A DNA stretch of 64,000 nucleotides. Source: an uncultured Anaerolineae bacterium (lineage in GTDB: Bacteria; Chloroflexota; Anaerolineae; Fen-1058). The position numbers were made by a program, and so were the translations under genes. The stretch is taken from positions 4,031-68,030 of the forward strand of contig CAYNML010000025.1 in NCBI GenBank assembly GCA_964398185.1. The letters are read 5' to 3'. Below, piece after piece: positions 1 to 64,000 of this stretch (position 1 is the first letter of the stretch; every line of letters starts with the position of its first letter). The notes beneath the pieces were generated by a model that saw nothing but the letters and a program-made list of their open reading frames with translations, had not been told where the DNA came from and searched no databases.

Positions 1-478
1 TGCAGCCCAGATACGGTGCCACGCGCACCCCCTTCAGCGGACGCACCACTTTGCTCTTCAGCACATCCAGGCCGATGTCATTCACCAGCACATCGAGAAA
101 GTGGCGGATGAAGAGGGAACCCGCATCGTAGTGCAGGCCACCTGCCGCCAGGGCGTCATTGACGTTCACGCCCAACTCTGGCCGCTCCTGCATGTAGTAA
201 TCGCACTTGGCCAGGTTCAAGTAGCACGCACTGCACGGCGCCACGACAGTCTTGATGCCGTTCGACTGGTTGTAGGCCAGCGCCAGATTGCGCGCGATCA
301 GCGCGTAGGCCGGAGTCAGGCTTACACCCAGGTACTCGGTGGCCCCGCAGCAGTTCCAATCGCTGATCTCTTCCAGTTTCAGGCCCAGCGGTTCGCACAC
401 CGCCAGCAGCGATTCTGAATAGGCTTTGGCGCTGCTCTCCATGGAGCAGCCGGGGTAATAGAGATACTTGTCTTGCAT
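1..478 (-). CDS. Heterodisulfide reductase subunit B-like CCG-domain protein (HdrB/GlpC/SdhE family), 5'-partial at window edge
   Basis: Reverse-strand frame starting ATG 476-478 reads MQDKYLYYPGCSMESSAKAYSESLLAVCEPLGL...; YYPGCS is the Cys-rich CCG-domain signature. The frame continues to the window edge with no stop. It is not in the ORF track (which lists 156..509 - in another frame). Confidence 0.55.
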   Translation of the reverse strand, partial: MQDKYLYYPGCSMESSAKAYSESLLAVCEPLGLKLEEISDWNCCGATEYLGVSLTPAYALIARNLALAYNQSNGIKTVVAPCSACYLNLAKCDYYMQERPELGVNVNDALAAGGLHYDAGSLFIRHFLDVLVNDIGLDVLKSKVVRPLKGVRVAPYLGC

Positions 479-480
479 GG

Positions 481-1077
481 TTACTTCTCCAGTTCTTTCG
501 CGCGCTCAAGAATCTTGTGCAGCTGCTTGATGCCCTCGATCTTGCGCGGCCGCATGCTCATCCGCTCTTTGGTGAGCATGCCCAGGCCCATGGGCGCCAT
601 GCCCGGCAGGCGCTTCTTCTGATGTTTCAGGTAGTAGCGCGTGGCCAGGCCGAACTCGAAACTGCGCCCGTACTGCTCGACCATATCGACAAAGGTCTGT
701 GCAAAATCGGGCGCGTTCGACTCGACATCGGCGTTTGCCTGAATCGCCATGCTCTTGAGGGTGTACATCACATCGGCGATGTGCACGCCCTGCGGGCAGC
801 GCACCACGCAGTGGTAGCATGACACACAAATCCACGGCGTGTTGCTCTTCAACGCCTGCTCCCGGTAGCCGGCGCGAATCATGGCGAACAACATGCGCGG
901 CGTGTGATCCATGTCTTCAGCTGACGGGCACGACCCACCGCAGGTGCCGCACTGGATGCACATCTCCAACCGCGATACGCCCGCCGTGCGCAGGCTCACC
1001 TCCTCTAAGAAACGCAGATTGGGGTTGGTGGGATCAGGCGTTGAAATATAGGGGACGGTATACATTGAAGCAGTCAA
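481..1077 (-). CDS. HdrC-like 4Fe-4S iron-sulfur subunit (heterodisulfide reductase C / succinate dehydrogenase Fe-S family)
   Basis: Two CxxCxxCxxxCP motifs (CIQCGTCGGSCP, CVSCYHCVVRCP). Sits immediately upstream of the HdrB-like gene on the same strand with a 2-nt gap. Confidence 0.65.
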   Translation of the reverse strand: MTASMYTVPYISTPDPTNPNLRFLEEVSLRTAGVSRLEMCIQCGTCGGSCPSAEDMDHTPRMLFAMIRAGYREQALKSNTPWICVSCYHCVVRCPQGVHIADVMYTLKSMAIQANADVESNAPDFAQTFVDMVEQYGRSFEFGLATRYYLKHQKKRLPGMAPMGLGMLTKERMSMRPRKIEGIKQLHKILERAKELEK

Positions 1078-1335
1078 AGGGCACCTCCTTCGTCAGTCTC
1101 AATTACAACGATTGGGGTCAGAAAAACAGCAGCGTCAAAAAACACAAACGGCCCCATACCCTGTTCGGGCAAAGGCCGTTCTGTCCTCTTGAACGATGGA
1201 AACACACCTTCCATCAGGCTGTCTCGTCTTTCGTAGGTCAGCTAGAACGATCGACAGTCGATGCGGACGATACCGCTGGGACAAAATGTAGCGTCAATGA
1301 TCTGTGTATACTGTTCCATTTGTGGACTGGGCAAA

Positions 1336-1365
1336 CGAGTGACAGATGTCACTCGATCACGTGAT
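1336..1365. promoter_or_regulatory. Candidate operator: 20-bp perfect palindrome CGAGTGACAgaTGTCACTCG followed by palindrome ATCACGTGAT, about 260 bp upstream of hdrC
   Basis: Inverted repeats read directly from the sequence in the 560-bp intergenic region upstream of the hdrCB start. Confidence 0.35.
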
Positions 1366-1637
1366 TTTCATCACGCAGTGTCATCTCCAAACCGATCGCT
1401 TCACACAGCAACCACGGCCCCGCTTCTTCACGCCGACAGCTGCGAAAAGCCGCCCGAAAAGTGATAGAAATCACGATCGCGCATCACAGCAAGCCAAACA
1501 AGCCAGCATGTGATCGCCGCCGATGGATTCCCTTGCTTTTTTATATCCGACCGTGTATCATTCACAGCCGAGAGGTAGTCCAAACGAAAACGCCGACCTG
1601 CTGGTCGGCGTTCGTGACGATAATGTCTGACAGAATC

Positions 1638-1817
1638 TCAGGCTTTGTTCAGGGTCTTCAAGCACTGGGCGCACATGTTGACCTTGCGCGCCTGGCCGTT
1701 CACCACCACCGTGCGCTTGGCAACGTTGGGGCGGAACTGGCGGTTGGTGCGCCGCTTGGAAAAGCTCACATTGTGCCCAAACTGCGGACCCTTGCCACAA
1801 ACTTCACACTTAGCCAT
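1638..1817 (-). CDS. rpmB: 50S ribosomal protein L28
   Basis: MAKCEVCGKGPQFGHNVSFSKRRTNRQFRPNVAKRTVVVNGQARKVNMCAQCLKTLNKA matches L28. The internal ATG at 1815-1817 has an RBS GGAGGTGG 6 nt upstream; the ORF-track start at 1889 is an N-terminal over-extension. Confidence 0.85.
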   Translation of the reverse strand: MAKCEVCGKGPQFGHNVSFSKRRTNRQFRPNVAKRTVVVNGQARKVNMCAQCLKTLNKA

Positions 1818-1951
1818 TGGAACCACCTCTCTGCAAAGTAAGGCGCGTCTCACGACGCGCCGGATAGCGAACGGCGGCAATCTTACCACAGCGATCTGAA
1901 TTGGTCAAACAACCTGTACCCAATCCGACCGAATTGACGCGAAAGGAAGCC

Positions 1952-2308
1952 ATGACCACGGAAACGGGCCTGGGCCGCATTCAAATCTCGCCAAGCGCCG
2001 TAGCGACCATCGCTGCCCACTCAGTGCGTGAAGCCTACGGGGTGGTGGGGCTGGCCGGCAAGAACGCGACCGATCAGCTGATCCGCGAAATCACCGGCGA
2101 TGTCCATCGGGGCGTCGATGTCCGCATCCACGACGGCGCGGTCACAATCGATCTTTACGTGATCGTCGAGTACGGTACGCGCATCGTCAGTGTAGCGCAC
2201 AGTGTGCAGAACCTGGTCAAGTTCAACGTCGAGAAAGCGCTGGGCCTGCCCGTCATGTCGGTGAATGTGCATGTGCAGGGTCTGCGCGTGAGCAACACAG
2301 ATTCATAA
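1952..2308 (+). CDS. Asp23/Gls24 family alkaline-shock-like protein (YloU-like)
   Basis: Asp23-family sequence GRIQISPSAVATIAAHSVREAYGVVGL...; ATG 1952 has RBS AAGGAAG. Lies upstream of the DAK2/FakA gene as in yloU-yloV. Confidence 0.75.
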   Translation: MTTETGLGRIQISPSAVATIAAHSVREAYGVVGLAGKNATDQLIREITGDVHRGVDVRIHDGAVTIDLYVIVEYGTRIVSVAHSVQNLVKFNVEKALGLPVMSVNVHVQGLRVSNTDS

Positions 2309-2326
2309 CCTGCGGAGTTAGCGTCA

Positions 2327-4006
2327 TTGTCTGCTGAACCGAAAGTGCGCACCGAGAAACTGCTCTACGTGGACGGCCAGGGCCTGAAGCGACTGGTGGA
2401 GGCCAGCCTGCTCTGGCTGCGTTATCATCAACCCGGCATTAACGCGCTCAACGTCTTTCCCGTGCCCGACGGCGATACCGGCACGAATATGCTCCTAACC
2501 ATGCAGGGCGCCTGGCACGAGATCGAACATTCCCCGGAAGAAAACGCCGGCAAGGTAGCGCAACTGGTGGCGCACGGTGCGCTCATGGGCGCGCGCGGCA
2601 ACTCCGGTGTCATTCTCTCCCAGCTCTGGCGCGGCTTCGCCCGATCGCTGGACAGCAAGCCCAAGTTCGGCGCAGAGGACCTCGGCCACGCCATGCGCCA
2701 GGCCAGCGAGACCGCCTACAAGGGCGTGCTGAAACCGGTGGAAGGCACCATCCTCACAGTGTCCCGCGCCATGGCCGACGCCGCCGAGCAAGCACGGCGT
2801 GAAGACAACGATCTGCTCTTCATTCTCGATCGTATCGTCGCTGCCGCCAGGGAAGCCGTAGCGAACACCCCCAATCTCCTGCCCGTGTTGAAGCAAGCTG
2901 GCGTCGTCGATTCCGGCGGGCAAGGCTTGACCGTCATCCTGGAAGGCATGCTGCGCTACCTGCGCGGCGAGTCGCTCGAAACCGATCGGACGGCAGAGGC
3001 CGCCGTCGATCTCAAGGAGAAAGTGCCGCCGGATGCCGACCTCGACGCGGGTGATGTGGCCCAGGGATACAGCTACGACGTGCAGTGCATCATCAAAGGC
3101 CACAACCTGGACGTGGAAGCGGCCCGGCAGGCCATCAGCGAGATGGGGCTGTCCACGCTGGTGGTGGGTGACGCTGAAACGATCAAAGTTCACGTGCACG
3201 TGCCGCGTCCCAGCGTAGTCCTGGCCTACGCGGAAACCATCGGACGCTTGCACGACGTCGTCGTCGAAGATATGGCCGCACAGTATCAGCAATATCTGTT
3301 GGGCCGCACCGCGCCGCCGGTTCAATCACCCGTCTACAACGTGGAGCATGGCAGCATTGCCACGCTGGCCGTTGCGCCGGGTGACGGGCTGACACGCGTC
3401 TTTCAAAGTCTGGGGACTACCGCCGTCGTGCCGGGCGGCCAGACCATGAACCCCAGCACGCAGGACTTCGTCAAATTGCTTGAAGCGATCCCCGTCGAAG
3501 AAGCCATCCTGCTGCCCAACAACAGCAACGTGGTCATGGCGGCGCGGCAGGCCGCTGAGATCAGCCAGAAGCGCATCATCGTCGTGCCGTCCAGAACCAT
3601 CCCGCAGGGCATCGCCGCCATGCTGGCCTTCAACGACCAGCGCAGCCTGGAAGCCAACGCCCAGGCGATGGAAGCGGCCACACAGCATGTGCTCACCGGC
3701 GAGATCACCACCGCCACACGCGCCATCGACTATAATGGCGTGAACGTTGAGGAAGGGCACGTTATCGGGCTGTTGAACGACGAACTGACCGCGGCGAATG
3801 ACACCATCGAAGAGACTTTCTTCACACTGCTCGATCAGATGAATGCCGAAGATCTGGAGATCGTCACGCTGTACTACGGCCACGGCGTCATGGCCGCCGA
3901 AGCGGAAGCGCTGGGCGCGGCCGTGCGCGAGAAATACGCCAATCTGGAAGTTGAAATTGTCGAGGGGGGGCAACCCCACTATTACTATATCATCAGCGCC
4001 GAATAA
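2327..4006 (+). CDS. fakA: DAK2-domain fatty acid kinase catalytic subunit FakA (YloV family)
   Basis: Strong YloV/FakA motifs: NVFPVPDGDTGTNM, GARGNSGVILSQL, KPVEGTILTV, NTPNLLPVLKQAGVVDSGGQGL, GGQTMNPST, IPQGIAA, EGGQPHYYY. Confidence 0.8.
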   Translation: MSAEPKVRTEKLLYVDGQGLKRLVEASLLWLRYHQPGINALNVFPVPDGDTGTNMLLTMQGAWHEIEHSPEENAGKVAQLVAHGALMGARGNSGVILSQLWRGFARSLDSKPKFGAEDLGHAMRQASETAYKGVLKPVEGTILTVSRAMADAAEQARREDNDLLFILDRIVAAAREAVANTPNLLPVLKQAGVVDSGGQGLTVILEGMLRYLRGESLETDRTAEAAVDLKEKVPPDADLDAGDVAQGYSYDVQCIIKGHNLDVEAARQAISEMGLSTLVVGDAETIKVHVHVPRPSVVLAYAETIGRLHDVVVEDMAAQYQQYLLGRTAPPVQSPVYNVEHGSIATLAVAPGDGLTRVFQSLGTTAVVPGGQTMNPSTQDFVKLLEAIPVEEAILLPNNSNVVMAARQAAEISQKRIIVVPSRTIPQGIAAMLAFNDQRSLEANAQAMEAATQHVLTGEITTATRAIDYNGVNVEEGHVIGLLNDELTAANDTIEETFFTLLDQMNAEDLEIVTLYYGHGVMAAEAEALGAAVREKYANLEVEIVEGGQPHYYYIISAE

Positions 4007-4032
4007 ATTCACACACCGAGCGATCAGATTTC

Positions 4033-4896
4033 ATGTCACGCGTTCACATCGTTACCGACAGCACCGCGCACTTTCCCGACCCCACCCTGCCCGATCGCCT
4101 GGGCGTCACCGTCGTGCCCCAAAGCATCCAGTTCGGGAAGCAGACGTACCGCGAAGGGGTGGATATTTCGGGCGAAGAATTCTTCCGCCGCCTGCCGCAC
4201 TACGGGACCCTGCCGGCGCTGCATCCGCCCACCGCCGACACCTTCCGGGACCTGTATGCGGAAAAATTCCGCCAGAACAAACAGATTTTATCCATCCATC
4301 TCTCTAGCAAGATGAGCGACACCTTCGCGCACGCCCGCCAGGCCGCCGATGAATTTCTGGGCGGCAACAAGATCGTCGTGATCGATTCGCTGACTACCTC
4401 CATCGGACTGGGCTGGCTGGTCGAAGCCGCGGCTTCGGCCGCGGCCAGCGGCGCGGCGCTGGACGAGATCGTGCGCATCGTGCGCGGCATGATCACGCAC
4501 ATGTACGCCGTGTTCTTCGTCGATCAACTCGACTATCTGGAGCGCAACGGGCGCTTGAGCAAGTCGCAGGCCGTGCTGGGCACCATGCTGGGCATCAAAC
4601 CCTTCCTCACCATCGAGGAAGGCGAGATCATCCCGATGGAGAAAGTCCGCACCCGCGAGAAGGCCATCGACAAGCTGCTGGAGTTTGTCTCGGAGTTTTC
4701 CGCCATCGATCGCGTGGCCATCATGCAAAGCGGCCAGCAGCCCACAGAGGACACGCGCCAACTGCTGGAACGCCTGGAGCAGACCTTTCCGGGGCAATAC
4801 TTCCCGGTGCTGAACTACGGACCGGGCCTGGCCTGCCAGATCGGGCCGAATAGCCTGGGCATCTTCATCTACGAAGGGTCGGGCAAAGAGGGTTAA
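4033..4896 (+). CDS. DegV family fatty-acid-binding protein (FakB-like) 1
   Basis: DegV N-terminus MSRVHIVTDSTAHFP with a family-typical length of 287 aa. Confidence 0.8.
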   Translation: MSRVHIVTDSTAHFPDPTLPDRLGVTVVPQSIQFGKQTYREGVDISGEEFFRRLPHYGTLPALHPPTADTFRDLYAEKFRQNKQILSIHLSSKMSDTFAHARQAADEFLGGNKIVVIDSLTTSIGLGWLVEAAASAAASGAALDEIVRIVRGMITHMYAVFFVDQLDYLERNGRLSKSQAVLGTMLGIKPFLTIEEGEIIPMEKVRTREKAIDKLLEFVSEFSAIDRVAIMQSGQQPTEDTRQLLERLEQTFPGQYFPVLNYGPGLACQIGPNSLGIFIYEGSGKEG

Positions 4897-4898
4897 GT

Positions 4899-4931
4899 AA
4901 CCTCCCGGAGACTTAAAGCCTCCGGGAGGTT
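4899..4931. repeat. REP-like GC-rich palindrome AACCTCCCGGAG-(8 nt)-CTCCGGGAGGTT
   Basis: A 12-bp imperfect stem-loop between the two degV genes. The same CCTCCCGGAG core palindrome recurs at 33111-33141. Confidence 0.5.
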
Positions 4932-4945
4932 TGCACTATTGCGAC

Positions 4946-5776
4946 ATGATCCACATCGTCACCGACAGCACCTCGGACCTTCCGCCGGACATCGTCCGTG
5001 AACTCAACATCACGGTCATCCCGGTGCACGTCATTTTCGGCGAGGAATCGTTCGACGACGGCGTGACCATCACGCGCGCAGAATTCTATCGCCGCCTCAA
5101 GACCACCAAAGTTCTGCCAACGACTTCAACGCCGAGCATCGGCGAGTTTGCCGAAGTGTATCAGCGCGTCGGCGGCGAGATCGTCTCAATTCATGTCGCC
5201 GCCAAATGGAGCAGTTTGCTCGAGGTCGCGCGGCTCGGCGCAGAACTAGCAACCGGCGCGCAAGTGACTTTATTTGACTCCGGCAAACTGGCGATGGGCC
5301 TGGGCTGGCAGGTCATTCTGGCGGCGCGCGCCGCGCAGCACGGCCACTCGGCCACAGAAATCGGGCAGCTCTTGCAGACCGCCAAACACCGTGTGCGCCT
5401 GTTCGCCGCCCTGGACACGCTGGAATTTCTGCGGCGCAGCGGGCGCGTCAATTCTTTTCTGGCGCGCTTCGGCCAGCTGCTCAGCATCAAGCCCATCATC
5501 GATGTCGGCGACGGTGAAGTCTCGATGGTCGATCGGGTACGCACGCGCCGCGCCGCCATCGATCGGCTCCGCGAAATCACTTACCAGCTCGGGCCGCTGG
5601 AATCGCTGGCGGTGCTGCATACTTCGAACTACGCCACGGCACGCACCCTGGCCGACGAGTTTGCCGCGACGATACCCAACCTGCGCGAACCCATCATCGT
5701 CTGCGAAGCCACCACCGCCGTCGGCACGCACGTGGGGCCCAACGGGCTGGGCATCGCCGCGGTCGTAGCCGAATAG
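4946..5776 (+). CDS. DegV family fatty-acid-binding protein (FakB-like) 2
   Basis: MIHIVTDSTSDLPPDIV... is the DegV family. The start is taken at ATG 4946 rather than the ORF-track 4931 because DegV proteins begin at the VTDST motif. Confidence 0.75.
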   Translation: MIHIVTDSTSDLPPDIVRELNITVIPVHVIFGEESFDDGVTITRAEFYRRLKTTKVLPTTSTPSIGEFAEVYQRVGGEIVSIHVAAKWSSLLEVARLGAELATGAQVTLFDSGKLAMGLGWQVILAARAAQHGHSATEIGQLLQTAKHRVRLFAALDTLEFLRRSGRVNSFLARFGQLLSIKPIIDVGDGEVSMVDRVRTRRAAIDRLREITYQLGPLESLAVLHTSNYATARTLADEFAATIPNLREPIIVCEATTAVGTHVGPNGLGIAAVVAE

Positions 5777-5825
5777 CGTATAATTGAGCACACGCTGTGT
5801 GTTCATTCTGATCTGAGACCTCAGC

Positions 5826-8399
5826 ATGACTTTCAAAAACCCGGCGTTTGACAAACTCTATAAAATACTCAAGCTCGAAGCCGGTACCGGTTATCGCGAC
5901 AAGGCCATGATCGGCGGTCTGTCACAATTTGCCGCGCGCTGGCAGCAAGAAGCGGGCGACGGCGAAGACGTGCAGCACATCGCCGACATTCTGCGCACCT
6001 ACAGCCAACTCAACCCGGTCGATCCGCGCCGCATGGCGATCACACAGATCGTACAATTGATGGGGATGCCCGTCAGCGGCGTCAAGCCCAGCACGGCGCC
6101 GATCGAGCCGCCCGCCGAACCGCAGCTCGAGCCGGCCGCTGTCGTGGCCGTCGAACCGCCGCCCGCTCAATCGGGTGCGCCGTCCCCCTCGATCGAATCC
6201 GCGCCGCCCCCGCGGCCCAGCGTCGCCAGCGAACCGCCTCCGCCACCCGCGGCGCCGATCGCCGAACAGAAACCGATCGAGAAGCCGAAGCCCAGGCCGC
6301 TGCCCGAAGCGCGGGACGAACAGGGCAACCGGATCGGACTGGCATCTCCGGTGACGGTCATCAGCGGCATCGGTCCGGCCATCGCCGAAAAACTGGAACG
6401 ACTGGGCGTGAAGACCATTCGCGATCTGCTGTATTTCTTCCCGCGCCGCTACGACGATTACAGCAACCTGCGCCCCATCAACCGCCTGCAGTACGGCGAT
6501 GAAGTGACCATCATGGGCACGGTGTGGGACGCGGGTGACAAGCGCGTGCGCGGCGGCGCGTCGATCTTTCAAGCCATCATCAGCGATGGCTCCGGAACGA
6601 TCCAGTGTACGTGGTTCAATCCATACATCGGCAATCAGATCAAGCGCGGCGTGCAGATCGTGGTCAGCGGCAAAGTCACCGAGTTCAACGGGCGCTTGAC
6701 TTTCTCTTCGCCCGAATTTGAATTGCTGGACAACGAGCTGCTCAACACGGCCCGCATCGTGCCGGTGTATCCGCTGACTGAAGGCTTGTCCAATCGCGCG
6801 CTGCGCAAGTTCACGCGCCGCACCGTCGATTACTGGTCGCCGCGCATCGAGGACAGCCTGCCGGACAGTGTGCGCCACTCGGCCGGCTTGATGAGTCTGC
6901 CCACCGCACTGGCGCAGATCCACTTTCCAGATTCGATCCCGGCGCTGGAAACAGCGCAGCGCCGCCTCGCCTTTGACGAGTTGTTCCTGCTGCAATTGGG
7001 CCTGCTGAAACAGAAGGCGCAGTGGCGCAGCGCGAACGGTCGGGCGCTGTTGGTCGATCGGGCGGCGTTGGACGCGTTCATCAGATCGCTGCCCTACCCG
7101 TTGACCGAGGCGCAGCGCCGCGTCATCGAGGACATTCTCGGCGACATCGGCACACCGCACCCGATGAGCCGCCTGGTGCAGGGCGATGTGGGCTCGGGCA
7201 AGACGGTGGTCGCCGCGGCGGCGATGTTCCTCGCCGCGCAGTCGGGCGCGCAAGCCGCCATCATGGCCCCCACAGAGATTCTGGCCGAGCAGCACTACAA
7301 GAATCTGAGCACGTTATGCGATCAGGTCAATGCGCAGGGCGTGCCGCGCCCGCTGACCGTGCGCTTGCTGACCGGCAGCACTGCGCCAGTCGAGCGGGAA
7401 ATGATCGTGGCCGAAATCGCCGACGGGCGCGCGAACATCATCGTGGGCACGCATGCGCTGATTCAAGAGACGGTGTCGTTCAACGATCTGGCGCTGGCCG
7501 TCGTCGACGAACAGCATCGTTTCGGCGTCGCGCAGCGCGGCGCGCTGCGCCAGAAGGGCCGCAACCCGCATGTGCTGGTGATGACGGCCACACCCATCCC
7601 GCGCACGCTGGCGCTGACGCTCTACGGCGATCTCGATCTCTCGGTGATCGATCAGATGCCGCCGGGCCGCCAACCCATCGAGACGCGCATCGTGCTGCCC
7701 GCCGAGCGCGAGCGCGCCTACTCGTTCGTGCGCGCGCAGATCGAGAAGGGGCGGCAGGCGTTCATTATCTGCCCGCTGGTCGAAGAGTCCGACAAGATCG
7801 AAGCGAAGGCCGCCGTGGAAGAACACGCGCGCCTGCAGAAGCACGTCTTCCCGCAGTTCAAGTTGGGCCTGCTGCACGGCCGCATGAAAGCCGACGACAA
7901 AGACGCCGCCATGCGCGCCTTCGCCAACAACGAGACGCAGATTCTGGTCTCAACGTCCGTCGTGGAAGTGGGCATCGATGTCCCGAACGCGACCATCATC
8001 ATGATCGAGGGCGCGGAACGTTTCGGGTTATCGCAGCTGCATCAGTTCCGCGGGCGCGTGGGACGCGGCGCGCATAAGTCGTTCTGCCTGCTGCTGACCG
8101 AATTGAGCGCCGCCGATCTCACCGAGCGCCTGAAGGCGGTGGAAGCCAGCACCGATGGGTTTGTGCTGGCCGAGAAGGATTTGCAGCTGCGCGGGCCGGG
8201 GCAGTTCTTCGGGACACGGCAGAGCGGCCTGCCCGATCTGCACATGACCAATGTCACCGACGCGCGCCTGATCGATCTGGCGCGGCGCGAGGCGGAGAAG
8301 TTGCTGAACAATGACCCAGAGTTAAGCTCAGAAGAAGATCAACCCCTGGCACAGCGCCTGAAGGAGTTCTGGGCAAGCGGCGCAGGAGACTTGAGCTAG
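5826..8399 (+). CDS. recG: ATP-dependent DNA helicase RecG with a ~170-aa N-terminal extension and Pro-rich linker
   Basis: Helicase motifs GDVGSGKT, DEQHRFGV, TATPIPRTL, HQFRGRVGRG and a wedge-domain region are present. The N-terminal ~80-aa domain plus a ~100-aa P/A/E-rich linker are extra. Confidence 0.9.
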   Translation: MTFKNPAFDKLYKILKLEAGTGYRDKAMIGGLSQFAARWQQEAGDGEDVQHIADILRTYSQLNPVDPRRMAITQIVQLMGMPVSGVKPSTAPIEPPAEPQLEPAAVVAVEPPPAQSGAPSPSIESAPPPRPSVASEPPPPPAAPIAEQKPIEKPKPRPLPEARDEQGNRIGLASPVTVISGIGPAIAEKLERLGVKTIRDLLYFFPRRYDDYSNLRPINRLQYGDEVTIMGTVWDAGDKRVRGGASIFQAIISDGSGTIQCTWFNPYIGNQIKRGVQIVVSGKVTEFNGRLTFSSPEFELLDNELLNTARIVPVYPLTEGLSNRALRKFTRRTVDYWSPRIEDSLPDSVRHSAGLMSLPTALAQIHFPDSIPALETAQRRLAFDELFLLQLGLLKQKAQWRSANGRALLVDRAALDAFIRSLPYPLTEAQRRVIEDILGDIGTPHPMSRLVQGDVGSGKTVVAAAAMFLAAQSGAQAAIMAPTEILAEQHYKNLSTLCDQVNAQGVPRPLTVRLLTGSTAPVEREMIVAEIADGRANIIVGTHALIQETVSFNDLALAVVDEQHRFGVAQRGALRQKGRNPHVLVMTATPIPRTLALTLYGDLDLSVIDQMPPGRQPIETRIVLPAERERAYSFVRAQIEKGRQAFIICPLVEESDKIEAKAAVEEHARLQKHVFPQFKLGLLHGRMKADDKDAAMRAFANNETQILVSTSVVEVGIDVPNATIIMIEGAERFGLSQLHQFRGRVGRGAHKSFCLLLTELSAADLTERLKAVEASTDGFVLAEKDLQLRGPGQFFGTRQSGLPDLHMTNVTDARLIDLARREAEKLLNNDPELSSEEDQPLAQRLKEFWASGAGDLS

Positions 8400-8439
8400 T
8401 GCCGGCGGCGCATTAATCATCTCACGCCAAGCCGCCAAG

Positions 8440-9012
8440 TTGCAAAGTTGTTTTTCGCACCACACCTTCCAAGGAGCCACTTTGACCGTCGCCATCTACC
8501 CTGCCTCATTCGATCCCATCCATTACGGCCATATCGACATCGCCAAACGATCGGCGCTCATCTTCGATCGCGTCATCGTCGCCGTGTACGATCGACCGTT
8601 GAAGAACCTGCTGTTCAACATCGACGAGCGGCTGCAGCTGGCCGAACAAGCGCTGCGCGACGTGCCCAACATCGAAATCACACGCTACAGCGGCTTGACG
8701 GTAGAGTATGCGCGGCAGGCCGGCGCGCAGGTCATCGTGCGCGGGCTGCGCGTGGTCAGCGATTTTGAACTGGAATGGCACATGGCGTTGACCAACAAAC
8801 AGCTGGCGCCTGATATTGAGGTGGTGTGCTTCATGACCAGCCAGGCCTATGCCTTCCTGAGCTCGAGCACCGTGCGCGAAGTGGCGCTGCTCGGCGGCGA
8901 TGTGTCGAGCATGGCGCCGTCGTTTGTGGTGGAGGCGCTGCAGCACAAGGCGATCGAGCGGGCCAAGGACCCCGGCAATCACCCGGTGCCGATTACGTCG
9001 CTGCGCGATTAA
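8440..9012 (+). CDS. coaD: Phosphopantetheine adenylyltransferase
   Basis: VAIYPASFDPIHYGHIDI and SSTVRE match the CoaD nucleotidyltransferase motifs. The true start is possibly TTG at 8482; the ORF-track N-terminus is probably extended. Confidence 0.8.
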   Translation: MQSCFSHHTFQGATLTVAIYPASFDPIHYGHIDIAKRSALIFDRVIVAVYDRPLKNLLFNIDERLQLAEQALRDVPNIEITRYSGLTVEYARQAGAQVIVRGLRVVSDFELEWHMALTNKQLAPDIEVVCFMTSQAYAFLSSSTVREVALLGGDVSSMAPSFVVEALQHKAIERAKDPGNHPVPITSLRD

Positions 9013-9102
9013 GTCAACGCTGCGCGCTGAAATCGATTTGCAAATTTTGCCAACTTGTAAGACACTGTAGGCAGCAATCAACAGCCTGAACGAGGGTCGC
9101 CT

Positions 9103-9609
9103 ATGGACATCCTGCATCTTATCGATCAACTCGAAGCGCTGCTGAACGAAGGCTCGCATCCGCCGCTGGTGGGCAAGCGCGTGCTGATTGACGAACAACG
9201 CGTGTGGGAAGTCATCGACCAGATGCGCGTCTCCATTCCCGAGGAGGTCAAGAAGGCCAAGCGCATCAACCAGGAGCGCGATCGCATCATCGCGCAGGCC
9301 AACGAGGAAGCTACCCGCATCGTCGAACTGGGACGCGATGAGGCGCAGCAACTGGCTTCGGAGACTGAAATCTCGAAACAGGCGCAGGCGCGCGCGCAGA
9401 CCATCGTGGAACGCGCCCAGCGCGAAGCCGACGCCCTGAAAGCAGACGCCGACGACTACACGATCCAGGTCCTGTCAAAACTGGAAGAAGATCTGGCCAA
9501 GGCGCTGAGCATCGTACGCAACGGCCTGCTGAAATTGAATACCGAAAAGGCCTACACCGACCGAGCAGGGCTGGACAACGGCTCGTCGGCGTCCGTACGA
9601 GTGTCTTGA
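9103..9609 (+). CDS. Hypothetical coiled-coil protein (ATP synthase b-subunit-like charged helix)
   Basis: A 168-aa E/K/R/A/Q-rich helical protein upstream of rpmF; it has none of the CxxC motifs of DUF177/YceD. Confidence 0.4.
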   Translation: MDILHLIDQLEALLNEGSHPPLVGKRVLIDEQRVWEVIDQMRVSIPEEVKKAKRINQERDRIIAQANEEATRIVELGRDEAQQLASETEISKQAQARAQTIVERAQREADALKADADDYTIQVLSKLEEDLAKALSIVRNGLLKLNTEKAYTDRAGLDNGSSASVRVS

Positions 9610-9706
9610 CATACATCACCCTTCTGCTATAATTCGCGCCCGGTCACGTGTGATGGGTCATACTTGGCCCCGTTACAGCATCTCGAAAGGAAAGCAGCAA
9701 CGCATC

Positions 9707-9922
9707 ATGACACCGCTACCAAAACGCAAGCATTCCAAGGGCCGGCGTAATCGCCGCCGGGCGCACTATAACCTGAAGCCGACCACGCTGGAACTGTGCG
9801 GACAGTGCAAGGAACTGAAGCTGCCGCATCGGGTGTGTCCAAACTGCGGCACGTACAATGGCCGCCAGGTCATCGACGTGCAGGCGCGTGACGAGCGCAA
9901 GAACCGCAAGAGCGCGCAGTAA
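9707..9922 (+). CDS. rpmF: 50S ribosomal protein L32
   Basis: MTPLPKRKHSKGRRNRRRAHYNLKP...CGQCKELKLPHRVCPNCGTYNGRQV is L32 with its zinc ribbon. ATG is at 9707. Confidence 0.85.
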   Translation: MTPLPKRKHSKGRRNRRRAHYNLKPTTLELCGQCKELKLPHRVCPNCGTYNGRQVIDVQARDERKNRKSAQ

Positions 9923-10107
9923 GCCCAACTCAGCCACGGGGCCGATCATGCAAGTGACGGCCTCGTGTGTTGTTTCTACTCATTCAGGCCAAGCGCTCAT
10001 CACCCGCGTCCGCGCGGGCTGCTTCGACCGCCGGGACGCGGTCGAAGCGCAATTGAGATAGCCCCCGGTGGGCGTTCCTTTAACAAATCTTTCTCAGGGT
10101 GAATGCC

Positions 10108-11046
10108 ATGAATCCTGCTCAGTTCGCCTTTCTGTTTCCCGGCCAAGGCTCGCAAGTGGTGGGTATGGGCCGGGAGTTGGTGGAAGCCTACCCTGAAGCC
10201 CGATCGATTTTTGCCCAGGCCGACGACGTCCTGGGCTTTGCCTTATCCCGATTGTGCTTCGAGGGCCCCGAGGCCGACTTGATGGATACCATCAACGCGC
10301 AGCCGGCCATCCTCACACACAGCATCGCCACGCTGCGCGTCATCGAGCAGATCGCGCCAGAGGTCAAGCCCGCGCTGCTGGCTGGTCACAGCCTGGGCGA
10401 GTTCAGCGCGTTGGTCGCCGCCGGCTCGTTGTCGTTTGAAGATGCCGTGCGGTTGGTGCGCGAGCGCGGTCGCCTGATGAAAGATGCCGGCAAAGCGAAT
10501 CCCGGTGCGATGGCCGCCGTCATGCCGTTAAGCCGCGATGTGCTGGACGAGGTGTGCCGGGAAGCCAGCGCGCTCGTGGGCAAGCCCGTACAGGTGGCTA
10601 ACGACAACAGCCCAGGTCAGATCGTGATTTCCGGTGATAACGCCGCGCTGGAAAAGGCGATGGAGTTAGCCAAAGCGCGCGGCGCGAAGCGCGTGGTCCG
10701 TCTGCAAGTCAGCATCGCTTCGCATTCGCCCTTGATGAAGATGGCCGCCCGATCGTTCCGCGGCGAACTCGACGCGATCTCCTTTGCACCGCCGCGTATC
10801 CCCGTCGTCGGCAATGTGTATGCCCGCCCGATCGAACTGGTGGACATCCGCGACGAACTGGAAGCGCAGCTCACCTCGCCCGTGCGCTGGACCGAATCGG
10901 TGCAGTACCTGGCGCAGCGCGGCGTGACAACGTGCATTGAGATCGGGCCGAAGGATGTGCTGGCTGGATTGGTGCGCCGCATCGATACTACCCTGACTGC
11001 GATGAGCGTGGGTGATCCCAGGGGCATCGAGTTGCTCTTGGCGTAG
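10108..11046 (+). CDS. fabD: Malonyl-CoA:ACP transacylase
   Basis: FAFLFPGQGSQ and GHSLGEFSAL are the FabD motifs. In-frame ATG 10108 has RBS AGGGTGA; the ORF track begins at GTG 10099. Confidence 0.85.
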   Translation: MNPAQFAFLFPGQGSQVVGMGRELVEAYPEARSIFAQADDVLGFALSRLCFEGPEADLMDTINAQPAILTHSIATLRVIEQIAPEVKPALLAGHSLGEFSALVAAGSLSFEDAVRLVRERGRLMKDAGKANPGAMAAVMPLSRDVLDEVCREASALVGKPVQVANDNSPGQIVISGDNAALEKAMELAKARGAKRVVRLQVSIASHSPLMKMAARSFRGELDAISFAPPRIPVVGNVYARPIELVDIRDELEAQLTSPVRWTESVQYLAQRGVTTCIEIGPKDVLAGLVRRIDTTLTAMSVGDPRGIELLLA

Positions 11047-11105
11047 AGGCGACTCTTGCGGTCGCCCGGGGCAGACGCCGGGCCTGATCCTACAAGGAAT
11101 GACTC

Positions 11106-12032
11106 ATGAACGACACACCGGCCAACGTGGGATTGCCAAAGATGCGCGTGGGCTTTATCGGCCTGGGGCTGATGGGCAAGCCGATGGCCGGCCACCTCGT
11201 CAGGGCCGGCTATCCGCTGACGGTGCACAATCGCAGCCGCGCCGCCGTCGATGAGTTGGTAGCCCAGGGAGCACAGGCCGCCACGTCGCCGCGCGAGGTG
11301 GCGGCCAACAGCGATGTGGTGATCACCATGCTGCCCGATTCGCCCGACGTCGAATCGGTGCTTGACGGGCCAGACGGTCTGCTGGCGGGCGCGCGCCCCG
11401 GCCTGATCCACATCGACATGAGCACCATCTCGGCCACGGCCACGCGCCGCATCGCCGCGCTGGAAGCCGAGCACGGTGTGGTGCACATCGACGCGCCGGT
11501 CAGCGGCGGCGACATCGGCGCAAAAAACGCGACGTTAACCATCATGGCCGGGGGCGATGAGTACGCCGCGCTGGCCGTGGAACCAATTTTCAAGGTGCTG
11601 GGCAAACGCATCACACACATCGGGCCGATCGGGTGCGGGCAGGTCGCCAAGGCCTGCAATCAGATCATGGTCGCCGCACAGATGGTGGCCATGGGCGAAC
11701 TGCTGATCATGGCTCAGAAGGCCGGGGCCGATCCCGAGAAAGTCGTGGAAGCCATCAAGAGTGGCGCCGCGCAGTGCTGGACACTGGACAACAAACCACA
11801 GCGTCTGTTTGCGGGAAATCGCGCACCGGGCTTCAAGGCGTCGATGCAGTACAAGGATCTCAACATCGTCATGGAGATGGCGCGCACTTACGGCGTCCCC
11901 CTGCCCGGCACGGCGGCGAACACGCAAGTGTTTAATGCCATGATCGCCAACGGGCTGGGCGATCAAGACAACTCAGCCGTAATTGGCGTCATTGAGCAGC
12001 TGGCCCACACGCTGTTGCAGACGCACGAATAA
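11106..12032 (+). CDS. NAD(P)-binding 3-hydroxyisobutyrate/tartronate-semialdehyde reductase family dehydrogenase
   Basis: N-terminal Rossmann motif GFIGLGLMGKPMAGHL, the HIBADH-family stretch DAPVSGG and a 6PGDH-like C-terminal helical domain. Confidence 0.75.
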   Translation: MNDTPANVGLPKMRVGFIGLGLMGKPMAGHLVRAGYPLTVHNRSRAAVDELVAQGAQAATSPREVAANSDVVITMLPDSPDVESVLDGPDGLLAGARPGLIHIDMSTISATATRRIAALEAEHGVVHIDAPVSGGDIGAKNATLTIMAGGDEYAALAVEPIFKVLGKRITHIGPIGCGQVAKACNQIMVAAQMVAMGELLIMAQKAGADPEKVVEAIKSGAAQCWTLDNKPQRLFAGNRAPGFKASMQYKDLNIVMEMARTYGVPLPGTAANTQVFNAMIANGLGDQDNSAVIGVIEQLAHTLLQTHE

Positions 12033-12126
12033 CCGTTCTCGCCGACAGATGCTTGCCGTGAAAGCACGGGGTGCTGGCAGAGGTCTGTCCGCTGAGGATG
12101 CGACTCACACCACCAGGGGAGGCAAC

Positions 12127-12870
12127 ATGTCGCTCTCGGGACAGCTTGCCGTCGTAACGGGCGGATCGCGCGGGCTGGGGCGCGGCATCGCGCTGGAGCT
12201 GGGCAAACGCGGCGCGAAGGTCGTGGTCAACTACAATACCAGCGCCGCCGCCGCCCACGAAGTGGTGCAGCGGATTAAGGACGCGGGCAGTGACGCGCTG
12301 GCTGTGCAGTCCGATGTCAGCCAGTATGATTCCGCGCAAAGCCTGATCAAAGCCGCGCTCGACTTCGGCGGGCGCGTGGACATCCTGGTCAACAACGCGG
12401 GCGCGACGCGCGACATGCTGCTGGCGCGGATGTCGGAAAACGACTGGGATACGGTCATCGCCACGAATTTGAAGAGCGCGTATAATTGCAGCAAAGCGGC
12501 GCTCAAGCCGATGATGCGGCAGACGTACGGTCGGATGGTGAATGTCTCATCGGTGGCCGGGCTGGCCGGTAATCCCGGCCAAACAAATTACTCCGCTTCG
12601 AAGGCGGGCCTGATCGGCTTCACCAAAGCGCTGGCGCGCGAAGTGGGCGCGCGGAACATCACCGTCAACGCCGTCGCACCGGGCTTCGTGCCCACCGACT
12701 TGACGTCCGTCGTCCCGCAACATCTGCTCAACGAAGCGCAGCAGCTCACGCCGTTGGGCCGCCTGGGCACGATCGAGGATGTGGCATGCGCCATTGCTTT
12801 TCTCGTGTCCGATGAAGCCTCGTTCATCACCGGGCAAGTGGTGCGCGTGGACGGCGGCATTGCGATGTAA
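12127..12870 (+). CDS. fabG: 3-oxoacyl-ACP reductase
   Basis: SDR motifs TGGSRGLG, NNAG and YSASKAG, with C-terminal ITGQVVRVDGG. Internal ATG 12127 is chosen; the ORF-track N-terminus (from 11983) is unrelated sequence. Confidence 0.85.
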   Translation: MSLSGQLAVVTGGSRGLGRGIALELGKRGAKVVVNYNTSAAAAHEVVQRIKDAGSDALAVQSDVSQYDSAQSLIKAALDFGGRVDILVNNAGATRDMLLARMSENDWDTVIATNLKSAYNCSKAALKPMMRQTYGRMVNVSSVAGLAGNPGQTNYSASKAGLIGFTKALAREVGARNITVNAVAPGFVPTDLTSVVPQHLLNEAQQLTPLGRLGTIEDVACAIAFLVSDEASFITGQVVRVDGGIAM

Positions 12871-12980
12871 CTTGCACAATTCGTTGGCGCGCAAGGCGGA
12901 CGACAGTCTGCCGCTGAACTGTCGTTCAGCGCGCGCACTCAGAGAAACAACCTAATTCGCCAAGCGAAAGGAGCGAGAGC

Positions 12981-13730
12981 ATGTCTCAACTGGAAGATCG
13001 AATCGCCGTGGTTACCGGGGGCGCGCAGGGCATTGGCCGCGCTATTGCGGAGTTGTTCGCCAGGCGCGGGGCGCACCTTGTCATTGCCGACATCAATCAG
13101 GAAAAGGCCGAAGCCACAGCCCAGGCCATTGCGGCCAACACCGGCCGCCGCGTCATCGCCGTCAAGACCAATGTCATCGACAGCGACAGCGCCCAGGCCA
13201 TGGCCGATCGCGCGATTGCGGAGTTTGGCCGGATCGATATTCTGGTCAACAATGCGGGCACGACGCGCGACAATTTGATCGTCCGCATCAGCGACGCAGA
13301 TTGGGATCTGGTGCTGGGCATCAACCTCAAGGGCGCGTTCAATTGCTCCAAGGCGGTGGTGCGCGGCATGATGAAGCAGCGGGCGGGCCGCATCGTCAAC
13401 ATCTCGTCGGTGTCGGGCCTGGCGGGGCAGGCGGGCCAGACCAACTACTCGGCGTCGAAGGCAGGCTTGATCGGTTTCACGAAGGCCCTCGCCCGCGAGG
13501 TGGGTTCGCGCGGGATCACGGTGAATGCCGTCGCGCCGGGCTTTGTGCCGACGGATCTGACCAGCGACATTCTGGCCAAGATGAAGGATGAAGCGATCAA
13601 GATGACGCCCTTGGGCCGCCTCGCCTCGGTCGAGGATATTGCCTACGCCGTCGGTTTTCTGGTGTCCGATGAAGCCTCGTTCATCACCGGGCAGGTGCTG
13701 AGCGTGGACGGCGGCATGGTGATGCAATAG
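12981..13730 (+). CDS. 3-oxoacyl-ACP reductase paralog (second FabG-like SDR)
   Basis: Highly similar to the preceding FabG (TGGAQGIGRAIA, NNAGTTRD, YSASKAGLIGFTKALAREVG identical block). A tandem paralog. Confidence 0.8.
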   Translation: MSQLEDRIAVVTGGAQGIGRAIAELFARRGAHLVIADINQEKAEATAQAIAANTGRRVIAVKTNVIDSDSAQAMADRAIAEFGRIDILVNNAGTTRDNLIVRISDADWDLVLGINLKGAFNCSKAVVRGMMKQRAGRIVNISSVSGLAGQAGQTNYSASKAGLIGFTKALAREVGSRGITVNAVAPGFVPTDLTSDILAKMKDEAIKMTPLGRLASVEDIAYAVGFLVSDEASFITGQVLSVDGGMVMQ

Positions 13731-13784
13731 GCGCTGCGGCGCGCCCGACAGACTGGCGAGGGCAAGCGGGATAAGGAGCACAGC

Positions 13785-14135
13785 ATGTACGAAGAGTCGC
13801 AGGGCACGATCACGATTGCCACGACGGTGCTGAACACCATCGCGCGGCTGACGGCGCTCAGCGTGCCGGGCGTGGCGCGGATGGGCAACAATGGTCAGCT
13901 GCTGCAGACCAACATCGGGACCAACATCAAAGTCGTCAACGACAAAGTGAAGGCCGACATCTTCGTGGTGGTCCGCGCGGATGCCAACTTCTACGAGACC
14001 GGCCAGAAGATCCAACAGGAAGTGACGCGCTCGATCAAGGAGATCGTCGGGATGGATGTGCAGGCCATTAACGTGTACATCCAGGATGTTGAGTATCCGC
14101 AGCCCGCGCCAGTCGCCGCCGACGCCGAGAAGTAA
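13785..14135 (+). CDS. Asp23/Gls24 family protein (second copy)
   Basis: TIATTVLNTIARLTALSVPGVARM... is the Asp23 family. Lies upstream of nusB as in Firmicutes. Confidence 0.7.
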   Translation: MYEESQGTITIATTVLNTIARLTALSVPGVARMGNNGQLLQTNIGTNIKVVNDKVKADIFVVVRADANFYETGQKIQQEVTRSIKEIVGMDVQAINVYIQDVEYPQPAPVAADAEK

Positions 14136-14166
14136 CCGGTTACGACCGCGAGCAAGTTGATTCATT

Positions 14167-14574
14167 GTGAAAGCCAGACAACACGGGCGCGTGGCCGCGC
14201 TGAAGGCCCTTTACGAACTCGATACGACGAACCATCCTGTGGGCGTGGTGCTGATCCAGCGGTTCGCCGAAGAACACCTGTCACCGGCAGGCGAGGAGTT
14301 CGCGCGCACACTGGTGACAGGCGTCCACGCACAGCGCGCCGCGCTGGACGCCCTGATCCAGCAGCACGCGCCGGAGTGGCCGGTCGATCAGATGGCCGTG
14401 GTCGATCGGAACGTGCTGCGCATCGCCATCTACGAGTTTCACATCGCCCATCTCACGCCCCTGAAGGTCGCCATCAACGAAGCGATCGAACTCGCCAAAA
14501 CCTTCGGCTCAGACAGCGCGCCGCGCTTTGTCAACGGCGTTCTCGGCGCGCTGGCCGAACCGGAGGTCTCGTAG
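14167..14574 (+). CDS. nusB: Transcription antitermination factor NusB
   Basis: NusB-like ALYELD..., [35 protein letters not shown]. Starts with GTG. Confidence 0.85.
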
Positions 14575-14580
14575 ATTACC

Positions 14581-15069
14581 ATGGAAGTTTTTGGAATCGG
14601 GCCGCTGGAAATTGTGCTCATCGCCCTGGTCGCCTTCATCGTGCTGGGGCCAGATCGCATTCCGGGCGTCATGCGCCAACTGGGCCAGTGGGCGCGCCAG
14701 CTGCGCGAACTGTCCCACAACATCACGCGCGATTACAACACCGAGATCCGCGAGATCACCGGCGAGATTACGGCCCTGCAGGACGAGATCCGCAGCATCC
14801 AGCGCGATCTGGGCAGCCTCGCCACGGGCGTCATGCTGCCGCCGGTAGACGGCGTTCCGCCCGCCCGATCGAACACGGCGGCCCCGGCAGAACCGATCGG
14901 GCCGGAGCAGTCCGCCACGAAGCGCCAGGCGCTGACGGCTGACATCAAACGCGCCAGCCCGGCGGCGCCCGCGCCGCAAGCGTCGCCGCTGCCGGCAATG
15001 GAAACATCAACACCGTCCGCCGCGGCGCCGGCAGCCGGCCGGCAGCCTGAAGATTCCTTCGAGATATGA
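14581..15069 (+). CDS. tatA: Twin-arginine translocase TatA/TatB family protein
   Basis: MEVFGIGPLEIVLIALVAFIVLGPDRIP is the TatA/B TM-amphipathic signature, followed by a long Pro/Ala-rich tail. Confidence 0.75.
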   Translation: MEVFGIGPLEIVLIALVAFIVLGPDRIPGVMRQLGQWARQLRELSHNITRDYNTEIREITGEITALQDEIRSIQRDLGSLATGVMLPPVDGVPPARSNTAAPAEPIGPEQSATKRQALTADIKRASPAAPAPQASPLPAMETSTPSAAAPAAGRQPEDSFEI

Positions 15070-15773
15070 GCGATCTCCGCGATTCCAAGACGATGCCCAT
15101 CATCGGGCACCTGCGCGAACTGCGCAACACGCTGATCAAATGCGTGATCGTGCTGCTCGTCACTTCGGCCATCTCGCTGGCGTTCACCACGCAGATCCTG
15201 CAGTTTCTCATTGCGCCCTACGGCGGCATCCTGGAAACGATCGATCCCACTGAGAACGTGACCACTTACTTTCGTGTCGCGCTGATGTCCGGCGCGGTGC
15301 TGGCGATGCCGTTCCTGGTGTACTTCATCTGGTCATTCATCGCGCCGGGCCTGGAAGACAAAGAGAAACGCTATGTGCGCATCATTGTGCCGGGCGCAAC
15401 CCTCTTGTTCATGCTGGGCGTGGCCTTTGCGTGGGCCATCATGCTCCCCGCCGCCATCGGTTTCCTGTCCACGTTTGAGCCGGAGATCTTCAAGACCAGT
15501 TGGCGCGCGGCGGCTTACATCCCCTTCGTCACGTCGCTGATGTTCTGGATCGGCGTGGCCTTTCAACTGCCGCTGATCGTCTTCTTCCTCGCCAAGCTGA
15601 AGATCGTGACGGCGCAGAAGCTGCTGAGCGGGTGGCGCTTTGCCTTCGTCGGCGCGGCCATCGTGGCCGCCTTGATCACGCCCACCGTCGATCCGTTCAA
15701 CATGGCGCTGGTCATGGCCCCGTTGATCTTCCTGTATTTCCTCAGCATTGCACTGGCGAAAGTCGCACGGTGA
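15066..15773 (+). CDS. tatC: Twin-arginine translocase subunit TatC
   Basis: Six-TM TatC-like protein with HLRELR near the N-terminus; overlaps the tatA stop (ATGA coupling). Confidence 0.85.
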   Translation: MSDLRDSKTMPIIGHLRELRNTLIKCVIVLLVTSAISLAFTTQILQFLIAPYGGILETIDPTENVTTYFRVALMSGAVLAMPFLVYFIWSFIAPGLEDKEKRYVRIIVPGATLLFMLGVAFAWAIMLPAAIGFLSTFEPEIFKTSWRAAAYIPFVTSLMFWIGVAFQLPLIVFFLAKLKIVTAQKLLSGWRFAFVGAAIVAALITPTVDPFNMALVMAPLIFLYFLSIALAKVAR

Positions 15774-15779
15774 CGCAGC

Positions 15780-16253
15780 ATGTCCGCACCCGCCTTTCAA
15801 GACTTCTATCCTGATCACCTGAGTTATTGCTACGGCTGCGGCCGCCTCAACGAACACGGCTTGCAGATCAAGAGTTACTGGGACGGCGATGAGACGATCT
15901 GCACCTTCACGCCGCGCCCCGAACACATGGCGCTTCCGGGCTACGTCTACGGCGGATTGATCGCTTCGTTGATCGATTGCCACTGCACCGGCACGGCGGC
16001 TGCGGCTGCGTATCGCGCCGCGGGACGCGAGATGGGCAGCGAGCCGCCTTTTCGGTTCGTCACGGCCGCGCTGCACGTTGATTACGTGCGCCCCACCCCA
16101 TTGGGCGTACCGTTGGAGATTCGCGCCCGCGTCACCGAACTGAAGGGCCGCAAGGTGGTGATGGAAGCCACATTATCAGCAGAGGGGCAAGTCTGCGCGC
16201 GCGGCGAAGTGGTGGCGGTGCAGATGCCAGAACATCTGGCTGACGCTGGTTAG
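15780..16253 (+). CDS. PaaI/4HBT-type hotdog-fold thioesterase
   Basis: PGYVYGGLIASLIDCHCTG is the PaaI thioesterase motif. 157 aa. Confidence 0.65.
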   Translation: MSAPAFQDFYPDHLSYCYGCGRLNEHGLQIKSYWDGDETICTFTPRPEHMALPGYVYGGLIASLIDCHCTGTAAAAAYRAAGREMGSEPPFRFVTAALHVDYVRPTPLGVPLEIRARVTELKGRKVVMEATLSAEGQVCARGEVVAVQMPEHLADAG

Positions 16254-16466
16254 GATTGATACGTGATGGCCGCTAACCCGCTCCTATGAAGAGGCGGTCG
16301 AAGAGGCATTGTGCTTCGGCGGGATTAACGGGGTGATGCACCGCATCAAAGTCAAAACCAAACGGGACGTCGCCGACATCCCGCCGCTGCTGTGAATTAA
16401 GCGGCGGCCTCGACCCCAGTCCGCAAATTGACAGACGCCCCATCCTCAGATAAACTGATAGGCGAG

Positions 16467-16487
16467 CCTCACGCATTACGCATTACG
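16467..16487. repeat. Heptamer tandem repeat (CCTCACG)(CATTACG)(CATTACG)
   Basis: 7-bp period NNNNACG x3 immediately upstream of ATG 16493 (within 6 nt). Same family as the arrays at 36677 and 62825. Confidence 0.6.
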
Positions 16488-16492
16488 CCATC

Positions 16493-17221
16493 ATGTCCAA
16501 ACATATTCACGACCTCATCAGCAACATCGGCAAAGTCAGCCACCGCGAAGAAATCGAGCGCAGCGGGCTGGACCCCAAACTCGCTTTGCTGCGCGTGTGG
16601 CAGGGCGAGCGGCTGGCACGCACCTACGCCGACCTGCTCGATCAGCCGCGCTATCGTCCCGCCTGCCTGTTCTTCCTCGACGACATCTACGCCGCCCGCG
16701 ATTTCAGCCAGCGCGATCATGATCTGGAAACGATGTATGACTTCATGCGCCGCTTTGTGCCGGACGCCGTCTCGCGCCCGGCCGCGCTGACGATCAAGCT
16801 GCATCGCATGAGCGAAGCGCTGGATCGCAAGTTGTTGGACGTGCTGGCGAATCAACTGGGCATCACGGACTCGATCACGGTGGAGCAGTACGCCGAGGCA
16901 TATCGGCGCTGTAACAACTACCAGGAACGCGTGGAGCAGATCGACGCCATCATTGATATTTGCGAACACATCGACAGTATCGTGCGCAATCCCATTACCG
17001 GCCCGGCGCTGGGCATCGCCAAGCGGCCGCTGCGCGGGGCGGGTTACGGCGAAGTGGTGTCATTCCTGGAGCGCGGGTACGACAGCTTCAAACGGATGCA
17101 CGGCTCGCGCCACTTCCGCAAGACGCTGCAAGAGCGCGAAATGGGCATCCTCGATCGGTTCTATGCCCACGATCCTGATCCCTTCCGGTTTGAGATGTCC
17201 CTGCCGGCCGCCGCGGAGTAA
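16493..17221 (+). CDS. Hypothetical protein
   Basis: 242-aa ORF with coding-like codon usage and no recognisable motif. Confidence 0.4.
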   Translation: MSKHIHDLISNIGKVSHREEIERSGLDPKLALLRVWQGERLARTYADLLDQPRYRPACLFFLDDIYAARDFSQRDHDLETMYDFMRRFVPDAVSRPAALTIKLHRMSEALDRKLLDVLANQLGITDSITVEQYAEAYRRCNNYQERVEQIDAIIDICEHIDSIVRNPITGPALGIAKRPLRGAGYGEVVSFLERGYDSFKRMHGSRHFRKTLQEREMGILDRFYAHDPDPFRFEMSLPAAAE

Positions 17222-17307
17222 TCCGTGAAGCGCAGATCTGCCGATCGGGTTGGAGAAAACCTGATATTGATCCTATTGAACAGATGACAGTCAGATAGCA
17301 CGTCCGA

Positions 17308-17337
17308 TTGACCCCCCTGCCTGATCGGCGGTACAAT
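17308..17337 (+). promoter_or_regulatory. Sigma70-like promoter TTGACC-18-TACAAT upstream of the patatin gene
   Basis: TTGACC at 17308-17313 and TACAAT at 17332-17337 with an 18-bp spacer, 32 bp before ATG 17369. Confidence 0.45.
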
Positions 17338-17368
17338 CTACGTAACCCCTCAGCCCAAGGCAGGAACC

Positions 17369-18724
17369 ATGCGTTCACCGTTGCGCAACCATCGCGGTAA
17401 AACGGCGCTCGTGCTGGCCGGCGGCGGCCTCTCTGGCGCGATGTACGAAATCGGCGCGCTGCGCGCCATCGATGACATTCTGACCGATCGCACCGTCAAC
17501 GACTTTGACATCTACGTGGGCACCAGCGCCGGGGCCATTGTGTGCGCGCTGCTGGCCAACGGCGCCACGCCGGAGATGATGCTGCAAGGGTTGTCCGGCG
17601 ATCTGCCCGGCATCCGGCCCATCGAACGCCGCGATCTATTCCACCTGAACGTGCAGGATGTGTTGAAATTAGGCATCAAACTGCCGCGCACCCTGTTGGG
17701 CGCGTGGACGCATTATCTGCGCTACATTACCGACATCACGCTGTTCGATCTGTTGTGGTCTGTCTCGGAGGCGCTGCCCACCGGCATGTACGACAGTCTG
17801 GCGCTGGAAGCCTACATGCGCGAGATTATCAACAACTTCGGCGGCGTCAACGATTTCACCCGGCTGCGCCCGGAATTGCACATCGTCGCCACCGATCTCG
17901 ACTCGGGCAAGCGCGCCGTGTTCGGGCCGGACAGCAACCAGGCGGTGCCCATCTCGCTGGCGATTGCGGCCTCGACGGCGGTGCCGCTGCTCTATCGGCC
18001 GGTACGCATCGCCGATCACGACTACGTCGACGGCAGTGTGCGCGGCAATGCCAGCGTCGATCTGGCCGTCGAGCGCGGCGCCACACTGGTCATCGTGATC
18101 AATCCGCTGGTGCCGTTTGACAATAGCGATCACCGCTCGGTGCCTTTTATCGGCCCCGATGGCAGTTATCTCAGCGACAAGGGCTTGACGGGCGTCGCGC
18201 AGCAGGTGGGGCGCATCCAATCACACGGCGGCTTGATCTATCACATCAAGCAATTGCGCAAGACGCACCCCGAAGTGGACATCGTGCTCATCGAGCCAAC
18301 CCAGCGCGACTACCAGATGACGTTCTCCAACATCATGCGTTATTCCACGCGCCTGACGCTGGCGCGGCACGGTTTCGAAACTGTCACGCTGAATCTGGCG
18401 GAGAATTACGCTCATTTCGACACGCTGCTCAGCCGCCACGGCATCCCCATCTCCGAGGCGCTGGTGGACGAGGAACTGGAAGCAATCCGCGCGGCCGACA
18501 ACCGGCCGGGCGTGTTGCAGCGCATTCTGGAACGCCGCCCGGTGCAACTGAAGCGATCGGCCAGGCCGACAACGGTGACCGAATCGTTGTCGAACCTCAG
18601 TGACACGCTGGATGAGCTCGACGCGATCTTGAGCGATTGGCCGAATCGTGAAAGCCGACGAGCCGCGCATCCCTTGCCAGCCGATATTATTGGCGCGCGC
18701 ACCCCGGCGCGATCGCACGAGTGA
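17369..18724 (+). CDS. Patatin-like phospholipase with ~150-aa C-terminal extension
   Basis: Oxyanion hole LAGGGLSG, nucleophile elbow GTSAG and the Asp of the catalytic dyad in DGSV. Confidence 0.8.
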   Translation: MRSPLRNHRGKTALVLAGGGLSGAMYEIGALRAIDDILTDRTVNDFDIYVGTSAGAIVCALLANGATPEMMLQGLSGDLPGIRPIERRDLFHLNVQDVLKLGIKLPRTLLGAWTHYLRYITDITLFDLLWSVSEALPTGMYDSLALEAYMREIINNFGGVNDFTRLRPELHIVATDLDSGKRAVFGPDSNQAVPISLAIAASTAVPLLYRPVRIADHDYVDGSVRGNASVDLAVERGATLVIVINPLVPFDNSDHRSVPFIGPDGSYLSDKGLTGVAQQVGRIQSHGGLIYHIKQLRKTHPEVDIVLIEPTQRDYQMTFSNIMRYSTRLTLARHGFETVTLNLAENYAHFDTLLSRHGIPISEALVDEELEAIRAADNRPGVLQRILERRPVQLKRSARPTTVTESLSNLSDTLDELDAILSDWPNRESRRAAHPLPADIIGARTPARSHE

Positions 18725-18743
18725 ACCGGCCTGGCTGCCAATG

Positions 18744-18773
18744 AAAACCGGGGCTCATCCAAGCCCCGGTTTC
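18744..18773. terminator. Bidirectional rho-independent terminator
   Basis: AAACCGGGGCT-catcca-AGCCCCGGTTT with flanking A/T runs, between the convergent patatin and acyltransferase genes. Confidence 0.7.
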
Positions 18774-18780
18774 GCGTGGT

Positions 18781-20046
18781 CTAGCCTTTGAACACTGATT
18801 TGCGCTGTGCCAGCCGGTCGTTGATCATCCTCTGCACCACGCCGCGCACCTGATCGGTGAGCTGTGAAACGAGCAGCAAGTTCTGATCGGCCTTGGGGCC
18901 GTAGCCGTCCATGGAAATTGGTTCGCCAATGTCGATGTACCACTTCGTCGGCATTGGAATAACCCCCAACAGGCCCAGCCACGGGAAAGTCGGCGTAATC
19001 GGAAAGAACGGGAAACCGATCAGCTTCGCAATCAGATCGGATTTGGCCAATGACACATAGGTTTCTTCTGCGCCGACGACGGACACCGGCAGGATGGGGG
19101 TATTGGTCTTCAAGGCCATGCGGATGAACCCGCCTCGCCCAAAGCGGGCCAGCTGGTAGCGATCTTTGTACAGCTTGCCGACGCCCTTGATGCCCTCCGG
19201 AAACACGGATACCAGCTCGTCGTTTTCCAGCAAACGGATGCCATTATCCTCCGTCGCGGTCACTTGCCCGCACTTCACAAAGAGGGGCGAAACAAAAGGC
19301 AAAGTGGGAAACCACGAAGCGAACATCGTGCGCACCAGGCGATTACCGGGGTGCTCCAACCGGACCGCCGAGGCCAGCATCGCGCCATCAAACGGCAGCT
19401 GCCCCGAGTGATTTGCGACGAATAAAGCGCGGCCCGTGCCGGGCACTCGTTCCAGCCCCGTCGTCGTGACGCGCCAGTACTTACGATAGAGAAATTCGAA
19501 AAACGGCGACACGGCTTCCAGCACTTCGAGGTCCATGCCCCATTCGTCGGTTTCGTATTCGCCGCGCAGGCGGCGCTGCACCGTGGCCGCCTGGAACTGC
19601 ACCGTCTGGTTGGCGATGAACCACGCGCCCTTCCATGTGTCGATGTCCAACAAATCGCCCGCCACCGAGCGCAGCTTGTCGAAGTTGGACTTGCCCAGGA
19701 TGTTCTGGGCGGCCTCGATCGCATTTTGCGCGCCGGGCAGGTTTGCGGGCGCAAAGGCCGGGCTGAGTTCCCTTAAGCGAGTGATCAGATCGTTGAGCTC
19801 TTGTACCAACTGCTGCTGCAACTGCTCGACCGGCAGTTCTGCCTCACCGGCTGCCGTACCGCCGTTCGACGCAGGTTGCGCGGACGCGAACGCCGGTTCA
19901 GGCGGGGGGCCGCTGATCTCCTCGAGGGCCGCCACGGCTTTCTTGACCTTCACCTCGCCGTTACCGTCGGCTGGCTTCAATTCCGTCGGGACCGCCGGGG
20001 CTGATCGGGTGGTGCGACGCCGGGTGGGTTTCTTCGGCTCGGTCAT
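18781..20046 (-). CDS. Lysophospholipid (1-acyl-glycerol-3-phosphate) acyltransferase family protein with ~170-aa basic/Pro-rich N-terminal extension
   Basis: LPLAT HX4D motif in VANHSGQLPFDG and FPEG motif in VSVFPEGIKG. The start overlaps the upstream gene stop (ATGA). Confidence 0.75.
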   Translation of the reverse strand: MTEPKKPTRRRTTRSAPAVPTELKPADGNGEVKVKKAVAALEEISGPPPEPAFASAQPASNGGTAAGEAELPVEQLQQQLVQELNDLITRLRELSPAFAPANLPGAQNAIEAAQNILGKSNFDKLRSVAGDLLDIDTWKGAWFIANQTVQFQAATVQRRLRGEYETDEWGMDLEVLEAVSPFFEFLYRKYWRVTTTGLERVPGTGRALFVANHSGQLPFDGAMLASAVRLEHPGNRLVRTMFASWFPTLPFVSPLFVKCGQVTATEDNGIRLLENDELVSVFPEGIKGVGKLYKDRYQLARFGRGGFIRMALKTNTPILPVSVVGAEETYVSLAKSDLIAKLIGFPFFPITPTFPWLGLLGVIPMPTKWYIDIGEPISMDGYGPKADQNLLLVSQLTDQVRGVVQRMINDRLAQRKSVFKG

Positions 20047-21158
20047 TGGCTCTTCTCCTCGTACAGACTGCTATCCGCGGCTTCGGCAATCGTATCCGCC
20101 TGGGTGCGACCGCGCGGGCGCGGGCGCGCTGCGCCGCGGGCCATTTGCTGCCGCAGGTTCTTGCGGCGTTCGATGACGGTCCGCAGTCGTTCTTCCTCGG
20201 CCTCCTGCGCGGTCAGGCCGGAAACGGCCGCTTTCTGTTTCTGCAGGGCGGCAAATTCGCGCACCACGTCTTCGGCCAAGTGGGCGGGCTGGAAATCCAG
20301 GTCTTCACGCATGCGTTGCAGATCGCCCACGCACGGATAGCGCAGGTAATCGAAATCGATCGAGGTGAACTGCGGGCCGAGGAACGATTCGCCCAGATAA
20401 GCGAAGGGGTGGAACACCGGCACCGGAAACTTGCCCGCCAGGCCGGTCAGTTTGAACAACGGCATCGCGCCCGGCGCCGCAATGTTGTAAGTGCCGGGCA
20501 CTTCATAGATGACGGCGTGGGCCAACGCACCAGCCACATCATCTTCGTGCACGATCTGCACCACGGGATCGAAGCCCAGCAGCATGGGCGCCGTGTCGTC
20601 GCGCAGAAACCGCGCGAGGGGGGAAGCGACGGTCGGACCCAGGATGTGCGCGAAACGCAGGATCGTGATTTTGAGTTGGGGCGCCTGGCTGCGAAAGCCG
20701 GCGATGAAGGTCTCAATCTCCAACAGGTCGCGCAGCGTCCCGAAGTTGCGTTTGGCATGCAGCGGGTGATCCTCGCGCAAGAAAGCAGAGTTCCCCGGCT
20801 GCGCGCCGTACAACAGCGTGCTGCTCATCAAGACGATGTGCTGGACGCCCGCTTCAGCACACGCGCTGAGCACCTTCATCGTGCCCATGACGTTGAATTC
20901 GAAGGCGCTCTCGCTAGGCCGGGCGCTTTCCTTGAAAGCCAGGTGCACGTAGGTGTGCACTTTCTCCTCGCGCAGCAGTTCCACCAGCAGCGGATTGCGC
21001 ATATCGGCTTGAATGAAGTCGATGCCGCTGCCCTGCCGCGGCGGTTCGGTGTCCAGCCCGATCACGTGCAGCCCGGGTTCGGCTAGCAAGTGATCGGCCA
21101 CGCGCCCGCCCCAATAACCGGCGACGCCATCAATGAGGACGACACGCTGTTCAGTCAT
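20043..21158 (-). CDS. NAD(P)-binding Rossmann epimerase/dehydratase-like protein (atypical extended SDR; no clear YxxxK)
   Basis: GxxGxxG in GVAGYWGG with extended-SDR length and topology; no canonical YxxxK was seen by eye. Confidence 0.65.
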   Translation of the reverse strand: MTEQRVVLIDGVAGYWGGRVADHLLAEPGLHVIGLDTEPPRQGSGIDFIQADMRNPLLVELLREEKVHTYVHLAFKESARPSESAFEFNVMGTMKVLSACAEAGVQHIVLMSSTLLYGAQPGNSAFLREDHPLHAKRNFGTLRDLLEIETFIAGFRSQAPQLKITILRFAHILGPTVASPLARFLRDDTAPMLLGFDPVVQIVHEDDVAGALAHAVIYEVPGTYNIAAPGAMPLFKLTGLAGKFPVPVFHPFAYLGESFLGPQFTSIDFDYLRYPCVGDLQRMREDLDFQPAHLAEDVVREFAALQKQKAAVSGLTAQEAEEERLRTVIERRKNLRQQMARGAARPRPRGRTQADTIAEAADSSLYEEKSQ

Positions 21159-21619
21159 AGTGAAGTCTCCTGCTCCAAGATCAAGTGTTCCAGTCCTTTG
21201 ACTTTCAACAAAGCGGGATACTGCTGATACAGCGGCGCGACGGCGGGGACGAGGCGCAGCACTTTGATCACTGGGCCGGTGGTCTGTATCTGTCGCCGCG
21301 CTAGCGCCGAACCCAGGTTCACACGCCCAAGCCAGAAGTCGTGCGCCAGGTCGCCTGTCATGATCATGACAATCTCAGGTTTCAGATCGCACGAGCCGAG
21401 GAAGACATCGACATAGCCGCCGAATTGGGTGGGCGCGCCGCACGCGCTAATCGTGATCTGGGCTTCAGGGCTGGAATAGCGCAGCTGAATCACCGTGTCG
21501 GATCGCGCGATGATGGGGCCGATGTTGGGGTCGCGTGCGGCGCGCTGCAGCAATTCACCGATGGTCTCATAGAACTGCTGGCTGTCCTGAAACACGCTCA
21601 TGGCCGTCTCTCCCGCCAC
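21155..21619 (-). CDS. SCP2 sterol/lipid-carrier domain protein
   Basis: C-terminal SCP2-like segment ...GSALARRQIQTTGPVIKVLRL...; first gene of a translationally coupled three-gene operon. Confidence 0.5.
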   Translation of the reverse strand: MAGETAMSVFQDSQQFYETIGELLQRAARDPNIGPIIARSDTVIQLRYSSPEAQITISACGAPTQFGGYVDVFLGSCDLKPEIVMIMTGDLAHDFWLGRVNLGSALARRQIQTTGPVIKVLRLVPAVAPLYQQYPALLKVKGLEHLILEQETSL

Positions 21620-21734
21620 TGCAACGAGGCTGTACTTATCTTACCCTAAATCGCAGTCGGTGTACAGTCCTGCCGCAGCGCGTTACCGGTGCTGGCGGCA
21701 GCAAAATCTAACAAACATTTTATACGCCAGGCCC

Positions 21735-21772
21735 TTGACATTCATGACGCACTGTGTTATTATAATGACGCA
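21735..21772 (+). promoter_or_regulatory. Sigma70 promoter TTGACA-17-TGtTATTAT with two direct ATGACGCA repeats 21 bp apart (candidate PhaR operator)
   Basis: TTGACA at 21735-40 and an extended -10 at 21755-63. ATGACGCA at 21744-51 and 21765-72. The same TGACGCA motif also sits in the hairpin loop upstream of phaR (22248-54). Confidence 0.5.
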
Positions 21773-21839
21773 ACGCGCAATGGTCAAGCGCGGAGCAACT
21801 GACAAAATCAAACTTCACTCTCTCTCAGGAGGATCTATC

Positions 21840-22208
21840 ATGGAAAACGTCGTCGAGCAGGTCAAGCCGGAAGTCGAGAAGGCCAAGGAAGTTATGGCGG
21901 AAGAGACGAACAAGCTGCAAGAAGCGCTGCATCGCGTGATGCTGGCGGCCGTGGGTACCGTGGGTCTGGTGCAGGACGAGCTGGAGCACTTTGTGAACAA
22001 AGCCGTCGAACGCGGCCAGATTGCGGAGAAAGAAGCACGCCAGACGGTGCATGACGTGACCGAGAAGCGCAAAGGCGCCGAGAAGGAAGTGGACAAGCGC
22101 TTTGAGGATATGCTGGTCAAGTTGAACATCCCAACCAAGAACGACATCGCCGCGCTGAACGACAAGATCGCCGACCTCACCAAGAAGGTCGAGTCGCTGA
22201 AGAACTAG
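21840..22208 (+). CDS. Phasin family PHA granule-associated protein (TIGR01837-like)
   Basis: The charged helical protein ends ...LNIPTKNDIAALNDKIADLTKKVESLKN, typical of the phasin family. RBS AGGAGG lies 6 nt before ATG 21840; the ORF-track N-terminus from 21600 is an over-extension. Confidence 0.6.
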   Translation: MENVVEQVKPEVEKAKEVMAEETNKLQEALHRVMLAAVGTVGLVQDELEHFVNKAVERGQIAEKEARQTVHDVTEKRKGAEKEVDKRFEDMLVKLNIPTKNDIAALNDKIADLTKKVESLKN

Positions 22209-22237
22209 GCCGCGGCCTAATCTGGCGCACATACAGA

Positions 22238-22272
22238 CAGGGGAGCGTGACGCACAAAGTCACCCTCCCCTG
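22238..22272 (+). terminator. Stem-loop CAGGGGAG...CTCCCCTG with T-rich tail after the phasin gene
   Basis: 8-bp GC stem enclosing GTGACGCACAAAGTCAC, followed by TGTTGGTTGT. Probable terminator or attenuator. A TATAAT box lies at 22280-85, ahead of phaR. Confidence 0.45.
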
Positions 22273-22302
22273 TTGGTTGTATAATAGTCGCGAGGTGAAT
22301 CC

Positions 22303-22899
22303 ATGCCGCTCATTAAACGCTACGCTAATCGCAAACTGTACGACACCGAATCGAAACGCTATATCACCCTCGACGGCATCGCCGAGATGATCCGCCAGCA
22401 GCAGGACGTCAAGGTGGTCGATCACGAAACCGGCGAAGACATCACCGCGCTGACGCAGGCGCAGATCATCTTCGAGCAAGAACGCAAGCTGCGCAGCGGC
22501 ATTCCGCGCACCGTGTTCACCAACATCATCCAGACCAGCAGCGACACCATCAGCCAGGTCTGGCACGCCATCGTTCCCCCAGATGAAATGAAGAAAGCCG
22601 TAGACTCGGAAATTGAGAAGCGCGTGCAAGCGCTGATCAAGGCCGGACAGTTGACAGACGACGACGGCATTCGGCTGTTGGATCAATTGCTCACGCCGCC
22701 CACTCCGGAGCCGGAAGCCCCCAAACCCGATCGAACTGCGCCCCTCGGCGGCCTGGAGAAGCTCATCAAGCAGCGCGCCCCCAGCCAGGAGCAGTTGGAG
22801 CAGCTCACCAAGCAGGTTGAGGCACTTACCGCCGAGGTCGAGCGCCTAACCAAGCTCAAGCTGCCGCGCCCGCCCAGGCCACCGTCCAACAGCAAATAG
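22303..22899 (+). CDS. phaR: Polyhydroxyalkanoate synthesis repressor PhaR
   Basis: MPLIKRYANRKLYDTESKRYITLDGIAEMI...GEDITALTQAQIIFEQE is the PhaR N-terminal DNA-binding domain. The C-terminal tail is coiled-coil and Pro-rich. Confidence 0.8.
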   Translation: MPLIKRYANRKLYDTESKRYITLDGIAEMIRQQQDVKVVDHETGEDITALTQAQIIFEQERKLRSGIPRTVFTNIIQTSSDTISQVWHAIVPPDEMKKAVDSEIEKRVQALIKAGQLTDDDGIRLLDQLLTPPTPEPEAPKPDRTAPLGGLEKLIKQRAPSQEQLEQLTKQVEALTAEVERLTKLKLPRPPRPPSNSK

Positions 22900-23065
22900 C
22901 GCCCGCGTAAATTAGCCGAACGGCGCGCACCATCTACAACTGGACGCAAACAAAAACTCGCAAATCTCCCAACTCAACAAGAGCCGGAAGTGTGATATAC
23001 CTAGGCTGGACACTGGTCGATCCAGCCAATTGCTCAGTGTATCTTCCCAATCAGACACCACACCC

Positions 23066-23668
23066 ATGATCACGATCACCGGAACGACTCGCCAGACCTT
23101 TGGTTTTCCCGCCGACAGCGCCACCGCCAGCAGTTTCTATCGCGACTTCAGCCGCATCCTGCGCTACCTGCCGCACATCCATTTGATCAAAGCCTACGGG
23201 CCGGATCAATTCCGGGTGATGTATCACACCCTGGAACTCAGTGTGTACCGCGTGCGGATCTACTGCGACCTGCAGGTGTGGTATGACGAGGTCGCCCAGA
23301 CCCTGCACGTAGCGCCGCTGCTGAACAAGCCGCCCGTGAAGTCCGAGGCCACAGTGCATTCGCTCACGGCGCAGGGCTATTTCACCAGCCAGTCGATCTT
23401 CCGGCCGCACGGCGATCACAGTTTGGTCGATTATCAGTTGAGCCTGGAAGCGCGCCTGCCCAAACCGTTCGGCCTGATGTTGATGCCCGACCGGGTCATT
23501 GAGCAGATTGCCAGCAACATCACCGAGTGGCGCATTCACGAGATCGCCGGGGGGTTTATCAAGCGATCCGTACAGGAATATCAGGGAGGCGCAGCTCACG
23601 CGGTGCGCCCAGTGCGGCCAGAATGGCATCCTGCTGTTGCCGCGCCGCAGCCTCACCGCGGTCGATGA
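23066..23668 (+). CDS. Hypothetical protein (possible DUF1997-like)
   Basis: ~200-aa ORF. Its 3' end overlaps the C-terminus of the convergent patatin gene by ~110 nt. Confidence 0.35.
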   Translation: MITITGTTRQTFGFPADSATASSFYRDFSRILRYLPHIHLIKAYGPDQFRVMYHTLELSVYRVRIYCDLQVWYDEVAQTLHVAPLLNKPPVKSEATVHSLTAQGYFTSQSIFRPHGDHSLVDYQLSLEARLPKPFGLMLMPDRVIEQIASNITEWRIHEIAGGFIKRSVQEYQGGAAHAVRPVRPEWHPAVAAPQPHRGR

Positions 23669-24374
23669 GGTAAGCCGCCCGATTGAACATGAGCGAGTTG
23701 AAGCCGGCCAACGTCGGCTGGATCAGACAATCCACGGCGTCCAACCCCCCGCCCGATCGCTGGATCAGCGTCTCGAGGGCCAGCGCCCCAAAGCGCAGAG
23801 GCCCCCCGCGCCGCCGCAGGTGCGGCTGCATCAAATCTACCCCAATGACATAGTCCGCACCCAGAGTGCGGATTTGCTTTCCGGGCAGGTTGCACGACAC
23901 TCCGCCATCACCCAGCAGGCGGCCATCACGCTCCACCGGCTCCACAAAACCCGGCACCGCGCAGCTGGCATGCACCGCCGTTGCGACACGCCCTTTATTG
24001 ATCAGCACCGGCTCGCCCGTCATGAGATCGGTGGCGACCACTGCAAACGGAATCCGCAGATCGTCAAACTCCACGTCGCCGATCAGATCGAGCAGATAGC
24101 GTTCGAGTTTCTTGAAGTGAATAAAGCCCCGCCGCGGCCACACCAGCCGCGCGATGCGTCGCCAGCCGATCTGCAATGCCCGCCGATTCATCTCCTCCAA
24201 CGGCACACCCGCGCAATACACCGCGCCGATGATCGAGCCGGCGCTGACACCCGTCACACAATCGATCGGGATGTCGTGCTGCGTCAGCACGTTCAGCACG
24301 CCAATGTGCGCCGGGCCGCGTGAGATGCCCCCGCTCAACGCCAGGCCGATGCGCTTATTGCCAGGAATGGTCAT
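23559..24374 (-). CDS. Patatin-like phospholipase (RssA-like)
   Basis: LSGGISRG oxyanion hole, GVSAG nucleophile elbow and DGGV catalytic Asp. Start taken at ATG 24374 (MTIPGNKRIG). Confidence 0.75.
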   Translation of the reverse strand: MTIPGNKRIGLALSGGISRGPAHIGVLNVLTQHDIPIDCVTGVSAGSIIGAVYCAGVPLEEMNRRALQIGWRRIARLVWPRRGFIHFKKLERYLLDLIGDVEFDDLRIPFAVVATDLMTGEPVLINKGRVATAVHASCAVPGFVEPVERDGRLLGDGGVSCNLPGKQIRTLGADYVIGVDLMQPHLRRRGGPLRFGALALETLIQRSGGGLDAVDCLIQPTLAGFNSLMFNRAAYLIDRGEAAARQQQDAILAALGAPRELRLPDIPVRIA

Positions 24375-24384
24375 GGAAAGAGCT

Positions 24385-26034
24385 TTAAGGCGCCGCGCTC
24401 CCAAGCGGAGGGCGCACGTTCGCGCCAGGCTTGGCCGGCACCAGGCTCATGGCATATTCAGCCAAGGCGGTGATCGTCAGGCTGGGATTGACGCCGGGAT
24501 TGGCGGGCATGATCGAACCGTCGACGACGAACAGCCCGGGGTAGTTGTGAATCTCGCAATTGAGATCGATCACGCCGTCCTGATCGCTCAAGCCAAACGG
24601 CACGCCGCCCAAGATGTGCGCCGTCATCGGAATGTTGAGCAGCCCTTCATTCAGCGAGCCGAGCGGGATGCCGTTGGTCTTCTGGGCGAAACGCCGCGTC
24701 GCCGCATGACCGATATCGATCTTGCTGGGGATTGTGTGTTCAGCATCCGGCCGCGATACCAGATTCTTGCGCCAGGCGGTGAAGATGCTGCGCCCCAGCC
24801 GCAGCCGGATGCGATTGTCCTCCGTCTGCATCACCAGGATAATGGTCGAGCGCTGCGCCCAGCCGGGCAGCAGATGTGTTTTGGCAAAATCGCGCGGGCG
24901 CGTGAAGATTTGCGCGGCAGTCTTGAAGAAGCGCGTGATGATACGCCCGCCGCTATCGACCAGCGGCCCGGCCAGGAAGCGCATCAGTGAGGAACCCGCC
25001 GGGTAGCGCACCGGCTCGATGGTGGTCACATCGTCGGCGTGGAAGATGGACGTGATGGCGATGCCTTCCGAATAGTTGGTTTTCAACTCGCGCGCGGTGG
25101 ACCCCAGCAGCGCCTCGCTGTTGGTGCGCACCAGGTTGCCCAGCTGCTGCGAAAGGCGGGGCAGCGAGTGGGTGACATCGCGGCAGCGGAATAACAAGCG
25201 CAGGGTGCCCAGTGTCCCCGCCGAGAAGATCACATTGCGGGCGCGCACCACACGATCGGGTTTGGAGAATACCGCCGTCGCGCTGCGATAGATCACTTCA
25301 TAGCGCGCGCCGTCGGGTTGATCGGGCGGCAGCGGGTGCACATCATGCACTTCAGTTTCAGGCCAGACCTGCGCGCCCCACTTCTCAGCCAGATACAAGT
25401 AGTTCTTGACCAGTGTATTCTTAGCGCCGTGACGGCAGCCGACCATGCAGCCGCCGCAATGAATGCAGCCGGTCCGATCGGGTCCTTCACCGCCGAAGTA
25501 AGGATCGGGCACCGTCTTGCCCGCTTCGCCGAAAAATGTACCGACGTTGGTAGGCTTGAACGTGCCCTGCATATTCAACTCAGCCGCGATGTCCTGCATG
25601 ACAAAATCAGCCGGCCACAAACACGGATTGGGATTGACGCCCAACATGCGCTTGGCCGTCACGTAGTGCGGCATAAGGACGGTCTTCCAGTCGGCCAGAT
25701 GCGACCACGCCGGCGCCGCAAACAGTTTATCACTGGGAACCATCAGCACGTTGGCGTAGCCCAGGCTGCCGCCGCCCACGCCGCTGCCGTGCAGCACAAA
25801 GACATCACGAAAAGGGCTGATCTGCAAGATGCCAAAGCAGCGCAAGACCGGGAACCACAGATATTTGAAGACATTCCAGTTAGACTTGGGAAAGTCCTGG
25901 TCGCGGAAGCGCTTACCACGTTCCAGCACCAGCACGCGATAACCCTTCTCGGTCAGGCGCAGCGCTGACACGCTGCCCCCGAATCCCGATCCGACGATCA
26001 CGTAGTCGAAACACTCAGGCATGGGCTTGGCCAT
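24385..26034 (-). CDS. GMC-family FAD-dependent oxidoreductase (cholesterol oxidase / long-chain alcohol oxidase-like)
   Basis: N-terminal FAD-binding YVIVGSGFGGSV with GMC length and C-terminal motifs. Overlaps the downstream patatin start (operon). Confidence 0.8.
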   Translation of the reverse strand: MAKPMPECFDYVIVGSGFGGSVSALRLTEKGYRVLVLERGKRFRDQDFPKSNWNVFKYLWFPVLRCFGILQISPFRDVFVLHGSGVGGGSLGYANVLMVPSDKLFAAPAWSHLADWKTVLMPHYVTAKRMLGVNPNPCLWPADFVMQDIAAELNMQGTFKPTNVGTFFGEAGKTVPDPYFGGEGPDRTGCIHCGGCMVGCRHGAKNTLVKNYLYLAEKWGAQVWPETEVHDVHPLPPDQPDGARYEVIYRSATAVFSKPDRVVRARNVIFSAGTLGTLRLLFRCRDVTHSLPRLSQQLGNLVRTNSEALLGSTARELKTNYSEGIAITSIFHADDVTTIEPVRYPAGSSLMRFLAGPLVDSGGRIITRFFKTAAQIFTRPRDFAKTHLLPGWAQRSTIILVMQTEDNRIRLRLGRSIFTAWRKNLVSRPDAEHTIPSKIDIGHAATRRFAQKTNGIPLGSLNEGLLNIPMTAHILGGVPFGLSDQDGVIDLNCEIHNYPGLFVVDGSIMPANPGVNPSLTITALAEYAMSLVPAKPGANVRPPLGSAAP

Positions 26035-26071
26035 ATCCCCTCCCCGGGATGAGCTCGTTGGCGGGTGAATC

Positions 26072-26476
26072 TCACTCGATTTCTTTCACCATATGATAGA
26101 TGAGGTCGGTATCCGACACGACGGCGAGCGGTTTGTGTTTGCCATTCTCGTCGCGCACCACCACCACGCGGTGGATGTGGTGCTCCAGCAGCAGATTCGC
26201 TACAGCCGCCAGTCGATCTTCCGGCGCCACCGTCACCACCTCCCGGGTCATGTAATCACTCACCGGCTGGCGCTGCCAATCATCTCTGGCCAGATAGCCG
26301 CGCAGCACGTCGCTGCGTGTAATGATGCCTGTCAGGTAACCCGCCGCATCGGTAACAACCAGCGAACTGATGTCGTGTTCCACCATCTTGGTCACGGCAT
26401 CAATCAGCGGCGCATCGGATGCGCAACAATGACAGCCGAAGCGTTTGGCCTCGAGGACAGTGCGGCCTTGTTTCAT
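26072..26476 (-). CDS. CBS domain pair protein
   Basis: Two CBS motifs (…SLVVTDAAGYLTGIITRSDV…, …HRVVVVRDENGKHKPLAVVSDTDL…). Internal ATG 26476 has RBS AGGAGA; the ORF-track N-terminal 72 aa is low-complexity extension. Confidence 0.7.
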   Translation of the reverse strand: MKQGRTVLEAKRFGCHCCASDAPLIDAVTKMVEHDISSLVVTDAAGYLTGIITRSDVLRGYLARDDWQRQPVSDYMTREVVTVAPEDRLAAVANLLLEHHIHRVVVVRDENGKHKPLAVVSDTDLIYHMVKEIE

Positions 26477-26555
26477 GCTGATCTCCTGCAAGGATGTGGA
26501 TGAGCCGTGCTCAAAGTGTACTCCATCGTGAAATGAAATACAAGCGTCCGTGAAT

Positions 26556-27719
26556 CTAGAAGTCGACTGGCCGGCCGTCGTAAGCGCATTCAAAGAGGCG
26601 GCGCAAGTCGTCCGCGCTGGGAAGGCGCTGGCTGGTGGCGATCTGCGTGTCGGTCTCAGCGCGCCGCACCAGTTCCGGGAGAGCCTGCTCAAAAGCTGGC
26701 CGATCGATCCCCAGCTCGCGCACGGTCAACGGCTGATTGAGTTGTCGCTCCAGATCGCGCACAGCCGCGGTTAAACTCGCCGCCCCGATCGGTTCCGTGT
26801 CCGCCCGCAGGCCCAGCGTCTTGGCGATGTCTGCATAACGGCTATCGCCGCCGTTGGCCGTAAACTCGATCGTGTAGGGGAGAAATAACGCCACCGCGCG
26901 CCCATGCGATACCCGAAACAACGCGCCCAGCGCATGGCCCATGCAGTGCGCCAGCGTGGCCTGCGAATTACCAAAGCCGATGCCGCCAATAGCAGCCGCA
27001 TTGTGCATGTGCTCGCGCGCTTCCCGATCCGATCCGTCAGCGTAGGCGCGCGGCAAATAGGCGAAGATCAACCGCACGGCGTGCAGGCACAGCGCGTCGG
27101 AGAAATCGCTGCGCCAGGTGCTCTGATAACTCTCGATCGATTGCGTCAGCGCGTCGAGGCCGGTATCGGCTGTGATGGACGGCGGCAGCGACATGACCAA
27201 CGCCGGATCGATGATGGCGTAATCGGGCAGCATGCCGCGCGTGCCTACACCCACCTTACGCTGCTCCACCGTATCGGTCAGCACGGCGTACCACGTTGCT
27301 TCCGACCCCGTGCCCGAGGTGGTGGGGATGGCGATCAACCTGGCCTTGGCGCGCATTGTATACAGATCGAAGGGATTGACGTTGATGGCTTCGATGCCGG
27401 GATTCTCGTACAGCAGCCACGCCGCCTTGGCCGCATCCAGGCACGATCCGCCGCCGAGGCCGATGATCCAATCGGGCTGGTGTTGAGCCAGAGCGTCGGC
27501 GCAGCGCTGGGCCATTTGCAGCGACGGCTCCGGCTCCACCTCGTCGAAGATCGTGCAGGCCAGTCCCGCCGCGCCGAGCTGATCGATCACGAGCTGCGCC
27601 AATCCCAACTGCACGATGTTACGATCAGTGATCACAAAGGCGCGCTGTCCCGTCAGCTGCGCCAGGAAGCTCAGCGCTTCTTCGCCGAAGACGACGTGCG
27701 GGCTGTCAAAGAACCACAT
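26556..27719 (-). CDS. Iron-containing (group III) alcohol dehydrogenase
   Basis: Fe-ADH motifs GGGSCLDAAK and GxxHxxxH (HCMGHALGALFRVSHG). Confidence 0.8.
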   Translation of the reverse strand: MWFFDSPHVVFGEEALSFLAQLTGQRAFVITDRNIVQLGLAQLVIDQLGAAGLACTIFDEVEPEPSLQMAQRCADALAQHQPDWIIGLGGGSCLDAAKAAWLLYENPGIEAINVNPFDLYTMRAKARLIAIPTTSGTGSEATWYAVLTDTVEQRKVGVGTRGMLPDYAIIDPALVMSLPPSITADTGLDALTQSIESYQSTWRSDFSDALCLHAVRLIFAYLPRAYADGSDREAREHMHNAAAIGGIGFGNSQATLAHCMGHALGALFRVSHGRAVALFLPYTIEFTANGGDSRYADIAKTLGLRADTEPIGAASLTAAVRDLERQLNQPLTVRELGIDRPAFEQALPELVRRAETDTQIATSQRLPSADDLRRLFECAYDGRPVDF

Positions 27720-27790
27720 CGTTCACGCTCCTGAAACGACAAAGGGACACGATCGGAGTGATGTGTCCCTTGCGCAAATTGTCGGCGAGT

Positions 27791-28201
27791 TTAGGCCGGC
27801 CAGTCGGTGGCGACGCGCGTCGCGCACAAGACCAGTTCCGTGGCGGCTTTGGGCGCTTTCATGATCTTGAGCATGTTGCCCTTCAGTTTCAGCTGGCGCG
27901 TGACCATGCCCTGAATCGGATCAAGTTTCTTGTCCACCACTTTGCGCCAGACGGGGTACGTCGCTTCGATGACGAACTCGGGCGCCTTGGCCGCAGCGTC
28001 GGCGGCGCGGAAGGCAGCGCGGCATTCGCCGTGCCACAGATCGACGTAGAGATACACTTCAGCTGGTTCACCGGGCATGCCGGTCACCACCCAGTAGAAA
28101 TCGCCTTCCCACGTCTTGGCCGCATCGCGATAACCGTCGCTCTTGTTCAGTTCGTCTTTCAGCGCCGCCATCCACTCTTCCGATGCAAACTTGATACCCA
28201 T
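27791..28201 (-). CDS. SCP2 sterol-carrier domain protein
   Basis: SEEWMAALKDELNKSDGYRDAAKTWEGDF ... MVTRQLKLKGNMLKIMK is the SCP2 fold signature. Confidence 0.65.
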   Translation of the reverse strand: MGIKFASEEWMAALKDELNKSDGYRDAAKTWEGDFYWVVTGMPGEPAEVYLYVDLWHGECRAAFRAADAAAKAPEFVIEATYPVWRKVVDKKLDPIQGMVTRQLKLKGNMLKIMKAPKAATELVLCATRVATDWPA

Positions 28202-28270
28202 GCTGGCCTCCTTAAGCCCTCAATGTTGTATCCATTGTATAACCGCCTGCGCCGCGAGGCAAGTGGCAGT

Positions 28271-28299
28271 TGATCTTTACCGCAGGCGATCATACAATG
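28271..28299 (+). promoter_or_regulatory. Sigma70-like promoter TTGATC-17-TACAAT upstream of the ACBP gene
   Basis: Read directly from the sequence. It is followed by a GC-rich ~110-nt 5'UTR carrying nested inverted repeats (CATTCCCGC...GCGGGAATC; CCGCGCtttGCGCGG). Confidence 0.4.
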
Positions 28300-28413
28300 G
28301 CCTAATCGTGCAACGTCATTCCCGCACGCCTTCGCCATGCGCGCCCCCGCGCTTTGCGCGGACAGGGCGTGGCGGGAATCCAGAGACCGATCTCATCTCA
28401 CAGGGAGGATTCC

Positions 28414-28677
28414 ATGTCTACCGATCTGCAATCCCGCTTCCAACAGGCCGCCGCAGATTCCAAGCAGCTGCCCAAGCGCCCCGATAACAACACCCTGCTC
28501 AAGTTGTACTCGCTCTACAAGCAGGCCACGGTGGGCGATGTCACTGGCAGCCGCCCCGGCGGCTTCGACATGGAAGGCAAGATGAAGTACGATGCGTGGG
28601 CCAGGCAAAAGGGCAAAGCCAAAGACGCGGCCATGCAGGAGTACGTCGATCTGGTGGAGAGTCTGAAAGCGAAGTAA
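28414..28677 (+). CDS. Acyl-CoA-binding protein (ACBP/DBI family)
   Basis: LKLYSLYKQATVGDVTG...KYDAWARQKGKAKDAAMQEYVDLVESLK is the ACBP four-helix signature. RBS GGGAGG before ATG 28414; the ORF-track start is an upstream TTG. Confidence 0.8.
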   Translation: MSTDLQSRFQQAAADSKQLPKRPDNNTLLKLYSLYKQATVGDVTGSRPGGFDMEGKMKYDAWARQKGKAKDAAMQEYVDLVESLKAK

Positions 28678-28679
28678 GT

Positions 28680-29315
28680 ATGCCCATCTACGACATCTCG
28701 CTCACCCTCTCCAACGATCTGCCCGTGTGGCCCGGCGACACGCCGATCGATCTGCGGCGCAACAAAGATATGCAGCAGGACGAGTTGTACACGCTGAGCC
28801 AGATCACCACCACCGTCCACGTCGGCTCGCACCTCGACGCGCCCATGCACTTCCTACGCGAGGGGCACGGCGTTGATCAGATCGATCTCAACAAACTGAT
28901 CGGCCCGTGCTTCGTCGTCGATCTGCCTGACATCGACAGCATCGACGCGCAGGCGTTGGAGCAGGCCAACATCCCGGCGAATGTCACACGCCTGTTGTGC
29001 CGCACGCGCAACTCAGAATACTGGATGCGCGGCGACAAGGTGTTCCACACCGATTTCGTGGCGATCGATCCGTCGGGCGCGGAATGGATCGTGCAGCGCG
29101 GCATCCAACTCGTTGGCGTCGATTACCTCTCGGTGGGCGCATACGAGGGCGGCATCCCCACCCACGAGATTCTGCTCAGCAACGGGGTCGTGCCCGTGGA
29201 AGGCCTCGATCTGTCCCGCATCGAGCCGGGTGAATACCAACTGATCTGCCTGCCGCTGAAATTGAAGGATTGCGATGGCGCGCCGGTGCGAGCGGTGTTG
29301 ATGCGGGATGAATAG
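28680..29315 (+). CDS. Cyclase family protein (kynurenine formamidase/arylformamidase-like)
   Basis: HVGSHLDAPMHF and the DLS... C-terminal pattern are typical of cyclase-family hydrolases. Start taken at internal Met (MPIYDISL). Confidence 0.7.
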   Translation: MPIYDISLTLSNDLPVWPGDTPIDLRRNKDMQQDELYTLSQITTTVHVGSHLDAPMHFLREGHGVDQIDLNKLIGPCFVVDLPDIDSIDAQALEQANIPANVTRLLCRTRNSEYWMRGDKVFHTDFVAIDPSGAEWIVQRGIQLVGVDYLSVGAYEGGIPTHEILLSNGVVPVEGLDLSRIEPGEYQLICLPLKLKDCDGAPVRAVLMRDE

Positions 29316-29476
29316 ATCATTGCTTACTTCGCCTGGCCCGTGATATAATCGCCCTTGAAAAGATTCATGGCGCGCCATGTGCCATGATGAGCATAGAATG
29401 TCATTGAGGTGTGCCTCCGGGCTGCCCAATGACATTTTCGTTTTCCAATCCCAAACCCACACCACAGGAGAGAGTC

Positions 29477-30802
29477 ATGAGCAAGATCAAAGTCATCATC
29501 ATGGGCGCCGCCGGACGCGACTTCCACAATTTCAACACCGTGTTCCGCCACAACGACGCCTACGAAGTCGTGGCCTTCACCGCGACGCAGATTCCCAACA
29601 TCGAAGGCCGCCGCTATCCGCCCGAGCTGGCGGGCAAGCTGTATCCCGCCGGGATTCCGATCTATCCCGAGTCCGATCTGACCCGCTTGATCAAAGAGCA
29701 TGACGTCGATCAAGTGATCTTCGCCTATTCGGACGTGCAGCACGAATACGTGATGCACAAGGCCTCGCAGGTGTTGGCTGCCGGGGCCGACTTCCGCTTG
29801 ATCGGGCCGAAGGAAACGCAGATCAAATCGAGCAAGCCCATCGTCTCGATCGGCGCGGTGCGCACCGGCGCGGGCAAGAGCCAGACCACGCGCCGCGTGA
29901 GCGAAGTGCTGCAGTCGCTGGGCTACAAGGTCGCCGCCGTGCGCCATCCCATGCCCTACGGCGATCTGACCAAGCAGGTCGTGCAGCGCTTCGCGGCCTA
30001 CAAAGACTTGGACGATCATGAGTGCACGATCGAGGAACGCGAGGAATACGAGCCGCACATCGATCGCGGCGTGGTGATCTATGCAGGCGTGGACTACGAG
30101 GCGATTCTGCGCCAGGCCGAGCAGGAAGCCGACATCGTGGTGTGGGACGGCGGCAACAACGACATCTCGTTCTACAAGAGCGATCTGCACATCGTCGTGG
30201 CCGACCCGCATCGCCCCGGCCACGAACTTTCGTATCACCCCGGCGAAACGAATCTGCGCATGGCCGATGTCGTCGTCATCAACAAGATCGACACCGCCGA
30301 TCTGGATCACGTCTCCAAGGTGCGCGACAGCATCATGAAAGTGAATCCCGACGCGACCGTCGTCGAAGCCGCTTCGCCGATCTTCGTCGACAATCCGGCG
30401 GCCATCAAAGGCAAGAGCGTGCTCGTCATCGAAGACGGCCCCACGCTGACCCACGGCGAGATGGCCTATGGTGCGGGCGTGGTAGCGGCGCGGCGCTTTG
30501 GCGCGGCGGAGATCATCGATCCGCGCCCGTATGCCGTCGGCTCGATCGTGGCGACGTACCAGAAGTATCCAACCACCGGCGCGGTGCTGCCCGCGATGGG
30601 TTACGGCGCGGAGCAGATGCGCGAACTGGGCGAGACCATCAACAACACCCCGTGCGATCTGGTGTTGGTGGCCACCCCGATCGATCTACGGCGCGTCGTC
30701 GAGATCAACCGTCCGTCGCAGCGCGTGCGCTATGAGCTGCAGGAGATCGGCCAGCCGACGCTGGTGGACATCCTTGAAGGGAAGTTCGGGCGCAAGCAGT
30801 AA
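29477..30802 (+). CDS. P-loop NTPase, cyclic 2,3-diphosphoglycerate synthetase-like protein
   Basis: N-terminal Rossmann-like KVIIMGAAGRDFHNFN and Walker A GAVRTGAGKSQT. Family assignment from memory only. RBS AGGAGAG before ATG 29477. Confidence 0.4.
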   Translation: MSKIKVIIMGAAGRDFHNFNTVFRHNDAYEVVAFTATQIPNIEGRRYPPELAGKLYPAGIPIYPESDLTRLIKEHDVDQVIFAYSDVQHEYVMHKASQVLAAGADFRLIGPKETQIKSSKPIVSIGAVRTGAGKSQTTRRVSEVLQSLGYKVAAVRHPMPYGDLTKQVVQRFAAYKDLDDHECTIEEREEYEPHIDRGVVIYAGVDYEAILRQAEQEADIVVWDGGNNDISFYKSDLHIVVADPHRPGHELSYHPGETNLRMADVVVINKIDTADLDHVSKVRDSIMKVNPDATVVEAASPIFVDNPAAIKGKSVLVIEDGPTLTHGEMAYGAGVVAARRFGAAEIIDPRPYAVGSIVATYQKYPTTGAVLPAMGYGAEQMRELGETINNTPCDLVLVATPIDLRRVVEINRPSQRVRYELQEIGQPTLVDILEGKFGRKQ

Positions 30803-30885
30803 ACCGTGCTGCGTAGTACGTGATGTGTGACGGGCAAGGTGTGATACGATCCATCTCGCCCGTCACTTTTTGTGCGAGAAGCGAC

Positions 30886-31803
30886 ATGACTTCATTCACT
30901 CCAGCGTTCATCGTTCACGGCGGCGCGTGGGACATTCCCGACGAGGAAGTGCCCGGCCACCTCAATGGCTGCCGCAGCGCCGCACAGATTGGCTGGTCGA
31001 TCTTGCAGAACGGCGGAGCGGCGCTCGCTGCGGTCGAAGCCGCCATCCGATCGCTCGAAGATAATCCGGCCTTCGATGCGGGCAAAGGCGCATGGCTCAA
31101 CTCGGCGGGCGAAGTGGAACTCGATGCGATCATCATGGATGGCGCAACGCTGAACAATGGCGCTGTCGCCGCCGTGCAGCACGTGCGCAATCCGATCAGC
31201 TTGGCGCGGATGGTGATGGAGCGCACCGCGCATTCATTGTTGACGGGTTTGGGCGCGGAGCACTTCGCGCAGGCGCAGGGTGTTGAGTTGTGCGACGAAT
31301 CAGAACTGCTGACCGGGCAAGAACTGGAACGCTGGAAGGTCATCAAGGCGCTGAAAGATTTCTCGGTGCGGGAAGCCTTCGGCGGCAAGCCGCATGGCAC
31401 CGTGGGGGCTGTGGCGCGCGATCGGGACGGGCACATCGCCGCAGGCACCTCGACCGGCGGCACGCCCAACAAACTGCAGGGCCGCGTGGGCGACAGTCCC
31501 CTCATCGGCTGCGGCTGCTACGCCGACGATCTGAGCGCAGGCGCGTCGGCTACCGGCTGGGGTGAATCGGTCATGAAAGTGGTGTTGTGCAAGGCTGTGT
31601 GCGATTTCACCGCGCAAGGACTGGACGCCCAGCGGGCCGCTGATAAAGCGATCGGGGTGTTGGCCGATCGGGCGCTGGGGCTGGGCGGCTTGATCGTGAT
31701 CGATCGCTTCGGACAGATCGGTGTATCATTCAACACACCGCGCATGGCGCGCGCGTGGATATATGAAGATCAGATCATCGCGCGTGTCGAACGGGATACG
31801 TGA
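30886..31803 (+). CDS. Isoaspartyl peptidase / L-asparaginase (Ntn-hydrolase, plant-type)
   Basis: FIVHGGAW, GTVGAVARD (autoproteolytic Thr) and GCGCYADD motifs. Confidence 0.8.
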   Translation: MTSFTPAFIVHGGAWDIPDEEVPGHLNGCRSAAQIGWSILQNGGAALAAVEAAIRSLEDNPAFDAGKGAWLNSAGEVELDAIIMDGATLNNGAVAAVQHVRNPISLARMVMERTAHSLLTGLGAEHFAQAQGVELCDESELLTGQELERWKVIKALKDFSVREAFGGKPHGTVGAVARDRDGHIAAGTSTGGTPNKLQGRVGDSPLIGCGCYADDLSAGASATGWGESVMKVVLCKAVCDFTAQGLDAQRAADKAIGVLADRALGLGGLIVIDRFGQIGVSFNTPRMARAWIYEDQIIARVERDT

Positions 31804-31824
31804 GTAACACAGAAAGGCAAGACC

Positions 31825-32568
31825 ATGACCTTCCGCCAACGACTCAAGGATCACGAGATGCTTGTGGGCACGATCGTCTCGCTCGCCTCGCCGGAAGTGG
31901 CCGAAGTATTGAGCGCCGCCGGCTTCGATTGGCTCTTCCTCGACGCCGAGCACAATCCGCTTGAGGCACTGACGGTCCAGCGCTTAATCATGGGGGCGCG
32001 CCCGACGCCGTGTCTCGTGCGGCTGGCACGCGGCGACGAGGTGTCGATCAAGAAAGCGCTGGATGCAGGCGCGACGGGCATCATCGCGCCGTTGATCAAT
32101 TCGGCTGAGCAGGCAGCCGAGGTCGTGCGCCATGCGAAGTATGCGCCGCTGGGCGCGCGCGGCGTGGGCGCAGGCCGTGCGCACGGTTACGGCCTCGCCT
32201 TTCAAGACTATCTGTCACGCGCGAATGATGAAACAGTCGTCGTGGTGCAGGCGGAGCACATCGAAGCCGTGAACAACATCGAAGCGATTGTGCAGGTCCC
32301 CGGCGTCGATGCGGTGCTCGTCGGCCCGTATGATCTTTCGGCCAGCCTGGGACACATCGGTGAAGTGACGCATCCCGACGTGATCGCCGCCATCGATCGG
32401 GTCACGCAGGCCTGTCGGGTTGTCAACCTGCCGTTGGGGATTTTCGGCATGACAGCGGAGGCGGTGCGTCCGTACATCGATCGTGGTTACACGCTGCTCG
32501 CAGTGAGCATTGATACGGTATTGCTTGGCGCGGCAGCGAGACAACTGCTGGTGCAGGTCAAACGCTAA
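31825..32568 (+). CDS. HpcH/HpaI family 2-keto-3-deoxy-acid aldolase
   Basis: TIM-barrel aldolase motifs (LFLDAEH, GIIAPLINSAEQA, VQAEHIEAVNNIEAI, VLVGPYDLSASLG). Confidence 0.8.
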   Translation: MTFRQRLKDHEMLVGTIVSLASPEVAEVLSAAGFDWLFLDAEHNPLEALTVQRLIMGARPTPCLVRLARGDEVSIKKALDAGATGIIAPLINSAEQAAEVVRHAKYAPLGARGVGAGRAHGYGLAFQDYLSRANDETVVVVQAEHIEAVNNIEAIVQVPGVDAVLVGPYDLSASLGHIGEVTHPDVIAAIDRVTQACRVVNLPLGIFGMTAEAVRPYIDRGYTLLAVSIDTVLLGAAARQLLVQVKR

Positions 32569-32579
32569 AGGACCGTGAC

Positions 32580-32930
32580 ATGCCGCGTAAGTTGCGCATC
32601 TTTTTCGCCGGGCTGAAGTTCGCCATCCAGCACGATCGCAGCGTGGCGCTGCAGATGATCGTCTCGCTGATCGTGCTGGCGATCAGCTTCGGGCTGCGCG
32701 AGTGGTTCGATTTTGTGTTCATCCTGGTGATCACGGGCTACATGCTGATCACCGAGATTTTCAACAGCGCCATCGAGGCGATCTGCGACTACGTGCAGCC
32801 GGAGCACGATCCGCGCATTGGCGCGATCAAGGATGTGGCCGCGGCGGCGGTAGGCCTCAGCGTGCTCATCTGGGTTGGCGCGCTGCTGTTTGAGGTTGTT
32901 CGGATCGTCACGCTTCTGCAGGGTAATTGA
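32580..32930 (+). CDS. dgkA: Diacylglycerol kinase (prokaryotic DgkA family)
   Basis: 116-aa three-TM protein with ...NSAIEAICD...IKD..AAAV typical of DgkA. Confidence 0.7.
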   Translation: MPRKLRIFFAGLKFAIQHDRSVALQMIVSLIVLAISFGLREWFDFVFILVITGYMLITEIFNSAIEAICDYVQPEHDPRIGAIKDVAAAAVGLSVLIWVGALLFEVVRIVTLLQGN

Positions 32931-32955
32931 CACGCCCTTGCCCGCCTGTTATAAT
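32927..32955 (+). promoter_or_regulatory. Perfect consensus sigma70 promoter TTGACA-17-TATAAT
   Basis: TTGACA at 32927-32932 (overlapping the dgkA stop) and TATAAT at 32950-32955 with an exact 17-bp spacer. Confidence 0.6.
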
Positions 32956-32964
32956 GCTGCCATC

Positions 32965-33048
32965 ATGAACGCGAATCTGGTTGCAATCCATCATCATCAC
33001 GCGCACACCCACCACCAGATGGGCTTTCGACGTTTGGGTCGCGGCTGA
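32965..33048 (+). CDS. His-rich leader peptide MNANLVAIHHHHAHTHHQMGFRRLGRG (candidate his-attenuator leader)
   Basis: 27-codon ORF with 7 His codons among codons 9-17. It starts ~10 nt downstream of the -10 box (leaderless or near-leaderless), ends 26 nt before an intrinsic terminator and precedes hisS. Confidence 0.55.
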   Translation: MNANLVAIHHHHAHTHHQMGFRRLGRG

Positions 33049-33073
33049 GTTAACAAGCAGCACACTGAAGTGA

Positions 33074-33102
33074 AGCGTGATCCGGACGGGTCACGCTTTT
33101 TT
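33074..33102 (+). terminator. Rho-independent terminator (attenuator) AGCGUGAUCCGGACGGGUCACGCU + UUUUUUGUUU
   Basis: GC stem-loop followed by a U-run, located between the leader peptide and hisS. Confidence 0.7.
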
Positions 33103-33110
33103 GTTTGATC

Positions 33111-33141
33111 ACCCTCCCGGAGGCTGGGAGCCTCCGGGAGG
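33111..33141. repeat. REP-like palindrome CCCTCCCGGAGGCT-GGG-AGCCTCCGGGAGGG
   Basis: Perfect 14-bp stem in the hisS 5'UTR, 10 nt upstream of RBS AAGGAG. Second copy of the family seen at 4899-4931. Confidence 0.55.
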
Positions 33142-33160
33142 GTATAGAACAAGGAGCAGC

Positions 33161-34432
33161 ATGAAACCGACGATTCGGCCCATCAAGGGCACACGCGATT
33201 TTTATCCGGAAGAGATGGCGTTCCGCACCTGGCTGTACGGGCAGATGAAGGCCGTGTCACAGAAGTTCGGCTATCAGGAATACGAAGCACCCATCCTTGA
33301 ATCGCTGGAGTTGTATGCGGCCAAGAGCGGCGAGGAATTAGTGAAGGAGCAGTCGTTCGTCTTCGCCGATCGCGGCGGCGACACGGTGACGCTGCGCCCC
33401 GAGCTCACGCCCAGCCTCGCGCGTATGGTGGCGCAGAAACAACGCGAACTGCCCAAGCCCATCCGCTGGTGGTCGTTCGGGCCGTTCTGGCGTTACGAGC
33501 GTCCGCAAAAAGGCCGCACGCGCGAGTTCTTCCAGTGGAACATCGATCTGATTGGCGTCAATTCGGCTTACGCCGATGCGGAGCTGGCGGCCGTGGGCGT
33601 GGAGTTCTTCAAGTCCGTCGGCTTGTCCGCGCAGCAGATCGTGATCAAGGTGAACAACCGCAAGTTGATGGAGGAGCAAATCGCGCGGCTGGGTGTGCCG
33701 CCCGATCGGATCGAGGGCATTTACCGGCTGATCGACAAACTCGACAAGCTGCCCGCCGAAAAGTGGCGCGCCTACGGTATCGACGACATCGGTCTGAGCG
33801 CCGAGCAGATCGATCGCTTGAGCGCACTGTTGAACAACAAGGAGTTGTGGAAGGAGTCGGCCGATCTGACGGCGTTCTTCGCCGCAATCGACGATCTGGG
33901 CGTGAGCGAGTACGTGGAATACGATCCGGCGATCATTCGCGGGCTGGCGTACTACACCGGGCTGGTCTTTGAAGCGCGCGATCGCACCGGCGAGTTCCGC
34001 GCCATCCTGGGCGGTGGACGCTACGACAACCTCGTCGGCGATGTGGGCGGCGATCCGCTGGGCGGCATCGGCTTTGCGATGGGCGACGTGGTCATCGGGT
34101 TGGTGCTGGAAAAGTTTGGCTTGAAGCCCAAGCTGCGCCCCACCCCAGCCGACGTGCTCGTGACGATTTTCGATGCCGCGCTGGCGCGATCGGCGGCCAG
34201 GGTTGCCGCGCTGCTCCGATCGGGCGGCGTGAAAACCGAGTTGTATCCCGATGCGGCCAAGCTCGACAAGCAGATGAAGTACGCCAACGCGCAAGCGATC
34301 CCGATCGCCGTCATCATCGGACCGGACGAGGCCGCGCAGGGTCAAGCCACCGTGCGCGATTTGCGCTCGGGCCAGCAGCAGGTCGTCGCGCAAGATCGGA
34401 TCGTGGCAGCGGTGCAAAAAGCGCTGGAATAA
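33161..34432 (+). CDS. hisS: Histidine--tRNA ligase
   Basis: Class II aaRS motifs (IKGTRDFYPEEM, TLRPELTPSLARMV, GGGRYDNL) and a C-terminal anticodon-binding domain. RBS AAGGAG before ATG 33161. Confidence 0.9.
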   Translation: MKPTIRPIKGTRDFYPEEMAFRTWLYGQMKAVSQKFGYQEYEAPILESLELYAAKSGEELVKEQSFVFADRGGDTVTLRPELTPSLARMVAQKQRELPKPIRWWSFGPFWRYERPQKGRTREFFQWNIDLIGVNSAYADAELAAVGVEFFKSVGLSAQQIVIKVNNRKLMEEQIARLGVPPDRIEGIYRLIDKLDKLPAEKWRAYGIDDIGLSAEQIDRLSALLNNKELWKESADLTAFFAAIDDLGVSEYVEYDPAIIRGLAYYTGLVFEARDRTGEFRAILGGGRYDNLVGDVGGDPLGGIGFAMGDVVIGLVLEKFGLKPKLRPTPADVLVTIFDAALARSAARVAALLRSGGVKTELYPDAAKLDKQMKYANAQAIPIAVIIGPDEAAQGQATVRDLRSGQQQVVAQDRIVAAVQKALE

Positions 34433-34479
34433 CCTTGTTATCCCTTCGCGCCCGTGGTAAAATTGCGGGCGCTTCACAT

Positions 34480-34552
34480 GGTGCCTGTAGCTCAATGGCA
34501 GAGTACTGGACTGTGGATCCAGGCGTTGCGGGTTCGACCCCCGTCAGGCACC
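34480..34552 (+). tRNA. tRNA-His (anticodon GTG) with encoded G-1
   Basis: Acceptor GTGCCTG/CAGGCAC with an extra 5' G, anticodon stem CTGGA/TCCAG with loop CTGTGGA, T-arm GGGTTCGACCCCC. Immediately downstream of hisS. Confidence 0.8.
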
Positions 34553-34566
34553 CTTAACAATGAACA

Positions 34567-34613
34567 ATGCTCAATGACCAATGAACAACTCGGTCGTTGA
34601 GCATTTTCGTTTA
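34567..34613 (+). terminator. Rho-independent terminator after tRNA-His
   Basis: 12-bp stem ATGCTCAATGAC ... GTCGTTGAGCAT followed by TTTTCGTTT. Its 5' arm and loop are built from 7-bp NNCAATG repeats (34556-34590). Confidence 0.6.
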
Positions 34614-34679
34614 CGTGGCAGTTTCGCGCCGGATGAGATACACTTTAAGCGCAATCTCAGCGCATAAAGGAAACAGATC

Positions 34680-35150
34680 ATGACTGAACCCAAATTGAAA
34701 CTTGGCGATCCTGCGCCCGATTTCACTCTGGCCGACGATCAGGGCAAAACTGTGAAGCTGTCCGATTATCGCGGCCAGCGCGTCGTGGTGTATTTCTACC
34801 CCAAGGATGACACGCCCGGCTGCACCACGCAATCGTGCGGCTTCCGCGACAATTATCCGGCCATTCAAGAGAAGAACGCGGTGGTGCTGGGCATCAGCCC
34901 CGACGATCAGAAATCGCACGTGAAATTCAAGAGCAAGTTCAACCTGCCCTTCACGCTGCTGTGCGATGTCGATCACACCGTGGCTGAGACTTACGGCGTG
35001 TGGGGCGAGAAGTCGCTGATGGGCAAGACGTACATGGGCATCATCCGCAGCCACTTCGTTGTTGATGAAAACGGCCAGTTGATCGACGTGCAATACAACA
35101 TCAAGCCGGAAGCGAGTGTGGCGGGGGCGCTGGAAGTCATTCGTCGTTAG
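34680..35150 (+). CDS. bcp: Peroxiredoxin Bcp (thiol peroxidase, AhpC/TSA family)
   Basis: [13 protein letters not shown]... is the Bcp signature with the peroxidatic Cys. 156 aa. Confidence 0.85.
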
Positions 35151-35178
35151 TCGTTGGTTGTTGGTTGTTGGTTGTTAG
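35151..35178. repeat. Heptamer tandem repeat (TNGTTGG)x3 + TTGTTAG
   Basis: tcgttgg ttgttgg ttgttgg ttgttag directly after the bcp stop codon. Confidence 0.6.
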
Positions 35179-35182
35179 CAAG

Positions 35183-35218
35183 ACCTCGCGGCTCGAATGT
35201 ATCTGCGAGGTTTTTGTT
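35183..35218 (+). terminator. Rho-independent terminator ACCTCGC...GCGAGGT + TTTTTGTTTG
   Basis: Stem-loop with a U-run after bcp. Confidence 0.7.
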
Positions 35219-35225
35219 TGCAGTC

Positions 35226-36233
35226 ATGCCGGGCTGTGTTAAACTTCTTGTCGCCATGAACTACGACATCGTCGCAACCTTGGGGCCAAGCAGCCATATG
35301 CCCGATATCTGGCAAAGCATGTTGGATGCCGGCGCAACCGCCTTTCGCCTGAACACGTCGCATCTCACCTTGACCCAACTGGAGCAGTGGCTCGATCAGT
35401 TGACGCCGTTCCTTTCGGCGCTAAATCCCATACCGTTGTTAGCGCTCGATCTGCAAGGCAGCAAGTGGCGGCTGGGCGATTTTGCGCCGCGCCTTCTCGA
35501 ACCCGGCCAACCGATCGAATTGGTGCACGCCCCCACGTCCGATCGAATCAACACCCTGCCCGTGCCCCACGCCGACTTCTTTCGCGCTGCGCCACTGTCC
35601 AACGACGAGATCGTCCTGAATGACGCCAGGATCAAACTCGTGCGCGAAGCGATCGAGCCGGAGAAGGTGCGCGCCCGCGTCATCGTCGGCGGCGAGATTA
35701 CGGCGCGCAAAGGCATCACGTTTGCGGCGTCAGAGTATCGGCAGGAAGAATTGAGCGAGAAAGATCGCGCCATTTTTGAGGCGACGCGCCATGTGCCCTT
35801 TGTGCGTTACGCCATCTCGTACATCCGCGACGCAATTGAGATGAGCAAATATCACGCGCACTTTGGCGCAGCGTATCTCATCGCCAAGCTGGAACGGCAA
35901 CCGGCGATGGAGGATGCCCGGCAAATTGCCGAGATCGCCGACGAGGTGTGGATCTGCCGCGGTGATCTGGGCGCGGAAATCGGCTTGCGATCGATGGCGG
36001 AAGCCGTGCGGCGCTTCTCTCACTCGATCGGCGATCTATCGATCCCGGTGTTGCTGGCCGGGCAAGTGCTGGAGCACATGGTTGAGCACGCCGCCCCGAC
36101 TCGCTCAGAAGTGTGCTATCTGCACGATGCGTTGCAGGCCGGCTATCGCGGTTTTGTGCTGTCGGACGAGGCCGCTATCGGCCGCTATCCGATTGAGAGT
36201 TGCCGCATGGCAGCCATGTTTCGAGACATCTAA
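35226..36233 (+). CDS. Pyruvate kinase-like protein lacking the C-terminal allosteric domain
   Basis: PK A/B-domain motifs: IVATLGPSS, LNTSH, LDLQGSKWRLG, IAKLERQ, WICRGDLGAEIG, VLEHMVEHAAPTRSEV. It ends where the PK A-domain ends. The start could be ATG 35226 or 35256. Confidence 0.5.
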   Translation: MPGCVKLLVAMNYDIVATLGPSSHMPDIWQSMLDAGATAFRLNTSHLTLTQLEQWLDQLTPFLSALNPIPLLALDLQGSKWRLGDFAPRLLEPGQPIELVHAPTSDRINTLPVPHADFFRAAPLSNDEIVLNDARIKLVREAIEPEKVRARVIVGGEITARKGITFAASEYRQEELSEKDRAIFEATRHVPFVRYAISYIRDAIEMSKYHAHFGAAYLIAKLERQPAMEDARQIAEIADEVWICRGDLGAEIGLRSMAEAVRRFSHSIGDLSIPVLLAGQVLEHMVEHAAPTRSEVCYLHDALQAGYRGFVLSDEAAIGRYPIESCRMAAMFRDI

Positions 36234-36314
36234 ACCTGTCAGGTGACGCACAGATAGAAACGTTAGCCCGGTATCCTCTGCGCCACGTAACAGGTTTGAA
36301 ATTCAGGAGCCAAC

Positions 36315-36644
36315 ATGACGACCCCCCAAGACATTTTCGAGAAAGAAATCCCCGCTGCCATGCAAGCCAATCCCAAAGTGGTGAAGAACCTCAACGCCAT
36401 CATCCACTTCGATCTCACCGGCCCCGACGGCGGCGTGTGGACGCTGGACGCAACCGTCGTCCCCGCCAGAGTCACGCAGGGCGCTGTCGGCAAACCTGAC
36501 CTCACCATGACGGTGAGCGCTGCCGACTTCGTCAAAATCCGGCAGAAGAAAGCCAACCCGCAGATGTTGATGATGCAGGGGAAATTGAAGATGACGCCGC
36601 TGAACATCGGCTTAGCCGTGAAACTGGCACAAGTTCTCGGTTAA
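36315..36644 (+). CDS. SCP2 sterol-carrier domain protein
   Basis: ...ADFVKIRQKKANPQMLMMQGKLKMTPLNIGLAVKL is the SCP2 C-terminal signature. 109 aa. Confidence 0.7.
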   Translation: MTTPQDIFEKEIPAAMQANPKVVKNLNAIIHFDLTGPDGGVWTLDATVVPARVTQGAVGKPDLTMTVSAADFVKIRQKKANPQMLMMQGKLKMTPLNIGLAVKLAQVLG

Positions 36645-36676
36645 AACAAAACGCGCCCTGAATCTTCATTAACCCA

Positions 36677-36718
36677 GAGCACGCATTACGCATCACGTTT
36701 TACGCATCACGCATCACG
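36677..36718. repeat. Heptamer tandem repeat (NNNNACG)x6: GAGCACG CATTACG CATCACG TTTTACG CATCACG CATCACG
   Basis: 7-bp periodic array in the convergent 3' intergenic region between the SCP2 gene and ftsK. Confidence 0.6.
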
Positions 36719-36720
36719 TT

Positions 36721-39021
36721 CTACAGCCACCCATCGACCTCATCATTCGGCCCGATGAGCACATCGCGCGCGCGGCCTGCTTCCTGCACCGGCCCCACGA
36801 TGCCCATCTGCTCCATGCGATCGATCAAGTACGCGGCCTTGGGATAGCCCAGGCGCATCTTGCGCTGCAACCACGAGGCGCTGGCCTGGCGATGCTTCTT
36901 CACCAACTCGATTGCTTTGGCCAGCAGCACTTCATCGTCGTCTTCCAACGCGGCCGTCGCTGCGCCCGCCTGTGCAATCTCTTCAAGCTGCTGCACCCTG
37001 GTGGTTTCCCACGGCGCGGGCACCCGCTCTTCGTCGGCGTATTGCTTGCGCCAGAAATCGGCCACCCGATCGATCTCGCGCTCGCCCACGTAACAGCCCT
37101 GCACACGCTGCGGGCCGTTAGCTGTCGGTGACAGGAACAGCATGTCGCCCTTGCCCAATAAAGTTTCCGCGCCTACCCCGTCGAGAATGACGCGGCTGTC
37201 CACGCCCGAGGCCACCGCGAACGCAATGCGCGCCGGGAAGTTCGCCTTGATCAAACCGGTCACCACGTCAGTCGAGGGACGCTGCGTGGCGATGACCAGA
37301 TGGATGCCCGTGGCGCGCGCCATCTGCGCGATGCGGCAGATAGTCTTCTCCACCTCCACCGGCGCGCTCATCATCAAGTCCGAGAGTTCGTCGATGAACA
37401 CCGCCATGAAGGGCAGCTTGTCCTGCCCCTGCTCCGCCATCTGCGCGTTGTATTCGTTGACGTGGCGCACGCCCAGGTCCGAGAACTTCTTGTAGCGGCT
37501 GTCCATTTCGCGCGTGACCCAGCGCAGCACGCCCACAATGCGCTCGACCTCGGTTTCCACTTTGCCGTACAGATGCGGCAAGCCGTTGTAGCGGATCAGT
37601 TCCACCATCTTGGGATCGATCATCACGAGGCGCAGATCGTCGGGCGTATTGTCCATGATCAGCGACATGATGACGGCGTTGATGCACACGCTTTTGCCGG
37701 AACCCGTCGTCCCCGCGATCAAGATGTGCGGCATCGAAGCCAGATCGGCGGCGATGGGCATCCCGCTGACATCGCGCCCCAGCGCAAAAGCCAGCGGCGC
37801 TTTGGCCTTCAGCTTGCCGAAAGATTCGCTCTCCAGCACGCCGCGCAGACCCACCATTTCGATCGACTCGTTGGGGACTTCGATGCCGACGAACGATTGA
37901 CCGGGCACCGGCGCTTCAATGCGCAGCGACGGCGCGGCCAGCGCCAGCGCCAGATCGTTTTGCAGCGAGCTGATCTGCGCCACGCGCACTTTCTGGCGGC
38001 GCACCTCGCCTTCGGGGCCGGGCCGTTCGAGGTAACCCGGCTCAACGCCGTACTGTGTCACCGCCGGGCCTTGCGACACGCGCACGACTTTCGCCTCCAG
38101 ACCAAACTGCCGCAGCGTGCTTTCGATCACATCTTTCTTGTGCGCGATTTCCTCCTGCGCGATCGACTCGCTGGTATGGCCTTCCAGCAGATCGAGCGTG
38201 GGCAGCGCGCGCACTTTCTTGATCTTCGGCAGGGGAACCTCTTCGGTTTTGACGATCTTCAACGGCAGTTGGGTGGCTTGCACCGGCTGCTGATCGAGCG
38301 ACTTGGCCTTGATGACCACTTGCTGCGGCGGCACAATCTCTTCCTCGATCGGTGGGGCGGCGGCCGACGGCCCCGCCTCGCTGATCGTGGGGACTGCCAC
38401 CGTTTCGATCGGGCGGCGGCGCACCCGCCAGATCTTCAGGCGCGCGTACCACGTCAGCCACGGCAGACGCAGGCCGATCGTCAACGCGACGATCGTGACG
38501 ATCAAGTACAACACCCCGGCCACATACCGTGGGAAGATTGGCGTGACGATCATGAGCAAGCCCCAGCCCACCACGCCGCCGCCATTTCCGGCGGTGATCC
38601 TGCTCCACATATCCTGATCAGAATAAGCGCCGAAGGCCGTCAGGACAGGCAGAAACGCGAAGAACGCCACCTCAACCGCGATGACGGATTTCCACGGCGT
38701 GACCAGCACGATGTTCTGTGTGCGCGCAATGATCAACACACCAATCGCGCCGAGTATGAAGGCGAAGAGAAATGCCCCCCAGCCGAAGAGCCAATAGAGG
38801 CCGTTGCTCCACCACTCGCTGAGGCTGCCCGGGGTATCGAAGCGCGACAGCGCGACGAGCGACCACACGGCCAGCGCCATGAGCAGCACGCCCAGGATCT
38901 CGCGGCTGCGCACGCCCACGCGGTAGCGCAGTTGGCGGCGGCGCAGCGGCGGTGCTTTCTCGGTTTTTGCTTTGGCTTTCGCGTCCGCTGTGGCGCGGCT
39001 CGCATTCGCGGATTTGGTCAT
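36721..39021 (-). CDS. ftsK: DNA translocase FtsK/SpoIIIE
   Basis: N-terminal multi-TM region, motor domain with Walker A GTTGSGKS, and a C-terminal gamma winged-helix domain. Confidence 0.9.
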   Translation of the reverse strand: MTKSANASRATADAKAKAKTEKAPPLRRRQLRYRVGVRSREILGVLLMALAVWSLVALSRFDTPGSLSEWWSNGLYWLFGWGAFLFAFILGAIGVLIIARTQNIVLVTPWKSVIAVEVAFFAFLPVLTAFGAYSDQDMWSRITAGNGGGVVGWGLLMIVTPIFPRYVAGVLYLIVTIVALTIGLRLPWLTWYARLKIWRVRRRPIETVAVPTISEAGPSAAAPPIEEEIVPPQQVVIKAKSLDQQPVQATQLPLKIVKTEEVPLPKIKKVRALPTLDLLEGHTSESIAQEEIAHKKDVIESTLRQFGLEAKVVRVSQGPAVTQYGVEPGYLERPGPEGEVRRQKVRVAQISSLQNDLALALAAPSLRIEAPVPGQSFVGIEVPNESIEMVGLRGVLESESFGKLKAKAPLAFALGRDVSGMPIAADLASMPHILIAGTTGSGKSVCINAVIMSLIMDNTPDDLRLVMIDPKMVELIRYNGLPHLYGKVETEVERIVGVLRWVTREMDSRYKKFSDLGVRHVNEYNAQMAEQGQDKLPFMAVFIDELSDLMMSAPVEVEKTICRIAQMARATGIHLVIATQRPSTDVVTGLIKANFPARIAFAVASGVDSRVILDGVGAETLLGKGDMLFLSPTANGPQRVQGCYVGEREIDRVADFWRKQYADEERVPAPWETTRVQQLEEIAQAGAATAALEDDDEVLLAKAIELVKKHRQASASWLQRKMRLGYPKAAYLIDRMEQMGIVGPVQEAGRARDVLIGPNDEVDGWL

Positions 39022-39122
39022 AGCGAATTCTGGTTGTGGCAGATTCAGAAAGCGAGGCTTTAGCCGGAAGTGTCAGCGGTCAAACCGGCTAAAGCCTCGG
39101 CCCCAGATCGTCACTCAACTGG

Positions 39123-40115
39123 TTAGCGGTGTTCGTTTTCGACGATCACCAGTTCATCGGCAGCGGCCAGGGCGCCGTTGCCATTATGCGCCTGCCGCAG
39201 CGAGAGGCCCAGCCGCCGATGGGACACATCGACGCTCAGGACGCGCACCCGCACGGTATCGTGCTCGTGAACGACGTTGCGCGGATGCAGGAAGTTGCCT
39301 TCGGCCAATTCGGAAATATGGATCAAGCCTTCCACGCCTTCTTCCAGTTTCACGAACGCGCCGAAATCGACCACGGTGGTCACCGTGCCTTCCACCAACT
39401 GGTGCAACTGATAACGCTGCGGCACCGTCACCCACGGATCGGGGTACAGGCGCTTCAGGCTCAACGCCACGCGGCGCTGCTCGCGATCGACCGTCATCAC
39501 GCTCACCTCCACGTTCTGCCCGCTGCGCAGCACGTCCGACGGATGATTGATGCGGCCCCACGAAATTTCGCTGATGTGCGCCAGCCCTTCAATGCCGCCC
39601 AGATCGATGAATGCGCCAAAGTCGCACACGGTGGTCACTACGCCGCAGCGGCGCTGCCCCGGCTGCAGATCGGCCAGCAAGATCTCGACGCGCGTGCGAT
39701 CGTTGTAAGCCAGTCGTTCCGATAACACGAAGCGGCCATGCGCGCGATCGAGTTCGATGATCTTGCCTTTGACAACCTGCCCCACGCGCTTCTCGAACTC
39801 GGCGCGGCGCTGGGCGTCATCCGTGACGTTGGGCATGTTGAGAATGTGCGAGGCGGGGACAAAGCCGTGCAGCCCGGTCCAGTCGACCAAAATGCCGCCG
39901 CGATTGAAACCGGTGACCTGCACTTCCAGGACATCGTCGCCATCGCACGCCTGGCGTGCCGCCTCCCACAATTGATCGATGGGCCGCAGCGTACTGCCGC
40001 TGTTCGCGCGCTCGGGCGCGCCAGTGTGTGCGGCTGGTTCAGCGGGCACGTTGGCTTCGGCATCCTGTAAGAGCGCTTGCCAATACCCCTCATCGACATC
40101 AAACATCTCGCCCAT
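39123..40115 (-). CDS. S1 RNA-binding domain protein (three S1 repeats; short ribosomal protein S1-like)
   Basis: Three repeats of the S1 motif pattern (…GFVPASHI…, …GLAHISEISW…, …GLIHISELAE…). Confidence 0.7.
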   Translation of the reverse strand: MGEMFDVDEGYWQALLQDAEANVPAEPAAHTGAPERANSGSTLRPIDQLWEAARQACDGDDVLEVQVTGFNRGGILVDWTGLHGFVPASHILNMPNVTDDAQRRAEFEKRVGQVVKGKIIELDRAHGRFVLSERLAYNDRTRVEILLADLQPGQRRCGVVTTVCDFGAFIDLGGIEGLAHISEISWGRINHPSDVLRSGQNVEVSVMTVDREQRRVALSLKRLYPDPWVTVPQRYQLHQLVEGTVTTVVDFGAFVKLEEGVEGLIHISELAEGNFLHPRNVVHEHDTVRVRVLSVDVSHRRLGLSLRQAHNGNGALAAADELVIVENEHR

Positions 40116-40222
40116 TCCTAACCCCCTGTCACAATAACACTACAGCTGTGTGCTGTATTCTACAAAGAAATCGCAAAATAAGCCAAATGAACACGGCGCC
40201 AGCGGCGGCGCCGGCGGCGGCG

Positions 40223-42151
40223 CTAGACGTGACCGTTCTTTCGCGCGCCGTTGCCCACCTCGGCCACCGCGCGCTCTTCCATCTTGGACAACGAGGCGGC
40301 TACAGCTTCCACCGCGATCTTCTGCTTGCGGTACAGATCGCTCTCGCTCATCGCCAGGCGCGCCGCGATGTCGCGCACCTTGCGGCCCTGCACGAAGCGC
40401 AGTTCCAGAATGTTGTACAACACCCATTCAGCCGCGGTGAAGCTGCGCTCGCCGTCGGGGCGCAGCTGCTCAATCGCGTCGCCGAGCACCGCGCGCAGCG
40501 CCTTGGGCGCGTCATCGTGATTGTCCGGCAGGGCCTGTTCGACCACTTGCAGCTTCAACAGCGGACTGGCCGTCAACTTGGGCCCACCCCAGTAATGACT
40601 CAAGGCGTCTTTCACCCAGTTCGGAAATTCCGGATCGGCCGTGACGGTGGCTTCCGGCGAAGGCTGTGTAGGCGAATCGATGTAGCGCACTTCACCGCGC
40701 TGGCGCTGCAAGACATCGATCTCCGGCATGATGCGATCTACCGCCGCAAAGACTTCCTTCTGCAAGCGGCGATCCTCCAGCGCGATGGCGGCCTGGGTGA
40801 TCAACGTCTGCAAGCGCTTGGTCTCGGCATCCGATAAATCCGGCTCGCGCGATCGGGCGGCCACGGCCAGCGCGCCGAGCAGGTCCGCGTTGCCGCGCGC
40901 GCGCAGCGGCCACACCCAGAAACCGTCGACCCCGATCGGGCCGTCTTCATCCGCCGGGATCGCCGTCAGGCGCATCTCGGCCAGGGCGGTGCTGTACGCT
41001 TCGATGGCGCCCACGTGCGTGCGCACGCGCCAGCGCCCGTCGGAATCAAACGACGCCAGAAACACGCGCTGCACGCGCAGCAGATCGGCCACGGCGGTCA
41101 GCACGTTCTCCAGGAATTGCTGCAAGTCTGTCGAGGTCAACAACCGATCGCTCAGATTGCGGATGTAATCCAGTTCCGATCGATCCTGTTGAAAGAGCAC
41201 CACGTCGAGCAGCGGCTGCAACGAGCCGCGCACGATTTGGAACAGCACGATGAAGAACACAATCGCCAGGATCGTAATCGTTTCACTGGGCAGGCCCAGA
41301 AATTCTTCGATACGGATCAACACGGCCACCGCGGCTGCGATGGTGATGGCCAGCAGCGGCCCGCGGAACAGGAAACGGATCAGGCGGTACTTCACCACCC
41401 GATCAGGCGCCAGCACCCCAAAGTACGCCACGCTGTAACCCATCAAGAGCAACATCGCAAAAATGAAGAGGTTGCCGGCCAGTAACACGAGCCACAACAG
41501 AAGCGGCACGGTTGTTGCGGGATTGCTCGAGAGCAGCAAGTAAGGGAAGACGGCAAAGGCCGGCCCGGTCGATGACAGCAGCAGGTACGTCATGCGGCGG
41601 CGCGAGGTGGGCGTCAGGCAGCGGCGGCGCGCATGGAGAATGTTGACCACGCCCAACACCACCGCCGTCAGCGTATACAGCGTGTAGAGACCGAACAACG
41701 GCCCGGCCTGCAAATGCGGCGCGGTACTCGGCAGCGCTGCGCCGCTCACCACCGTGTCGCTGAAGAGCGCCAGGCCCATGAAGACGACACTGGCCGCGTA
41801 CGCGCCAATGACCAGCGCCTGCCGTGACCGCGAGACGGAATTCGTCGTGCGCAGCACCTCGTCGGAGAAATGCAGATAGGCGGCGGGCACCAGCGCAATC
41901 CCCAGCCACTGCAAACGCAGCCAGCGCTCCATCCAGACCGGATCGATTACACGATAGATCACCGCGTCGCCCATCGAGACGAACATGACGCACGTCAACA
42001 GCACGCTGAACGCGCGCGCCACCGGCGATCGCCAGTTGTAACGAATGATGTAGATTAACAGGGCAAACGCCGTCACGGCGATGCCGATCGAGAGGAGCGA
42101 ATTCAGGAAGATAATAAGCGTGGTTAAACTAAGCGAACCGATCATACCCAC
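40223..42151 (-). CDS. Membrane-anchored sensor/regulator: multi-TM N-terminus, GAF-like domain, C-terminal sigma70 region4/LuxR-like HTH
   Basis: ~8 predicted TM helices in the first ~300 aa, a central GAF-like region, and the C-terminal segment RKVRDIAARLAMSESDLYRKQKIAVEAVAASL resembling an HTH. Confidence 0.45.
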   Translation of the reverse strand: MGMIGSLSLTTLIIFLNSLLSIGIAVTAFALLIYIIRYNWRSPVARAFSVLLTCVMFVSMGDAVIYRVIDPVWMERWLRLQWLGIALVPAAYLHFSDEVLRTTNSVSRSRQALVIGAYAASVVFMGLALFSDTVVSGAALPSTAPHLQAGPLFGLYTLYTLTAVVLGVVNILHARRRCLTPTSRRRMTYLLLSSTGPAFAVFPYLLLSSNPATTVPLLLWLVLLAGNLFIFAMLLLMGYSVAYFGVLAPDRVVKYRLIRFLFRGPLLAITIAAAVAVLIRIEEFLGLPSETITILAIVFFIVLFQIVRGSLQPLLDVVLFQQDRSELDYIRNLSDRLLTSTDLQQFLENVLTAVADLLRVQRVFLASFDSDGRWRVRTHVGAIEAYSTALAEMRLTAIPADEDGPIGVDGFWVWPLRARGNADLLGALAVAARSREPDLSDAETKRLQTLITQAAIALEDRRLQKEVFAAVDRIMPEIDVLQRQRGEVRYIDSPTQPSPEATVTADPEFPNWVKDALSHYWGGPKLTASPLLKLQVVEQALPDNHDDAPKALRAVLGDAIEQLRPDGERSFTAAEWVLYNILELRFVQGRKVRDIAARLAMSESDLYRKQKIAVEAVAASLSKMEERAVAEVGNGARKNGHV

Positions 42152-42213
42152 TACATACCCACCAGCCAGTTAACCCTTATTCTACACCCAAGCGCTGCCC
42201 GCGCGCCTCCGAA

Positions 42214-42753
42214 TCAATGGACTGCTTTCACAAAAAACACCGCGATGTCCTGGTTGGCAAAGAAGTGATCGTTGTAGCCGCAAAACGTGAAGCCGTGTTT
42301 CTGACAGAATTGAATGCCCGGGAAGTTCTTGGTCTGCACTTCAATCATGATCCAGGCCAGTTTCTCTTCACGCGCCCAGCGGACCACGCCCGTCAATAAC
42401 GCACTGCCGATACCCTGCCGCCGCGCCGGCTTGGCAACGATCAGATCCTGCACCCAGGCCGTGGACTGCGCGCCGCGCCTGGCCAGCGCCGCATAGCCCA
42501 CCACCGCGCGATTGTCGTCGGCCACCAGCATCGCGTCGCAGGCGTCCCAGCCGGCATTGAGCTGCTTCACATCGCGCGGATAAGCCACCTTCATCAGACG
42601 CGGCAGGCGCACCGTGCGGAAGGCCAGGGTGATTTGCCCTTCCTGCGGGCGCGTATCCATCTGCCAGACGTACTCCGTTTCAAACGATGGATCGAACGAC
42701 AGGCAGCGCGGCAGATCGGCGGCGGTGGCGGCGCGAATAATCGGTTTGATCAT
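42214..42753 (-). CDS. GNAT family N-acetyltransferase
   Basis: Acetyl-CoA binding motif RRQGIGSALL in a GNAT-type fold of 179 aa. Confidence 0.7.
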   Translation of the reverse strand: MIKPIIRAATAADLPRCLSFDPSFETEYVWQMDTRPQEGQITLAFRTVRLPRLMKVAYPRDVKQLNAGWDACDAMLVADDNRAVVGYAALARRGAQSTAWVQDLIVAKPARRQGIGSALLTGVVRWAREEKLAWIMIEVQTKNFPGIQFCQKHGFTFCGYNDHFFANQDIAVFFVKAVH

Positions 42754-42772
42754 GGCGGCAAGTCACGCTTTT

Positions 42773-43555
42773 CTACTGAGGTTGAACGACGATCGAGACG
42801 TTGCAGTGCGGCAGTTCGTTGCCCGTGTTATCGACGACGACCAAGCCCAGCACGTAGACGCCCGGCTGCGTCAGCAGATTCGTCGGATCGATCGCGCCGA
42901 GCACGCCCCCATCGACAGGCGTGCGCACGACATCACCGGCAGTCTGCGTCACGCCGTTGGTGGCGGGGCCGGTCAGCGTCAGTTTGTAGAATGCAAAGTT
43001 CTCTGCTTTCGCCGTGCCGCGCACCTGAATCTCGCTGGAAAAGACCTGGCCGGCCACCGGCGCAACAATCTGGACGTTAGGGTCAGGACAGCTGCCCGCC
43101 GGCAGGACCGGCGGCGTTGACGTGGGGCCTGCCGTGGGAGCACCCTCAACGGTGGGCGTAGGAGTGCCGGGCGTGGCCGTGGGCGGGCGCGGCGTGCGCG
43201 TGGGCGTTGGCTGAAACGTCGGAGTGGGAGTATTCGTCGGAAGGACGAAGGCCGCCGTGGGCGTGGCCGGTCCGGCCTCGGTGGTCACCTGCGGAGCTAC
43301 AACCGTCGCCAAAACGAACGTGGCAAACGCCGCAAGCGCCAGTACGCCCAACATGATCACGCTGCGCCACAGGCGGCTGCTGGCCGCTTCGCGCTCCAGC
43401 GAATACAACGATTGCTGCAGGTCCTGCCGCGCGACCAGAATTTCTCGGACGTAGAACACTGCGCCAACGATGAGGACGATGTAGATCAGCCCCGCATAGT
43501 TGGCCAGCAGCTGTACAAAGAAAGCCATAACGTATTCAGGCCGCCGCCACGACAC
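42773..43555 (-). CDS. Membrane-anchored hypothetical protein with Pro/Thr-rich linker and C-terminal beta-rich domain
   Basis: One or two N-terminal TM helices, a PT-rich low-complexity linker (TPTPTFQPTPTRTPRPPTATPGTPTPT), and a ~110-aa C-terminal domain. Confidence 0.4.
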   Translation of the reverse strand: MSWRRPEYVMAFFVQLLANYAGLIYIVLIVGAVFYVREILVARQDLQQSLYSLEREAASSRLWRSVIMLGVLALAAFATFVLATVVAPQVTTEAGPATPTAAFVLPTNTPTPTFQPTPTRTPRPPTATPGTPTPTVEGAPTAGPTSTPPVLPAGSCPDPNVQIVAPVAGQVFSSEIQVRGTAKAENFAFYKLTLTGPATNGVTQTAGDVVRTPVDGGVLGAIDPTNLLTQPGVYVLGLVVVDNTGNELPHCNVSIVVQPQ

Positions 43556-44384
43556 CGCGAATGACGGTCATCATCCGGGGAACCAACACCCGACCGGCCT
43601 CCAGCACTTCTTCGTGTGTGGTCTGTGGACCGTCTTCTTCGCCGGACAGCGCATTGCTGATGCCCGACAGGCCCAGCACCTTCATCCCGGCGTGCCGTGC
43701 CGTGATCGTCTCCGGCACGGTAGACATGCCCACCGCATCCGCGCCGATCAACCGCAGAAAGCGCACATCGGCCGGCGATTCAAAGCTCGGGCCGGCCAGG
43801 CACATGTAGATGCCCTGCTGCAACGTGACCTGCTGATCCGCCGCAACTCGCAACGCCAGATCGCGCAGGCCGCGATCGTAGGGCTGCGACATATCGGGAA
43901 AACGCGGGCCGAAAGATTCGTCATTGGGGCCTCGCAGCGGATTCTGCCCGGCCATCCCGATGAGGTTGATGTGATCTTTAATCAACATCACGTCGCCGGC
44001 TGTGAACGATCGGTTGATGCCGCCCGCCGCATTGGTCAGGATCACCGTATTGATGCCGAGCACCTTCATCATGCGGATGGGCAGCGTGACCTGCGACATC
44101 GAATACCCTTCGTAGTAGTGCACGCGGCCCTGCATCACCAACACCGATCGGCCTTCCAGCTGCCCGATGACCAGCCGGCCCGAATGACCCTGTACCGAGG
44201 AGACGGGGAAGTTGGGAATGTCGTCAAACGGAATGAAGTCCGGCTTTTGCACCGCCTCAGCCAGCGCTGACAGACCGGAACCTAAGATGATGCCAAACTC
44301 GGGCTGATGGCGGGTGCGGGCGCGCACGACCTGCGCCGCAGCTTCGATTTCTGAACGCGTAACCAGATGCTCCACGCTATTCAT
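43536..44384 (-). CDS. Purine nucleoside phosphorylase (PNP family I)
   Basis: IILGSGL, TNAAGG and MSTVPE are motifs of the PNP/MTAP family. Confidence 0.85.
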   Translation of the reverse strand: MNSVEHLVTRSEIEAAAQVVRARTRHQPEFGIILGSGLSALAEAVQKPDFIPFDDIPNFPVSSVQGHSGRLVIGQLEGRSVLVMQGRVHYYEGYSMSQVTLPIRMMKVLGINTVILTNAAGGINRSFTAGDVMLIKDHINLIGMAGQNPLRGPNDESFGPRFPDMSQPYDRGLRDLALRVAADQQVTLQQGIYMCLAGPSFESPADVRFLRLIGADAVGMSTVPETITARHAGMKVLGLSGISNALSGEEDGPQTTHEEVLEAGRVLVPRMMTVIRGVVAAA

Positions 44385-44394
44385 CCTCTTTCAA

Positions 44395-45072
44395 CTAGAG
44401 CTTGGCCAGCAGCTTGGCCTTGGCCTGCTGATATTCCACTTCGCTGATCGCACCGCTCTTGCGCAGTTCGTCCAGCTGCGCAATCGTCTTCAACGGGTCT
44501 TCCTCGTCACCTGCGGCGGCGGCCGCTGCCGTCGCCTGCCGCGAACCGAGGTCGTCGCCGTCGGACAGCTTGGTCTTCTGCTCCAGGAGCGTCTTTTTGA
44601 ACTCCACCGGTTTTGCCAGGCGCTTCAGCACATTGGTTCCCATGTCGCTGCCGGTGATGATGGCCAGATCGCCGTAATTCAGCAGACGCCCCACCACCGA
44701 CTGATTCAGGGTAATATCGTTGATCTTCTCCAGGGCCGAGTCCTTGGTGTGCTTGTTGATCAAGCCCTCGGTCTGCACCACGCGCGTGGTGGTGATTAGA
44801 TACTCTTCGGCCCACCACTGCAGGAACTCCCAGCCGAACCAGACGATGGGGATGAGCAGCAAAAGCAGCGCGAAGCCGCGGTTGTTGCGCAGGAAGTCGC
44901 CCAGCCAGCCCTGGCCCAATGACCCGGCCGCGAAGAAAATCGACCAGATGACCAGGAAGATAAACAAATTGATGGCAAAATTGGCCGACAACACGATCCA
45001 GTGTTGGCGGGCGCGCCAGAGGATTTGCTCGTTCTTGCCCAGCAGGCTTTCCACGTACTTCATCATACCCAT
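44395..45072 (-). CDS. Bacterial PH (YdbT/DUF304-like) domain protein with C-terminal SHOCT domain
   Basis: Two TM helices plus a bPH-like region. The C-terminal LDELRKSGAISEVEYQQAKAKLL is a SHOCT motif. Confidence 0.55.
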   Translation of the reverse strand: MGMMKYVESLLGKNEQILWRARQHWIVLSANFAINLFIFLVIWSIFFAAGSLGQGWLGDFLRNNRGFALLLLLIPIVWFGWEFLQWWAEEYLITTTRVVQTEGLINKHTKDSALEKINDITLNQSVVGRLLNYGDLAIITGSDMGTNVLKRLAKPVEFKKTLLEQKTKLSDGDDLGSRQATAAAAAAGDEEDPLKTIAQLDELRKSGAISEVEYQQAKAKLLAKL

Positions 45073-45095
45073 GACGAAACGCTCCTTGAAGGATT

Positions 45096-46031
45096 TTAGA
45101 CTTCAGGCTCGGGCAGCACCGGCGGCGGCTGCACGTAGATTTGCGTGGTGGAGATATTGGCGTGGCCCAGGTAGCGCTGCACTTCTGACAACGTGGCTTT
45201 GTTGTTTTGCAGCATGTGCGCGGCAAAGGAGTGGCGCAGCATGTGCGGCGTCACCTCGTAGTCGAGGCCGGCCCGCGCAGCATATTCTTTGATGATCAAC
45301 CACATGCCCTGCCGCGTCAACTGCTGGCCGCGCTGGTTCAGGAACAGCGCCGCCTGGTTGCCGGAACTCTTCACAAAATGCGGCCGCCCGCGTTCGAGGT
45401 AGATCTGCAGCGCTTCGGCGGCCTTATCACTCAGCGGCACCGTGCGTTCGCGCCCGCCGTCTTCGCTAGTGACGCGCATCGCCTTCTCGGCCAGATTCAC
45501 ATCGTCCGTGCGGAACGAGACCAATTCGGAAACGCGCACGCCCGTGGCATAGAGCAGCTCCAGCAGCGCGCGGTCGCGCAGGGTCTTGGGTGAGTTGCCG
45601 GTTCCCGGCGCGGCCAACAAACGCTCAACCTCTTCGTTCGTCATGGTCTTGGGCGTACGCTTGGCCACGCGCGGCGCTTCCAGCCCGCCGGACGGATCGC
45701 GCGGGATGATGCGCTTGACCGTAAGATAATTGAAAAATGATTTTAGCGCGGCCACCTTGCGGGCGATCGTCGACGGCGCCACAGGTTTTTCATCGCCGCT
45801 GCGCTTGGTAATTTTCAGCGAGCGCAGCGCGTCGACAAAGGCTGCCAGATCAGTCGAGGTGACATCGGCCCAGCTGGTCACCGGCGACTCGCGATGTCCC
45901 AGATAATCAATCAGTTGGCTCAGATCGTTGCGATAGGCCGCCACAGTATTGCGCGCGTAACCATCTTCGTGCGCCAGCGACGTGAGGAATTGTTCGAGAT
46001 AGGGTTGCAGAGCGAGTTGAGTTTCGTTCAT
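45096..46031 (-). CDS. xerD: Tyrosine recombinase XerC/XerD
   Basis: Catalytic-residue pattern ...R...HMLRHSFA...LGHANISTTQIYV (Tyr) and an N-terminal SAM-like domain. Confidence 0.85.
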   Translation of the reverse strand: MNETQLALQPYLEQFLTSLAHEDGYARNTVAAYRNDLSQLIDYLGHRESPVTSWADVTSTDLAAFVDALRSLKITKRSGDEKPVAPSTIARKVAALKSFFNYLTVKRIIPRDPSGGLEAPRVAKRTPKTMTNEEVERLLAAPGTGNSPKTLRDRALLELLYATGVRVSELVSFRTDDVNLAEKAMRVTSEDGGRERTVPLSDKAAEALQIYLERGRPHFVKSSGNQAALFLNQRGQQLTRQGMWLIIKEYAARAGLDYEVTPHMLRHSFAAHMLQNNKATLSEVQRYLGHANISTTQIYVQPPPVLPEPEV

Positions 46032-46201
46032 AGCCGGCTACCTTTGCAGATGACTGAGCATCATGGTCGAAGTCACTCACCAGTCAACATTATATCATTA
46101 TTGCCATAAAGCAATGAAATCCAATTAACAGAAACCAGGTCTCGCCACTCAAACTGTTGACGTCAGGCAAAGCGAAGAAACTCGGCTTCCTGGTCTTTAC
46201 C

Positions 46202-47209
46202 TTACAGAATCAGCATTGCATCGCCGAAACTGTAGAAGCGATACCGCTGGGCAATGGCTGCGGCATACGCCCGATCGAGATTTGCCTTCCCCGCGAAGGC
46301 ACTGACCAGCATCAGCAGTGACGATTTGGGCAAATGGAAATTTGTGATCAGGCCGTCGACCACGTGATAGTGGTAACCGGGATAAATGTAAAGCCGCGTG
46401 TCGCCCACAAAGGCAGAGAGGTCGCGCTGCCCGATGGTTTCCAAAACCCGTACGCTAGTCGTGCCCACAGCAATCACCCGGCGGCCTTCGGCTTTGGCGG
46501 CGCGAATCTGCGCGGCGACCTCGGCGGTCACTTCCATGTACTCGGCATGAATGTGATGCGCCTCGACATCTTCCGTTTCGACCGGCTTGAAGGTGTCCAG
46601 GCCGACGTGCAGCGTGACGTGAATCATTTGGATGTCGCGCTCACGCAGTTGGGCCAGCAGACGCGGTGTGAAGTGCAATCCAGCCGTGGGGGCCGCCGCC
46701 GAGCCAGGGGTATGCGCGTAGACCGTTTGATAGCGTTCCGGATCGTGCAGCGGCGCATGAATGTACGGCGGCAGGGGCATCACACCCAGTTCGCTCAGGC
46801 GCTCGTCGATGGGCTGATTGAAGCGCAGGATTCGCTCGCCAGTGTCCGACGTCTCGATGACTTCCGCGATCAGATCGGGCCGCACCTCGATGCGCGAACC
46901 CACATGCAGGCGATGCGCGCGCAGCAGCGCCTGCCACGTCACGGCATCGATGCGGCGCAGCAGCAGAATCTCCACCGCGCCGCCCGTGCCCGCCTTGTGC
47001 GCAAAGATGCGCGCTGGAATGACGCGGCTCTCATTCGCCACCAGCAAATCGCCGGGGCGCAACAAGTCGGGGAGATCGTAGAAGCGCCGGTGCGCGATCG
47101 AGCCGGTTGACCGATCGAGTTGCAAAAGCCGCGCAGCATCGCGCGGCTCGAGCGGGGTCTGGGCAATCAATTCAGGCGGCAGGTGGTAATCGAATTCGCT
47201 GGTCTTCAC
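46202..47209 (-). CDS. queA: S-adenosylmethionine:tRNA ribosyltransferase-isomerase
   Basis: MKTSEFDYHLPPELIAQ...PLPPYI...AGLHFT are QueA signatures. Confidence 0.9.
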   Translation of the reverse strand: MKTSEFDYHLPPELIAQTPLEPRDAARLLQLDRSTGSIAHRRFYDLPDLLRPGDLLVANESRVIPARIFAHKAGTGGAVEILLLRRIDAVTWQALLRAHRLHVGSRIEVRPDLIAEVIETSDTGERILRFNQPIDERLSELGVMPLPPYIHAPLHDPERYQTVYAHTPGSAAAPTAGLHFTPRLLAQLRERDIQMIHVTLHVGLDTFKPVETEDVEAHHIHAEYMEVTAEVAAQIRAAKAEGRRVIAVGTTSVRVLETIGQRDLSAFVGDTRLYIYPGYHYHVVDGLITNFHLPKSSLLMLVSAFAGKANLDRAYAAAIAQRYRFYSFGDAMLIL

Positions 47210-47436
47210 TTATTCGCAATCCGGATGATGATGTTCAACGCAATCGTCGCCAGGACGCTCAGGATGATCATGCTGGCGAGCGGAAAGAAGCAGGTGAAGT
47301 TCTGCGTTTGAATGCGGATGTCGCCGGGCAGGTTGCCGAAGAACGGGATGCGCCCCAACAGCCACATCACCACGCCCAGCAGCGCCAGCCCCAAACCCGC
47401 CATCACCAGCCATTTACCCAGTTCGCCAAAACTCAT
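47206..47436 (-). CDS. DUF2905 family small membrane protein
   Basis: MSFGELGKWLVMAGLGLALLGVVMWLLGRIPFFGNLPGDIRIQTQN is DUF2905-like. Lies between ruvB and queA. Confidence 0.5.
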   Translation of the reverse strand: MSFGELGKWLVMAGLGLALLGVVMWLLGRIPFFGNLPGDIRIQTQNFTCFFPLASMIILSVLATIALNIIIRIANK

Positions 47437-47443
47437 GCCACAC

Positions 47444-48466
47444 CTACAACAGCGCCGGTTGTTCCGGTTTTTCGGGATAGACGATGCCCAGATGTTCGTA
47501 AGCCCGGCGCGTCGCCACACGGCCGCGCGGCGTACGATCAAGAAAGCCCAGTTGCAATAGATACGGCTCGACGACGTCCATGATCGTGTCGGATTCTTCG
47601 CTAATCGAAGCGGCGATGGTTTCCAAGCCCACCGGCCCGCCGCCGAATTTTTCGATGATGGCCTTCAACACGCGCCGATCGAGATCGTCCAGCCCCAACG
47701 GATCGACATCGAGCAGCGAGAGGGCTTGCGCGGCCAACTCGCCGGTGATTGCCCCGTCGCCGCGCACCTGCGCGTAATCGCGCACGCGCCGCAGCAGGCG
47801 CAGCGCTACGCGCGGTGTGCCGCGTCCGCGCCGCGCAATCTCAGCCAACCCGCTCGGATCGATGTCCACTGCCAGCAGCTTGGATCCGCGCGCGATGATC
47901 TGCTCCAACACGCGCTGCTCGTAGTAGTCGAGACGATACACTGCGCCGAAGCGCGCGCGCAGCGGCGAACTGACTAACGCCAGCCGGGTGGTTGCGCCGA
48001 TCACCGTGAAATGCGGCAACTTCAGGCGGATGCTGCGCGCCGACGGCCCTTTGCCGATGACGATGTCAAGCGCGAAGTCTTCCATCGCCGGATAGAGCAC
48101 TTCTTCGATGGCGCGACCCAGCCGGTGAATCTCGTCGATGAAGAGCACGTCGCCTGCTTTGAGATTGGTGAGAAGCGCGGCCAGATCGCCGGCGCGTTCG
48201 ATGGCCGGGCCAGCGGTGACGCGCACGTTGACCTGCATCTCGTTCCCCACAATGTGCGCGAGGCTGGTTTTGCCCAAGCCCGGCGGACCGTAGAACAAGA
48301 CGTGATCCAGCGCCTCGCCGCGCTGCCGGGCCGCCTGGATCAAGATCGCCAGATTTTCTTTCAAGCGCTCCTGGCCGGGAAATTCTGCCAGCAGCGTCGG
48401 GCGCAGGGCGCGATCAAGCGCGGTGTCTTCGTCACGCGATTGGGGGGCAATGGGCCGATCGGGCAT
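47444..48466 (-). CDS. ruvB: Holliday junction branch migration ATPase RuvB
   Basis: AAA+ Walker [12 protein letters not shown], the DEIHRL stretch, and a C-terminal winged helix. Confidence 0.9.
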
Positions 48467-48613
48467 GAGATCCTTTCACCAAGGTGCTGCGTCTGAGTAT
48501 AGCACAGGCCGGTGAAGCGCCAAAGGCCGATCGGGTGTTGAATGTCCCCCGCCGGTTGACTTTCATCCTCTCTCAGGTACAATCGCGCCAACTCTTTCTC
48601 CAGGAGATTGGCG

Positions 48614-49240
48614 ATGCCTCACGTCCACGTCAGCCAGCATCCGCTCGTCAAGCACAAACTCTCCCTCTTGCGCGACGTTGCCACCAAGCCCAAGAAATTC
48701 CGCGAACTCGTCCGTGAAATCTCGATATTGATGGCCTATGAAGCGACCGCCGATCTGGCTTTGAAGGACTGCTCCGTTACCACGCCGATGGGCACCGCGA
48801 ACGGTTACGAGCTGGGCGAGAAGATTGGTTTGATCCCAGTGCTGCGCGCCGGGTTGGGCATGGTGGAAGGCGTGTGGGAGATGATGCCCGCGGCCGAGGT
48901 GTGGCACATCGGCCTGTTCCGCGATGAGCGCACGCTGAAGCCGATTGCGTATTACAACCGCCTGCCGATTGCGCCCACGGTCGATGTCTGCCTCGTGCTC
49001 GATCCGATGCTGGCGACGGGCGGCTCGGCGTCGGCCACCGTGGACATTTTGAAGAAGTGGGGCGCGAAGAAGATCAAGTACATGGGGCTGCTGGCTGCGC
49101 CCGAAGGCATTGCCAAACTCACCGGCGATCATCCCGATGTGCCGTTGTTCCTGGCCGCGGTCGATGAACGACTGAACGACATCGGCTATATCGTGCCCGG
49201 GTTGGGCGATGCGGGCGATCGGCAGTTTGGGACGGCGTAA
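48614..49240 (+). CDS. upp: Uracil phosphoribosyltransferase
   Basis: PRPP-binding [14 protein letters not shown] and C-terminal [12 protein letters not shown]. Putative promoter TTGACT-16-TACAAT at ~48557-48585. Confidence 0.85.
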
Positions 49241-49392
49241 GAGATGTATGATTTTTGATTGCTGACACCTGCACTTGAACCGCTGGCGGTTTCGTGCGGT
49301 GCAAGTGTTGCTGATTTGAAATCACGCCGCCGAGTCACCTAGCAGTATTCGGGCAGACATCGCCGCACCATTGGCTAAGCAGCGACTTAACG

Positions 49393-50925
49393 ATGCCTAA
49401 GCTCGCACTTCACGAAATCTATCTGGCGCAGCAGCGCATCGCGCCGTACCTCGATCGGACGCCACTGGTCCGATCGGGTCTGCTGAGCGCGCAGGCGGGA
49501 TGCGACGTCTGGCTGAAGCTCGAGAATCGCCAGCGCACGGGATCGTTCAAGCCGCGCGGCGCGTTGAATAAGATTCTGTCGTTGAGTGAGGAAGAACGCG
49601 CGCGCGGCATCGTGGCGGCTTCGGCGGGCAATCACGCGCTGGGCGTGGCGCACGCGGCGCAATATCTAGGCGTGAGCAATGCCGATCTGTTCGTGCAGGC
49701 CAATGCGGCCCCGGCGAAGATCGCGAAGGTCCGGCAGTACAACGTGAAGCTGCACCTCGTCGGTCAACGCTTCGATGAAGCACAGGCGGCGGCCCTGGAG
49801 TTCGCCGCGAAGAACAGCGCGACGTTTGTGTCGGCGTATGATGATCTCGCTGTGATCGCCGGACAGGGCACGGTGGGGCTGGAGATTATGCAGGATGCGC
49901 CCGACGTCGATACGATCGTCGTGCCGGTGGGCGGCGGCGGTTTGATCGCGGGGCTGGCGACGGTGGCGAAGTCGCTGAATCCCACGATTCGTGTTATCGG
50001 CGTGAATCCGGCGGCGTCACCCTCGGCGTACCTCTCCAAACGCGATGGGTATCCCTACGAAACGTACGAGAACGAGCCGACGCTGGCGCACGGCCTGGCA
50101 GGCGGCTTCGGACGCGTGCCGTTCATGGTCGGTATGATGCTGATTGATGAGATCGTGCTGGTCAGTGAAGACGAGATGAAGCGCGGCATCGCCGCGTTGA
50201 TCGATTCGGATCAGGTGCTGGCCGAGGCGTCGGGCATCGCTGGTCTAGCGGCGGTGTTAGCAGGCAAAGTCGCCGATGCGCAGAAATGCGTGTGCGTGCT
50301 GACGGGCGGGAATATCGACAGCGAGACGCTGCGGGGTGTGCTCGGTGTCAGCGGATATGCAGCGGATCAGCGGATGAAGAATGTCAACGGATTGGCAGCG
50401 GATCAGCAGATGAAGGGTGTCAACGGATTGGCAGCGGATCAGCAGATGACACCCGCCGCTGCACAACAAGCATCAAGCCATAAAAAGAAAGACGCCCCCG
50501 GATTCATCCGAACGACCTATGACGAGATCACCTATCGCTTGATTGGGCTGGCAATGGAAGTGCATAATGAGCTAGGCCCTGGACATCGTGAAGCCGCGTA
50601 TCATAATGCGCTTGTTGCCAAGCTCAAGGAAACCGACCTCGCCTTTCTGGACGAGCCTGAGATGTGGGTCGAACTGGAAGATGGCAGGGAGATTCAGAAA
50701 TATGTACCCGACCTGATTGTTGAGGGAAAAGTTCTGGTTGAATTGAAAGCACAGTCGTGGCCCATGACCCGTGACGATATGGCGCAAGTTTTCGACTATT
50801 TTGCGGGGACGGAATGTGAGGTCGCGTTATTCTTGAATTTTGGACGTCCGCGCCTCGAATACCGCCGCCTATTGCCACCGCAGATCATCACCTATAGCCG
50901 CTTGCGAAAATCACGCCGGACATAG
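49393..50925 (+). CDS. Threonine/serine dehydratase (PLP fold-type II) fused in frame to a C-terminal GxxExxY PD-(D/E)xK nuclease-superfamily domain
   Basis: Residues 1-~320 carry SFKPRGA and GNHA PLP-enzyme motifs. Then comes a tandem 12-aa repeat linker (GLAADQQMKGVN x2.5), then a ~130-aa domain with LGPGHREAAYHNAL (GxxExxY) matching the PF13366/TIGR04256 pattern. Confidence 0.7.
   Translation: MPKLALHEIYLAQQRIAPYLDRTPLVRSGLLSAQAGCDVWLKLENRQRTGSFKPRGALNKILSLSEEERARGIVAASAGNHALGVAHAAQYLGVSNADLFVQANAAPAKIAKVRQYNVKLHLVGQRFDEAQAAALEFAAKNSATFVSAYDDLAVIAGQGTVGLEIMQDAPDVDTIVVPVGGGGLIAGLATVAKSLNPTIRVIGVNPAASPSAYLSKRDGYPYETYENEPTLAHGLAGGFGRVPFMVGMMLIDEIVLVSEDEMKRGIAALIDSDQVLAEASGIAGLAAVLAGKVADAQKCVCVLTGGNIDSETLRGVLGVSGYAADQRMKNVNGLAADQQMKGVNGLAADQQMTPAAAQQASSHKKKDAPGFIRTTYDEITYRLIGLAMEVHNELGPGHREAAYHNALVAKLKETDLAFLDEPEMWVELEDGREIQKYVPDLIVEGKVLVELKAQSWPMTRDDMAQVFDYFAGTECEVALFLNFGRPRLEYRRLLPPQIITYSRLRKSRRT
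50359..50450 (+). repeat. 36-bp tandem repeat x2.5 (GCAGCGGATCAGCRGATGAAGRRTGTCAACGGATTG), in-frame coding
   Basis: Units at 50359-94, 50395-430 and 50431-50, inside the dehydratase-GxxExxY ORF. Confidence 0.8.
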
Positions 50926-50935
50926 GCACGGGGCT

Positions 50936-51017
50936 ATCCGCTGATTCGCTGGCAATCCGTTGACCCGGTATCCGCTGCTAAGACATCCGCTGATTCGCTG
51001 CTTATCCGATGACACCC
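50936..51017 (+). repeat. Inverted copies of the 50359-50450 repeat units (ATCCGCTGATTCGCTG x2, CAATCCGTTGAC, ATCCGATGACACCC)
   Basis: The reverse complement matches the upstream units (e.g. CAATCCGTTGAC 12/12; CAGCGAATCAGCGGAT 15/16). Begins 11 nt after the stop codon and overlaps the GT4 start codon. Confidence 0.75.
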
Positions 51018-52064
51018 TTTCTATTCGTATTCCTCATTTCGTGCAGCGCATCTCTGCTGCTTACGCCGCTGGCAGCCAAACTCGGGCTACGCCTCAACCT
51101 GGCCGACGAACCCGGCGGGCGGCGCAAACACGCGGGCCGCATCGCGCGGACGGGTGGCATTGCGATCTTCGTCAGTTTTGTCGGCGGCGTGTTGATCACC
51201 ACCCGGCTCGATCTGCCCCGATCCGACCCCAACGAATTCACGCGCATCGGCGGCTTGCTGAGCGGGCTGATCATCGTCTTTGTCTTTGGCTTGCTCGACG
51301 ATCATTTTGAATTCAGGCCGGGCCTGCAATTCGTGGCGCAGGCTGCCGCCTCGCTCGTCGCGATTGCCTCGCTGATCTTCATCGAGCGCTTCAACAATCC
51401 GTTCACGAATCAAGAAGTGAACCTTGGCGAGATCGCGCCGTGGCTGATTGTGCCGTTGGCGCTGTTCTGGCTGATGGGGATGATGAACACCGTCAACTGG
51501 CTCGACGGACTCGACGGGCTGGCCGCCGGCATCGCCGCGATTTTCAGCGCGGTGCTGTTCATCGCGATGATTCAGGACACAGCCACGCAGGATCCGCAGT
51601 TGAGCATCGCACCTTTGCCGCTGGCCTTGCTGGGCGCGACGCTGGGCTTCCTGCCCTACAACTTCTATCCCGCGCGCGTCTTCATGGGATCGAGCGGCGC
51701 GCTGACGCTGGGCTTGGCGCTGGGCTGTCTGGGCATCATTGGCGGCGCGAAGATGGCGACAGTCTTGCTGGTGCTGGCGGTGCCCATCATTGATGTGGCG
51801 TGGCTCATCGTCGCGCGCCTCCGGCACGGCAAATCGCCGTTGCAGGGCGGGCGCGATCACCTGCATTTCCGCCTGCTTGATCTGGGCCTGTCGCAGCGGC
51901 AGATTGTGGTGGGCTATTACGTGATCAGCGCGTTGTTCGGCGGGCTGGCGTTGATCATCGAAGCCCGGATCTACAAAGTTCTGGCGCTGGGCGTGCTGGG
52001 CATCGTGACACTGCTGGTGCTGGTGCTGGTGGCAAAGAAAAGCGAACAACTGGACAAACAGTAA
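51009..52064 (+). CDS. Glycosyltransferase family 4 polyprenyl-phosphate N-acetylhexosamine-1-phosphate transferase (MraY/WecA-like)
   Basis: ~10 TM helices with conserved LDDHF.. and NxxNWLDGLDGLA motifs. Confidence 0.75.
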   Translation: MTPFLFVFLISCSASLLLTPLAAKLGLRLNLADEPGGRRKHAGRIARTGGIAIFVSFVGGVLITTRLDLPRSDPNEFTRIGGLLSGLIIVFVFGLLDDHFEFRPGLQFVAQAAASLVAIASLIFIERFNNPFTNQEVNLGEIAPWLIVPLALFWLMGMMNTVNWLDGLDGLAAGIAAIFSAVLFIAMIQDTATQDPQLSIAPLPLALLGATLGFLPYNFYPARVFMGSSGALTLGLALGCLGIIGGAKMATVLLVLAVPIIDVAWLIVARLRHGKSPLQGGRDHLHFRLLDLGLSQRQIVVGYYVISALFGGLALIIEARIYKVLALGVLGIVTLLVLVLVAKKSEQLDKQ

Positions 52065-52067
52065 CGA

Positions 52068-52859
52068 TCAGCGTTTCTTTTTCCTGGAAGAGTGATCGAC
52101 CGAAGAAGTGTATTCCACCCGGCGGCCCAACGCGCGGCCGGAGGTAACCTCGATCAGAAAGATCACCAGGACGAACGGTGCATCCACGACGAGGGTAATG
52201 GTGAACGCCGCGGCCAGCCAGCGCATGATCTGATCCACGACGACCCCCGCCCCCTCGATAGCCGAACTCCACCCAAAGGCCGCCGCCAGCGACAACAATA
52301 ACAAACTGAAGAGAATCACGGGGGGCCACGTTTCTCGATCGGAGGGGCTGGGTATCATCGCATTGGCGATCGAGAACAGCAGGTACAACCACAACCACGC
52401 ATCGGGTGCGCGCAGCAAGCCGCCCAGCGAGGCCAGCAGCGCCGCCAGATCGCCGCGCTGCACAGCCTCGCCAATCGTATTCACGTCAAATGCGAAGCGG
52501 ATGATCACCAGGATCGCCACGCTGCCCGCCAACAACGGCGCAAGACCGATCAAGCTGGAGCGCACCACGTCCACGCGCTCGACCTGCACGGAACCCAGGC
52601 GCACGTGTCCGTCGGGTTGACGCTGCGGAATGATCGTCAGGTTCGCCGTCTTGACGCCGAGGACGGCCGCCATCAGCGCATGCGAGAGTTCATGCAGCGC
52701 CACGCCCGGCAGCAGCGGCAGTGAATACAGCAACAACGCCATGTCGGCGTGGCCGGTGAGCAGATAGGCGGCGCCGTGCAGATGCCGGTGCACCCAACGC
52801 TGCACCAGCACCAGCAAGAGCAAGGTGCCAAGGAACCACAAGAACGACGAGAGCAACAT
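52068..52859 (-). CDS. Membrane zinc metalloprotease, M50/site-2-protease-like
   Basis: HELSHALMA HExxH motif inside a TM helix, in a multi-TM protein. Confidence 0.5.
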   Translation of the reverse strand: MLLSSFLWFLGTLLLLVLVQRWVHRHLHGAAYLLTGHADMALLLYSLPLLPGVALHELSHALMAAVLGVKTANLTIIPQRQPDGHVRLGSVQVERVDVVRSSLIGLAPLLAGSVAILVIIRFAFDVNTIGEAVQRGDLAALLASLGGLLRAPDAWLWLYLLFSIANAMIPSPSDRETWPPVILFSLLLLSLAAAFGWSSAIEGAGVVVDQIMRWLAAAFTITLVVDAPFVLVIFLIEVTSGRALGRRVEYTSSVDHSSRKKKR

Positions 52860-53006
52860 GCACGCAGCCTACCAGAAAACACTAGAAAACAAGGACTTTG
52901 CGGCTTGCGCCGATTTGCCTTTTTGCTTCATCAGTGTATACTAAGAGCAGTTCTTCCAGCCAACCGGTCACGAAGACAAAAACCATCCCAAGGAGAAATC
53001 AATCCC

Positions 53007-53318
53007 ATGGCTAAGAAACGCATGACCAAGTCGGAATTTGTGGGCGCCATCGCCAAGAAGAGCAACCTTGAGAAGAAGCAAGTCAACGCCGTGTTGGTTG
53101 CGCTGACCGAAGTCGTCTACAAGGAATTGGGCAAGGGCGGCGCCGGTGAAGTGGTGCTGCCGGGCCTGATCAAGCTGGTCACCGTCAAGAAGCCGGCTGT
53201 GCCCGCGCGCGAAGGCATCAACCCCTTCACCGGTCAGCCCACTGTCTTCAAGGCCAAGCCCGCCAGCAAGGTCGTGAAGGCGCGCCCCGTCAAGCAGCTC
53301 AAGGACGCCATCAAGTAG
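53007..53318 (+). CDS. HU/IHF family DNA-binding protein
   Basis: MAKKRMTKSEFVGAIAKKSNLEKKQVNAVLVALTEVVYKEL...INPFTGQPTVFKAKP is the HU fold signature. RBS AAGGAG before ATG 53007. Confidence 0.85.
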   Translation: MAKKRMTKSEFVGAIAKKSNLEKKQVNAVLVALTEVVYKELGKGGAGEVVLPGLIKLVTVKKPAVPAREGINPFTGQPTVFKAKPASKVVKARPVKQLKDAIK

Positions 53319-53335
53319 TTCACGCGCCGTGAAAG

Positions 53336-53369
53336 AAAAAGCCCCGCAGCAACTCCGCGGGGCTTTTTT
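53336..53369. terminator. Bidirectional rho-independent terminator AAAAAGCCCCGCagcaactccGCGGGGCTTTTTT
   Basis: 7-bp GC stem flanked by A- and T-runs between convergent HU and tpiA. Confidence 0.8.
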
Positions 53370-53374
53370 GCTGC

Positions 53375-54139
53375 CTACTTGATCTGCGCCGTGCCGGTGA
53401 TGATGGTTGTAAAATCGGCCACCTTCAACGACGCGCCGCCGACCAGCGCGCCGTCGATCTCCGGCGCACCCATGAATTCTTCAATGTTCGCCGGAGTCAC
53501 GCTGCCGCCGTACTGCACGCGAACGCCCTGCGCCACACTTTCACCGAACAACTTGCTCAACGGCCCGCGAATATTCTGCGCGATCACGGCATTGGCATCT
53601 TCGCCGGACGAGGCGCGCCCGGTGCCGATGGCCCACACCGGTTCGTACGCCACCACGATTGCTTTTGCCTCATCCGACGTCAGCCCCGCCAGCCCGTTCA
53701 TCACTTGCGTGGTCACCACCGCCGACGTTTCGCCCGCCTCGCGCTGCGCCAGCGTCTCGCCCACGCACATGATGGGCGTCAGGCCGTGCGCCAGCGCCGC
53801 CTTCACGCGCTTGTTGACAGTCGCGTCGGTTTCGCCGAAATACTGACGGCGCTCACTGTGCCCGATGATGACGTAGGTCACCAGGTCCTGCAACATCAGC
53901 GGTGAAATCTCGCCCGTAAATGCGCCCTTCTCTTCCCAGTACATATTCTGCGCACCCACGGCCATCTTCGATCCGGCCAGCGCCTCTTTCACCGCCGTCA
54001 ACGACACGAACGGCGGGCACACCACCATCTCCACCTTCTCGACCGAGGCAGTGGCCTCGCGCAGGGCGCGCACCAGTTCCACGGCTTCCGCCACGTTCTT
54101 GTTCATCTTCCAGTTGCCCGCAACGATGGGGGTTCGCAT
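53375..54139 (-). CDS. tpiA: Triosephosphate isomerase
   Basis: AGNWKMN, IIGHSERR, AYEPVWAIGTG and YGGSV are the TIM catalytic motifs. Start at ATG 54139 with RBS GGAGA. Confidence 0.9.
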   Translation of the reverse strand: MRTPIVAGNWKMNKNVAEAVELVRALREATASVEKVEMVVCPPFVSLTAVKEALAGSKMAVGAQNMYWEEKGAFTGEISPLMLQDLVTYVIIGHSERRQYFGETDATVNKRVKAALAHGLTPIMCVGETLAQREAGETSAVVTTQVMNGLAGLTSDEAKAIVVAYEPVWAIGTGRASSGEDANAVIAQNIRGPLSKLFGESVAQGVRVQYGGSVTPANIEEFMGAPEIDGALVGGASLKVADFTTIITGTAQIK

Positions 54140-54209
54140 GCTTTCTCCTTGTATCCCCGCAAAGTAAGATGGCCGAATTATACTCGCGCCGCGCCAAAAT
54201 GACGAACCG

Positions 54210-55898
54210 CTATTTAAAGCGCTCCGGCGTGCATTCAATGCGCTGCAACACCGGCTGTATCCACGGCTGCATTTTCAGCAAAGCCTCCGGCCCGCCCGCT
54301 TGACGCAGTTCGCGCAGTGCAGGCATGCGCTCGTTTTGCTTGATCAGCGCGCAGGCTTTCAGCACATGCGCCGAGCCGAGATCGGGGTTCAGGCGCAGCG
54401 CGGTATCGAGGGCGTCGTTAGCCTGATCCAACTGATCCTTCAGCAGGTGAGACGCGGCCACGCCCACCAGCGGCTCGGCATTTTGGGGAGCCATGTCCAC
54501 CAAGGCTTGAAAATGCGGCAGCGCCTGATCAGCTTGATCGATCGCCAGCCAGCTCTGCCCGGCCAGCGAATGCAGCTGGGCGCGCTTGTCCGGCGGCAGA
54601 TTGGGATTGGTCTCCAGCACTCTTTCAGCGCTCTGCGCGATTTGGCGGAATTCCGGCCCGGCCTGATCCAGCTTGTCCTGGCGCACTAATTCGTTCGCGT
54701 GCAGGAATTGCGCTTCCAGCGGCGCGACCTCAGGCAGGACTTGCTCGGGCGGGCGCTGCGGTGCGACGGAAGTTTGCTGCGCCAATTGTTGACCAGGCTG
54801 CGGCGGCGCAGGACGAGTGCGCTCGGTAACAACGAGCGCCGTCACAGCCGCGATGGTCGCGATGACAATCACGGCGAGCACGCCCACCGCAATCCACCAG
54901 GCTTTCTTCGACTTCACAGCAGGCGGCGCTGCAGCGGATACCGGTGAAGACGCGGCAGCAACCGTGGCAGAGGCCGCCGGCATGATCGGAGGTGGAACCA
55001 CCGCCGGTTGTCCGGCAGCACCATTCCGCTTCGGGTCAGGCGCCATGGCCTGCGTCGGCGCTTCGGAGATGATCGCCTTGGCGGCCATCTCAAACGCCGT
55101 CATTAGTTCGGCCACGCTGGCATAGCGATCGCCGCGCTCTTTCGCCAGCGCCTTCAACAGCACACGCTCCAACGCTTCCGGGAAGCCAGGCTTGATCGAT
55201 CGAGGCAAAGGCAGCGGCGCATAGATGTGATCGTGAATCACCGCGTACGGCGTATCAGCCTGATAAGGCACACGCCCGATCAGCAATTCATACATCACCA
55301 CGCCGAGCGAGTAAACATCGGTGCGCGCGTCAAGATCAGAATCGCCGCGCGCCTGTTCGGGCGAGATGTATTGCGGCGTGCCGACCAGCGCATCCTGCGA
55401 GAGCGTCGATTCGCCTGCCTGCGCAATGCGCGCCAGCCCGAAATCGGCGAGGAAGACCTGACCGTCGGGTGTCAGCAGGATGTTGCTGGGTTTCACATCG
55501 CGGTGCAGCACGCCCTGCCCGTGCGCGTACTGCAAAGCCTCGCCCACCGGATGAAGCACACGCACGACTTCGGGCAGCGGCAGATCGCCTTTACCCAGAC
55601 GCGCCTTCAGCGTTTCGCCTTCGATGAAGCGCATGACCAGATAGGGCTGACCTTCGTGCTCATTGAAATCGTATACTGGCACGATGGCGGGGTGCTGCAA
55701 TTTAGCAACGATGCGCGCTTCGCGTTGAAAGCGCGAGAGGAAGTTGGGGTCCTGCTTGAACGCCGGATGCAGCACCTTGATCGCCACGTAGCGGTCGAGA
55801 TTGGCGTGGTAAGCCTTGAAGACCGTCGCCATGCCGCCGCTGCCCAGCTGCTCGACGATGCGATACGGCCCGACGGTTTCGCCATTGCTGAAACTCAT
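54210..55898 (-). CDS. Ser/Thr protein kinase with TM segment and C-terminal TPR-like repeats
   Basis: Hanks kinase motifs GSGGMATVFKA, VAIK, HRDVKPSNILL, DFGLA and GTPQYISPE, then one TM and TPR-like helices. Start at ATG 55898 (MSFSNGETVGPYRIV); the ORF-track N-terminal 317 aa is non-coding read-through. Confidence 0.85.
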   Translation of the reverse strand: MSFSNGETVGPYRIVEQLGSGGMATVFKAYHANLDRYVAIKVLHPAFKQDPNFLSRFQREARIVAKLQHPAIVPVYDFNEHEGQPYLVMRFIEGETLKARLGKGDLPLPEVVRVLHPVGEALQYAHGQGVLHRDVKPSNILLTPDGQVFLADFGLARIAQAGESTLSQDALVGTPQYISPEQARGDSDLDARTDVYSLGVVMYELLIGRVPYQADTPYAVIHDHIYAPLPLPRSIKPGFPEALERVLLKALAKERGDRYASVAELMTAFEMAAKAIISEAPTQAMAPDPKRNGAAGQPAVVPPPIMPAASATVAAASSPVSAAAPPAVKSKKAWWIAVGVLAVIVIATIAAVTALVVTERTRPAPPQPGQQLAQQTSVAPQRPPEQVLPEVAPLEAQFLHANELVRQDKLDQAGPEFRQIAQSAERVLETNPNLPPDKRAQLHSLAGQSWLAIDQADQALPHFQALVDMAPQNAEPLVGVAASHLLKDQLDQANDALDTALRLNPDLGSAHVLKACALIKQNERMPALRELRQAGGPEALLKMQPWIQPVLQRIECTPERFK

Positions 55899-56045
55899 GG
55901 TGCGCCCCCAGAGAGGTTTGCCGTGATTATAGTCGCGATACGTTAGGCGGGCAATGCGGCAGTGTAAACTGCGTGTAAACACCTCCCCCTGATTCCGCGC
56001 AGCTGGTACACTTTGGGTATCGCCGTGCACGACAGACCAATCACC

Positions 56046-56867
56046 ATGACGACTTGGCAACGCTCCAAACCTAAACGCGCTGCAGCGCTGCTTGAGCAGC
56101 GCTGCCCGCGCTGTCTGGAAGGACCCATCTTTACCGGCTGGGTTACGACGCGCGAGGCATGTCCGGCGTGCGGGCTGCGCTATGGCCGGGAAGAAGGCTA
56201 TTTCAGCGGCGGCATGGACCTGAGTTTCTTTCTCGCCGCGCCGGTGCTGGCTTTTATCTTCCTGGTGCTGTATCAACTTTTCTCGTCGACCCTGACGCTG
56301 GTGGCGACGCTGTTCCTGTCGTATGCTGTGTTCCTGCCCTGTGCCGTGCCGCTCTTTCGTTACTCGCGCGTGCTGTGGCTGTACATCGATTGGCAACTTG
56401 ATCCGGTGGAAGAGGCGCCGCCTGCACCCCTGCCGCCCATCATGGCACGGGCGTGGCTGATACCAACACCCCAACGGCCGTGGACACACGATTCGCTGTT
56501 CGCGTTGACACAGCGTCTCGCCACGTTGATCGATCCCATCTTCGATCGTTCTTTGCCGCGGCGCGAGGTTGAAGCGCTTGCGGGACGTGAACGGGCCGCG
56601 TGGGGCACGGATCGTTTCGGCCTGCTGGGCGAACGTGATCGGCCGCAGCCAGGCGAGACCTTCCGGCGGCATGCGGCCTTCAGCGCCTATGGCCTGGCAC
56701 GCGATCAGCAGCTCGTCGTCGCGCAGGAGATCGATCGGGCGGAGACTGCGCCGCGTGTGATCATTCAGGCCAGCGCCACCGTCGCTGTGTTGGATCAGAT
56801 CGATCGGTTGCTGGTGACGACCTACGGGGCCGTGCCAGTATCCGCCCACGAATCGACGACATCATGA
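56046..56867 (+). CDS. DUF983 family protein with ~150-aa C-terminal extension
   Basis: CPRCLEGPIF...CPACGLRYGREEGYFSGGM zinc-ribbon plus two TM helices is typical of DUF983. Start taken at ATG 56046. Confidence 0.5.
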   Translation: MTTWQRSKPKRAAALLEQRCPRCLEGPIFTGWVTTREACPACGLRYGREEGYFSGGMDLSFFLAAPVLAFIFLVLYQLFSSTLTLVATLFLSYAVFLPCAVPLFRYSRVLWLYIDWQLDPVEEAPPAPLPPIMARAWLIPTPQRPWTHDSLFALTQRLATLIDPIFDRSLPRREVEALAGRERAAWGTDRFGLLGERDRPQPGETFRRHAAFSAYGLARDQQLVVAQEIDRAETAPRVIIQASATVAVLDQIDRLLVTTYGAVPVSAHESTTS

Positions 56868-57244
56868 CTTCCACTGAAAGCAAGGACAACCTGCTGCGCC
56901 GCCTGAGCGCCGTGCTGCGCCAGCGCTGTCCGCGCTGCCTGCGCGGCCACGTCTTCCACGGCCTGGTTGCCATGCACGACACGTGCCCGCAGTGCGGCTA
57001 TCAGTTCGGGCGCGAGTCGGGCTACTTTACCGGCGCGATGTTCGCCAGCTACACGCTGGCCGTGCCGATCTTGTTTGTGATCTTCATGGTGTTGTGGAAT
57101 TTCTTCGCCGCCACGTGGCCGCTGACGTTCAACCTGCTGGTTACGTTCATCGTGTTCCTGCCGTTCGTGCCCGTGATCTTCCGCTATTCGCGCGTTATCT
57201 GGATGCATGTGGACGTCATGCTCGATCCGGAGAAACGGTTATAA
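56864..57244 (+). CDS. DUF983 family protein (paralog)
   Basis: CPRCLRGHVF...CPQCGYQFGRESGYFTGAM plus two TM helices. Overlaps the preceding stop. Confidence 0.55.
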   Translation: MTSTESKDNLLRRLSAVLRQRCPRCLRGHVFHGLVAMHDTCPQCGYQFGRESGYFTGAMFASYTLAVPILFVIFMVLWNFFAATWPLTFNLLVTFIVFLPFVPVIFRYSRVIWMHVDVMLDPEKRL

Positions 57245-57263
57245 TGGCGTTTGGAGACGACAC

Positions 57264-57533
57264 ATGCCTGACCCCATTGAATCTGGCTGGAATTTTCCCT
57301 GTGCTTTTCCGCTCAAAGTCTTTGGCCGCAACAGCGCCGAGTTCGAAGCGCTGGTGGTTGAAATTGTGCGACGGCACGCGCCTGATCTGGACGACGGCGC
57401 GGTGAGCAGCCGCACGAGCGGGGGTGACGCCTACCGAGCGGTGACGGCCACCTTCACGGCCCACAGCCGCGAACAACTGGATGCGCTGTATCTCGAACTC
57501 AGCCAGCACGAGCAAGTCTTAATGCTGTTGTAA
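57264..57533 (+). CDS. DUF493 (YbeD/UPF0250) family protein
   Basis: FPCAFPLKVFGRNSAEFEALVVEIVRRHAP is YbeD-like. RBS GGAGA before ATG 57264. Confidence 0.5.
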   Translation: MPDPIESGWNFPCAFPLKVFGRNSAEFEALVVEIVRRHAPDLDDGAVSSRTSGGDAYRAVTATFTAHSREQLDALYLELSQHEQVLMLL

Positions 57534-57621
57534 CGCAACTGGTGCGGCAGTGACCTGTGCTTCAATGCTATAATTTTCAAAGATGCACCACCGCACAGCG
57601 AGGCGCATCTTTCCTTGCGCC

Positions 57622-58722
57622 ATGACCACCCACCCGACTCACGCCACCGCTGAAGGAACTGCTCGCTATCGCGATCGTTATGCCGATCGGCCGGGACATT
57701 TCCGCCAGGCGCAGGGGTTGTGGCTCAGTTCGATCGGGCTGGGCACCTACCTGGGAGAGGCCACTGACGCGATCGATAAAGCGTATGCGCAGGCCATTGG
57801 CCGCGCTGTCAACCTCGGCTGCAACGTCATCGATACCGCTATCAACTACCGCCACCAACGCAGCGAACGCACAATTGGGAAGGCGCTCAAGCGCCTGTGC
57901 AATGCGGGCGTGATACAGCGCGACGAAATCATCATCGCCACCAAAGGCGGTTATCTGCCCTTTGATCGGGATCGGCCGCCCGATCAGGAGCGTTATCTCC
58001 ACGAAACTTTCATCACGCCGGGACTGGCCGCGTCGGAGGACATCGTCAACGACCAATGTTTTGCGCCGCGTTTTCTGCGCGCCATGCTCAAACAGTCACT
58101 GCGCAACCTTGGTCTGGACTGCATCGATATCTACTACCTGCACAACCCGGAAAGCCAGCTGCGCGCGATCGGTCACGCTGAATTTCGCGATCGGCTGCTG
58201 GCCGCCTTTGACGCGCTGGAAGAGGCCGCCGACGAGGGACTCATGCGCTACTACGGCGTTGCCACGTGGAACGGGTTGCGCGTGGAGCCGACCGCGCCCG
58301 ATTATCTTTCCCTGGCCGAGATCAATGCGCTGGCCCGCAAGGCGCGGGGCATGAAGCATCGCTGCCGCTTCATCCAACTGCCGCTCAATCTAGCCATGCC
58401 CGAGGCAATCACGCTGCATCAGCAGGTGGTCAGCCACGAGAAGATGACGGTGCTGGAAGCCGCCGCACGCTATGGCATTTCCGTCATCAGCAGCGCGTCG
58501 CTGCGGCAGGCCCGCCTGCTCGATCACATCCCCGCGCCGCTGCGCGCCAAGTTCAACGGCCTGTCCACCGACGCGCAGCGCGCCCTGCAATTCGCCCGTT
58601 CGACGCCGGGCGTCGCTACCGCCCTCGCGGGCATGAGCCACGCCGCGCACGTCGAGGACAACCTTGCGACGGCCCTCGTTCCGCCGCTGACTTCAGAAGA
58701 ATATCAAGCGTTGTTTGCGTAG
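57622..58722 (+). CDS. Aldo/keto reductase family oxidoreductase
   Basis: AKR TIM-barrel motifs (IDTAINY, IDIYYLHNP, and the catalytic tetrad context). Confidence 0.75.
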   Translation: MTTHPTHATAEGTARYRDRYADRPGHFRQAQGLWLSSIGLGTYLGEATDAIDKAYAQAIGRAVNLGCNVIDTAINYRHQRSERTIGKALKRLCNAGVIQRDEIIIATKGGYLPFDRDRPPDQERYLHETFITPGLAASEDIVNDQCFAPRFLRAMLKQSLRNLGLDCIDIYYLHNPESQLRAIGHAEFRDRLLAAFDALEEAADEGLMRYYGVATWNGLRVEPTAPDYLSLAEINALARKARGMKHRCRFIQLPLNLAMPEAITLHQQVVSHEKMTVLEAAARYGISVISSASLRQARLLDHIPAPLRAKFNGLSTDAQRALQFARSTPGVATALAGMSHAAHVEDNLATALVPPLTSEEYQALFA

Positions 58723-58741
58723 AATGCACTTGCCTATTGTA

Positions 58742-58808
58742 GGGCAAGATGGTATCTTGCCCACGTCAGCCGTAACGCAAGATGGTATGGTGCGCGAGCG
58801 AGATGGTA
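58742..58808. repeat. REP hairpin GGGCAAGAT-GGT-ATCTTGCCC plus two further direct copies of the (C)AAGATGGTAT motif
   Basis: Perfect 9-bp stem at 58742-58762, with motif copies at 58778-88 and 58798-808, upstream of the RAYT gene. Confidence 0.6.
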
Positions 58809-58833
58809 TTTCGCCCTACTGGAGCCCGCCAGC

Positions 58834-59484
58834 TTGAGCAACCTCGCCTATCAATTCTTCTACCGCCGGCGCCTGCCGCACTACCAACCACCGGGTGCGA
58901 CGTTCTTCATCACCTTTCGCCTGGCAGGATCACTGCCCCAAGAAGTGATTCAACAGCTCGTCGCAGAAGCCAGGCGCATCGACGAACAACTGGCACGCAT
59001 TCTAGATGTGCAGGAACGTGAACGGCAAGCCTACCGGGAGCAGCGGCGCATGTTTGGCAAATGGGACAAATTGCTGGATACTTCTACTACCGGGCCGCAC
59101 TGGCTTAAGCAAGCTGACATTGCGGCGCAACTGGCCGATAGTCTGCACCAGCGCGACCAGCGGGTGTATGATTTGCACGCGTTTTGCATCATGCCTAATC
59201 ACGCGCACGTGATCTGTCATCCCTTGCTCAAATCCGACGGCGCTTATCATGCTCTGTCGTCTATGCTGCATTCGCTCAAGCGTTACACTGCCGAAGAAGG
59301 CAATCGGCTACTGGGGCGCACGGGGATTTTCTGGCAGCATGAGAATTACGACCACGCGGTGCGCAACGAGGCCGAATGGCGGCGCATCATCCGGTACGTG
59401 GTCGGCAATCCAGTCGCAGCGGGTCTCGTCGAACGCGCGGCGGACTGGAAGTGGTCATACTGCAAATACGGATTGGAGCTGTAG
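58834..59484 (+). CDS. REP-associated tyrosine transposase (RAYT; IS200/Y1-transposase-like)
   Basis: HUH motif MPNHAHVI and catalytic Tyr region FWQHENYDHAVRN match the RAYT/Y1_Tnp signature. Flanked by REP hairpins. Confidence 0.75.
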   Translation: MSNLAYQFFYRRRLPHYQPPGATFFITFRLAGSLPQEVIQQLVAEARRIDEQLARILDVQERERQAYREQRRMFGKWDKLLDTSTTGPHWLKQADIAAQLADSLHQRDQRVYDLHAFCIMPNHAHVICHPLLKSDGAYHALSSMLHSLKRYTAEEGNRLLGRTGIFWQHENYDHAVRNEAEWRRIIRYVVGNPVAAGLVERAADWKWSYCKYGLEL

Positions 59485-59525
59485 CGCAAGTTGTTAACTT
59501 GCGCGCGCAAGATGACATCTTGCGC
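59484..59525. repeat. Two REP hairpins GCGCAAGTT-GTT-AACTTGCGC and GCGCAAGAT-GAC-ATCTTGCGC
   Basis: Perfect 9-bp palindromes immediately after the RAYT stop and 10 nt upstream of the moeA start. Confidence 0.65.
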
Positions 59526-59534
59526 TACATACTT

Positions 59535-60767
59535 ATGCCTGAACTCTTCACCGTCCTTCCGCCACACCAGGCGCTGCACAAGCTGTTCGCCCGTCTTTCG
59601 CCGCACGTGCCGACAGAAACGATCGACACCGCCCGCGCCCTGAATCGTGTGCTGGCCGAAGCGCCGATCGCGCACAGCCCCCTGCCCGCCTTTCCGCGCA
59701 GCACGATGGACGGCTACGCGGTGCGGGCCGCCGATACATTTGGCGCGAGTGAAGCGATTCCCGCGTACCTCACGGTGATCGGCGAAAGCCCGATGGGTTC
59801 CGCGCCCGCCCGATCGGTTGCGCGCGGCGAAGCCATGCTCATTCACACGGGCGGCATGCTGCCGGACGGCGCAGACGCCGTGGTGATGATCGAACGCACG
59901 CAGAAGACCACCGACACCGAGATCGAAGTGATGCGCGCCGTGGCGCCGGGCGAGAACGTACTGCAAGTGGGCGAGGATGTAAAACCCGGTGATCCACTCT
60001 TCGCGATTGGACATTTATTGCGCCCGCAGGATCTGGGCGGCTTGATGGCGCTGGGTATCACGCAGGTCAGTGTGGCAAGGCAGCCGCGCGTCGGCATTCT
60101 GGCCACCGGCGACGAAGTGATCGATCCGCACGACGAGCCACAGCCCGGTCAGGTGCGCGATGTCAACACGTATTCAATCGCCGGTATTGTGGAACGTGCG
60201 GGCGGCATCGCTCACTCGGGCGGCATCATTCGCGACAACTTCGAGGCGCTGTACGGGGTCGCGCGGAGTCTGTTCGATCGATCAGACGCGCTGGTGCTCT
60301 CGGCCGGCAGTTCGGTCAGCGTGCGCGACATGACCTCGGACGTGATCGAGAAATTGGGTCAGCCCGGCGTGCTGGTGCACGGCGTCTCGATCAAACCTGG
60401 CAAACCCACGATCATCGCCGTGTGTGACGGCAAGCCGGTGTTTGGCCTGCCCGGCAATCCCGTCAGCGCCATGGTGGTGGGCGATCTGTTCATCACACCG
60501 ACGTTGTGGAAGATGCAAGGCTGCGATCATCCACCGCTGCGGCAGACCATCCGCGCGAAGCTCACGCACAACCTCGCGTCGGTGCCGGGGCGCGTCGATT
60601 ACATTCAGGTGAAGTTAATTGACCGCGACGGCGAGTTATGGGCCGAGCCAATTTTCGGCAAGAGCAATCTCATCTACACGTTGGTCAAGGCCGACGGGAT
60701 GCTGATCATTCCGATCGATGCAAACGGCATCGCCGCGGGTGAACCGGTGGATGTCAGATTGTTTTAG
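59535..60767 (+). CDS. moeA: Molybdopterin molybdenumtransferase MoeA
   Basis: MoeA motifs (…SPLPAFPRSTMDGYAVR…, GGVSMG-like ...LSAGSSVSVRD, ...GLPGNPVSA...). Confidence 0.85.
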   Translation: MPELFTVLPPHQALHKLFARLSPHVPTETIDTARALNRVLAEAPIAHSPLPAFPRSTMDGYAVRAADTFGASEAIPAYLTVIGESPMGSAPARSVARGEAMLIHTGGMLPDGADAVVMIERTQKTTDTEIEVMRAVAPGENVLQVGEDVKPGDPLFAIGHLLRPQDLGGLMALGITQVSVARQPRVGILATGDEVIDPHDEPQPGQVRDVNTYSIAGIVERAGGIAHSGGIIRDNFEALYGVARSLFDRSDALVLSAGSSVSVRDMTSDVIEKLGQPGVLVHGVSIKPGKPTIIAVCDGKPVFGLPGNPVSAMVVGDLFITPTLWKMQGCDHPPLRQTIRAKLTHNLASVPGRVDYIQVKLIDRDGELWAEPIFGKSNLIYTLVKADGMLIIPIDANGIAAGEPVDVRLF

Positions 60768-60859
60768 TTTGCGCGCTTCCGCAAGCGTGCTATGATCGCA
60801 ACACCCCTAACAACTACGAGACTAACCGACTATCGAACCATCGGACTAAGGAACTACCC

Positions 60860-62278
60860 ATGCCCACCGTCATCAAGAACGGAACCCTCGTGACCGCCAG
60901 CGACATCATTAAAGCCGACGTGCTGATCGACGGCGAGAAGATCGCCGTGATCGGCGCAGGACTGGAAACGGAAGGCGCGCAGGTGATCGACGCCGCCGAT
61001 CGTTACGTGCTGCCCGGCGGCATCGACGTGCACACGCATCTGCAACTGCCCGTCGGCGTGACGGAATCCTCCGACGATTTCTACACCGGACACAAAGCGG
61101 CGGCCTTCGGCGGCACGACGATGCACATCGATTTTGCGATCCCCAACAAGGGCGAGCCGCTGCGCAAAGGTATCGAGGCGTGGCATCGCAAAGCCAGCGA
61201 CAAAGCCGTCATCGACTACGCCTACCACGCCAATCTCGTGGAATGGAACGACGCCATCATCGACGAGATTCCATCACTGCTTGATGAAGGCGTAAGCAGC
61301 ATCAAAGCGTTGATGGCCTACAAAGGCCGCTTGATGATCGACGACACGGGCCTGTTTCGCACGCTGCAAAAGGCGCGCGAGTGCGGCATCCTGACGATGG
61401 TGCACTGCGAAAATGGCGACGCGATTGAGGTGTTGATTCAGCAGGCGCGCGACAACGGCCACTTGCAGCCGAAGTATCACGCCCAGACGCGTCCGGCCTG
61501 GTTGGAGACCGAAGCGACGCTGCGTTCGATCGCGCTGGCGGCCACCGCCGCTGCGCCATTGTACGTGGTGCACATGACGTGCGAAGGCTCGGTCGATCAA
61601 CTGCGCTACGGGCGCAATCATAACCTCAAAGTGATGGGCGAAACGTGCGTGCAGTATCTGTTCTTCACCGAAGACGATCTGGCGCGACCCGACGGCGCGA
61701 AGTGGGTGTGCTCGCCGCCGATCCGAACCAAGCAGGACAACGAAGCGCTGTGGCGCGCGCTGCAAGTCGGCGACCTGCAAGCGATTTCGACCGATCACTG
61801 TCCGTTCCTGTTGGATGGAACGCAACCGATCGAGTACGAGGGTGTGCCGTACCAAAAGCCCGGCAAAGAACTGGGCCGTGACGATTTTTCAAAGATGCCC
61901 AACGGTCTGCCCGGCCTCGGCGATCGGATGATCATTTTGTGGAGTGAAGGCGTGGCACAGGGGCGGCTGACGCTCAATCGGTTTGTGGAGATCACCGCCA
62001 CGAATCCCGCCAAGATCTTCGGCCTGTATCCGCGCAAGGGAAGCATCGCCAGCGGGGCCGACGCCGATCTCGTAATCTGGAATCCCGCGACGACGAAGAC
62101 CTACGGTCAGGCGCTCTCGAAACAGCGCGTCGATTACAATCTGTATGAAGGCTGGGAAGTAACCGGCTGGCCGGAGAAAGTGCTGCGCCGCGGTGAACTG
62201 CTGGTCGATGGGGAGCGGTGGTTCGGTCGGGCGGGCAGCGGCGCGTTCATTCGACGCGGACCCGGCGTAATCATTTGA
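60860..62278 (+). CDS. Dihydropyrimidinase / D-hydantoinase (cyclic amidohydrolase)
   Basis: Metal-binding GGIDVHTH, carboxylated-Lys context IKALMAYK, VHCENGD, and STDHCPF. Confidence 0.85.
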   Translation: MPTVIKNGTLVTASDIIKADVLIDGEKIAVIGAGLETEGAQVIDAADRYVLPGGIDVHTHLQLPVGVTESSDDFYTGHKAAAFGGTTMHIDFAIPNKGEPLRKGIEAWHRKASDKAVIDYAYHANLVEWNDAIIDEIPSLLDEGVSSIKALMAYKGRLMIDDTGLFRTLQKARECGILTMVHCENGDAIEVLIQQARDNGHLQPKYHAQTRPAWLETEATLRSIALAATAAAPLYVVHMTCEGSVDQLRYGRNHNLKVMGETCVQYLFFTEDDLARPDGAKWVCSPPIRTKQDNEALWRALQVGDLQAISTDHCPFLLDGTQPIEYEGVPYQKPGKELGRDDFSKMPNGLPGLGDRMIILWSEGVAQGRLTLNRFVEITATNPAKIFGLYPRKGSIASGADADLVIWNPATTKTYGQALSKQRVDYNLYEGWEVTGWPEKVLRRGELLVDGERWFGRAGSGAFIRRGPGVII

Positions 62279-62288
62279 TGGAGTCCTC

Positions 62289-62816
62289 ATGCGCATCAGA
62301 GTCCGCCTGATCTTTGCCGCACTAGCACTTGTCGCGTGCCAGTCGCAAGGCATTGATACATCCAACGCGGCCAAATTCAAGTTGAGCAGCCCGGCCTTTC
62401 AAGACAGCGGATCGATTCCACAAAAGTTCACGTGCCAGGGCGACAACGTTTCGCCGGAATTAAACTGGAGCGCAGCCCCAACCAGCACCAAGAGTTTCGC
62501 GCTCATCATGGACGATCCCGATGCGCCCGGCGGCGCCTTCACGCACTGGGTGTTGTTTGATGTGCCCGCCGATCAACAGCAGCTGGCGGAAAACACCAGC
62601 CCGATCGGGATCGGCGGCAATAACGGTCTCAGCCAGACAGGCTACATGGGACCCTGCCCGCCGAGCGGCATCCATCGCTATTACTTCCGGCTCTACGCGC
62701 TGGACGTTTCTTCACTGAATTTGAAAGCGGGCGCGGCTCGCGGCGAAGTCGAAGCTGCGCTGAAAAATCACATCATCGGCGTGGCCGATACGATGGGGCG
62801 CTACGAACAACAGTAA
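62289..62816 (+). CDS. YbhB/YbcL family PEBP (Raf-kinase-inhibitor-like) lipoprotein
   Basis: Signal peptide with lipobox LVAC and PEBP motifs (DPDAP, HWVLFD, GPCPPSGIHRYYFRLYALD). Confidence 0.75.
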   Translation: MRIRVRLIFAALALVACQSQGIDTSNAAKFKLSSPAFQDSGSIPQKFTCQGDNVSPELNWSAAPTSTKSFALIMDDPDAPGGAFTHWVLFDVPADQQQLAENTSPIGIGGNNGLSQTGYMGPCPPSGIHRYYFRLYALDVSSLNLKAGAARGEVEAALKNHIIGVADTMGRYEQQ

Positions 62817-62824
62817 GGGTTGTT

Positions 62825-62901
62825 GATTACGCCTTACGCCTTACGCCTTACGCCTTACGTTTTACGTTTTACGTTTTACGGTTTACGGTTTACGCTTTAC
62901 G
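62825..62901. repeat. Heptamer tandem repeat array (NNTTACG)x11: GATTACG (CCTTACG)x4 (TTTTACG)x3 (GTTTACG)x2 CTTTACG
   Basis: 77-bp perfect 7-bp periodicity, from 9 nt after the PEBP stop to ~30 nt before the aminotransferase start. Confidence 0.8.
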
Positions 62902-62931
62902 TTTCACTCATCACTCTTCAAAGGATCAATC

Positions 62932-64000
62932 ATGCCCGTCTCCTCAATGTCTTCCGAAGAAATGGTCGCCCTGAGCAAACAGTACACGTTCTGGTCGTGG
63001 TCGGCGCAGGACAGCGTCAACCCCATCCCGCTGGAGCGCGCCGAGGGCATTTACTTCTGGACGCCCGACGGCAAACGCTACATCGATATGAACTCGCAGT
63101 TGATGTGCGTCAACATCGGCCACGGGAACAAGAAAGTGATTTGCGCCATTCAAGACCAGGCGGAGAAGTTGGCCTACGCCGGCCCCAGCATGGCGAGCGA
63201 GGTGCGCGCAAAGATTGGGCCGCTGCTGGCGAAGCACACGCCGGGCGATCTGAACAAGTTCTTCTTCACGCTCGGCGGCGCGGAAGCGAACGAGAACGCG
63301 ATCAAGTTGGCGCGGCAGTTTACAGGGAAGCAGAAGATCATCACGCGCTACCGATCGTATCACGGCGCGACGGCGGGCGCTATAACGCTGACGGGCGATT
63401 ATCGCCGCTGGGCCAATGAGCCGGGCATCCCCGGCGTGGTGCGCGTCTTCGATCCGTACAAGTATCGCTGCACGTTCTGCAAGAATAATCCCGGCGGCTG
63501 CACCATGGACTGCCTCAATCACATCGAGGAGGTGATCCAGTACGAAGGGCCGCACACCATCGCCGCGCTGTTCATCGAGACGGTGACGGGCACCAATGGG
63601 TTGATCGTGCCGCCCGACGGTTATCTACAGGGTCTGCGGCAGTTGTGCGACAAGTACGGCATTCTGCTGGTGTGCGATGAAGTGATGGCGGGCTTTGGCC
63701 GCACGGGCGAATGGTTCGCCGTCGATCACTGGAACATCGTGCCGGATATCATGACCATGGCAAAGGGTCTGACCTCGTCGTATCTGCCGCTGGGCTGCGT
63801 GGCGATGAACGGCAAGATCGCCGATTACTTCGGCAAGAATGTGTACTACGGCGGCCTGACGTACAACGCCCACCCGATGAGCCTGGCCGCCGCCATCGCG
63901 ACGATCGAAGTGATGGAAGAAGAGGACATCGTGGGCAATGCCAGGCGCATGGGCCAGGTGATGGCGGCGCTGCACGACGATCTAAAAGCGGAACATGCTT
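62932..64000 (+). CDS. Class III (omega) aminotransferase, 3'-partial
   Basis: PLP class-III motifs (...FTLGGAEANENAIKLAR..., ...DEVMAGFGRTGEWFA..., ...MAKGLTSSY... with the Schiff-base Lys). RBS AAGGAT before ATG 62932. Runs off the window end, so it is absent from the ORF track. Confidence 0.8.
   Translation, partial: MPVSSMSSEEMVALSKQYTFWSWSAQDSVNPIPLERAEGIYFWTPDGKRYIDMNSQLMCVNIGHGNKKVICAIQDQAEKLAYAGPSMASEVRAKIGPLLAKHTPGDLNKFFFTLGGAEANENAIKLARQFTGKQKIITRYRSYHGATAGAITLTGDYRRWANEPGIPGVVRVFDPYKYRCTFCKNNPGGCTMDCLNHIEEVIQYEGPHTIAALFIETVTGTNGLIVPPDGYLQGLRQLCDKYGILLVCDEVMAGFGRTGEWFAVDHWNIVPDIMTMAKGLTSSYLPLGCVAMNGKIADYFGKNVYYGGLTYNAHPMSLAAAIATIEVMEEEDIVGNARRMGQVMAALHDDLKAEHA

Follow-up and report, generated by a model that had tools for sequence, protein, structure and literature searches.

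An Anaerolineae-type phasin–PhaR pair in an acyl-lipid gene island: a candidate self-contained coat-protein/repressor switch

Gene content of the locus

The window analysed here is a 64-kb stretch of DNA from an uncultured Anaerolineae ("Thermoflexales") bacterium. Genes were called with Pfam and NCBIfam profiles and with the precomputed Pfam annotation of identical metagenome contigs. The whole gene list of an earlier note on this DNA was recovered between 16493 and 29315, including the phasin and PhaR, with the correction that the phasin lies on the plus strand in tandem with phaR. The genes are as follows.

16493-17221, plus strand: FFLEELY motif protein (DUF8198), 242 aa; NCBIfam NF047641, 202 bits; PF26621
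17369-18724, plus strand: patatin-like hydrolase Pat451, 451 aa; PF01734, 93.8 bits
18781-20046, minus strand: PlsC-family acyltransferase, 421 aa; PF01553, 50 bits
20043-21158, minus strand: extended SDR, epimerase/3-beta-HSD-like, 371 aa; PF01370, 65.9 bits
21155-21601, minus strand: SCP2-like small protein, 148 aa; by homologue P0166 and fold
21840-22208, plus strand: phasin of PF05597 type, 122 aa; 37.3 bits (Pfam threshold 28.8)
22303-22899, plus strand: PhaR, Anaerolineae type; PF07879, 96.5 bits
23066-23668, plus strand: DUF1997-like protein, 200 aa; PF09366, E = 2.6e-4, under the Pfam threshold
23559-24374, minus strand: patatin-like hydrolase Pat271, RssA-like, 271 aa; PF01734, 111 bits
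24385-26034, minus strand: GMC flavoprotein, cholesterol-oxidase-like, 549 aa; NF058674, 586 bits (cutoff 850)
26072-26476, minus strand: CBS-pair protein; PF00571
26556-27719, minus strand: iron-containing alcohol dehydrogenase (Fe-ADH); PF00465 and PF25137
27791-28201, minus strand: SCP2 lipid-carrier protein, 136 aa; PF02036, 45 bits
28414-28677, plus strand: acyl-CoA-binding protein (ACBP), 87 aa; PF00887, 98 bits
28680-29315, plus strand: cyclase-family hydrolase, 211 aa; PF04199, 86 bits

The DUF1997-like ORF was missing from the earlier gene list, in which the FFLEELY motif protein stood as a hypothetical protein. The island is adjoined by a housekeeping block (FakA, two DegV, CoaD, FabD and two FabG), and 32580-32930 encodes a diacylglycerol kinase. 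Part of what had been taken for a lipid neighbourhood is this FakA/DegV/FabD/FabG block.

The GGGxxG, GTSAG and DGS motifs of Pat451 are intact as read from its sequence. Pat271 scores 132 bits against the RssA model NF007623, under its cutoff, and starts 10 nt past the stop codon of the GMC gene in a unit of which the CBS gene is the first. The GMC protein matches the NCBIfam cholesterol oxidase model over nearly its full length, under the cutoff, and its closest solved structures in the PDB are cholesterol oxidases. The genes of the SCP2-like protein (the first), the SDR and the acyltransferase are joined by 4-nt start/stop overlaps at each junction. The acyltransferase domain (residues 192-323) is preceded by a long N-terminal extension, and no solved homologue of this protein was found by sequence; the nearest solved structures of the SDR are sugar epimerases (E about 1e-8 to 1e-10, N-terminal half). 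The 148-aa protein had been called SCP2. It has no direct Pfam match, but the name is supported by its homologue P0166 (43% identical), which carries PF02036, and by its fold: the top 19 Foldseek hits of the AF2 model (pLDDT 67.6) in the PDB are SCP2 or UbiJ-SCP2 domains with TM up to 0.65.

The phasin and the Anaerolineae-type PhaR

The phasin, previously described as TIGR01837-like, passes the PF05597 threshold but misses the TIGR01837 cutoff of NCBIfam (62.2 against 94.7 bits). It would coat a hydrophobic intracellular inclusion. PhaR is likewise under its NCBIfam cutoff (TIGR01848, 74.3 against 109.45 bits). Its DNA-binding domain PHB_acc_N (residues 3-62) is canonical, and a phasin-like half extends from about residue 89 to the end. 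The PHB_acc domain (PF05233) is absent from PhaR of the Anaerolineae type, whereas four canonical PhaRs have it in the same scan.

Alignment of the PhaR C-terminal halves with phasins by hhalign gave a probability of 98.7% (E = 2.4e-16, score 92.5), against control scores of 11.7 for reversed, about 10 for column-shuffled and at most 41 for 7-column-block-shuffled profiles. The leucine-zipper-like NxPT+xD...L...L...L motif of the phasin core recurs in this half, and weak Pfam Phasin matches are present at the C-termini of three Anaerolineae-type PhaRs. A phmmer search of 1.84 billion representatives with the C-terminal half as single query returned PhaR fragments and no phasins, so that the homology is visible only at the profile level. 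Judged from these alignments, the C-terminal half of PhaR is a divergent duplicate of the phasin core and replaces the PHB_acc domain.

Operators and promoters

The candidate PhaR operator is a 17-bp palindrome, ATGACGC-N3-GCGTCAT. In the window and in 13 of 13 genome loci it is found around the -10 of the phasin promoter. The regulatory features are listed below (bits refer to the operator PWM).

16428-16456, plus strand: promoter-like site of the FFLEELY-patatin operon, TTGACA-17-TAAACT, 10/12 positions
16475-16491, unstranded: weak candidate PhaR operator ATTACGCATTACGCCAT, between the -10 and the FFLEELY ATG, 14.1 bits
17308-17337, plus strand: Pat451's own promoter-like site
21638-21666, minus strand: conserved promoter of the SCP2-SDR-acyltransferase operon, TGTACA-17-TAAGAT
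21735-21763, plus strand: phasin promoter, TTGACA-17-TATTAT, 11/12 positions
21744-21760, unstranded: candidate PhaR operator O1 ATGACGCACTGTGTTAT, fills the -35/-10 spacer of the phasin promoter, 26.9 bits
21765-21781, unstranded: candidate PhaR operator O2 ATGACGCAACGCGCAAT, directly 3' of the -10, 17.8 bits
22236-22275, plus strand: GC-rich hairpin in the phasin-phaR gap, containing the operator-like palindrome GTGACGCACAAAGTCAC (22247-22263)

The promoters proposed earlier at 21735 and ahead of the first patatin (17369-18724) both have matching sites, and the former looks real. Of the 13 genome loci, 12 have a TTGAC-type -35 hexamer ahead of operator 1; the exception is L014, which also has one operator only. 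Two operators lie upstream of the phasin in 11 of the 13; the second copy scores 16.6-28.2 bits (17.8 in L004). A site occupies the O1-equivalent position in each Anaerolineae-type locus having upstream sequence. Since the genome loci served to train the PWM, only the metagenome loci test it independently: of the 17 independent metagenome loci that contain a phasin, 15 have at least one operator of at least 18 bits, against 0 of 21 canonical PhaR loci. Matches of at least 20 bits occur in the 64-kb window at the phasin promoter only; shuffled sequence yields about 0.4 matches of at least 10 bits per 64 kb.

The palindrome within the hairpin stands directly upstream of a TATAAT (22281), and the region 22209-22302 folds with -39.9 kcal/mol (z = -4.2). 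This pre-phaR palindrome scores 0.6 bits in the window and 9.4-16.7 bits in L004-L007, L025 and L026.

The promoter hexamers of the FFLEELY-patatin operon are kept in L004, L007 and L009. L009 has a 15.8-bit site overlapping the -10 at the position orthologous to the FFLEELY operator; none is evident in L004 or L007. The promoter of the CBS-GMC-patatin unit is conserved, with operator-like sites of 10.3-14.6 bits in L009-L011 and no operator in the window. No operator was found in the window at the Fe-ADH, SCP2 and ACBP promoters. Eight of 10 loci share the SCP2-SDR-acyltransferase promoter, at 32-53 nt ahead of the ATG, and a ninth (L024) has TAATAT as second hexamer. This promoter is 80-130 bp away from the PhaR operators with no overlap, and control of this operon by PhaR, as a part of the module suggested earlier, is not supported. 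Away from phasin and phaR, the window has weak predicted operators or none. The idea of a PhaR-controlled lipid module consequently holds in part: patatin operons carry operators in some genomes, but strong ones in the window are confined to the phasin promoter. Most genes of the island have their own promoters, and their tie to the switch is positional only.

Conservation of the locus

Synteny of the entire island extends to nine related genome or metagenome contigs (L004-L007, L009-L011, L022 and L030), in which PhaR identity falls from 88% to 48%. L004-L007 lack the GMC gene; its counterparts in L009-L011 are 80-82% identical. The DUF1997-like gene lies directly 3' of phaR in 16 loci, some of them from lineages in which PhaR is about 43% identical, and on this count is the most constant third partner of the pair.

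Could the cluster be a historical accident, with functionally unlinked neighbours held together by shared ancestry in one clade? Full synteny is indeed confined to one order-level lineage, and distant Anaerolineae (L012-L016) retain the phasin-PhaR pair alone among unrelated neighbours. However, the gene order recurs with PhaR identity as low as 48%, which argues against chance. Moreover, patatin, DUF1997-like and SCP2-like neighbours reappear in differing arrangements at 40-48% PhaR identity (L030, L033, L040, L042, L049, L051 and L053). Among them, a Pat451-type patatin is translationally coupled to PhaR in two other Chloroflexota lineages (L040 and L042) by a 4-nt stop/start overlap, GTGA/ATGA, and in L051 and L053 a patatin gene comes next after phaR. 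Together with the operators ahead of patatin operons in L009-L011, this makes mere co-location very improbable, and we disfavour it. An FFLEELY protein paired with a patatin of ~435 aa occurs also in L021, a locus without phasin or PhaR. Conserved synteny, PhaR-patatin coupling in other lineages and the operators of some genomes support a functional tie of the phasin/PhaR pair to patatin genes at least, beyond adjacency.

Proposed switch and nature of the coated material

The pair is best explained, with a probability of roughly 65% for the explanation as a whole, as a distinct Anaerolineae type of coat-protein/repressor switch, autoregulated and self-contained. PhaR would bind the 17-bp palindromes and shut off phasin and phaR; by analogy with PhaR/PhaP and MLDSR/MLDS, it would be drawn off the DNA by available inclusion surface or by phasin pairing with its phasin-like half. 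The patatin hydrolases are most likely the enzymes that act on the coated inclusion. In one order-level lineage this putative switch is embedded in a conserved acyl-lipid island, sometimes with a cholesterol-oxidase-like GMC protein. The coating, the binding of PhaR to DNA and the specificity of the hydrolases are all deduced from sequence.

For the coated material we lean slightly, at a little under even odds, towards an acyl-lipid body over PHA. If so, phasin and PhaR may manage fat bodies and not bioplastic granules, since the pair is wired to patatin and lipid-carrier genes and to no polyester-synthesis gene. No PHA synthase, PhaA thiolase or WS/DGAT was found in the 64-kb window, ~7 kb upstream or ~8 kb downstream; the earlier statement that the window has no PHA synthase holds for these flanks as well. 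The window has no wax-ester or TAG synthase that would support the proposed turnover of these lipids, and WS/DGAT did not occur among the scanned flanking ORFs of related loci.

PHA made by an unlinked synthase is a substantial possibility, if a somewhat weaker one. Phasin and PhaR would then serve PHA granules, with PhaZh1-like patatins as depolymerases and the other lipid genes unrelated. The PF05597 and PF07879 assignments suit such an ordinary system, as do the separate, operator-free promoters of most island operons; to our knowledge, all experimentally characterised members of the two families act on PHA. Nor does a patatin imply neutral lipid: the patatin-like PhaZh1 of Haloferax mediterranei is a PHA-granule depolymerase (Liu 2015, as cited in PMC4823750 and PMC6520949), and in Methylorubrum, mutation of phaR raises the expression of a PhaZh1-like patatin gene (PMC6520949). 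phaABC is encoded by some Chloroflexota MAGs (Ca. Epilinea and Ca. Avedoeria); most of the Chloroflexota MAGs from wastewater plants lack it, however, and PHA was undetected in surveyed Chloroflexota (PMC10746286). The loss of PHB_acc and the scores of both proteins under the NCBIfam equivalog/subfamily cutoffs also fit poorly with an ordinary PHA system, as does the linkage of SCP2-like, acyltransferase, ACBP and DUF1997-like genes to the pair, which survives rearrangement. Linkage to phaA, phaB or phaC was found in 0 of about 35 Anaerolineae-type PhaR loci, whereas a PhaB-like SDR is nearby in 9 of 9 canonical loci with enough flank in the same scan, and a thiolase is present at the two canonical loci checked for it. 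The acyl-lipid reading has a precedent in the Anaerolinea rMAGs, which sit in a functional cluster with WS/DGAT in 23 of 24 rMAGs (PMC7572474).

A storage body might also be dispensed with altogether, the patatins being phospholipases, the acyltransferase re-acylating lysophospholipids, SCP2 and ACBP shuttling acyl chains, and the phasin-like protein acting in membrane or hydrophobic-stress binding. Such membrane-lipid maintenance accords with the adjoining housekeeping block, the diacylglycerol kinase gene, the closeness of Pat271 to RssA-type patatins and the lack of a storage-lipid or PHA synthase in the 64 kb and its flanks. We consider it unlikely, as the tight repression expected from two operators around a promoter close to consensus, together with the pairing of PhaR and phasin, matches inclusion-surface sensing systems, and the pair also occurs remote from lipid genes (L012-L016). 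Of the lipid-turnover interpretation in the earlier note, the tie of phasin/PhaR to patatins is supported; a lipid as the coated material is slightly favoured at most, and control of the whole module by PhaR is not supported in the window.

Comparison with known systems

In Rhodococcus, lipid droplets sequester the regulator MLDSR (PMC5504291), and a similar release is proposed here for PhaR. Compared with canonical PhaR, the Anaerolineae type keeps the DNA-binding domain and has a phasin-like half with no PHB_acc domain. The neighbours differ by type: PhaA/PhaB-like at canonical PhaR loci, and patatin, DUF1997-like and SCP2-like at those of the Anaerolineae type.

Gene content of the island and its setting

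The genes that the earlier note had listed at 16493-29315 are all present, according to the ORF listing, codon-position GC, Pfam, NCBIfam and the precomputed annotation of identical metagenome contigs. One ORF, DUF1997-like, was missing from that list. The features of the island are as follows.

Features of the island (window coordinates; genes given together share a strand)
Plus strand: DUF8198 ("FFLEELY motif") protein, 242 aa, upstream of a patatin
17369-18724, plus strand: patatin of 451 aa (Pat451)
Minus strand: operon of a 148-aa protein, an extended SDR and a PlsC-type acyltransferase, with a 4-nt overlap at both junctions
21744-21760: operator copy 1, filling the -35/-10 spacer of a near-consensus phasin promoter, 26.9 bits
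21765-21781: operator copy 2, just past the -10 element, 17.8 bits
21840-22208, plus strand: phasin, 122 aa
22303-22899, plus strand: PhaR
23066-23668, plus strand: DUF1997-like ORF
Minus strand: CBS protein, cholesterol-oxidase-like GMC enzyme (24385-26034) and patatin of 271 aa (Pat271, 23559-24374)
Minus strand: Fe-ADH and SCP2
Plus strand: ACBP, then cyclase-family hydrolase

The absence of a PHA synthase holds for the 64-kb window as well as for ~7 kb upstream and ~8 kb downstream of it, and no thiolase, phaA or phaB is encoded in the window and its ~15 kb of flanks. Neither WS/DGAT nor another storage-lipid synthase was found in the window, its flanks or the scanned flanking ORFs of related loci.

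The 148-aa protein gave no match in Pfam scans or in a sequence search of the PDB, and its comparison with the window's own SCP2 was negative (hhalign probability 5.8%). A homologue (P0166, 43% identical) carries PF02036, and the top PDB matches of the AF2 model (pLDDT 67.6) in Foldseek are all SCP2 structures (TM 0.5-0.65). On the basis of this fold match and the one homologue it is reasonable to regard the protein as SCP2-like. The single-sequence AF2 model of the DUF1997-like protein is poor (pLDDT 50); many START/Bet v 1 entries appeared among its Foldseek matches, but with TM below 0.25 they are unusable. A literature search on DUF1997 and FFLEELY yielded no functional information. The GMC gene varies by genome: it is missing from the homologous loci L004-L007 and present in L009-L011, where the copies are 80-82% identical to that of the window, against 54-70% for the neighbouring genes. 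This suggests that the gene is under unusually strong constraint or was replaced laterally.

Just upstream of the island lie, in order, genes for L28, Asp23, FakA, two DegV, RecG, CoaD, L32, FabD and two FabG, followed by Asp23, NusB, TatAB, TatC and a 4HBT thioesterase; this block consists of housekeeping fatty-acid and phospholipid genes. It includes at 1901-5776 a complete fatty-acid kinase set of Asp23, FakA (Dak2) and two DegV (FakB-like), adjoined downstream by RecG, CoaD, L32, FabD and the two FabG; the second Asp23 gene is at 13785-14135. Downstream of the island lie the genes of a diacylglycerol kinase and of a third SCP2 (36315-36644, 109 aa, 65.6 bits, 7 kb from the island). With lipid genes flanking both sides, the dense lipid neighbourhood described in the earlier note is larger than reported, and part of it is ordinary membrane-lipid housekeeping.

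Several further features of the window were recorded. An operator-like site at 36685-36701 (11.8 bits), 41 nt past the stop codon of the third SCP2 gene and between convergent genes, is probably due to chance. A P-loop protein of 441 aa (29477-30802) with weak CobW and LpxK-like matches is 93-94% identical in L004 and L007, where its neighbours are 73-88% identical. At 49393-50925 a PALP-domain PLP-dependent enzyme is fused to a C-terminal PD-(D/E)XK nuclease-like domain (PF13366), an odd pairing. The sole Rfam match in the window is a single tRNA gene (34481-34552) directly past the histidyl-tRNA synthetase gene. A PEBP-family protein (PF01161, phosphatidylethanolamine-binding) near the window end (62289-62816) belongs nominally to a lipid-binding family and is unlinked to the island.

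The predicted operator upstream of the phasin gene

Upstream of the phasin gene the window carries two copies of the 17-bp palindrome ATGACGC-N3-GCGTCAT. The palindrome occurs upstream of the phasin gene in 13/13 homologous genome loci, in two copies in 11 of them and as a single site in L014. A PWM was built from these genome-locus palindromes, and metagenome loci served as the independent test: at least one operator of at least 18 bits is present in 15 of the 17 independent metagenome loci with a phasin, the other two having little or no upstream sequence. Matches of at least 20 bits occur in the 64-kb window at the phasin promoter only; the chance expectation is ~0.4 matches of at least 10 bits per 64 kb. 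Two shorter motifs were rejected as the operator. TGC-N3-GCA, the site of alphaproteobacterial PhaR, shows no enrichment (49 matches, 45 expected), and the 7-mer TGACGCA gave 14 matches across the window with 16 expected, the full 17-bp PWM being used instead.

A related palindrome lies within a strong hairpin (fold z = -4.2) between the phasin gene and phaR, just 5' of a TATAAT. Its score is 21.6 bits in L030 and 9.4-16.7 bits in close relatives, against 0.6 bits for the degenerate copy of the window. The layout of the palindromes is that expected of a repressor; PhaR would bind them and thereby shut the phasin gene and its own gene. The most elaborate arrangement is seen in L030 (PhaR 48% identical), where each of two phasin paralogues stands behind an operator pair and one more operator precedes phaR, making five operators of 21.6-28.4 bits within 4 kb (7740-8500 and 11280-11830).

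Conservation and two classes of PhaR loci

By its PhaR homologues and a genome scan the window belongs among uncultured Anaerolineae, labelled "Thermoflexales" or "Anaerolineae bacterium" at NCBI. Synteny was determined by tblastn of the window proteins against the 13 genome loci. The island order is kept whole in L004-L007 and L009-L011 (PhaR identity 56-88%), and the same gene set is found in L022 and L030 (48%). In L012-L016 (~40%), which include the cultured Anaerolinea thermolimosa IMO-1, only phasin and PhaR are retained among unrelated flanks, and no phaC was found in these flanks. The scanned flanking ORFs of L013-L016, L030, L040, L049 and L053 contain no phaA, phaB or phaC. L009, L010, L011, L022 and L040 encode a 731-765-aa protein with a weak Rossmann match (Shikimate_DH / adh_short) that the window lacks; it stands beside the SCP2-like gene in the L009-type islands. 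A second SCP2-like paralogue in these loci adjoins the 451-aa patatin or the acyltransferase.

The metagenome PhaR scan returned near and remote relatives, which fall into two non-overlapping classes of loci: type A (the window, L004-L016 and L022-L060) and canonical (L061-L101). No operator of at least 18 bits was found in any of 21 canonical loci.

Features of the two classes of PhaR loci
PF05597 phasin upstream: type A, yes; canonical, no
17-bp operators: type A, yes; canonical, no
PHB_acc domain (PF05233) in PhaR: type A, absent (six tested); canonical, present (four tested)
DUF1997-like gene downstream: type A, often; canonical, no
PhaB-like SDR at most 3.5 kb away: type A, never; canonical, 9/9 loci with enough flank
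Thiolase adjoining phaR: type A, never; canonical, yes (2/2 checked)
Patatin nearby: type A, frequent; canonical, no

Domain structure of PhaR and the phasin

The window PhaR has the PHB_acc_N DNA-binding domain (PF07879, 96.5 bits, residues 3-62) and scores 74.3 bits against TIGR01848, under the equivalog cutoff of 109.45. The PHB_acc domain is absent from all six type-A proteins tested (window, L013, L015, L030, L040, L049) and present in all four canonical ones (L061, L067, L070, L079). The window phasin is above the Pfam threshold for PF05597 (37.3 bits, threshold 28.8) and under the cutoff of TIGR01837 (62.2 bits, cutoff 94.7).

A profile-profile comparison (hhalign) matched the C-terminal half of type-A PhaR to the phasin core over 96 columns with a probability of 98.7% (E = 2.4e-16, score 92.5), and the alignment spans both conserved motifs, ExExFV..LVERGEI and NxPT+xD..L...I..L. 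The controls are lower: canonical PhaR C-termini gave a probability of 20% against phasins, and the scores were 11.7 for the reversed phasin alignment, ~10 for a column-shuffled one and at most 41 for a 7-column-block-shuffled one. Pfam Phasin matches at the C-termini of three type-A PhaRs are all sub-threshold. A single-sequence search of 1.84 billion representatives with the C-terminal half returned PhaR fragments only and no phasins, and BLASTP between the window phasin and PhaR is not significant (E = 0.48). In our reading, type-A PhaR combines a DNA-binding domain with a phasin-like module, and the latter could attach to the inclusion or associate with the phasin. A literature search on Anaerolineae phasins gave nothing relevant.

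The patatins and the reach of the predicted regulon

Both patatins retain the Gly-rich oxyanion loop, the GxSxG serine and the DG[AGS] aspartate (Pat451: GGGLSG, GTSAG, DGS, PF01734 93.8 bits; Pat271: GGISRG, GVSAG, DGG, 111 bits). In L040 and L042, where PhaR is ~40% identical, the end of phaR and the beginning of a Pat451-type patatin gene share a stop-start overlap (GTGA and ATGA) preceded by a Shine-Dalgarno sequence; this predicts a phasin-PhaR-patatin operon under the operator. A patatin is also downstream of PhaR in L051 and L053, the island occurs in another gene order in L030, and the FFLEELY-patatin pair is found alone in L021. That the same associations were rebuilt in different arrangements argues that the switch and the patatins, at least, are functionally linked. 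Co-transcription of the second phasin, Fe-ADH and patatin in L030 was not counted as proof of a regulon: a hairpin and a T-run separate phasin2 from Fe-ADH. The comparison of Pat271 with plasmids was uninformative (matches of ~35% identity in Cupriavidus and Ralstonia replicons).

Control of the surrounding lipid genes by PhaR, as proposed in the earlier note, can be retained only in part, for some patatin operons with candidate sites. The FFLEELY-patatin operon has a 15.8-bit site overlapping the -10 element in L009 and a 14.1-bit site between -10 and ATG in the window (16475-16491). The CBS-GMC-patatin genes have sites of 10.3-14.6 bits past a conserved promoter in L009-L011; these sites are missing in the window and L004-L006. 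The SCP2-like/SDR/acyltransferase operon has its own promoter (TGTACA-17-TAAGAT/TAACAT, 32-53 nt before the ATG) in 8/10 loci, 80-130 bp away from the operators, and the PWM found no sites at the Fe-ADH, SCP2 and ACBP promoters. A minus-strand promoter-like site at 21787-21759 (TTGACC-17-TATAAT, 11/12 positions) overlaps both operators and faces the SCP2-like/SDR/acyltransferase operon. It was rejected as a means of PhaR control: it is only partly conserved (GTCAAG in some loci) and the separate promoter is present in 8/10. The palindromes themselves may have produced the match.

Possible nature of the coated material

Judging from gene content and the literature, we put the probability that the phasin coats an acyl-lipid inclusion at roughly 45%, with PHA nearly as likely and the remainder left to no inclusion at all. 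Acyl lipid is favoured by the conserved neighbours (acyltransferase, SCP2, ACBP, thioesterase, fatty-acid genes) and by the loss of the PHB_acc domain from PhaR. The absence of phaA, phaB and phaC near the type-A loci scanned speaks for it as well. Most surveyed Chloroflexota MAGs lack phaABC, and Raman spectroscopy detected no PHA (PMC10746286); Anaerolinea rMAGs belong to a functional cluster with WS/DGAT in 23/24 rMAGs (PMC7572474). Against acyl lipid stands the failure to see a WS/DGAT in any of the sequence scanned. The lipid-body proposal of the earlier note is supported in part. PHA is favoured by the fact that, to our knowledge, every characterised PF05597 phasin and PF07879 regulator works on PHA. 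The genes of PHA metabolism are, moreover, often not linked to one another in genomes. A patatin-like depolymerase of PHA granules is described for Haloferax mediterranei (PMC4823750, PMC6520949), and expression of a homologue is raised in a phaR mutant of Methylorubrum (PMC6520949).

A fuller form of the acyl-lipid reading is less probable. According to it the type-A pair would coat and sense bodies of acyl lipid (TAG, wax ester or a different ester lipid) rather than PHA in bacteria devoid of PHA synthase, the patatins would be the lipases mobilising the stored ester, and the SCP2-like/SDR/PlsC-type acyltransferase operon would help to make this ester without WS/DGAT.

Whichever the target, the sequences point to a PhaR-phasin switch that is specific to Chloroflexota, has an operator of its own and is repeatedly associated with patatins and lipid carriers. 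PhaR and phasin are textbook markers, read by annotators as "makes PHA". The Chloroflexota subtype indicated here differs from these in four respects: its DNA-binding domain is followed by a phasin-like half, it has a well-defined operator, it shows no pha link, and its association with patatins and lipid carriers recurs. Anaerolineae abound in sludge, soils and sediments, and predictions of PHA storage in them from phasin and PhaR would be mistaken should the target be something other than PHA. The 17-bp operator is in either case a direct handle for definition of the regulon. Experiments are feasible in the cultured A. thermolimosa IMO-1, which has the pair and two strong operators.

Comparison with known systems

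The PhaR-PhaP systems of Cupriavidus necator, Paracoccus denitrificans and Rhodobacter sphaeroides share with the window the PF07879 DNA-binding domain, the adjoining repressor and phasin genes, palindromic operators (candidate sites in the window) with a 3-bp central spacer at the phasin and repressor promoters and, by analogy, the presumed release of the repressor by the inclusion surface. In contrast to them, the window type lacks PHB_acc (PF05233) and has a phasin-like C-terminal half, its operator is ATGACGC-N3-GCGTCAT with no enrichment of TGC-N3-GCA, and its phasin is of the PF05597 type with no linkage to phaA, phaB or phaC. The switch would work like PhaR/PhaP but departs from that group in the PHB_acc domain, the equivalog cutoff and the missing pha linkage. 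PhaF/PhaI of Pseudomonas putida (PF05597) have in common with it the phasin family, the C-terminal zipper motif and the combination of a phasin module with a DNA-binding one. PhaF bears a histone-like tail, whereas here a sequence-specific PhaR domain at the N-terminus is the DNA-binding module, the fusion serves as regulator rather than main coat protein, and no mcl-PHA gene cluster is present.

Eukaryotic lipid-droplet lipolysis employs a perilipin coat and patatin-domain TAG lipases (ATGL, SDP1, Tgl3-5). The likeness of coat protein plus patatin-domain mobilising lipase, with SCP2 and ACBP as soluble carriers, is an analogy only: the coat proteins have no homology, and TAG is at most a candidate here. 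PhaZh1 of Haloferax mediterranei and the PhaZh1-like gene of Methylorubrum extorquens provide a patatin-domain hydrolase tied to a phasin/PhaR system (PMC4823750, PMC6520949); the M. extorquens gene is the one up-regulated upon phaR deletion (PMC6520949). The haloarchaeal PhaR and PhaP, however, are unrelated families within a phaEC cluster. For the acyl-lipid reading, the closest functional parallel is found on the lipid droplets of Rhodococcus jostii: one operon encodes the small droplet protein MLDS and the repressor MLDSR, which binds the operon promoter/operator and is sequestered by the droplets (PMC5504291). The circuit logic on neutral lipid would be the same as proposed here, although the proteins of this actinobacterial system are unrelated (MLDSR is of the XRE-type helix-turn-helix, MLDS has PAKKA repeats). 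For any target other than PHA, this would be the second droplet-sensing repressor circuit to have evolved in bacteria; with acyl lipid as the target it would be an independent "lipid-droplet coat plus sequestered repressor" circuit derived from PHA machinery.

Follow-up and report, generated by a model that had tools for sequence, protein, structure and literature searches.

The region around the histidyl-tRNA synthetase gene hisS in an uncultured Anaerolineae bacterium (Chloroflexota; Fen-1058; GCA_964398185.1, contig CAYNML010000025.1) carries, in order, a consensus promoter, a His-rich open-reading frame (ORF) of 27 codons, an intrinsic terminator, hisS, and tRNA-His, all within the 64,000-nt stretch of DNA analysed here (the window). 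Judged from its sequence, this leader is most probably a ribosome-mediated (leader-peptide) transcription attenuator that would match HisRS synthesis to how much charged tRNA-His is available. An attenuator in front of hisS had been proposed in the first-pass annotation of this DNA, and the antiterminator fold, the conservation of the unit among relatives, and the covariation of the terminator and a His-codon hairpin all argue for that reading. The elements of the leader are as follows.

32927..32932, + strand: -35 hexamer TTGACA, kept in the closest relatives
32947..32955, + strand: extended -10, TGtTATAAT (TATAAT at 32950-32955, after a 17-nt spacer), 12/12 with the TG present
32965..33048, + strand: leader ORF, 27 codons plus stop (TGA at 33046-33048), MNANLVAIHHHHAHTHHQMGFRRLGRG, with no Shine-Dalgarno sequence and predicted to be leaderless or to have a 5′ UTR of at most 3 nt
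32979..32990, + strand: segment N (putative segment 1), GGTTGC-A-ATCCA, which can pair with 33035-33046, weakly in the window
32989..33015, + strand: candidate regulatory His codon cluster, three CAT and four CAC, 7 of 9 codons
33008..33023, + strand: hairpin P, the last His codons (CCCA) with TGGG, 4 bp in the window, a candidate pause hairpin
33032..33046, + strand: segment C (segment 2, the antiterminator 5′ strand), GTTTGGGTCGCGGCT, covering the five sense codons before the stop and the first base of TGA
33072..33087, + strand: segment D (segment 3), the terminator 5′ arm GAAGCGTGATCC and loop GGAC, of which 33076-33087 pairs with segment C in the antiterminator
33088..33106, + strand: segment E (segment 4), the terminator 3′ arm GGGTCACGCTTT and T-tract TTTTTTGTTT

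A promoter scan returned the TTGACA-17-TATAAT promoter, described earlier as an exact consensus, as a 12/12 match and as the sole such site in the 10 kb scanned, the remaining sites reaching 9/12. Its -35 hexamer overlaps the TAA stop codon (32928-32930) of a dgkA-like gene upstream. The TGnTAnAAT-type box (TGTTATACT in locus L025) was kept in 27 of the 28 homologous leaders, with L002 not scored. The leader ATG sits 9 nt past the -10 in the window, and the start codon was found 6–10 nt past the -10, without a Shine-Dalgarno sequence, in 23/28 homologous leaders; three relatives had 35–63 nt inserted between the -10 and the start codon. Given the 9-nt distance, a 5′ UTR of 0–3 nt is predicted, so that a leader of 3 nt and a strictly leaderless mRNA are equally likely. 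This organism may plausibly use leaderless expression, since three long ORFs in the window are also preceded by an extended -10 with the start codon 8–12 nt on.

The leader ORF reads as first reported, with seven His within nine consecutive codons, and it is the only nine-codon stretch with at least seven His in the six frames of the 64-kb window. Two other His-rich nine-codon stretches, at 23053 (+) and 48886 (-), were rejected as non-coding or antisense frames of larger genes. Across the 28 leader peptides, His accounts for 22% of residues (149/668) as compared to 2.1% in neighbouring proteins, and each peptide, of 18–28 aa, contains between 2 and 9 His. Apart from His, the sequence and the C-terminus vary. 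The position of the stop codon drifts among relatives with the nucleotides TTGGGTCGCG retained, translated or not, and the conservation of the C-terminal LGRG/LGRV is at the nucleotide level, even where it is located past the stop codon. These features bear on whether the ORF is an independent small gene encoding a functional His-rich (e.g. metal-binding) micropeptide, with hisS expressed by leaky read-through or from another promoter and no switching by His. The promoter, ORF, and terminator do form a formally complete unit, and His-rich peptides are able to bind Ni, Zn, or Co, but this explanation is very improbable given a peptide whose sequence, length, and C-terminus are not conserved beyond His, and given that the promoter scan found no promoter-like site between the terminator and hisS from which the synthetase could be separately expressed.

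Downstream of the ORF, the rho-independent terminator of the first-pass annotation was recovered, and the distance between the two, previously given as 26 nt, was revised to 23–25 nt, the exact value varying with the choice of stem start. The stem (33072-33083/33088-33099) has 12 pairs closed by the loop GGAC, with a predicted energy of -18.4 kcal/mol, and is followed by the T-tract; a terminator was found in 28/28 leaders, at -14 to -26 kcal/mol. A fold of the leader had been suggested beforehand as a check for mutually exclusive antiterminator and terminator pairings, and these were present in the window: in the minimum free energy (MFE) fold of 32962-33110, GUUUGGGUCGCG (33032-33043) pairs with CGUGAUCCGGAC (33076-33087), forming a 12-bp antiterminator with a duplex energy of -18.8 kcal/mol, as compared to the energy given above for the terminator. 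When the RNA was folded with a ribosome mask on the His codons, the C:D pairing formed and engaged 9 of the 12 nucleotides in the 5′ arm of the terminator, and with the mask on the stop codon, the terminator formed in full (12/12). In the unmasked folds, the free RNA favoured the terminator in 26/28 leaders. Counted from the end of the stop codon, segment C of the window spans -17 to -1, and in each of the 28 leaders the terminator 5′ arm had its best partner no more than 24 nt from the leader stop codon. This stop-proximal partner was kept even where the sequence of segment C differs (UUUGGGUCGCG, UUGGGCUGAGCGC, AAGCUCACCCGG, GUAGGCCCAGCCGU).

In the proposed attenuator, transcription would start approximately 7 nt past the extended -10, placing the AUG at the 5′ end or at most 3 nt from it, and translation of the leader would be that of a leaderless mRNA. 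With ample His-tRNA-His, the ribosome would pass the seven His codons, reach the UGA, and cover segment C, allowing terminator D:E (33072-33099 plus the U-tract) to form and ending most transcripts short of hisS. A shortage of charged tRNA-His would stall the ribosome on the His codons and leave segment C free to pair with 33076-33087, blocking the terminator such that RNA polymerase would read into hisS. On RNA that is not being translated, segment C would in most relatives be blocked by the His-codon hairpin and by its pairing with the N-terminal codons, and these structures may also pause the polymerase.

Alternative hairpins alone do not reveal what selects between them, and the switch might instead be set by a trans-acting factor, either uncharged tRNA-His acting in a T-box-like manner or a HutP-like histidine-binding RNA-binding protein, with the ORF incidental. 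Many aminoacyl-tRNA synthetase genes of Firmicutes are under T-box control (PMC2965389, PMC1262725). At gathering score, neither a T-box nor any other Rfam family was matched anywhere in the window, and no T-box match was found at E ≤ 10 in 32800-33300, which bears out the first-pass statement that no T-box is present; there was likewise no T-box (RF00230) in 20 related loci that are without the leader. The leader, approximately 140 nt in length, lacks a specifier-loop architecture. In addition, the His codons always follow, in frame, a start codon 6–10 nt past the -10 (23/28) and are the sole conserved feature of the ORF, and the antiterminator strand is always at the stop codon, an arrangement that makes sense only if the position of the ribosome matters. 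Control by a trans-acting factor is therefore a very unlikely explanation.

The conservation of the leader was assessed among 160 hisS loci from Anaerolineae-type MAGs and metagenome contigs, the related-genome scans covering hisS. The check on conservation of the His-run ORF, also put forward in the first-pass annotation, came out in its favour, as the promoter, the His-rich ORF, and the terminator occur together at 29 of the 160 loci. A covariance model of the leader matched the same number, 29/160, in each case directly upstream of hisS and on the same strand; within the window it produced one match (101 bits), and seven matches were outside the training set. A further match on L047 (minus strand, 20 bits) falls where an ordinary protein-coding gene begins and was discarded as a false positive. 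The dgkA gene was found at none of the 160 related loci, and because the upstream neighbour differs between loci, the leader element travels with hisS. This constant attachment argues against an independent small gene, as does the complementarity between the stop region and the terminator 5′ arm, which is kept across divergent lineages and would be needless for a plain small gene. Most Anaerolineales hisS loci are without the leader element, indicating that hisS control in the class can do without it.

Pairing in the family alignment was strongest for the terminator and the His-codon hairpin taken together, with 90% of cells paired as compared to at most 49% when the pairing was slid, and with 41 double-change cells as compared to 15.7 in shuffles (0/500 reached 41). 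In the 27-sequence model alignment, 89% of cells were paired and there were 57 double-change cells versus 21.8. For the antiterminator, 85% and 83% of cells were paired versus at most 46% when slid; true covariation was modest, with 5 double-change cells as compared to 1.9–2.4 in shuffles, and part of the conservation of this pairing could stem from that of the terminator and the coding sequence. In energy tests against shuffles, p ≤ 0.05 was reached in 9/28 loci only, the window falling just above (13/200). Swapping own for foreign terminator arms produced a small difference (-18.7 vs -16.3 kcal/mol) because the terminator arm is conserved, and this test was not used as evidence.

These results also bear on whether the leader could be a translation-coupled attenuator that is not specific for His (responding to general translation capacity, Rho, or mRNA stability), or a constitutive partial terminator that damps a strong promoter. 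A housekeeping gene preceded by a 12/12 consensus promoter would need such damping, the free RNA favours termination in nearly all leaders, as described above, and two distant members of the family have only 2 His codons. Against this stand the approximately ten-fold enrichment of His and its clustering in nearly all members, a signature of an amino-acid-specific attenuator, and, in the case of the constitutive terminator, the conserved antiterminator. We consider both forms of this explanation improbable, and a His-specific attenuator remains the preferred reading.

Immediately downstream of the His codons lies their conserved pairing partner, with which they form hairpin P; this hairpin has 5–8 bp in most relatives and compensatory changes at 5 of 6 pairs in the family. 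The classic 1:2 pairing is weak in the window and variable between lineages. The N:C pairing of the window, at -14.6 kcal/mol, is no better than shuffles; it beats shuffles (p ≤ 0.05) in 14/28 leaders and is 61% paired in the alignment count, a weak value that arises in part because lineages use different registers. The classic 1:2 pairing as it appears in the window (CGCG..ACCCA with UGGGUCGCG) was rejected as a conserved feature, being 63% paired without covariation in the family alignment.

The genes downstream of the leader, hisS and tRNA-His(GUG), had been named correctly in the first-pass annotation, and are present with the following features.

33151..33156, + strand: Shine-Dalgarno sequence AAGGAG of hisS, 4 nt before the ATG
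33161..34432, + strand: hisS, histidine–tRNA ligase, 423 aa, the proposed regulated gene
34435..34463, + strand: promoter of tRNA-His itself, TTGTTA, 17 nt, TGgTAAAAT
34480..34553, + strand: tRNA-His(GUG) (34481-34553) with encoded G-1, adjoining hisS

The hisS product passes the NCBIfam equivalog TIGR00442 (369 bits, cut-off 287) and falls below the hisZ cut-off, and is thus a true HisRS. The ATG of hisS comes immediately after 33160, the last base of the region marked in the first-pass annotation. The extended -10 of the tRNA-His promoter was kept in 24/26 loci. The tRNA gene is probably a separate transcription unit and, with its own conserved promoter, need not be co-regulated with hisS, making such co-regulation unlikely.

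Leader-peptide attenuation has been described chiefly in Proteobacteria, Actinobacteria, and a small number of Firmicutes, and in E. coli the synthetase operon pheST is attenuated via the pheM leader. No leader-peptide attenuator described for Chloroflexota (Chloroflexi, Anaerolinea), or for hisS proper, was found in the searchable literature. A close counterpart in form is hisL (His_leader, RF00514) of Enterobacteria and other Proteobacteria, which combines a His-codon run in a short ORF with alternative hairpins, a terminator, and a read-out of charged tRNA-His, as predicted here. Unlike hisL, which precedes a biosynthetic operon and has a Shine-Dalgarno sequence before its ORF, the Chloroflexota leader precedes a synthetase gene, has an ORF predicted to be leaderless, and has a 1:2 element that is weak or lineage-variable. 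RF00514 was not matched at gathering score in the window or, in sequence or structure, at E ≤ 10 in 32800-33300; the best match to a leader-type Rfam family was Thr_leader, which scored 18.4 bits where the threshold is 55. Synthetase genes controlled by stalling on codons of their own amino acid, as proposed here for hisS, include pheST and, by prediction, the trpS and leuS leader attenuators of Streptomyces (PMC1262725); those leaders involve other amino acids and other phyla, show no homology to this one, and are not described as leaderless. In bacilli, a histidine leader peptide with a premature terminator is predicted before a hisS paralogue (hisS*) and hisZ, with the main hisS under a T-box (Naville & Gautheret 2010, PMC2965389). 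That case and the present one share a His-codon short ORF and terminator before a hisS-family gene and are likened by architecture, whereas the gene here is a bona fide hisS with an adjoining tRNA-His, in an unrelated lineage. The T-box of Firmicutes hisS would share with this leader the regulated gene, the tRNA-His charging signal, and transcription antitermination, and would differ from it in T-box sequence and structure and in binding the tRNA directly rather than sensing its charging through the ribosome, as proposed here. Finally, the polycysteine leaderless short ORFs of mycobacteria, which are Cys-responsive attenuators (bioRxiv 10.1101/834739), likewise have the transcript begin with a regulatory ORF, as is predicted here, and in that ORF the codons for the sensed amino acid are consecutive; they differ in amino acid, phylum, and targets, with a canonical terminator and antiterminator being evident in the Anaerolineae leader.

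If the attenuator reading is correct, classical leader-peptide attenuation would extend to include Chloroflexota and, as a target, a true hisS, through an RNA element that is absent from Rfam and missed by genome annotation. The concept itself would be unchanged, as there is precedent for each individual feature, and the feedback logic is shared with pheST, Streptomyces trpS and leuS (PMC1262725), and the Bacillus hisS paralogue (PMC2965389), where it is known or predicted. The approximately 30 natural sequence variants offer a compact and conserved set on which to ask whether the choice between terminator and antiterminator can be driven by a leaderless short ORF. For the largely uncultured Anaerolineae, the leader would provide a concrete cis-regulatory signal from which metatranscriptomes could read histidine limitation in situ. 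More speculatively, and with some doubt on our part, Anaerolineae may have evolved a family of leaderless-mRNA attenuators independently of those in Proteobacteria and Firmicutes, with the hisS element being the first recognised of a wider Chloroflexota set and part of a conserved ‘charging module’ of attenuated hisS and separately promoted tRNA-His. In such a family, the 70S ribosome would load on the 5′-terminal AUG as the AUG leaves the polymerase, building in the coupling of transcription and translation without a Shine-Dalgarno sequence.

One further structure lies between the terminator and hisS.

33111..33143, + strand: REP-like GC-rich hairpin, a perfect 15 bp (33111-33125/33129-33143)

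Whole-leader fold stability was no better than in shuffles for 32962-33110 (z = -0.27) or 32962-33080 (z = +1.45), and the value of z = -4.36 obtained for 32962-33165 results from inclusion of this hairpin. Its REP-like character, noted in the first-pass annotation, was upheld by another intergenic copy, at 4899-4931, found in a search of the 64-kb window, and since the hairpin recurs there, the accompanying suggestion of a second structural layer of regulation specific to the leader was dropped. Concealment of the hisS ribosome-binding site by the hairpin was rejected on the same recurrence and because AAGGAG lies outside it. Hairpins of the form CCCCTCYCC...GGRGAGGGG occupy the equivalent place in relatives.

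At the hisS locus of the window, the following features were annotated, the leader ORF and the Shine-Dalgarno site being read from the sequence.

32927-32932, forward strand: -35 hexamer TTGACA, with a 17-nt spacer to the -10 box
32950-32955, forward strand: -10 hexamer TATAAT, preceded by TG, an extended -10 (TGtTATAAT)
32965 (ATG) to 33046-33048 (TGA), forward strand: leader ORF of 27 codons, MNANLVAIHHHHAHTHHQMGFRRLGRG
33072-33083 and 33088-33099, forward strand: arms of the terminator hairpin (12 pairs, loop GGAC, -18.4 kcal/mol), followed by TTTTTTGTTT
33111-33143: perfect 15-bp GC-rich hairpin, between terminator and hisS
33151-33156, forward strand: Shine-Dalgarno sequence AAGGAG
33161 (ATG), forward strand: hisS, 423 aa, with HisRS core and anticodon-binding domains
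34481-34553: tRNA-His(GUG), with G-1 encoded in the genome at 34480

The first-pass annotation had described a perfect promoter and a 27-codon ORF with seven His in nine codons, a canonical rho-independent terminator behind it, and hisS with tRNA-His(GUG) downstream, in the absence of a T-box leader, and all of these were borne out. In a consensus scan of positions 28000-38000 the leader promoter scored 12/12 and the remaining four promoter-like sites 9/12, while CAT or CAC fills seven of nine consecutive leader codons (32989-33015), a density not found in any other 9-codon stretch in the six frames of the 64-kb window. The terminator is the 12-pair hairpin at 33072-33099 with its TTTTTTGTTT tail, and the hisS product, besides its domains, exceeds the NCBIfam hisS equivalog cut-off (369 vs 287 bits) and falls below that of hisZ. 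The sole Rfam match in the window was tRNA-His; around the leader neither a T-box nor a His_leader match appeared even at E<=10, and the best leader-type match nearby, Thr_leader, reached 18 bits vs a threshold of 55. The element is outside every Rfam family. The -35 hexamer shares sequence with the TAA stop of a dgkA-like gene upstream (32928-32932), and no terminator separates that gene from the leader, such that dgkA read-through would run into it.

Mutually exclusive antiterminator and terminator pairings, as expected of the hisL-like attenuator that had been proposed, were found by folding: positions 33032-33043 and the terminator 3′ arm compete for the terminator 5′ arm. In the minimum free energy structure of 32962-33110, GUUUGGGUCGCG (33032-33043, the final leader codons) pairs with CGUGAUCCGGAC (33076-33087, the terminator 5′ arm and loop), and the centroid structure of the same region is the terminator; in energy the duplexes hardly differ (-18.8 kcal/mol for the antiterminator vs -18.4 for the terminator). 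When a mask mimicking a ribosome stalled at the last His codon was placed on the window RNA, with the 3′ arm still to be transcribed, the antiterminator formed and took 9 of the 12 nt of the terminator 5′ arm; with the mask on the stop codon, the terminator formed in full (12/12). Since the masked folds switch as expected, the geometry needed by an attenuation model exists in the window. Of the 28 leaders, 26 adopted the terminator fold as free full-length RNA. Overall stability of the window leader was not above that of shuffled sequence, which is uninformative for or against.

To survey relatives, 160 hisS loci were retrieved with the HisRS protein, 80 from species-representative genomes and 80 from metagenomes; the labelled loci are almost all from Anaerolineae or other Chloroflexota MAGs, and the metagenome contigs carry no taxonomic label. 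On this basis the window was assigned to an uncultured bacterium of Anaerolineae type. An extended -10, a short His-rich ORF and a strong terminator lie upstream of hisS in the closest loci (HisRS identity 88-91%) and in several distant ones down to ~57% identity. A covariance model trained on 22 leaders matched the window once (32965-33104, 101 bits) and 29 of the 160 loci, always on the same strand and just upstream of hisS, seven of them outside the training set (L013, L014, L025, L049, L100, L110 and L112), which answers in the affirmative whether the His-run ORF recurs before hisS in relatives. The element is missing from most Anaerolineales loci at 55-60% identity, and those loci have no T-box either. 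The dgkA-like neighbour adjoins hisS in no other locus, which indicates that the leader belongs to hisS and not to the upstream gene. A weak model match on the reverse strand of another locus (L047:6349-6471) was rejected as a false positive, since it covers the 5′ end of a gene for an ordinary protein. A TATAAT box precedes the start of that gene by 10 nt, and the gene is probably leaderless.

The 28 leader peptides have 18-28 residues each, and His accounts for 149 of their 668 residues (22%) vs 2.1% in seven neighbouring proteins. Non-His positions vary freely, and a seeming C-terminal motif (LGRG, LGRV or GLG) is in fact the nucleotide motif TTGGGTCGCG or TTGGGCTGA, which is kept untranslated in five leaders with an earlier stop codon. 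Because the peptides vary while His and the untranslated motif are kept, selection acts on the terminator, on an RNA segment at the stop codon and on keeping the His codons in frame, a pattern predicted by an attenuator and not by an independent micropeptide gene. Together with the alternative folds, the family conservation supports an attenuator-type architecture, and it is quite likely that hisS is controlled by a His-tRNA-responsive, ribosome-mediated attenuator; the micropeptide gene shares the smaller remaining probability with non-specific or constitutive attenuation and with a trans-acting factor.

Structural conservation was assessed on a MAFFT alignment of the 22 leaders. The terminator and hairpin P, in which the last His codons pair with a GTGGGC-type segment after them, were 90% paired with 41 both-side-change cells vs 15.7 in shuffles (0 of 500 reached 41), and sliding the partner lowered pairing to <=49%. 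RNAalifold by itself recovered the terminator. A 27-sequence model alignment, which is fitted to and leans towards this structure, gave 89% pairing and 57 vs 21.8 double-change cells. Hairpin P has only 4 bp in the window, and its arms differ by lineage (GCCCAC/GTGGGC, ACCCAC/GTGGGT, GCGCAC/GTGCGC, CTCATC/GATGAG, ACCATC/GATGGT, ATCATC/GATGAT and GGCGCGCA/TGCGCGCC). The antiterminator was 85% paired in the 22-leader alignment and 83% in the 27-sequence alignment, which is fitted to the terminator and not to it, with slid partners at <=46%; true double changes were few (5 cells vs about 2). Across the 28 leaders, the terminator 5′ arm always has its best partner <=24 nt from the leader stop codon, and this partner differs by lineage (UUUGGGUCGCGUCU, UUGGGCUGAGCGCGG, AAGCUCACCCGG, GUAGCCCCACC or GUAGGCCCAGCCGU), in each case resembling the terminator's own 3′ arm, as expected of two competitors for one strand. 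This lineage comparison is the stronger argument for the antiterminator.

Many relatives show complementarity between the stop-codon region and codons ahead of the His run. Within this complementarity a conserved Gln codon (CAG-A) lies opposite TCTG of GTCTGA, suggesting an anti-antiterminator pairing. On untranslated RNA this pairing encloses hairpin P and leaves the terminator able to form. Against shuffles it came out ahead in 14 of 28 leaders (median z = -1.7), the window not among them, and the column-wise count was weak; a lineage-variable anti-antiterminator is probable. The Gln codon is leader codon 4 (or 8) in relatives L082, L002, L084, L004, L005, L085-L089, L096 and L008 and is absent from the window. 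The pairing seen in the window fold, of His codons CGCG..ACCCA with UGGGUCGCG, was not conserved in the family.

In 23 of 28 leaders the start codon lies 6-10 nt past the -10 box, and it has no Shine-Dalgarno sequence before it. With a predicted start site ~7 nt after the -10, the leader mRNA would be leaderless or carry <=3 nt of 5′ sequence. One small clade has 31 nt between -10 and start codon, and three close relatives carry an insert there: a 25-27-nt small-hairpin module, ATCCCACCAGAAGATGGGGATTATTCC, in two tandem copies in L001 (~640-700) and one in L084, and 38 nt lacking this motif in L002. The hairpin insert gives an otherwise leaderless leader a structured 5′ UTR. Three long forward-strand ORFs of the window (35256, 56025 and 57583) likewise have an extended -10 followed 8-12 nt on by a start codon; the one at 35256 is pyruvate-kinase-like, and the TTG at 35154, its mechanically assigned start, probably lies too far upstream. 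This organism may make many leaderless mRNAs, and in mycobacteria regulatory short ORFs that are leaderless have been described (bioRxiv 10.1101/834739).

In its mechanism, the hisS element would be a classical hisL-type amino-acid attenuator. Among synthetase genes, pheST of gamma-proteobacteria and trpS and leuS of Streptomyces have known or predicted attenuators (PMC1262725). In bacilli, a hisS paralogue and hisZ are predicted to be preceded by a His leader peptide (PMC2965389), and attenuation of his operons by a His leader has recently been suggested for some Firmicutes (PMC9413887). For Chloroflexota, the literature searched, which did not cover one pertinent survey, yielded no account of a leader-peptide attenuator. 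The candidate adds a clean and conserved example that had not been catalogued before and introduces no new principle, its unusual trait probably being leaderless translation of the leader.

The GC-rich hairpin had been called REP-like and a possible second regulatory layer; the first description held and the second did not, as the hairpin recurs elsewhere and excludes the hisS ribosome-binding site. The palindrome, CCTCCCGGAGRC and GCCTCCGGGAGG around a loop of 3-5 nt, occurs in near-identical form in two separate intergenic regions, at 33111-33143 and, flanked by two other genes, at 4899-4931. The two copies look like members of a family of REP-like repeats in this genome. In relatives, hairpins of the form CCCCTCYCC...GGRGAGGGG stand at the corresponding spot between terminator and hisS. 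The most fitting view of the hairpin is that of a REP-like intergenic element outside the switch, possibly stabilising the RNA.

In most Anaerolineae loci, tRNA-His directly follows hisS whether or not the leader is present, and tRNA-Arg(TCG) frequently comes next. A conserved extended -10 (TGnTAnAAT) precedes tRNA-His in 24 of 26 loci checked, in the window as TTGTTA-17-TGgTAAAAT from 34435, so tRNA-His is probably a separate transcription unit. From the end of this -10 to the tRNA the distance is ~13-18 nt in most loci and 37 nt in one relative (L003).

Follow-up and report, generated by a model that had tools for sequence, protein, structure and literature searches.

The dehydratase–nuclease reading frame

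The stretch of DNA analysed here (the window, 64 kb) harbors a reading frame of 510 aa in which a PLP-dependent threonine/serine dehydratase is joined, through a linker encoded by tandem repeats, to a nuclease domain of the GxxExxY family, and which is followed by a GT4 (MraY/WecA-like) glycosyltransferase gene (Table 1). This architecture had been proposed in an earlier note on the same DNA and it is recovered by profile searches: PALP (PF00291) covers aa 19–305 (E 7.6e-74, Pfam), the linker lies on a tandem repeat of 2.9 copies with a period of 36 nt (50346–50449, score 166, TRF) and the C-terminal part matches PDDEXK_3, with the stop codon TAG at 50923–50925. Dehydratase orthologs of 317–326 aa terminate where the repeats start (50343/50344). 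The dehydratase module reaches 301 bits with TIGR01127, below the equivalog cut-off of 379, and covers model positions 1–315 of 380; since the C-terminal part of the model is unmatched, the module is described as a short-form dehydratase, to which no exact substrate is assigned. Four contigs carry the 510-aa protein in identical form, and three different JGI metagenomes account for the three places shown for it; the source samples are JGI 3300037465, 3300043267 and 3300043178. The dehydratase–nuclease ORF is thus not an assembly artefact, as the identical protein occurs in independent metagenomes.

Table 1. Coordinates in the window of the read-through ORF, the repeat-bounded element and its units, and the neighboring gene.
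Feature	Position	Strand	Basis or remark
510-aa read-through ORF: dehydratase, repeat-encoded linker, GxxExxY nuclease	49393..50925	+	
PLP threonine/serine dehydratase module, aa 1–317, SFKPRG lysine motif at aa 51	49393..50343	+	
Whole repeat-bounded element, 673 bp, GGTGTCA terminus to TGACACC terminus	50344..51016	.	comparison of loci
F1 (GGTGTCAGCGGATATGCAGCGGATCAGCGGAT), translated GVSGYAADQR	50344..50375	+	nhmmer E 6.8e-9
F2, terminus degenerate (AATGTCA)	50380..50411	+	nhmmer E 8.4e-8; TRF
F3	50416..50447	+	nhmmer E 7.9e-9
CAGATGACACC, like a reverse-unit terminus; holds in-frame ATG 50446 (M352)	50443..50453	+	sequence
GxxExxY / PDDEXK_3 nuclease domain, aa 378–493	50524..50871	+	profiles, invariant columns, AF2, Foldseek
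R1, inverted copy of F	50936..50964	-	nhmmer E 1.4e-6; inverted-arm search
Partial reverse unit	50970..50981	-	inverted-arm search; pairs with F2 in RNA fold
R2, terminal unit, includes GT4 start codon	50985..51016	-	nhmmer E 2.9e-10; inverted-arm search
GT4 (MraY/WecA-like) gene	51009..52064	+	ATG inside R2

The GxxExxY nuclease domain

The C-terminal module belongs to the GxxExxY PD-(D/E)XK family, as previously noted: PDDEXK_3 (PF13366) is matched at aa 378–492 over 115 of the 117 profile positions (Pfam; E 9.5e-26; 90.9 bits, cut-off 22) and TIGR04256 gives 90.8 bits (NCBIfam; cut-off 35). The signature reads G397-H-R-E400-A-A-Y403, and P439-D440, E450-L-K452 and Q465xxxY469 are present as well, in columns that are invariant or nearly so in the family alignment. 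With every conserved residue kept, the window domain ranks as a full member of the family, and E400, D440, E450 and K452 together with Q465xxxY469 are the predicted catalytic residues. Most members of the family are free-standing proteins of 125–150 aa, whereas the reading frame of the window copy continues from the upstream gene. The AF2 model of the domain (pLDDT 88.6, pTM 0.82) has as its top Foldseek matches in the PDB only PD-(D/E)XK proteins (Cas4 SSO0001, lambda exonuclease and the nuclease domain of AdnAB), at E-values of only about 1e-3, and a restriction-endonuclease-like fold is predicted. The nuclease gene is intact and, by comparison with its closest relative (locus L010, dN 0.10, synonymous sites saturated), under purifying selection.

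A sequence search of the PDB with the nuclease gave no meaningful match, PADLOC and PHROGs gave none, and no relative turned up when the family alignment was run against viral contigs; in the plasmid collection there were only three distant hits, two of which have analogous repeat frames of different motifs. PF13366 counts 12,911 representatives of 50%-identity clusters, many multidomain fusions among them; for this large and widespread family a superfamily survey (PMC3424549) gives the function as unknown. Literature searches for GxxExxY, PDDEXK_3/PF13366, PDDEXK together with MITE, and the motif strings returned nothing on repeats or function.

The repeat-bounded element

The termini of the element were set by comparing the window with the related loci L004, L010, L061–L063 and L147, and they place GGTGTCA at 50344 and TGACACC at 51016, which makes exact the terminal-inverted-repeat boundary claimed earlier. 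The unit of the element comprises 32 nt, a GGTGTCA terminus and three CAnCGrAT motifs spaced by about one helical turn. The similarity between the inverted arms held on proper alignment, with identities of 91% over 33 nt (50344–50376 and 50984–51016), 86% over 36 nt (50413–50448 and 50984–51019) and 90% over 29 nt (50383–50411 and 50936–50964). The 29-mer with up to three mismatches was found at only three places in the 64 kb, all of them arms of the element, compared to 0.00 expected from 100 shuffles. A profile made from units found elsewhere retrieved the five units of the element (E 3e-10 to 1e-6) and no other place in the window. The short segment at 50443–50453, which overlaps the end of F3, carries the terminus ATGACACC, the same as at 51009–51016; it resembles a reverse-unit terminus, as would be left by a collapsed upstream hairpin, and L062 retains a full F-R hairpin at the matching position. 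The in-frame ATG of this segment is a possible independent start of the nuclease, from which a product of roughly 18 kDa would result, compared to 56 kDa for the fusion.

On the other side of the element, the GT4 gene starts with ATG-ACA-CC, taken from the element terminus, where empty loci read ATG-CC. By this comparison, the R terminus has been recruited to provide the start codon of GT4; the view that the downstream repeat supplies the ATG of the neighbor stands, with ATG 51009 lying within R2. In the predicted RNA fold of this region, F1 pairs with R2 and F3 with R1 in a long stem around the ORF that buries the GT4 start (-279 kcal/mol compared to -238 kcal/mol for shuffles, z = -7.4). No promoter-like site was found upstream of the nuclease or of GT4 (the scan gave only three sites, all within the nuclease coding region) and the terminator scan of the element region returned no terminator-like site; co-transcription of the three genes is therefore probable. 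In Rfam, neither this region of the window nor five related loci matched any family at E-values up to 1–5.

States and history of the dehydratase locus

The syntenic locus exists in several states. The fused state is found in the window, in L004, in L011 and in the homologs P0001–P0011; a separate nuclease gene in L010 and L061–L063; a pseudogene in L139, a gene-less derivative formed by internal deletion; an F-only remnant in L006; a termini-only solo in L147; and a truly empty site in L008. The empty site that the earlier note had predicted therefore exists, L008 and L009 carrying a 322-aa dehydratase, a 59-nt spacer and GT4. About 78 nt are replaced between filled and empty alleles, and a search of the filled alleles for a remnant of the empty-allele spacer gave no similarity above shuffles. 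The cassette or an F-encoded tail is present in 33 of 121 dehydratase orthologs, and most orthologs are without cassette; for many of the 33, the nearest empty and the nearest filled ortholog are equally close. Many orthologs stop within the first F unit (GVNE*), and the twelve fused orthologs (477–527 aa) are spread over three or four cassette sublineages at least.

The nuclease and its neighbors do not share one history. Compared to the window, P0001 is 90% identical in the dehydratase and 64% in GxxExxY, P0011 64% and 75%, and L010 87% and 86%, respectively, and the GT4 identities track those of the dehydratase. All copies at the dehydratase locus form one GxxExxY clade, whose tree conflicts with the flanking genes. 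On these comparisons the cassette is old at the dehydratase locus, where it decays and is lost repeatedly, with a history unlike that of the flanking genes. The earlier idea of an insertion that created the fusion was not upheld; the insertion is not recent, as the cassette occupies the exact same site beside dehydratases of 64–69% identity, where it is a separate gene (L061–L063). The opposite scenario of an ancient fusion devoid of repeats was not seen either, repeats being present in every filled locus with DNA examined. L010 holds the closest GxxExxY relative (86% identical) and a stop codon parts its two genes; given that this relative and the deep lineages L061–L063 are unfused, the fusion is secondary. 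It is in frame because the left unit is stop-free in the dehydratase frame (F units translate as GVNE... or GVSG..., with no stop) and the 36-nt period keeps the frame. As far as sequence can tell, the in-frame dehydratase fusion is a by-product of read-through.

Repeats beyond the locus

Similar motif arrays flank GxxExxY genes in several phyla, a fact not foreseen in the earlier note: motif clusters were found within 300 nt of the gene in 48 of 51 GxxExxY loci, and motif density amounts to 4.4 per kb near GxxExxY compared to 0.059 further off (74-fold, Poisson P about 1e-185). A large clade from MAGs of Anaerolineales and related Chloroflexota has the motif CCACGAAT, the dehydratase locus has CAACGAAT or CAGCGGAT, L115 has ACGCGGAT and Acidobacteriota have CCACGAAT/ACACGAAT; across these groups the repeat motif variant follows the GxxExxY clade. 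The usual layout is hairpin, gene and half-hairpin (F-R-gene-R), and the orientation relative to the gene is conserved (the downstream unit is R in 35 loci and F in 12), which would also fit a role at the RNA level. Many hairpins upstream of GxxExxY genes are followed by T-runs, and the 3-nt spacers and N positions of the arms are often non-complementary; the comparison of G:T with A:C arm mismatches (RNA against DNA structure) covers about 11 distinct elements, palindromes being counted on both strands. Among 31 ORFs flanked by repeats, 24 are GxxExxY; the others look antisense or due to chance, and the idea of other passenger genes was rejected.

The repeat is also part of a dispersed family of gene-less hairpins, equally unforeseen. 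Of 113 stretches retrieved by an exact-pattern scan for the window-type unit, 11 belong to the dehydratase locus, one lies beside another GxxExxY gene and 101 are gene-less, in at least 73 contexts. The gene-less copies lie on metagenome contigs, related bacteria included, that are not assignable to the genome of the cassette; solos share a contig with a GxxExxY gene in L029, L031, L034, L037 and L051. One arm of the L111 gene-less hairpin is identical to window F1 (32/32), and solo copies have conserved arms and diverged loops. By this census, the window-type unit belongs to a family that is scattered without a gene, in many cases in the form of hairpins. Such copies are sparse, with roughly one per 100 kb or more in the loci examined, unlike classical REPs, and the 64-kb window holds no solo copy of the unit. 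The solos that were compared are mutually diverged and therefore give no sign of recent bursts. Target-site duplications are absent from 31 of 32 elements.

A proposed repeat-plus-nuclease element and its alternatives

These features suggest an undescribed selfish element composed of repeats and a nuclease rather than a purpose-built fusion enzyme. The best explanation at present, to which we give somewhat less than an even chance, is a repeat-bounded selfish cassette with a RecB/Cas4-like nuclease that would recognise its own repeats, by analogy with REPIN-RAYT, the REP-associated tyrosine transposases that work with repetitive extragenic palindromes. The region 50344–51016 would then be a resident GxxExxY element, a small nuclease gene between inverted arrays of 32-nt units, whose product would recognise the phased motifs, both those of the element ends and those of solo hairpins, and would nick or cut there; cutting would maintain, mobilise or exchange elements, in a function similar to that of RAYT/REPIN. 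The link between nuclease and repeats is, in the sequences, one of association. Hydrolytic PD-(D/E)XK nucleases alone cannot join DNA strands, and this lack of strand joining counts against the cassette reading, as do the absence of solos from the window, the origin of the solos from contigs not assignable to the genome of the cassette, the low copy density, the divergence among the solos compared and the lack of target-site duplications.

The discordant gene tree suggests that the nuclease gene itself moves between genomes, for which homing would be a better fit than a vertically inherited RAYT-like gene. A homing-type selfish gene is an unlikely but serious alternative: its nuclease would cleave the allele that lacks the cassette, or a gene-less F-R hairpin, and recombinational repair would copy the gene in; the conserved F and R units or the flanking genes would provide the homology arms, and the repeats would be landing pads and not substrates of transposition. 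The constant site occupied by a single clade, the very patchy presence and absence among orthologs, the conflict of the cassette tree with both flanking genes and the exchange of about 78 nt with no detectable spacer remnant all agree with it, and I-Ssp6803I, a known PD-(D/E)XK homing endonuclease, offers a precedent. However, the 101 solo copies with the window-type unit have not been invaded by the gene, which among the 113 hits is held only at the dehydratase locus, the usual layout is F-R-gene-R and not a gene within a hairpin loop, and flanks of 64% identity are too diverged for ordinary homologous recombination. It is likewise improbable, though to be taken seriously, that the repeats are structural or regulatory elements (terminators, mRNA stabilisers or RNase III stems as at 23S rRNA intervening sequences) and that GxxExxY is a passenger with an unrelated role in the cell, for example in repair or defence, tied to them only by insertion preference or shared descent. 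The strand-specific orientation relative to the gene, the T-runs after many upstream hairpins, the stem that buries the GT4 start and the probable co-transcription of the three genes speak for such a role, but mere pairing does not account for the conservation across phyla of a short motif (CGAAT or CGGAT, three times), the spacers and N positions often fail to pair, the motif variant follows the protein clade, no Rfam family matches, and the tie to one protein family (24 of the 31 flanked ORFs) is very tight.

A selected bifunctional enzyme, in which the dehydratase–nuclease fusion has a function of its own, is highly improbable: its recurrence in twelve orthologs from several cassette sublineages would favor it, but the genes are separate in the closest relative and the deep lineages, many orthologs stop inside the first F unit, the linkers are translated repeat DNA of variable length and most orthologs are without cassette. 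Even less credible is a type III toxin-antitoxin-like module with the 36-nt tandem repeats as RNA antitoxin, as in ToxIN. The tandem array does lie directly 5' of the nuclease gene, but the unit also occurs inverted downstream and in gene-less hairpins elsewhere, there is no terminator between repeats and gene, PADLOC is silent and the protein is not a ToxN/AbiE-type RNase; the anatomy of the relatives, which have one unit or a hairpin in place of an array, effectively refutes it. An integron cassette was also rejected: by inspection the unit end GTTGACA does not fit the attC consensus GTTRRRY, and the only nearby tyrosine recombinase is Xer-like, lies 3.4 kb upstream and has a syntenic counterpart in the empty locus L008.

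If the preferred reading of a selfish repeat-plus-nuclease cassette is extended to the family, GxxExxY proteins may be the dedicated nucleases of an unrecognised class of REP/MITE-like elements in several phyla, with lineages co-evolving with motif variants, a generalisation by analogy that we hold only tentatively and with more doubt than belief. If true, it would provide a PD-(D/E)XK counterpart of the RAYT-REPIN partnership, with arms made of three helically phased heptamers, and, as a side effect, neighboring genes would regularly acquire C-terminal tails, start codons and entire fused domains from such elements. The motif arrays, the clade-tracking variants and the gene-less hairpins supply GxxExxY with a definite, testable hypothesis and a prediction of its DNA ligand; should the nuclease act on the repeats, a second repeat-plus-nuclease partnership, mechanistically different, would stand beside REPIN-RAYT. 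The locus also illustrates how small elements can remodel host genes, a 190-aa extension of the dehydratase and the start codon of the glycosyltransferase coming from one element, and it calls for caution in annotation: multidomain "fusions" with GxxExxY should not be taken as functional couplings.

Comparison with known systems

The likeness to REPIN-RAYT resides in a small nuclease-type gene between inverted copies of a short repeat and in one locus-bound gene copy per repeat family, with repeat variants specific to the enzyme lineage; the scattering of the repeat as gene-less hairpins, here on metagenome contigs, may be a further parallel. The two differ in the fold, PD-(D/E)XK (RecB/Cas4-like) and not an HUH/Y1 transposase, in the unit, a terminus and three phased heptamers and not a single REP palindrome, and in the apparently low copy number and the gene tree discordant with its flanks. 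As the protein is no HUH/Y1 (IS200-like) transposase, the element is not a member of REPIN-RAYT and the analogy is functional. With homing endonuclease genes, I-Ssp6803I included, it shares the single site, the patchy distribution, a phylogeny discordant with the host, decayed copies and a small nuclease; unlike them, the cassette lies outside any intron or intein, and the conserved inverted repeat arrays at its ends also occur on their own, away from the gene.

Terminal inverted repeats of helically phased short motifs (GGTGTCA...TGACACC, arms of 29–36 nt) are also reminiscent of MITEs and of Tn7- and Mu-type ends, as are the gene-less derivatives, one of them arisen by internal deletion (L139); the TnsA subunit of Tn7 is itself a PD-(D/E)XK nuclease. 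The element differs from these by the lack of target-site duplications and by the confinement of the gene-bearing copy to one locus, and it was not classed as a MITE or IS-type transposon, its only ORF being the PD-(D/E)XK nuclease, with no DDE, HUH, serine or tyrosine transposase. Finally, 23S rRNA intervening sequences are enclosed by long inverted repeats and some contain a small ORF; they resemble the element in inverted repeats able to form a stem in the transcript and in sporadic distribution, whereas the element described here lies in an mRNA/intergenic setting and encodes another protein family.

Anatomy of the Element

The open reading frame at 49393–50925 (+) of the window encodes a 510-aa product in which Pfam recognizes PALP (aa 19–305, E 7.6e-74) and PDDEXK_3 (aa 378–492, E 9.5e-26), and NCBIfam TIGR04256 "GxxExxY protein" scores 90.8 bits (cut-off 35). 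The fusion of a threonine dehydratase with a GxxExxY nuclease described in the earlier note is thus present, profile searches agree with its assignment of the C-terminal domain, and the tandem and inverted repeats were recovered as a 36-nt tandem repeat of 2.9 copies (50346–50449, TRF) and as inverted arms of 29–36 nt that are 86–91% complementary (50344–50448 vs 50936–51019, inverted-repeat search). The 510-aa protein is identical on four contigs and the three places listed are from three different metagenomes; therefore it is no assembly chimera. A 29-mer of the repeat has no further occurrence in the 64-kb window, where shuffles lead one to expect no match.

The repeat unit was delimited by comparing the window with related loci (L numbers). 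The forward unit (F) reads GGTGTCA-ACGAAT-nnn-CAACGAAT-CAACGAAT, its core in the window being mostly CGGAT, and the reverse unit (R), its reverse complement, ends in ...ATTCGATGACACC. A profile built on units from elsewhere matched exactly the five units of the window. The dehydratase frame runs into F (translation GVSG.../GVNE...) and the downstream MraY/WecA-like glycosyltransferase gene (GT4) starts, as had been noticed from the sequence, with the ATG in the terminal ATGACACC (M-T-P-F; ATG-CC, M-P-F, in empty loci). Two host genes, dehydratase and GT4, have thus taken over sequence of the element. Scans found no promoter-like site upstream of the nuclease or of GT4 and no terminator-like site in the region. 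In RNA folding, pairing of F1 with R2 and of F3 with R1 can enclose the nuclease ORF in a long stem (z = -7.4 vs shuffles).

Positions of the element parts in the window and of repeat structures at other loci
Feature	Position	Remark
Whole element	50344–51016	673 bp; terminus GGTGTCA (50344) to TGACACC (51016)
F1	50344–50375	
F2	50380–50411	
F3	50416–50447	R-terminus-like ATGACACC directly after, with in-frame ATG at 50446 inside
Linker		~70 nt, between F3/ATGACACC and GxxExxY domain
GxxExxY domain		After linker, before stop codon
Stop codon	50923–50925	3' of GxxExxY domain
R1	50936–50964	
Partial R	50970–50981	
R2	50985–51016	Last unit
L177, Persicobacter plasmid	1700–2630	GGATT/AATCC arrays frame GxxExxY gene
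L178, Fusobacteria plasmid	1700–2420	~45-nt unit, two copies upstream and one downstream of GxxExxY gene
Solos centred in larger inverted repeats	L077 385–575; L094 8225–8410; L081 4800–4930; L111 150–280	Also L128, L148, L154, L105

The window also carries tandem heptamer arrays (62827–62901, 36680–36724, 35135–35178 and 34556–34588; e.g., TTACGCT x10.7 and CACGCAT x5.6) whose sequence is unrelated to the element. At ~45096–46031 (-), 3.4 kb upstream, is the gene of a 311-aa Xer-like tyrosine recombinase (Phage_int_SAM_1 + Phage_integrase); it is probably a housekeeping gene outside the element, since the empty locus L008 also has it in syntenic position.

The Nuclease

The GxxExxY family is listed as of unknown function (PMC3424549). 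It counts 12,911 representatives at 50% clustering, with many longer or duplicated proteins. All invariant residues of the family are retained in the window domain, including G397xxE400xxY403, D440, E450-x-K452 and Q465xxxY469, the last of which is the RecB-family motif. Its AF2 model is confident (pLDDT 88.6). Among solved structures, those with the closest fold are Cas4 SSO0001, lambda exonuclease and the nuclease domains of AdnAB/AddAB, with modest E-values throughout (~1e-3). Compared with L010, dN is 0.10 and synonymous sites are saturated, so the nuclease domain is under purifying selection. Many of the family representatives P0241–P0389 are proteins of 230–650 aa in which the domain is fused or tandemly duplicated, with two stretches matched, so read-through fusions of the window type may be common across the family.

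States and History of the Dehydratase Locus

The order UPRTase-dehydratase-GT4 is conserved in relatives and every possible state was found at the site: a fused ORF (window, L004/L005, L011 and proteins P0001–P0011 of 477–527 aa); a separate GxxExxY gene behind a stop codon in L010, whose GxxExxY is the closest to that of the window (86% identical), and in L061, L062 and L063, where the dehydratase is only 64–69% identical; a pseudogene between F and R that has lost internal sequence (L139); F units only (L006/L007); a termini-only copy that still supplies the GT4 ATG (L147); and the empty site sought by the earlier note, clean and with an unrelated 59-nt spacer (L008/L009). Among 121 orthologs, at least 33 have a cassette or an F-encoded tail; the count is a minimum, since an element can, as in L147, lie beyond a normal stop codon. 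Filled and empty forms are interleaved in the dehydratase tree; fused P0006 and empty P0043, for example, are 93.4% identical, and the closest empty ortholog of P0086 shares 88% identity with it, the closest filled one only 69.5%.

The GxxExxY genes of this locus form one clade apart from 36 GxxExxY genes at other loci, which indicates that the site was colonised once, long ago. Inside this clade the tree of the cassettes conflicts with the flanking genes: identities to the window are, for dehydratase and GxxExxY respectively, 90 and 64% (P0001), 64 and 75% (P0011), 69 and 76% (L061) and 87 and 86% (L010), and GT4 identities track those of the dehydratase. This non-monotonic pattern rules out a difference in evolutionary rate as the cause, so cassettes were exchanged or replaced between lineages, always at the dehydratase site. 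At least three or four sublineages have acquired the fusion, which their nearest relatives lack; it is a recurring accident of a stop-free, 3n-periodic repeat and no designed domain architecture. Of the earlier proposal of an insertion that created the fusion, the selfish-type, repeat-bounded nuclease cassette stands; the cassette is, however, a long-standing resident of the locus that undergoes decay and exchange, and the fusion is incidental.

Further differences were seen around the site. In cassette sublineage B (P0001–P0007, P0003, P0010), an extra conserved segment of ~40 aa, RRGARLTKILTADQIEALRGGQQTWLAEKPGL..., separates the repeat-encoded linker from the nuclease domain. In L061 another small nuclease has inserted nearby: a gene with a LEM-3-like GIY-YIG domain (864–1589) lies between the gene for UPRTase and that for the dehydratase. 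In L004 (6676–8094), L006 and L008 (6084–7505), GT4 is followed by a gene of 472 aa with a 5'-nucleotidase C-terminal domain; it is missing from the window (~52064–52070) and L001, where a 263-aa minus-strand gene comes directly after GT4.

Motif Arrays and Solo Copies

A nuclease-domain scan with one genome per species gave 51 loci from Chloroflexota, Acidobacteriota, Planctomycetota, KSB1 and others. Motif clusters (at least three CG[AG]AT spaced 6–14 nt) lie within 300 nt of the gene in 48 of them, with a density of 4.4 per kb near the gene vs 0.059 per kb at distances above 600 nt (74-fold enrichment, Poisson P ~1e-185). Typically an upstream F-loop-R hairpin is followed by the gene and then by R or a second hairpin 9–60 nt past the stop codon, in an orientation that is conserved relative to the gene (downstream R in 35 loci, downstream F in 12). 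The motif variant tracks the protein clade: a large clade of MAGs from Anaerolineales and related Chloroflexota has CCACGAAT, Acidobacteriota have CCACGAAT/ACACGAAT, KSB1 and Patescibacteria CGCGAAT, L115 ACGCGGAT and the L012–L020 clade CAACGGAT/AAGCGGAT; the dehydratase locus has CAACGAAT, which in the window and L010 has become CA[AG]CGGAT. Distant plasmid GxxExxY genes (Persicobacter, Fusobacteria; ~31–34% identity) have analogous repeat frames with other motifs. The general pattern, GxxExxY genes embedded in lineage-specific triple-heptamer repeats which occur as dispersed hairpins too, was absent from the literature and the RNA and protein libraries searched, and it offers a testable function for an orphan family.

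On the contig L115 a different GxxExxY gene (2546–2881) is framed by ACGCGGAT/ATCCGCG triplets and a CAACGAAT-type solo hairpin (11509–11630) lies 9 kb away, so a single genome apparently holds two repeat systems. In L037, a small ORF pair (2007–2562) between hairpin repeats just 5' of the GxxExxY gene resembles, by eye, a nucleotidyltransferase/HEPN toxin-antitoxin pair.

An exact-pattern scan of metagenome contigs for the window-type unit found 113 stretches: 11 at the dehydratase locus, 1 beside another GxxExxY gene and 101 without such a gene (solos), the latter in at least 73 unrelated contexts and on contigs that are not assignable to cassette genomes. Many solos are F-loop-R hairpins of 74–150 nt and some are a lone F or R; arms are conserved (one arm of the L111 solo is 32/32 identical to F1 of the window) and loops have diverged. 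Solo density is low, the 64-kb window holds none, and no target-site duplications were found at solos. Many solos lie in the middle of larger palindromes, or directly at ORF 3' ends with F as a C-terminal tail.

The central ones lie exactly so in inverted repeats such as GTAAGCGTTCAGA...TCTGAACGCTTAC or TATAGAAGTTAAGAAA...TTTTGAGTC; the units might be either subterminal parts of longer MITE-like elements or prefer palindrome centres for insertion. Lone F units overlap unrelated ORFs in frame at their 3' ends, e.g., ...EIKIVE|GVNE (L067/L080/L100, L088, L101, L102, L076), so the element gives GVNE-type tails to other proteins too. In solos of ~85–135 nt (L077, L094, L100, L123, L128) one arm often has an 11-nt insert, GCCTTCGGCGC (other strand GCGCCGAAGGC), that can fold as a GCC-GAA-GGC mini-hairpin. 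Mini-hairpins of this type are very stable in single-stranded DNA, which hints at a single-stranded intermediate.

Possible Roles of the Nuclease and Its Repeats

The analysis shows the anatomy, the locus states, the discordant history, the association of gene and repeats, the motifs specific to each clade, the scattered solos, and that the nuclease is intact and under selection. A homing-type gene, copied into cassette-free sites, would account for the site fidelity of the cassette and for its discordance with the flanking genes, but the gene has not spread into the 101 solos and this explanation is considered unlikely. It is also rather improbable that the repeats serve as RNA or DNA structural or regulatory elements and that the nuclease is a mere passenger: the strand bias of the units and the stem over the GT4 start fit such a role, whereas the clade-specific conservation of the motifs at the sequence level does not. 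A selected bifunctional dehydratase-nuclease enzyme is very improbable, and a ToxIN-like module hardly credible at all.

The reading preferred here, and held tentatively at a little short of even confidence, is that the nuclease would bind the helically phased motifs, three to each end of the element, would cut there, and would act on the solo hairpins as well as on its own ends. In this the GxxExxY nuclease would resemble a RAYT with its REPINs.
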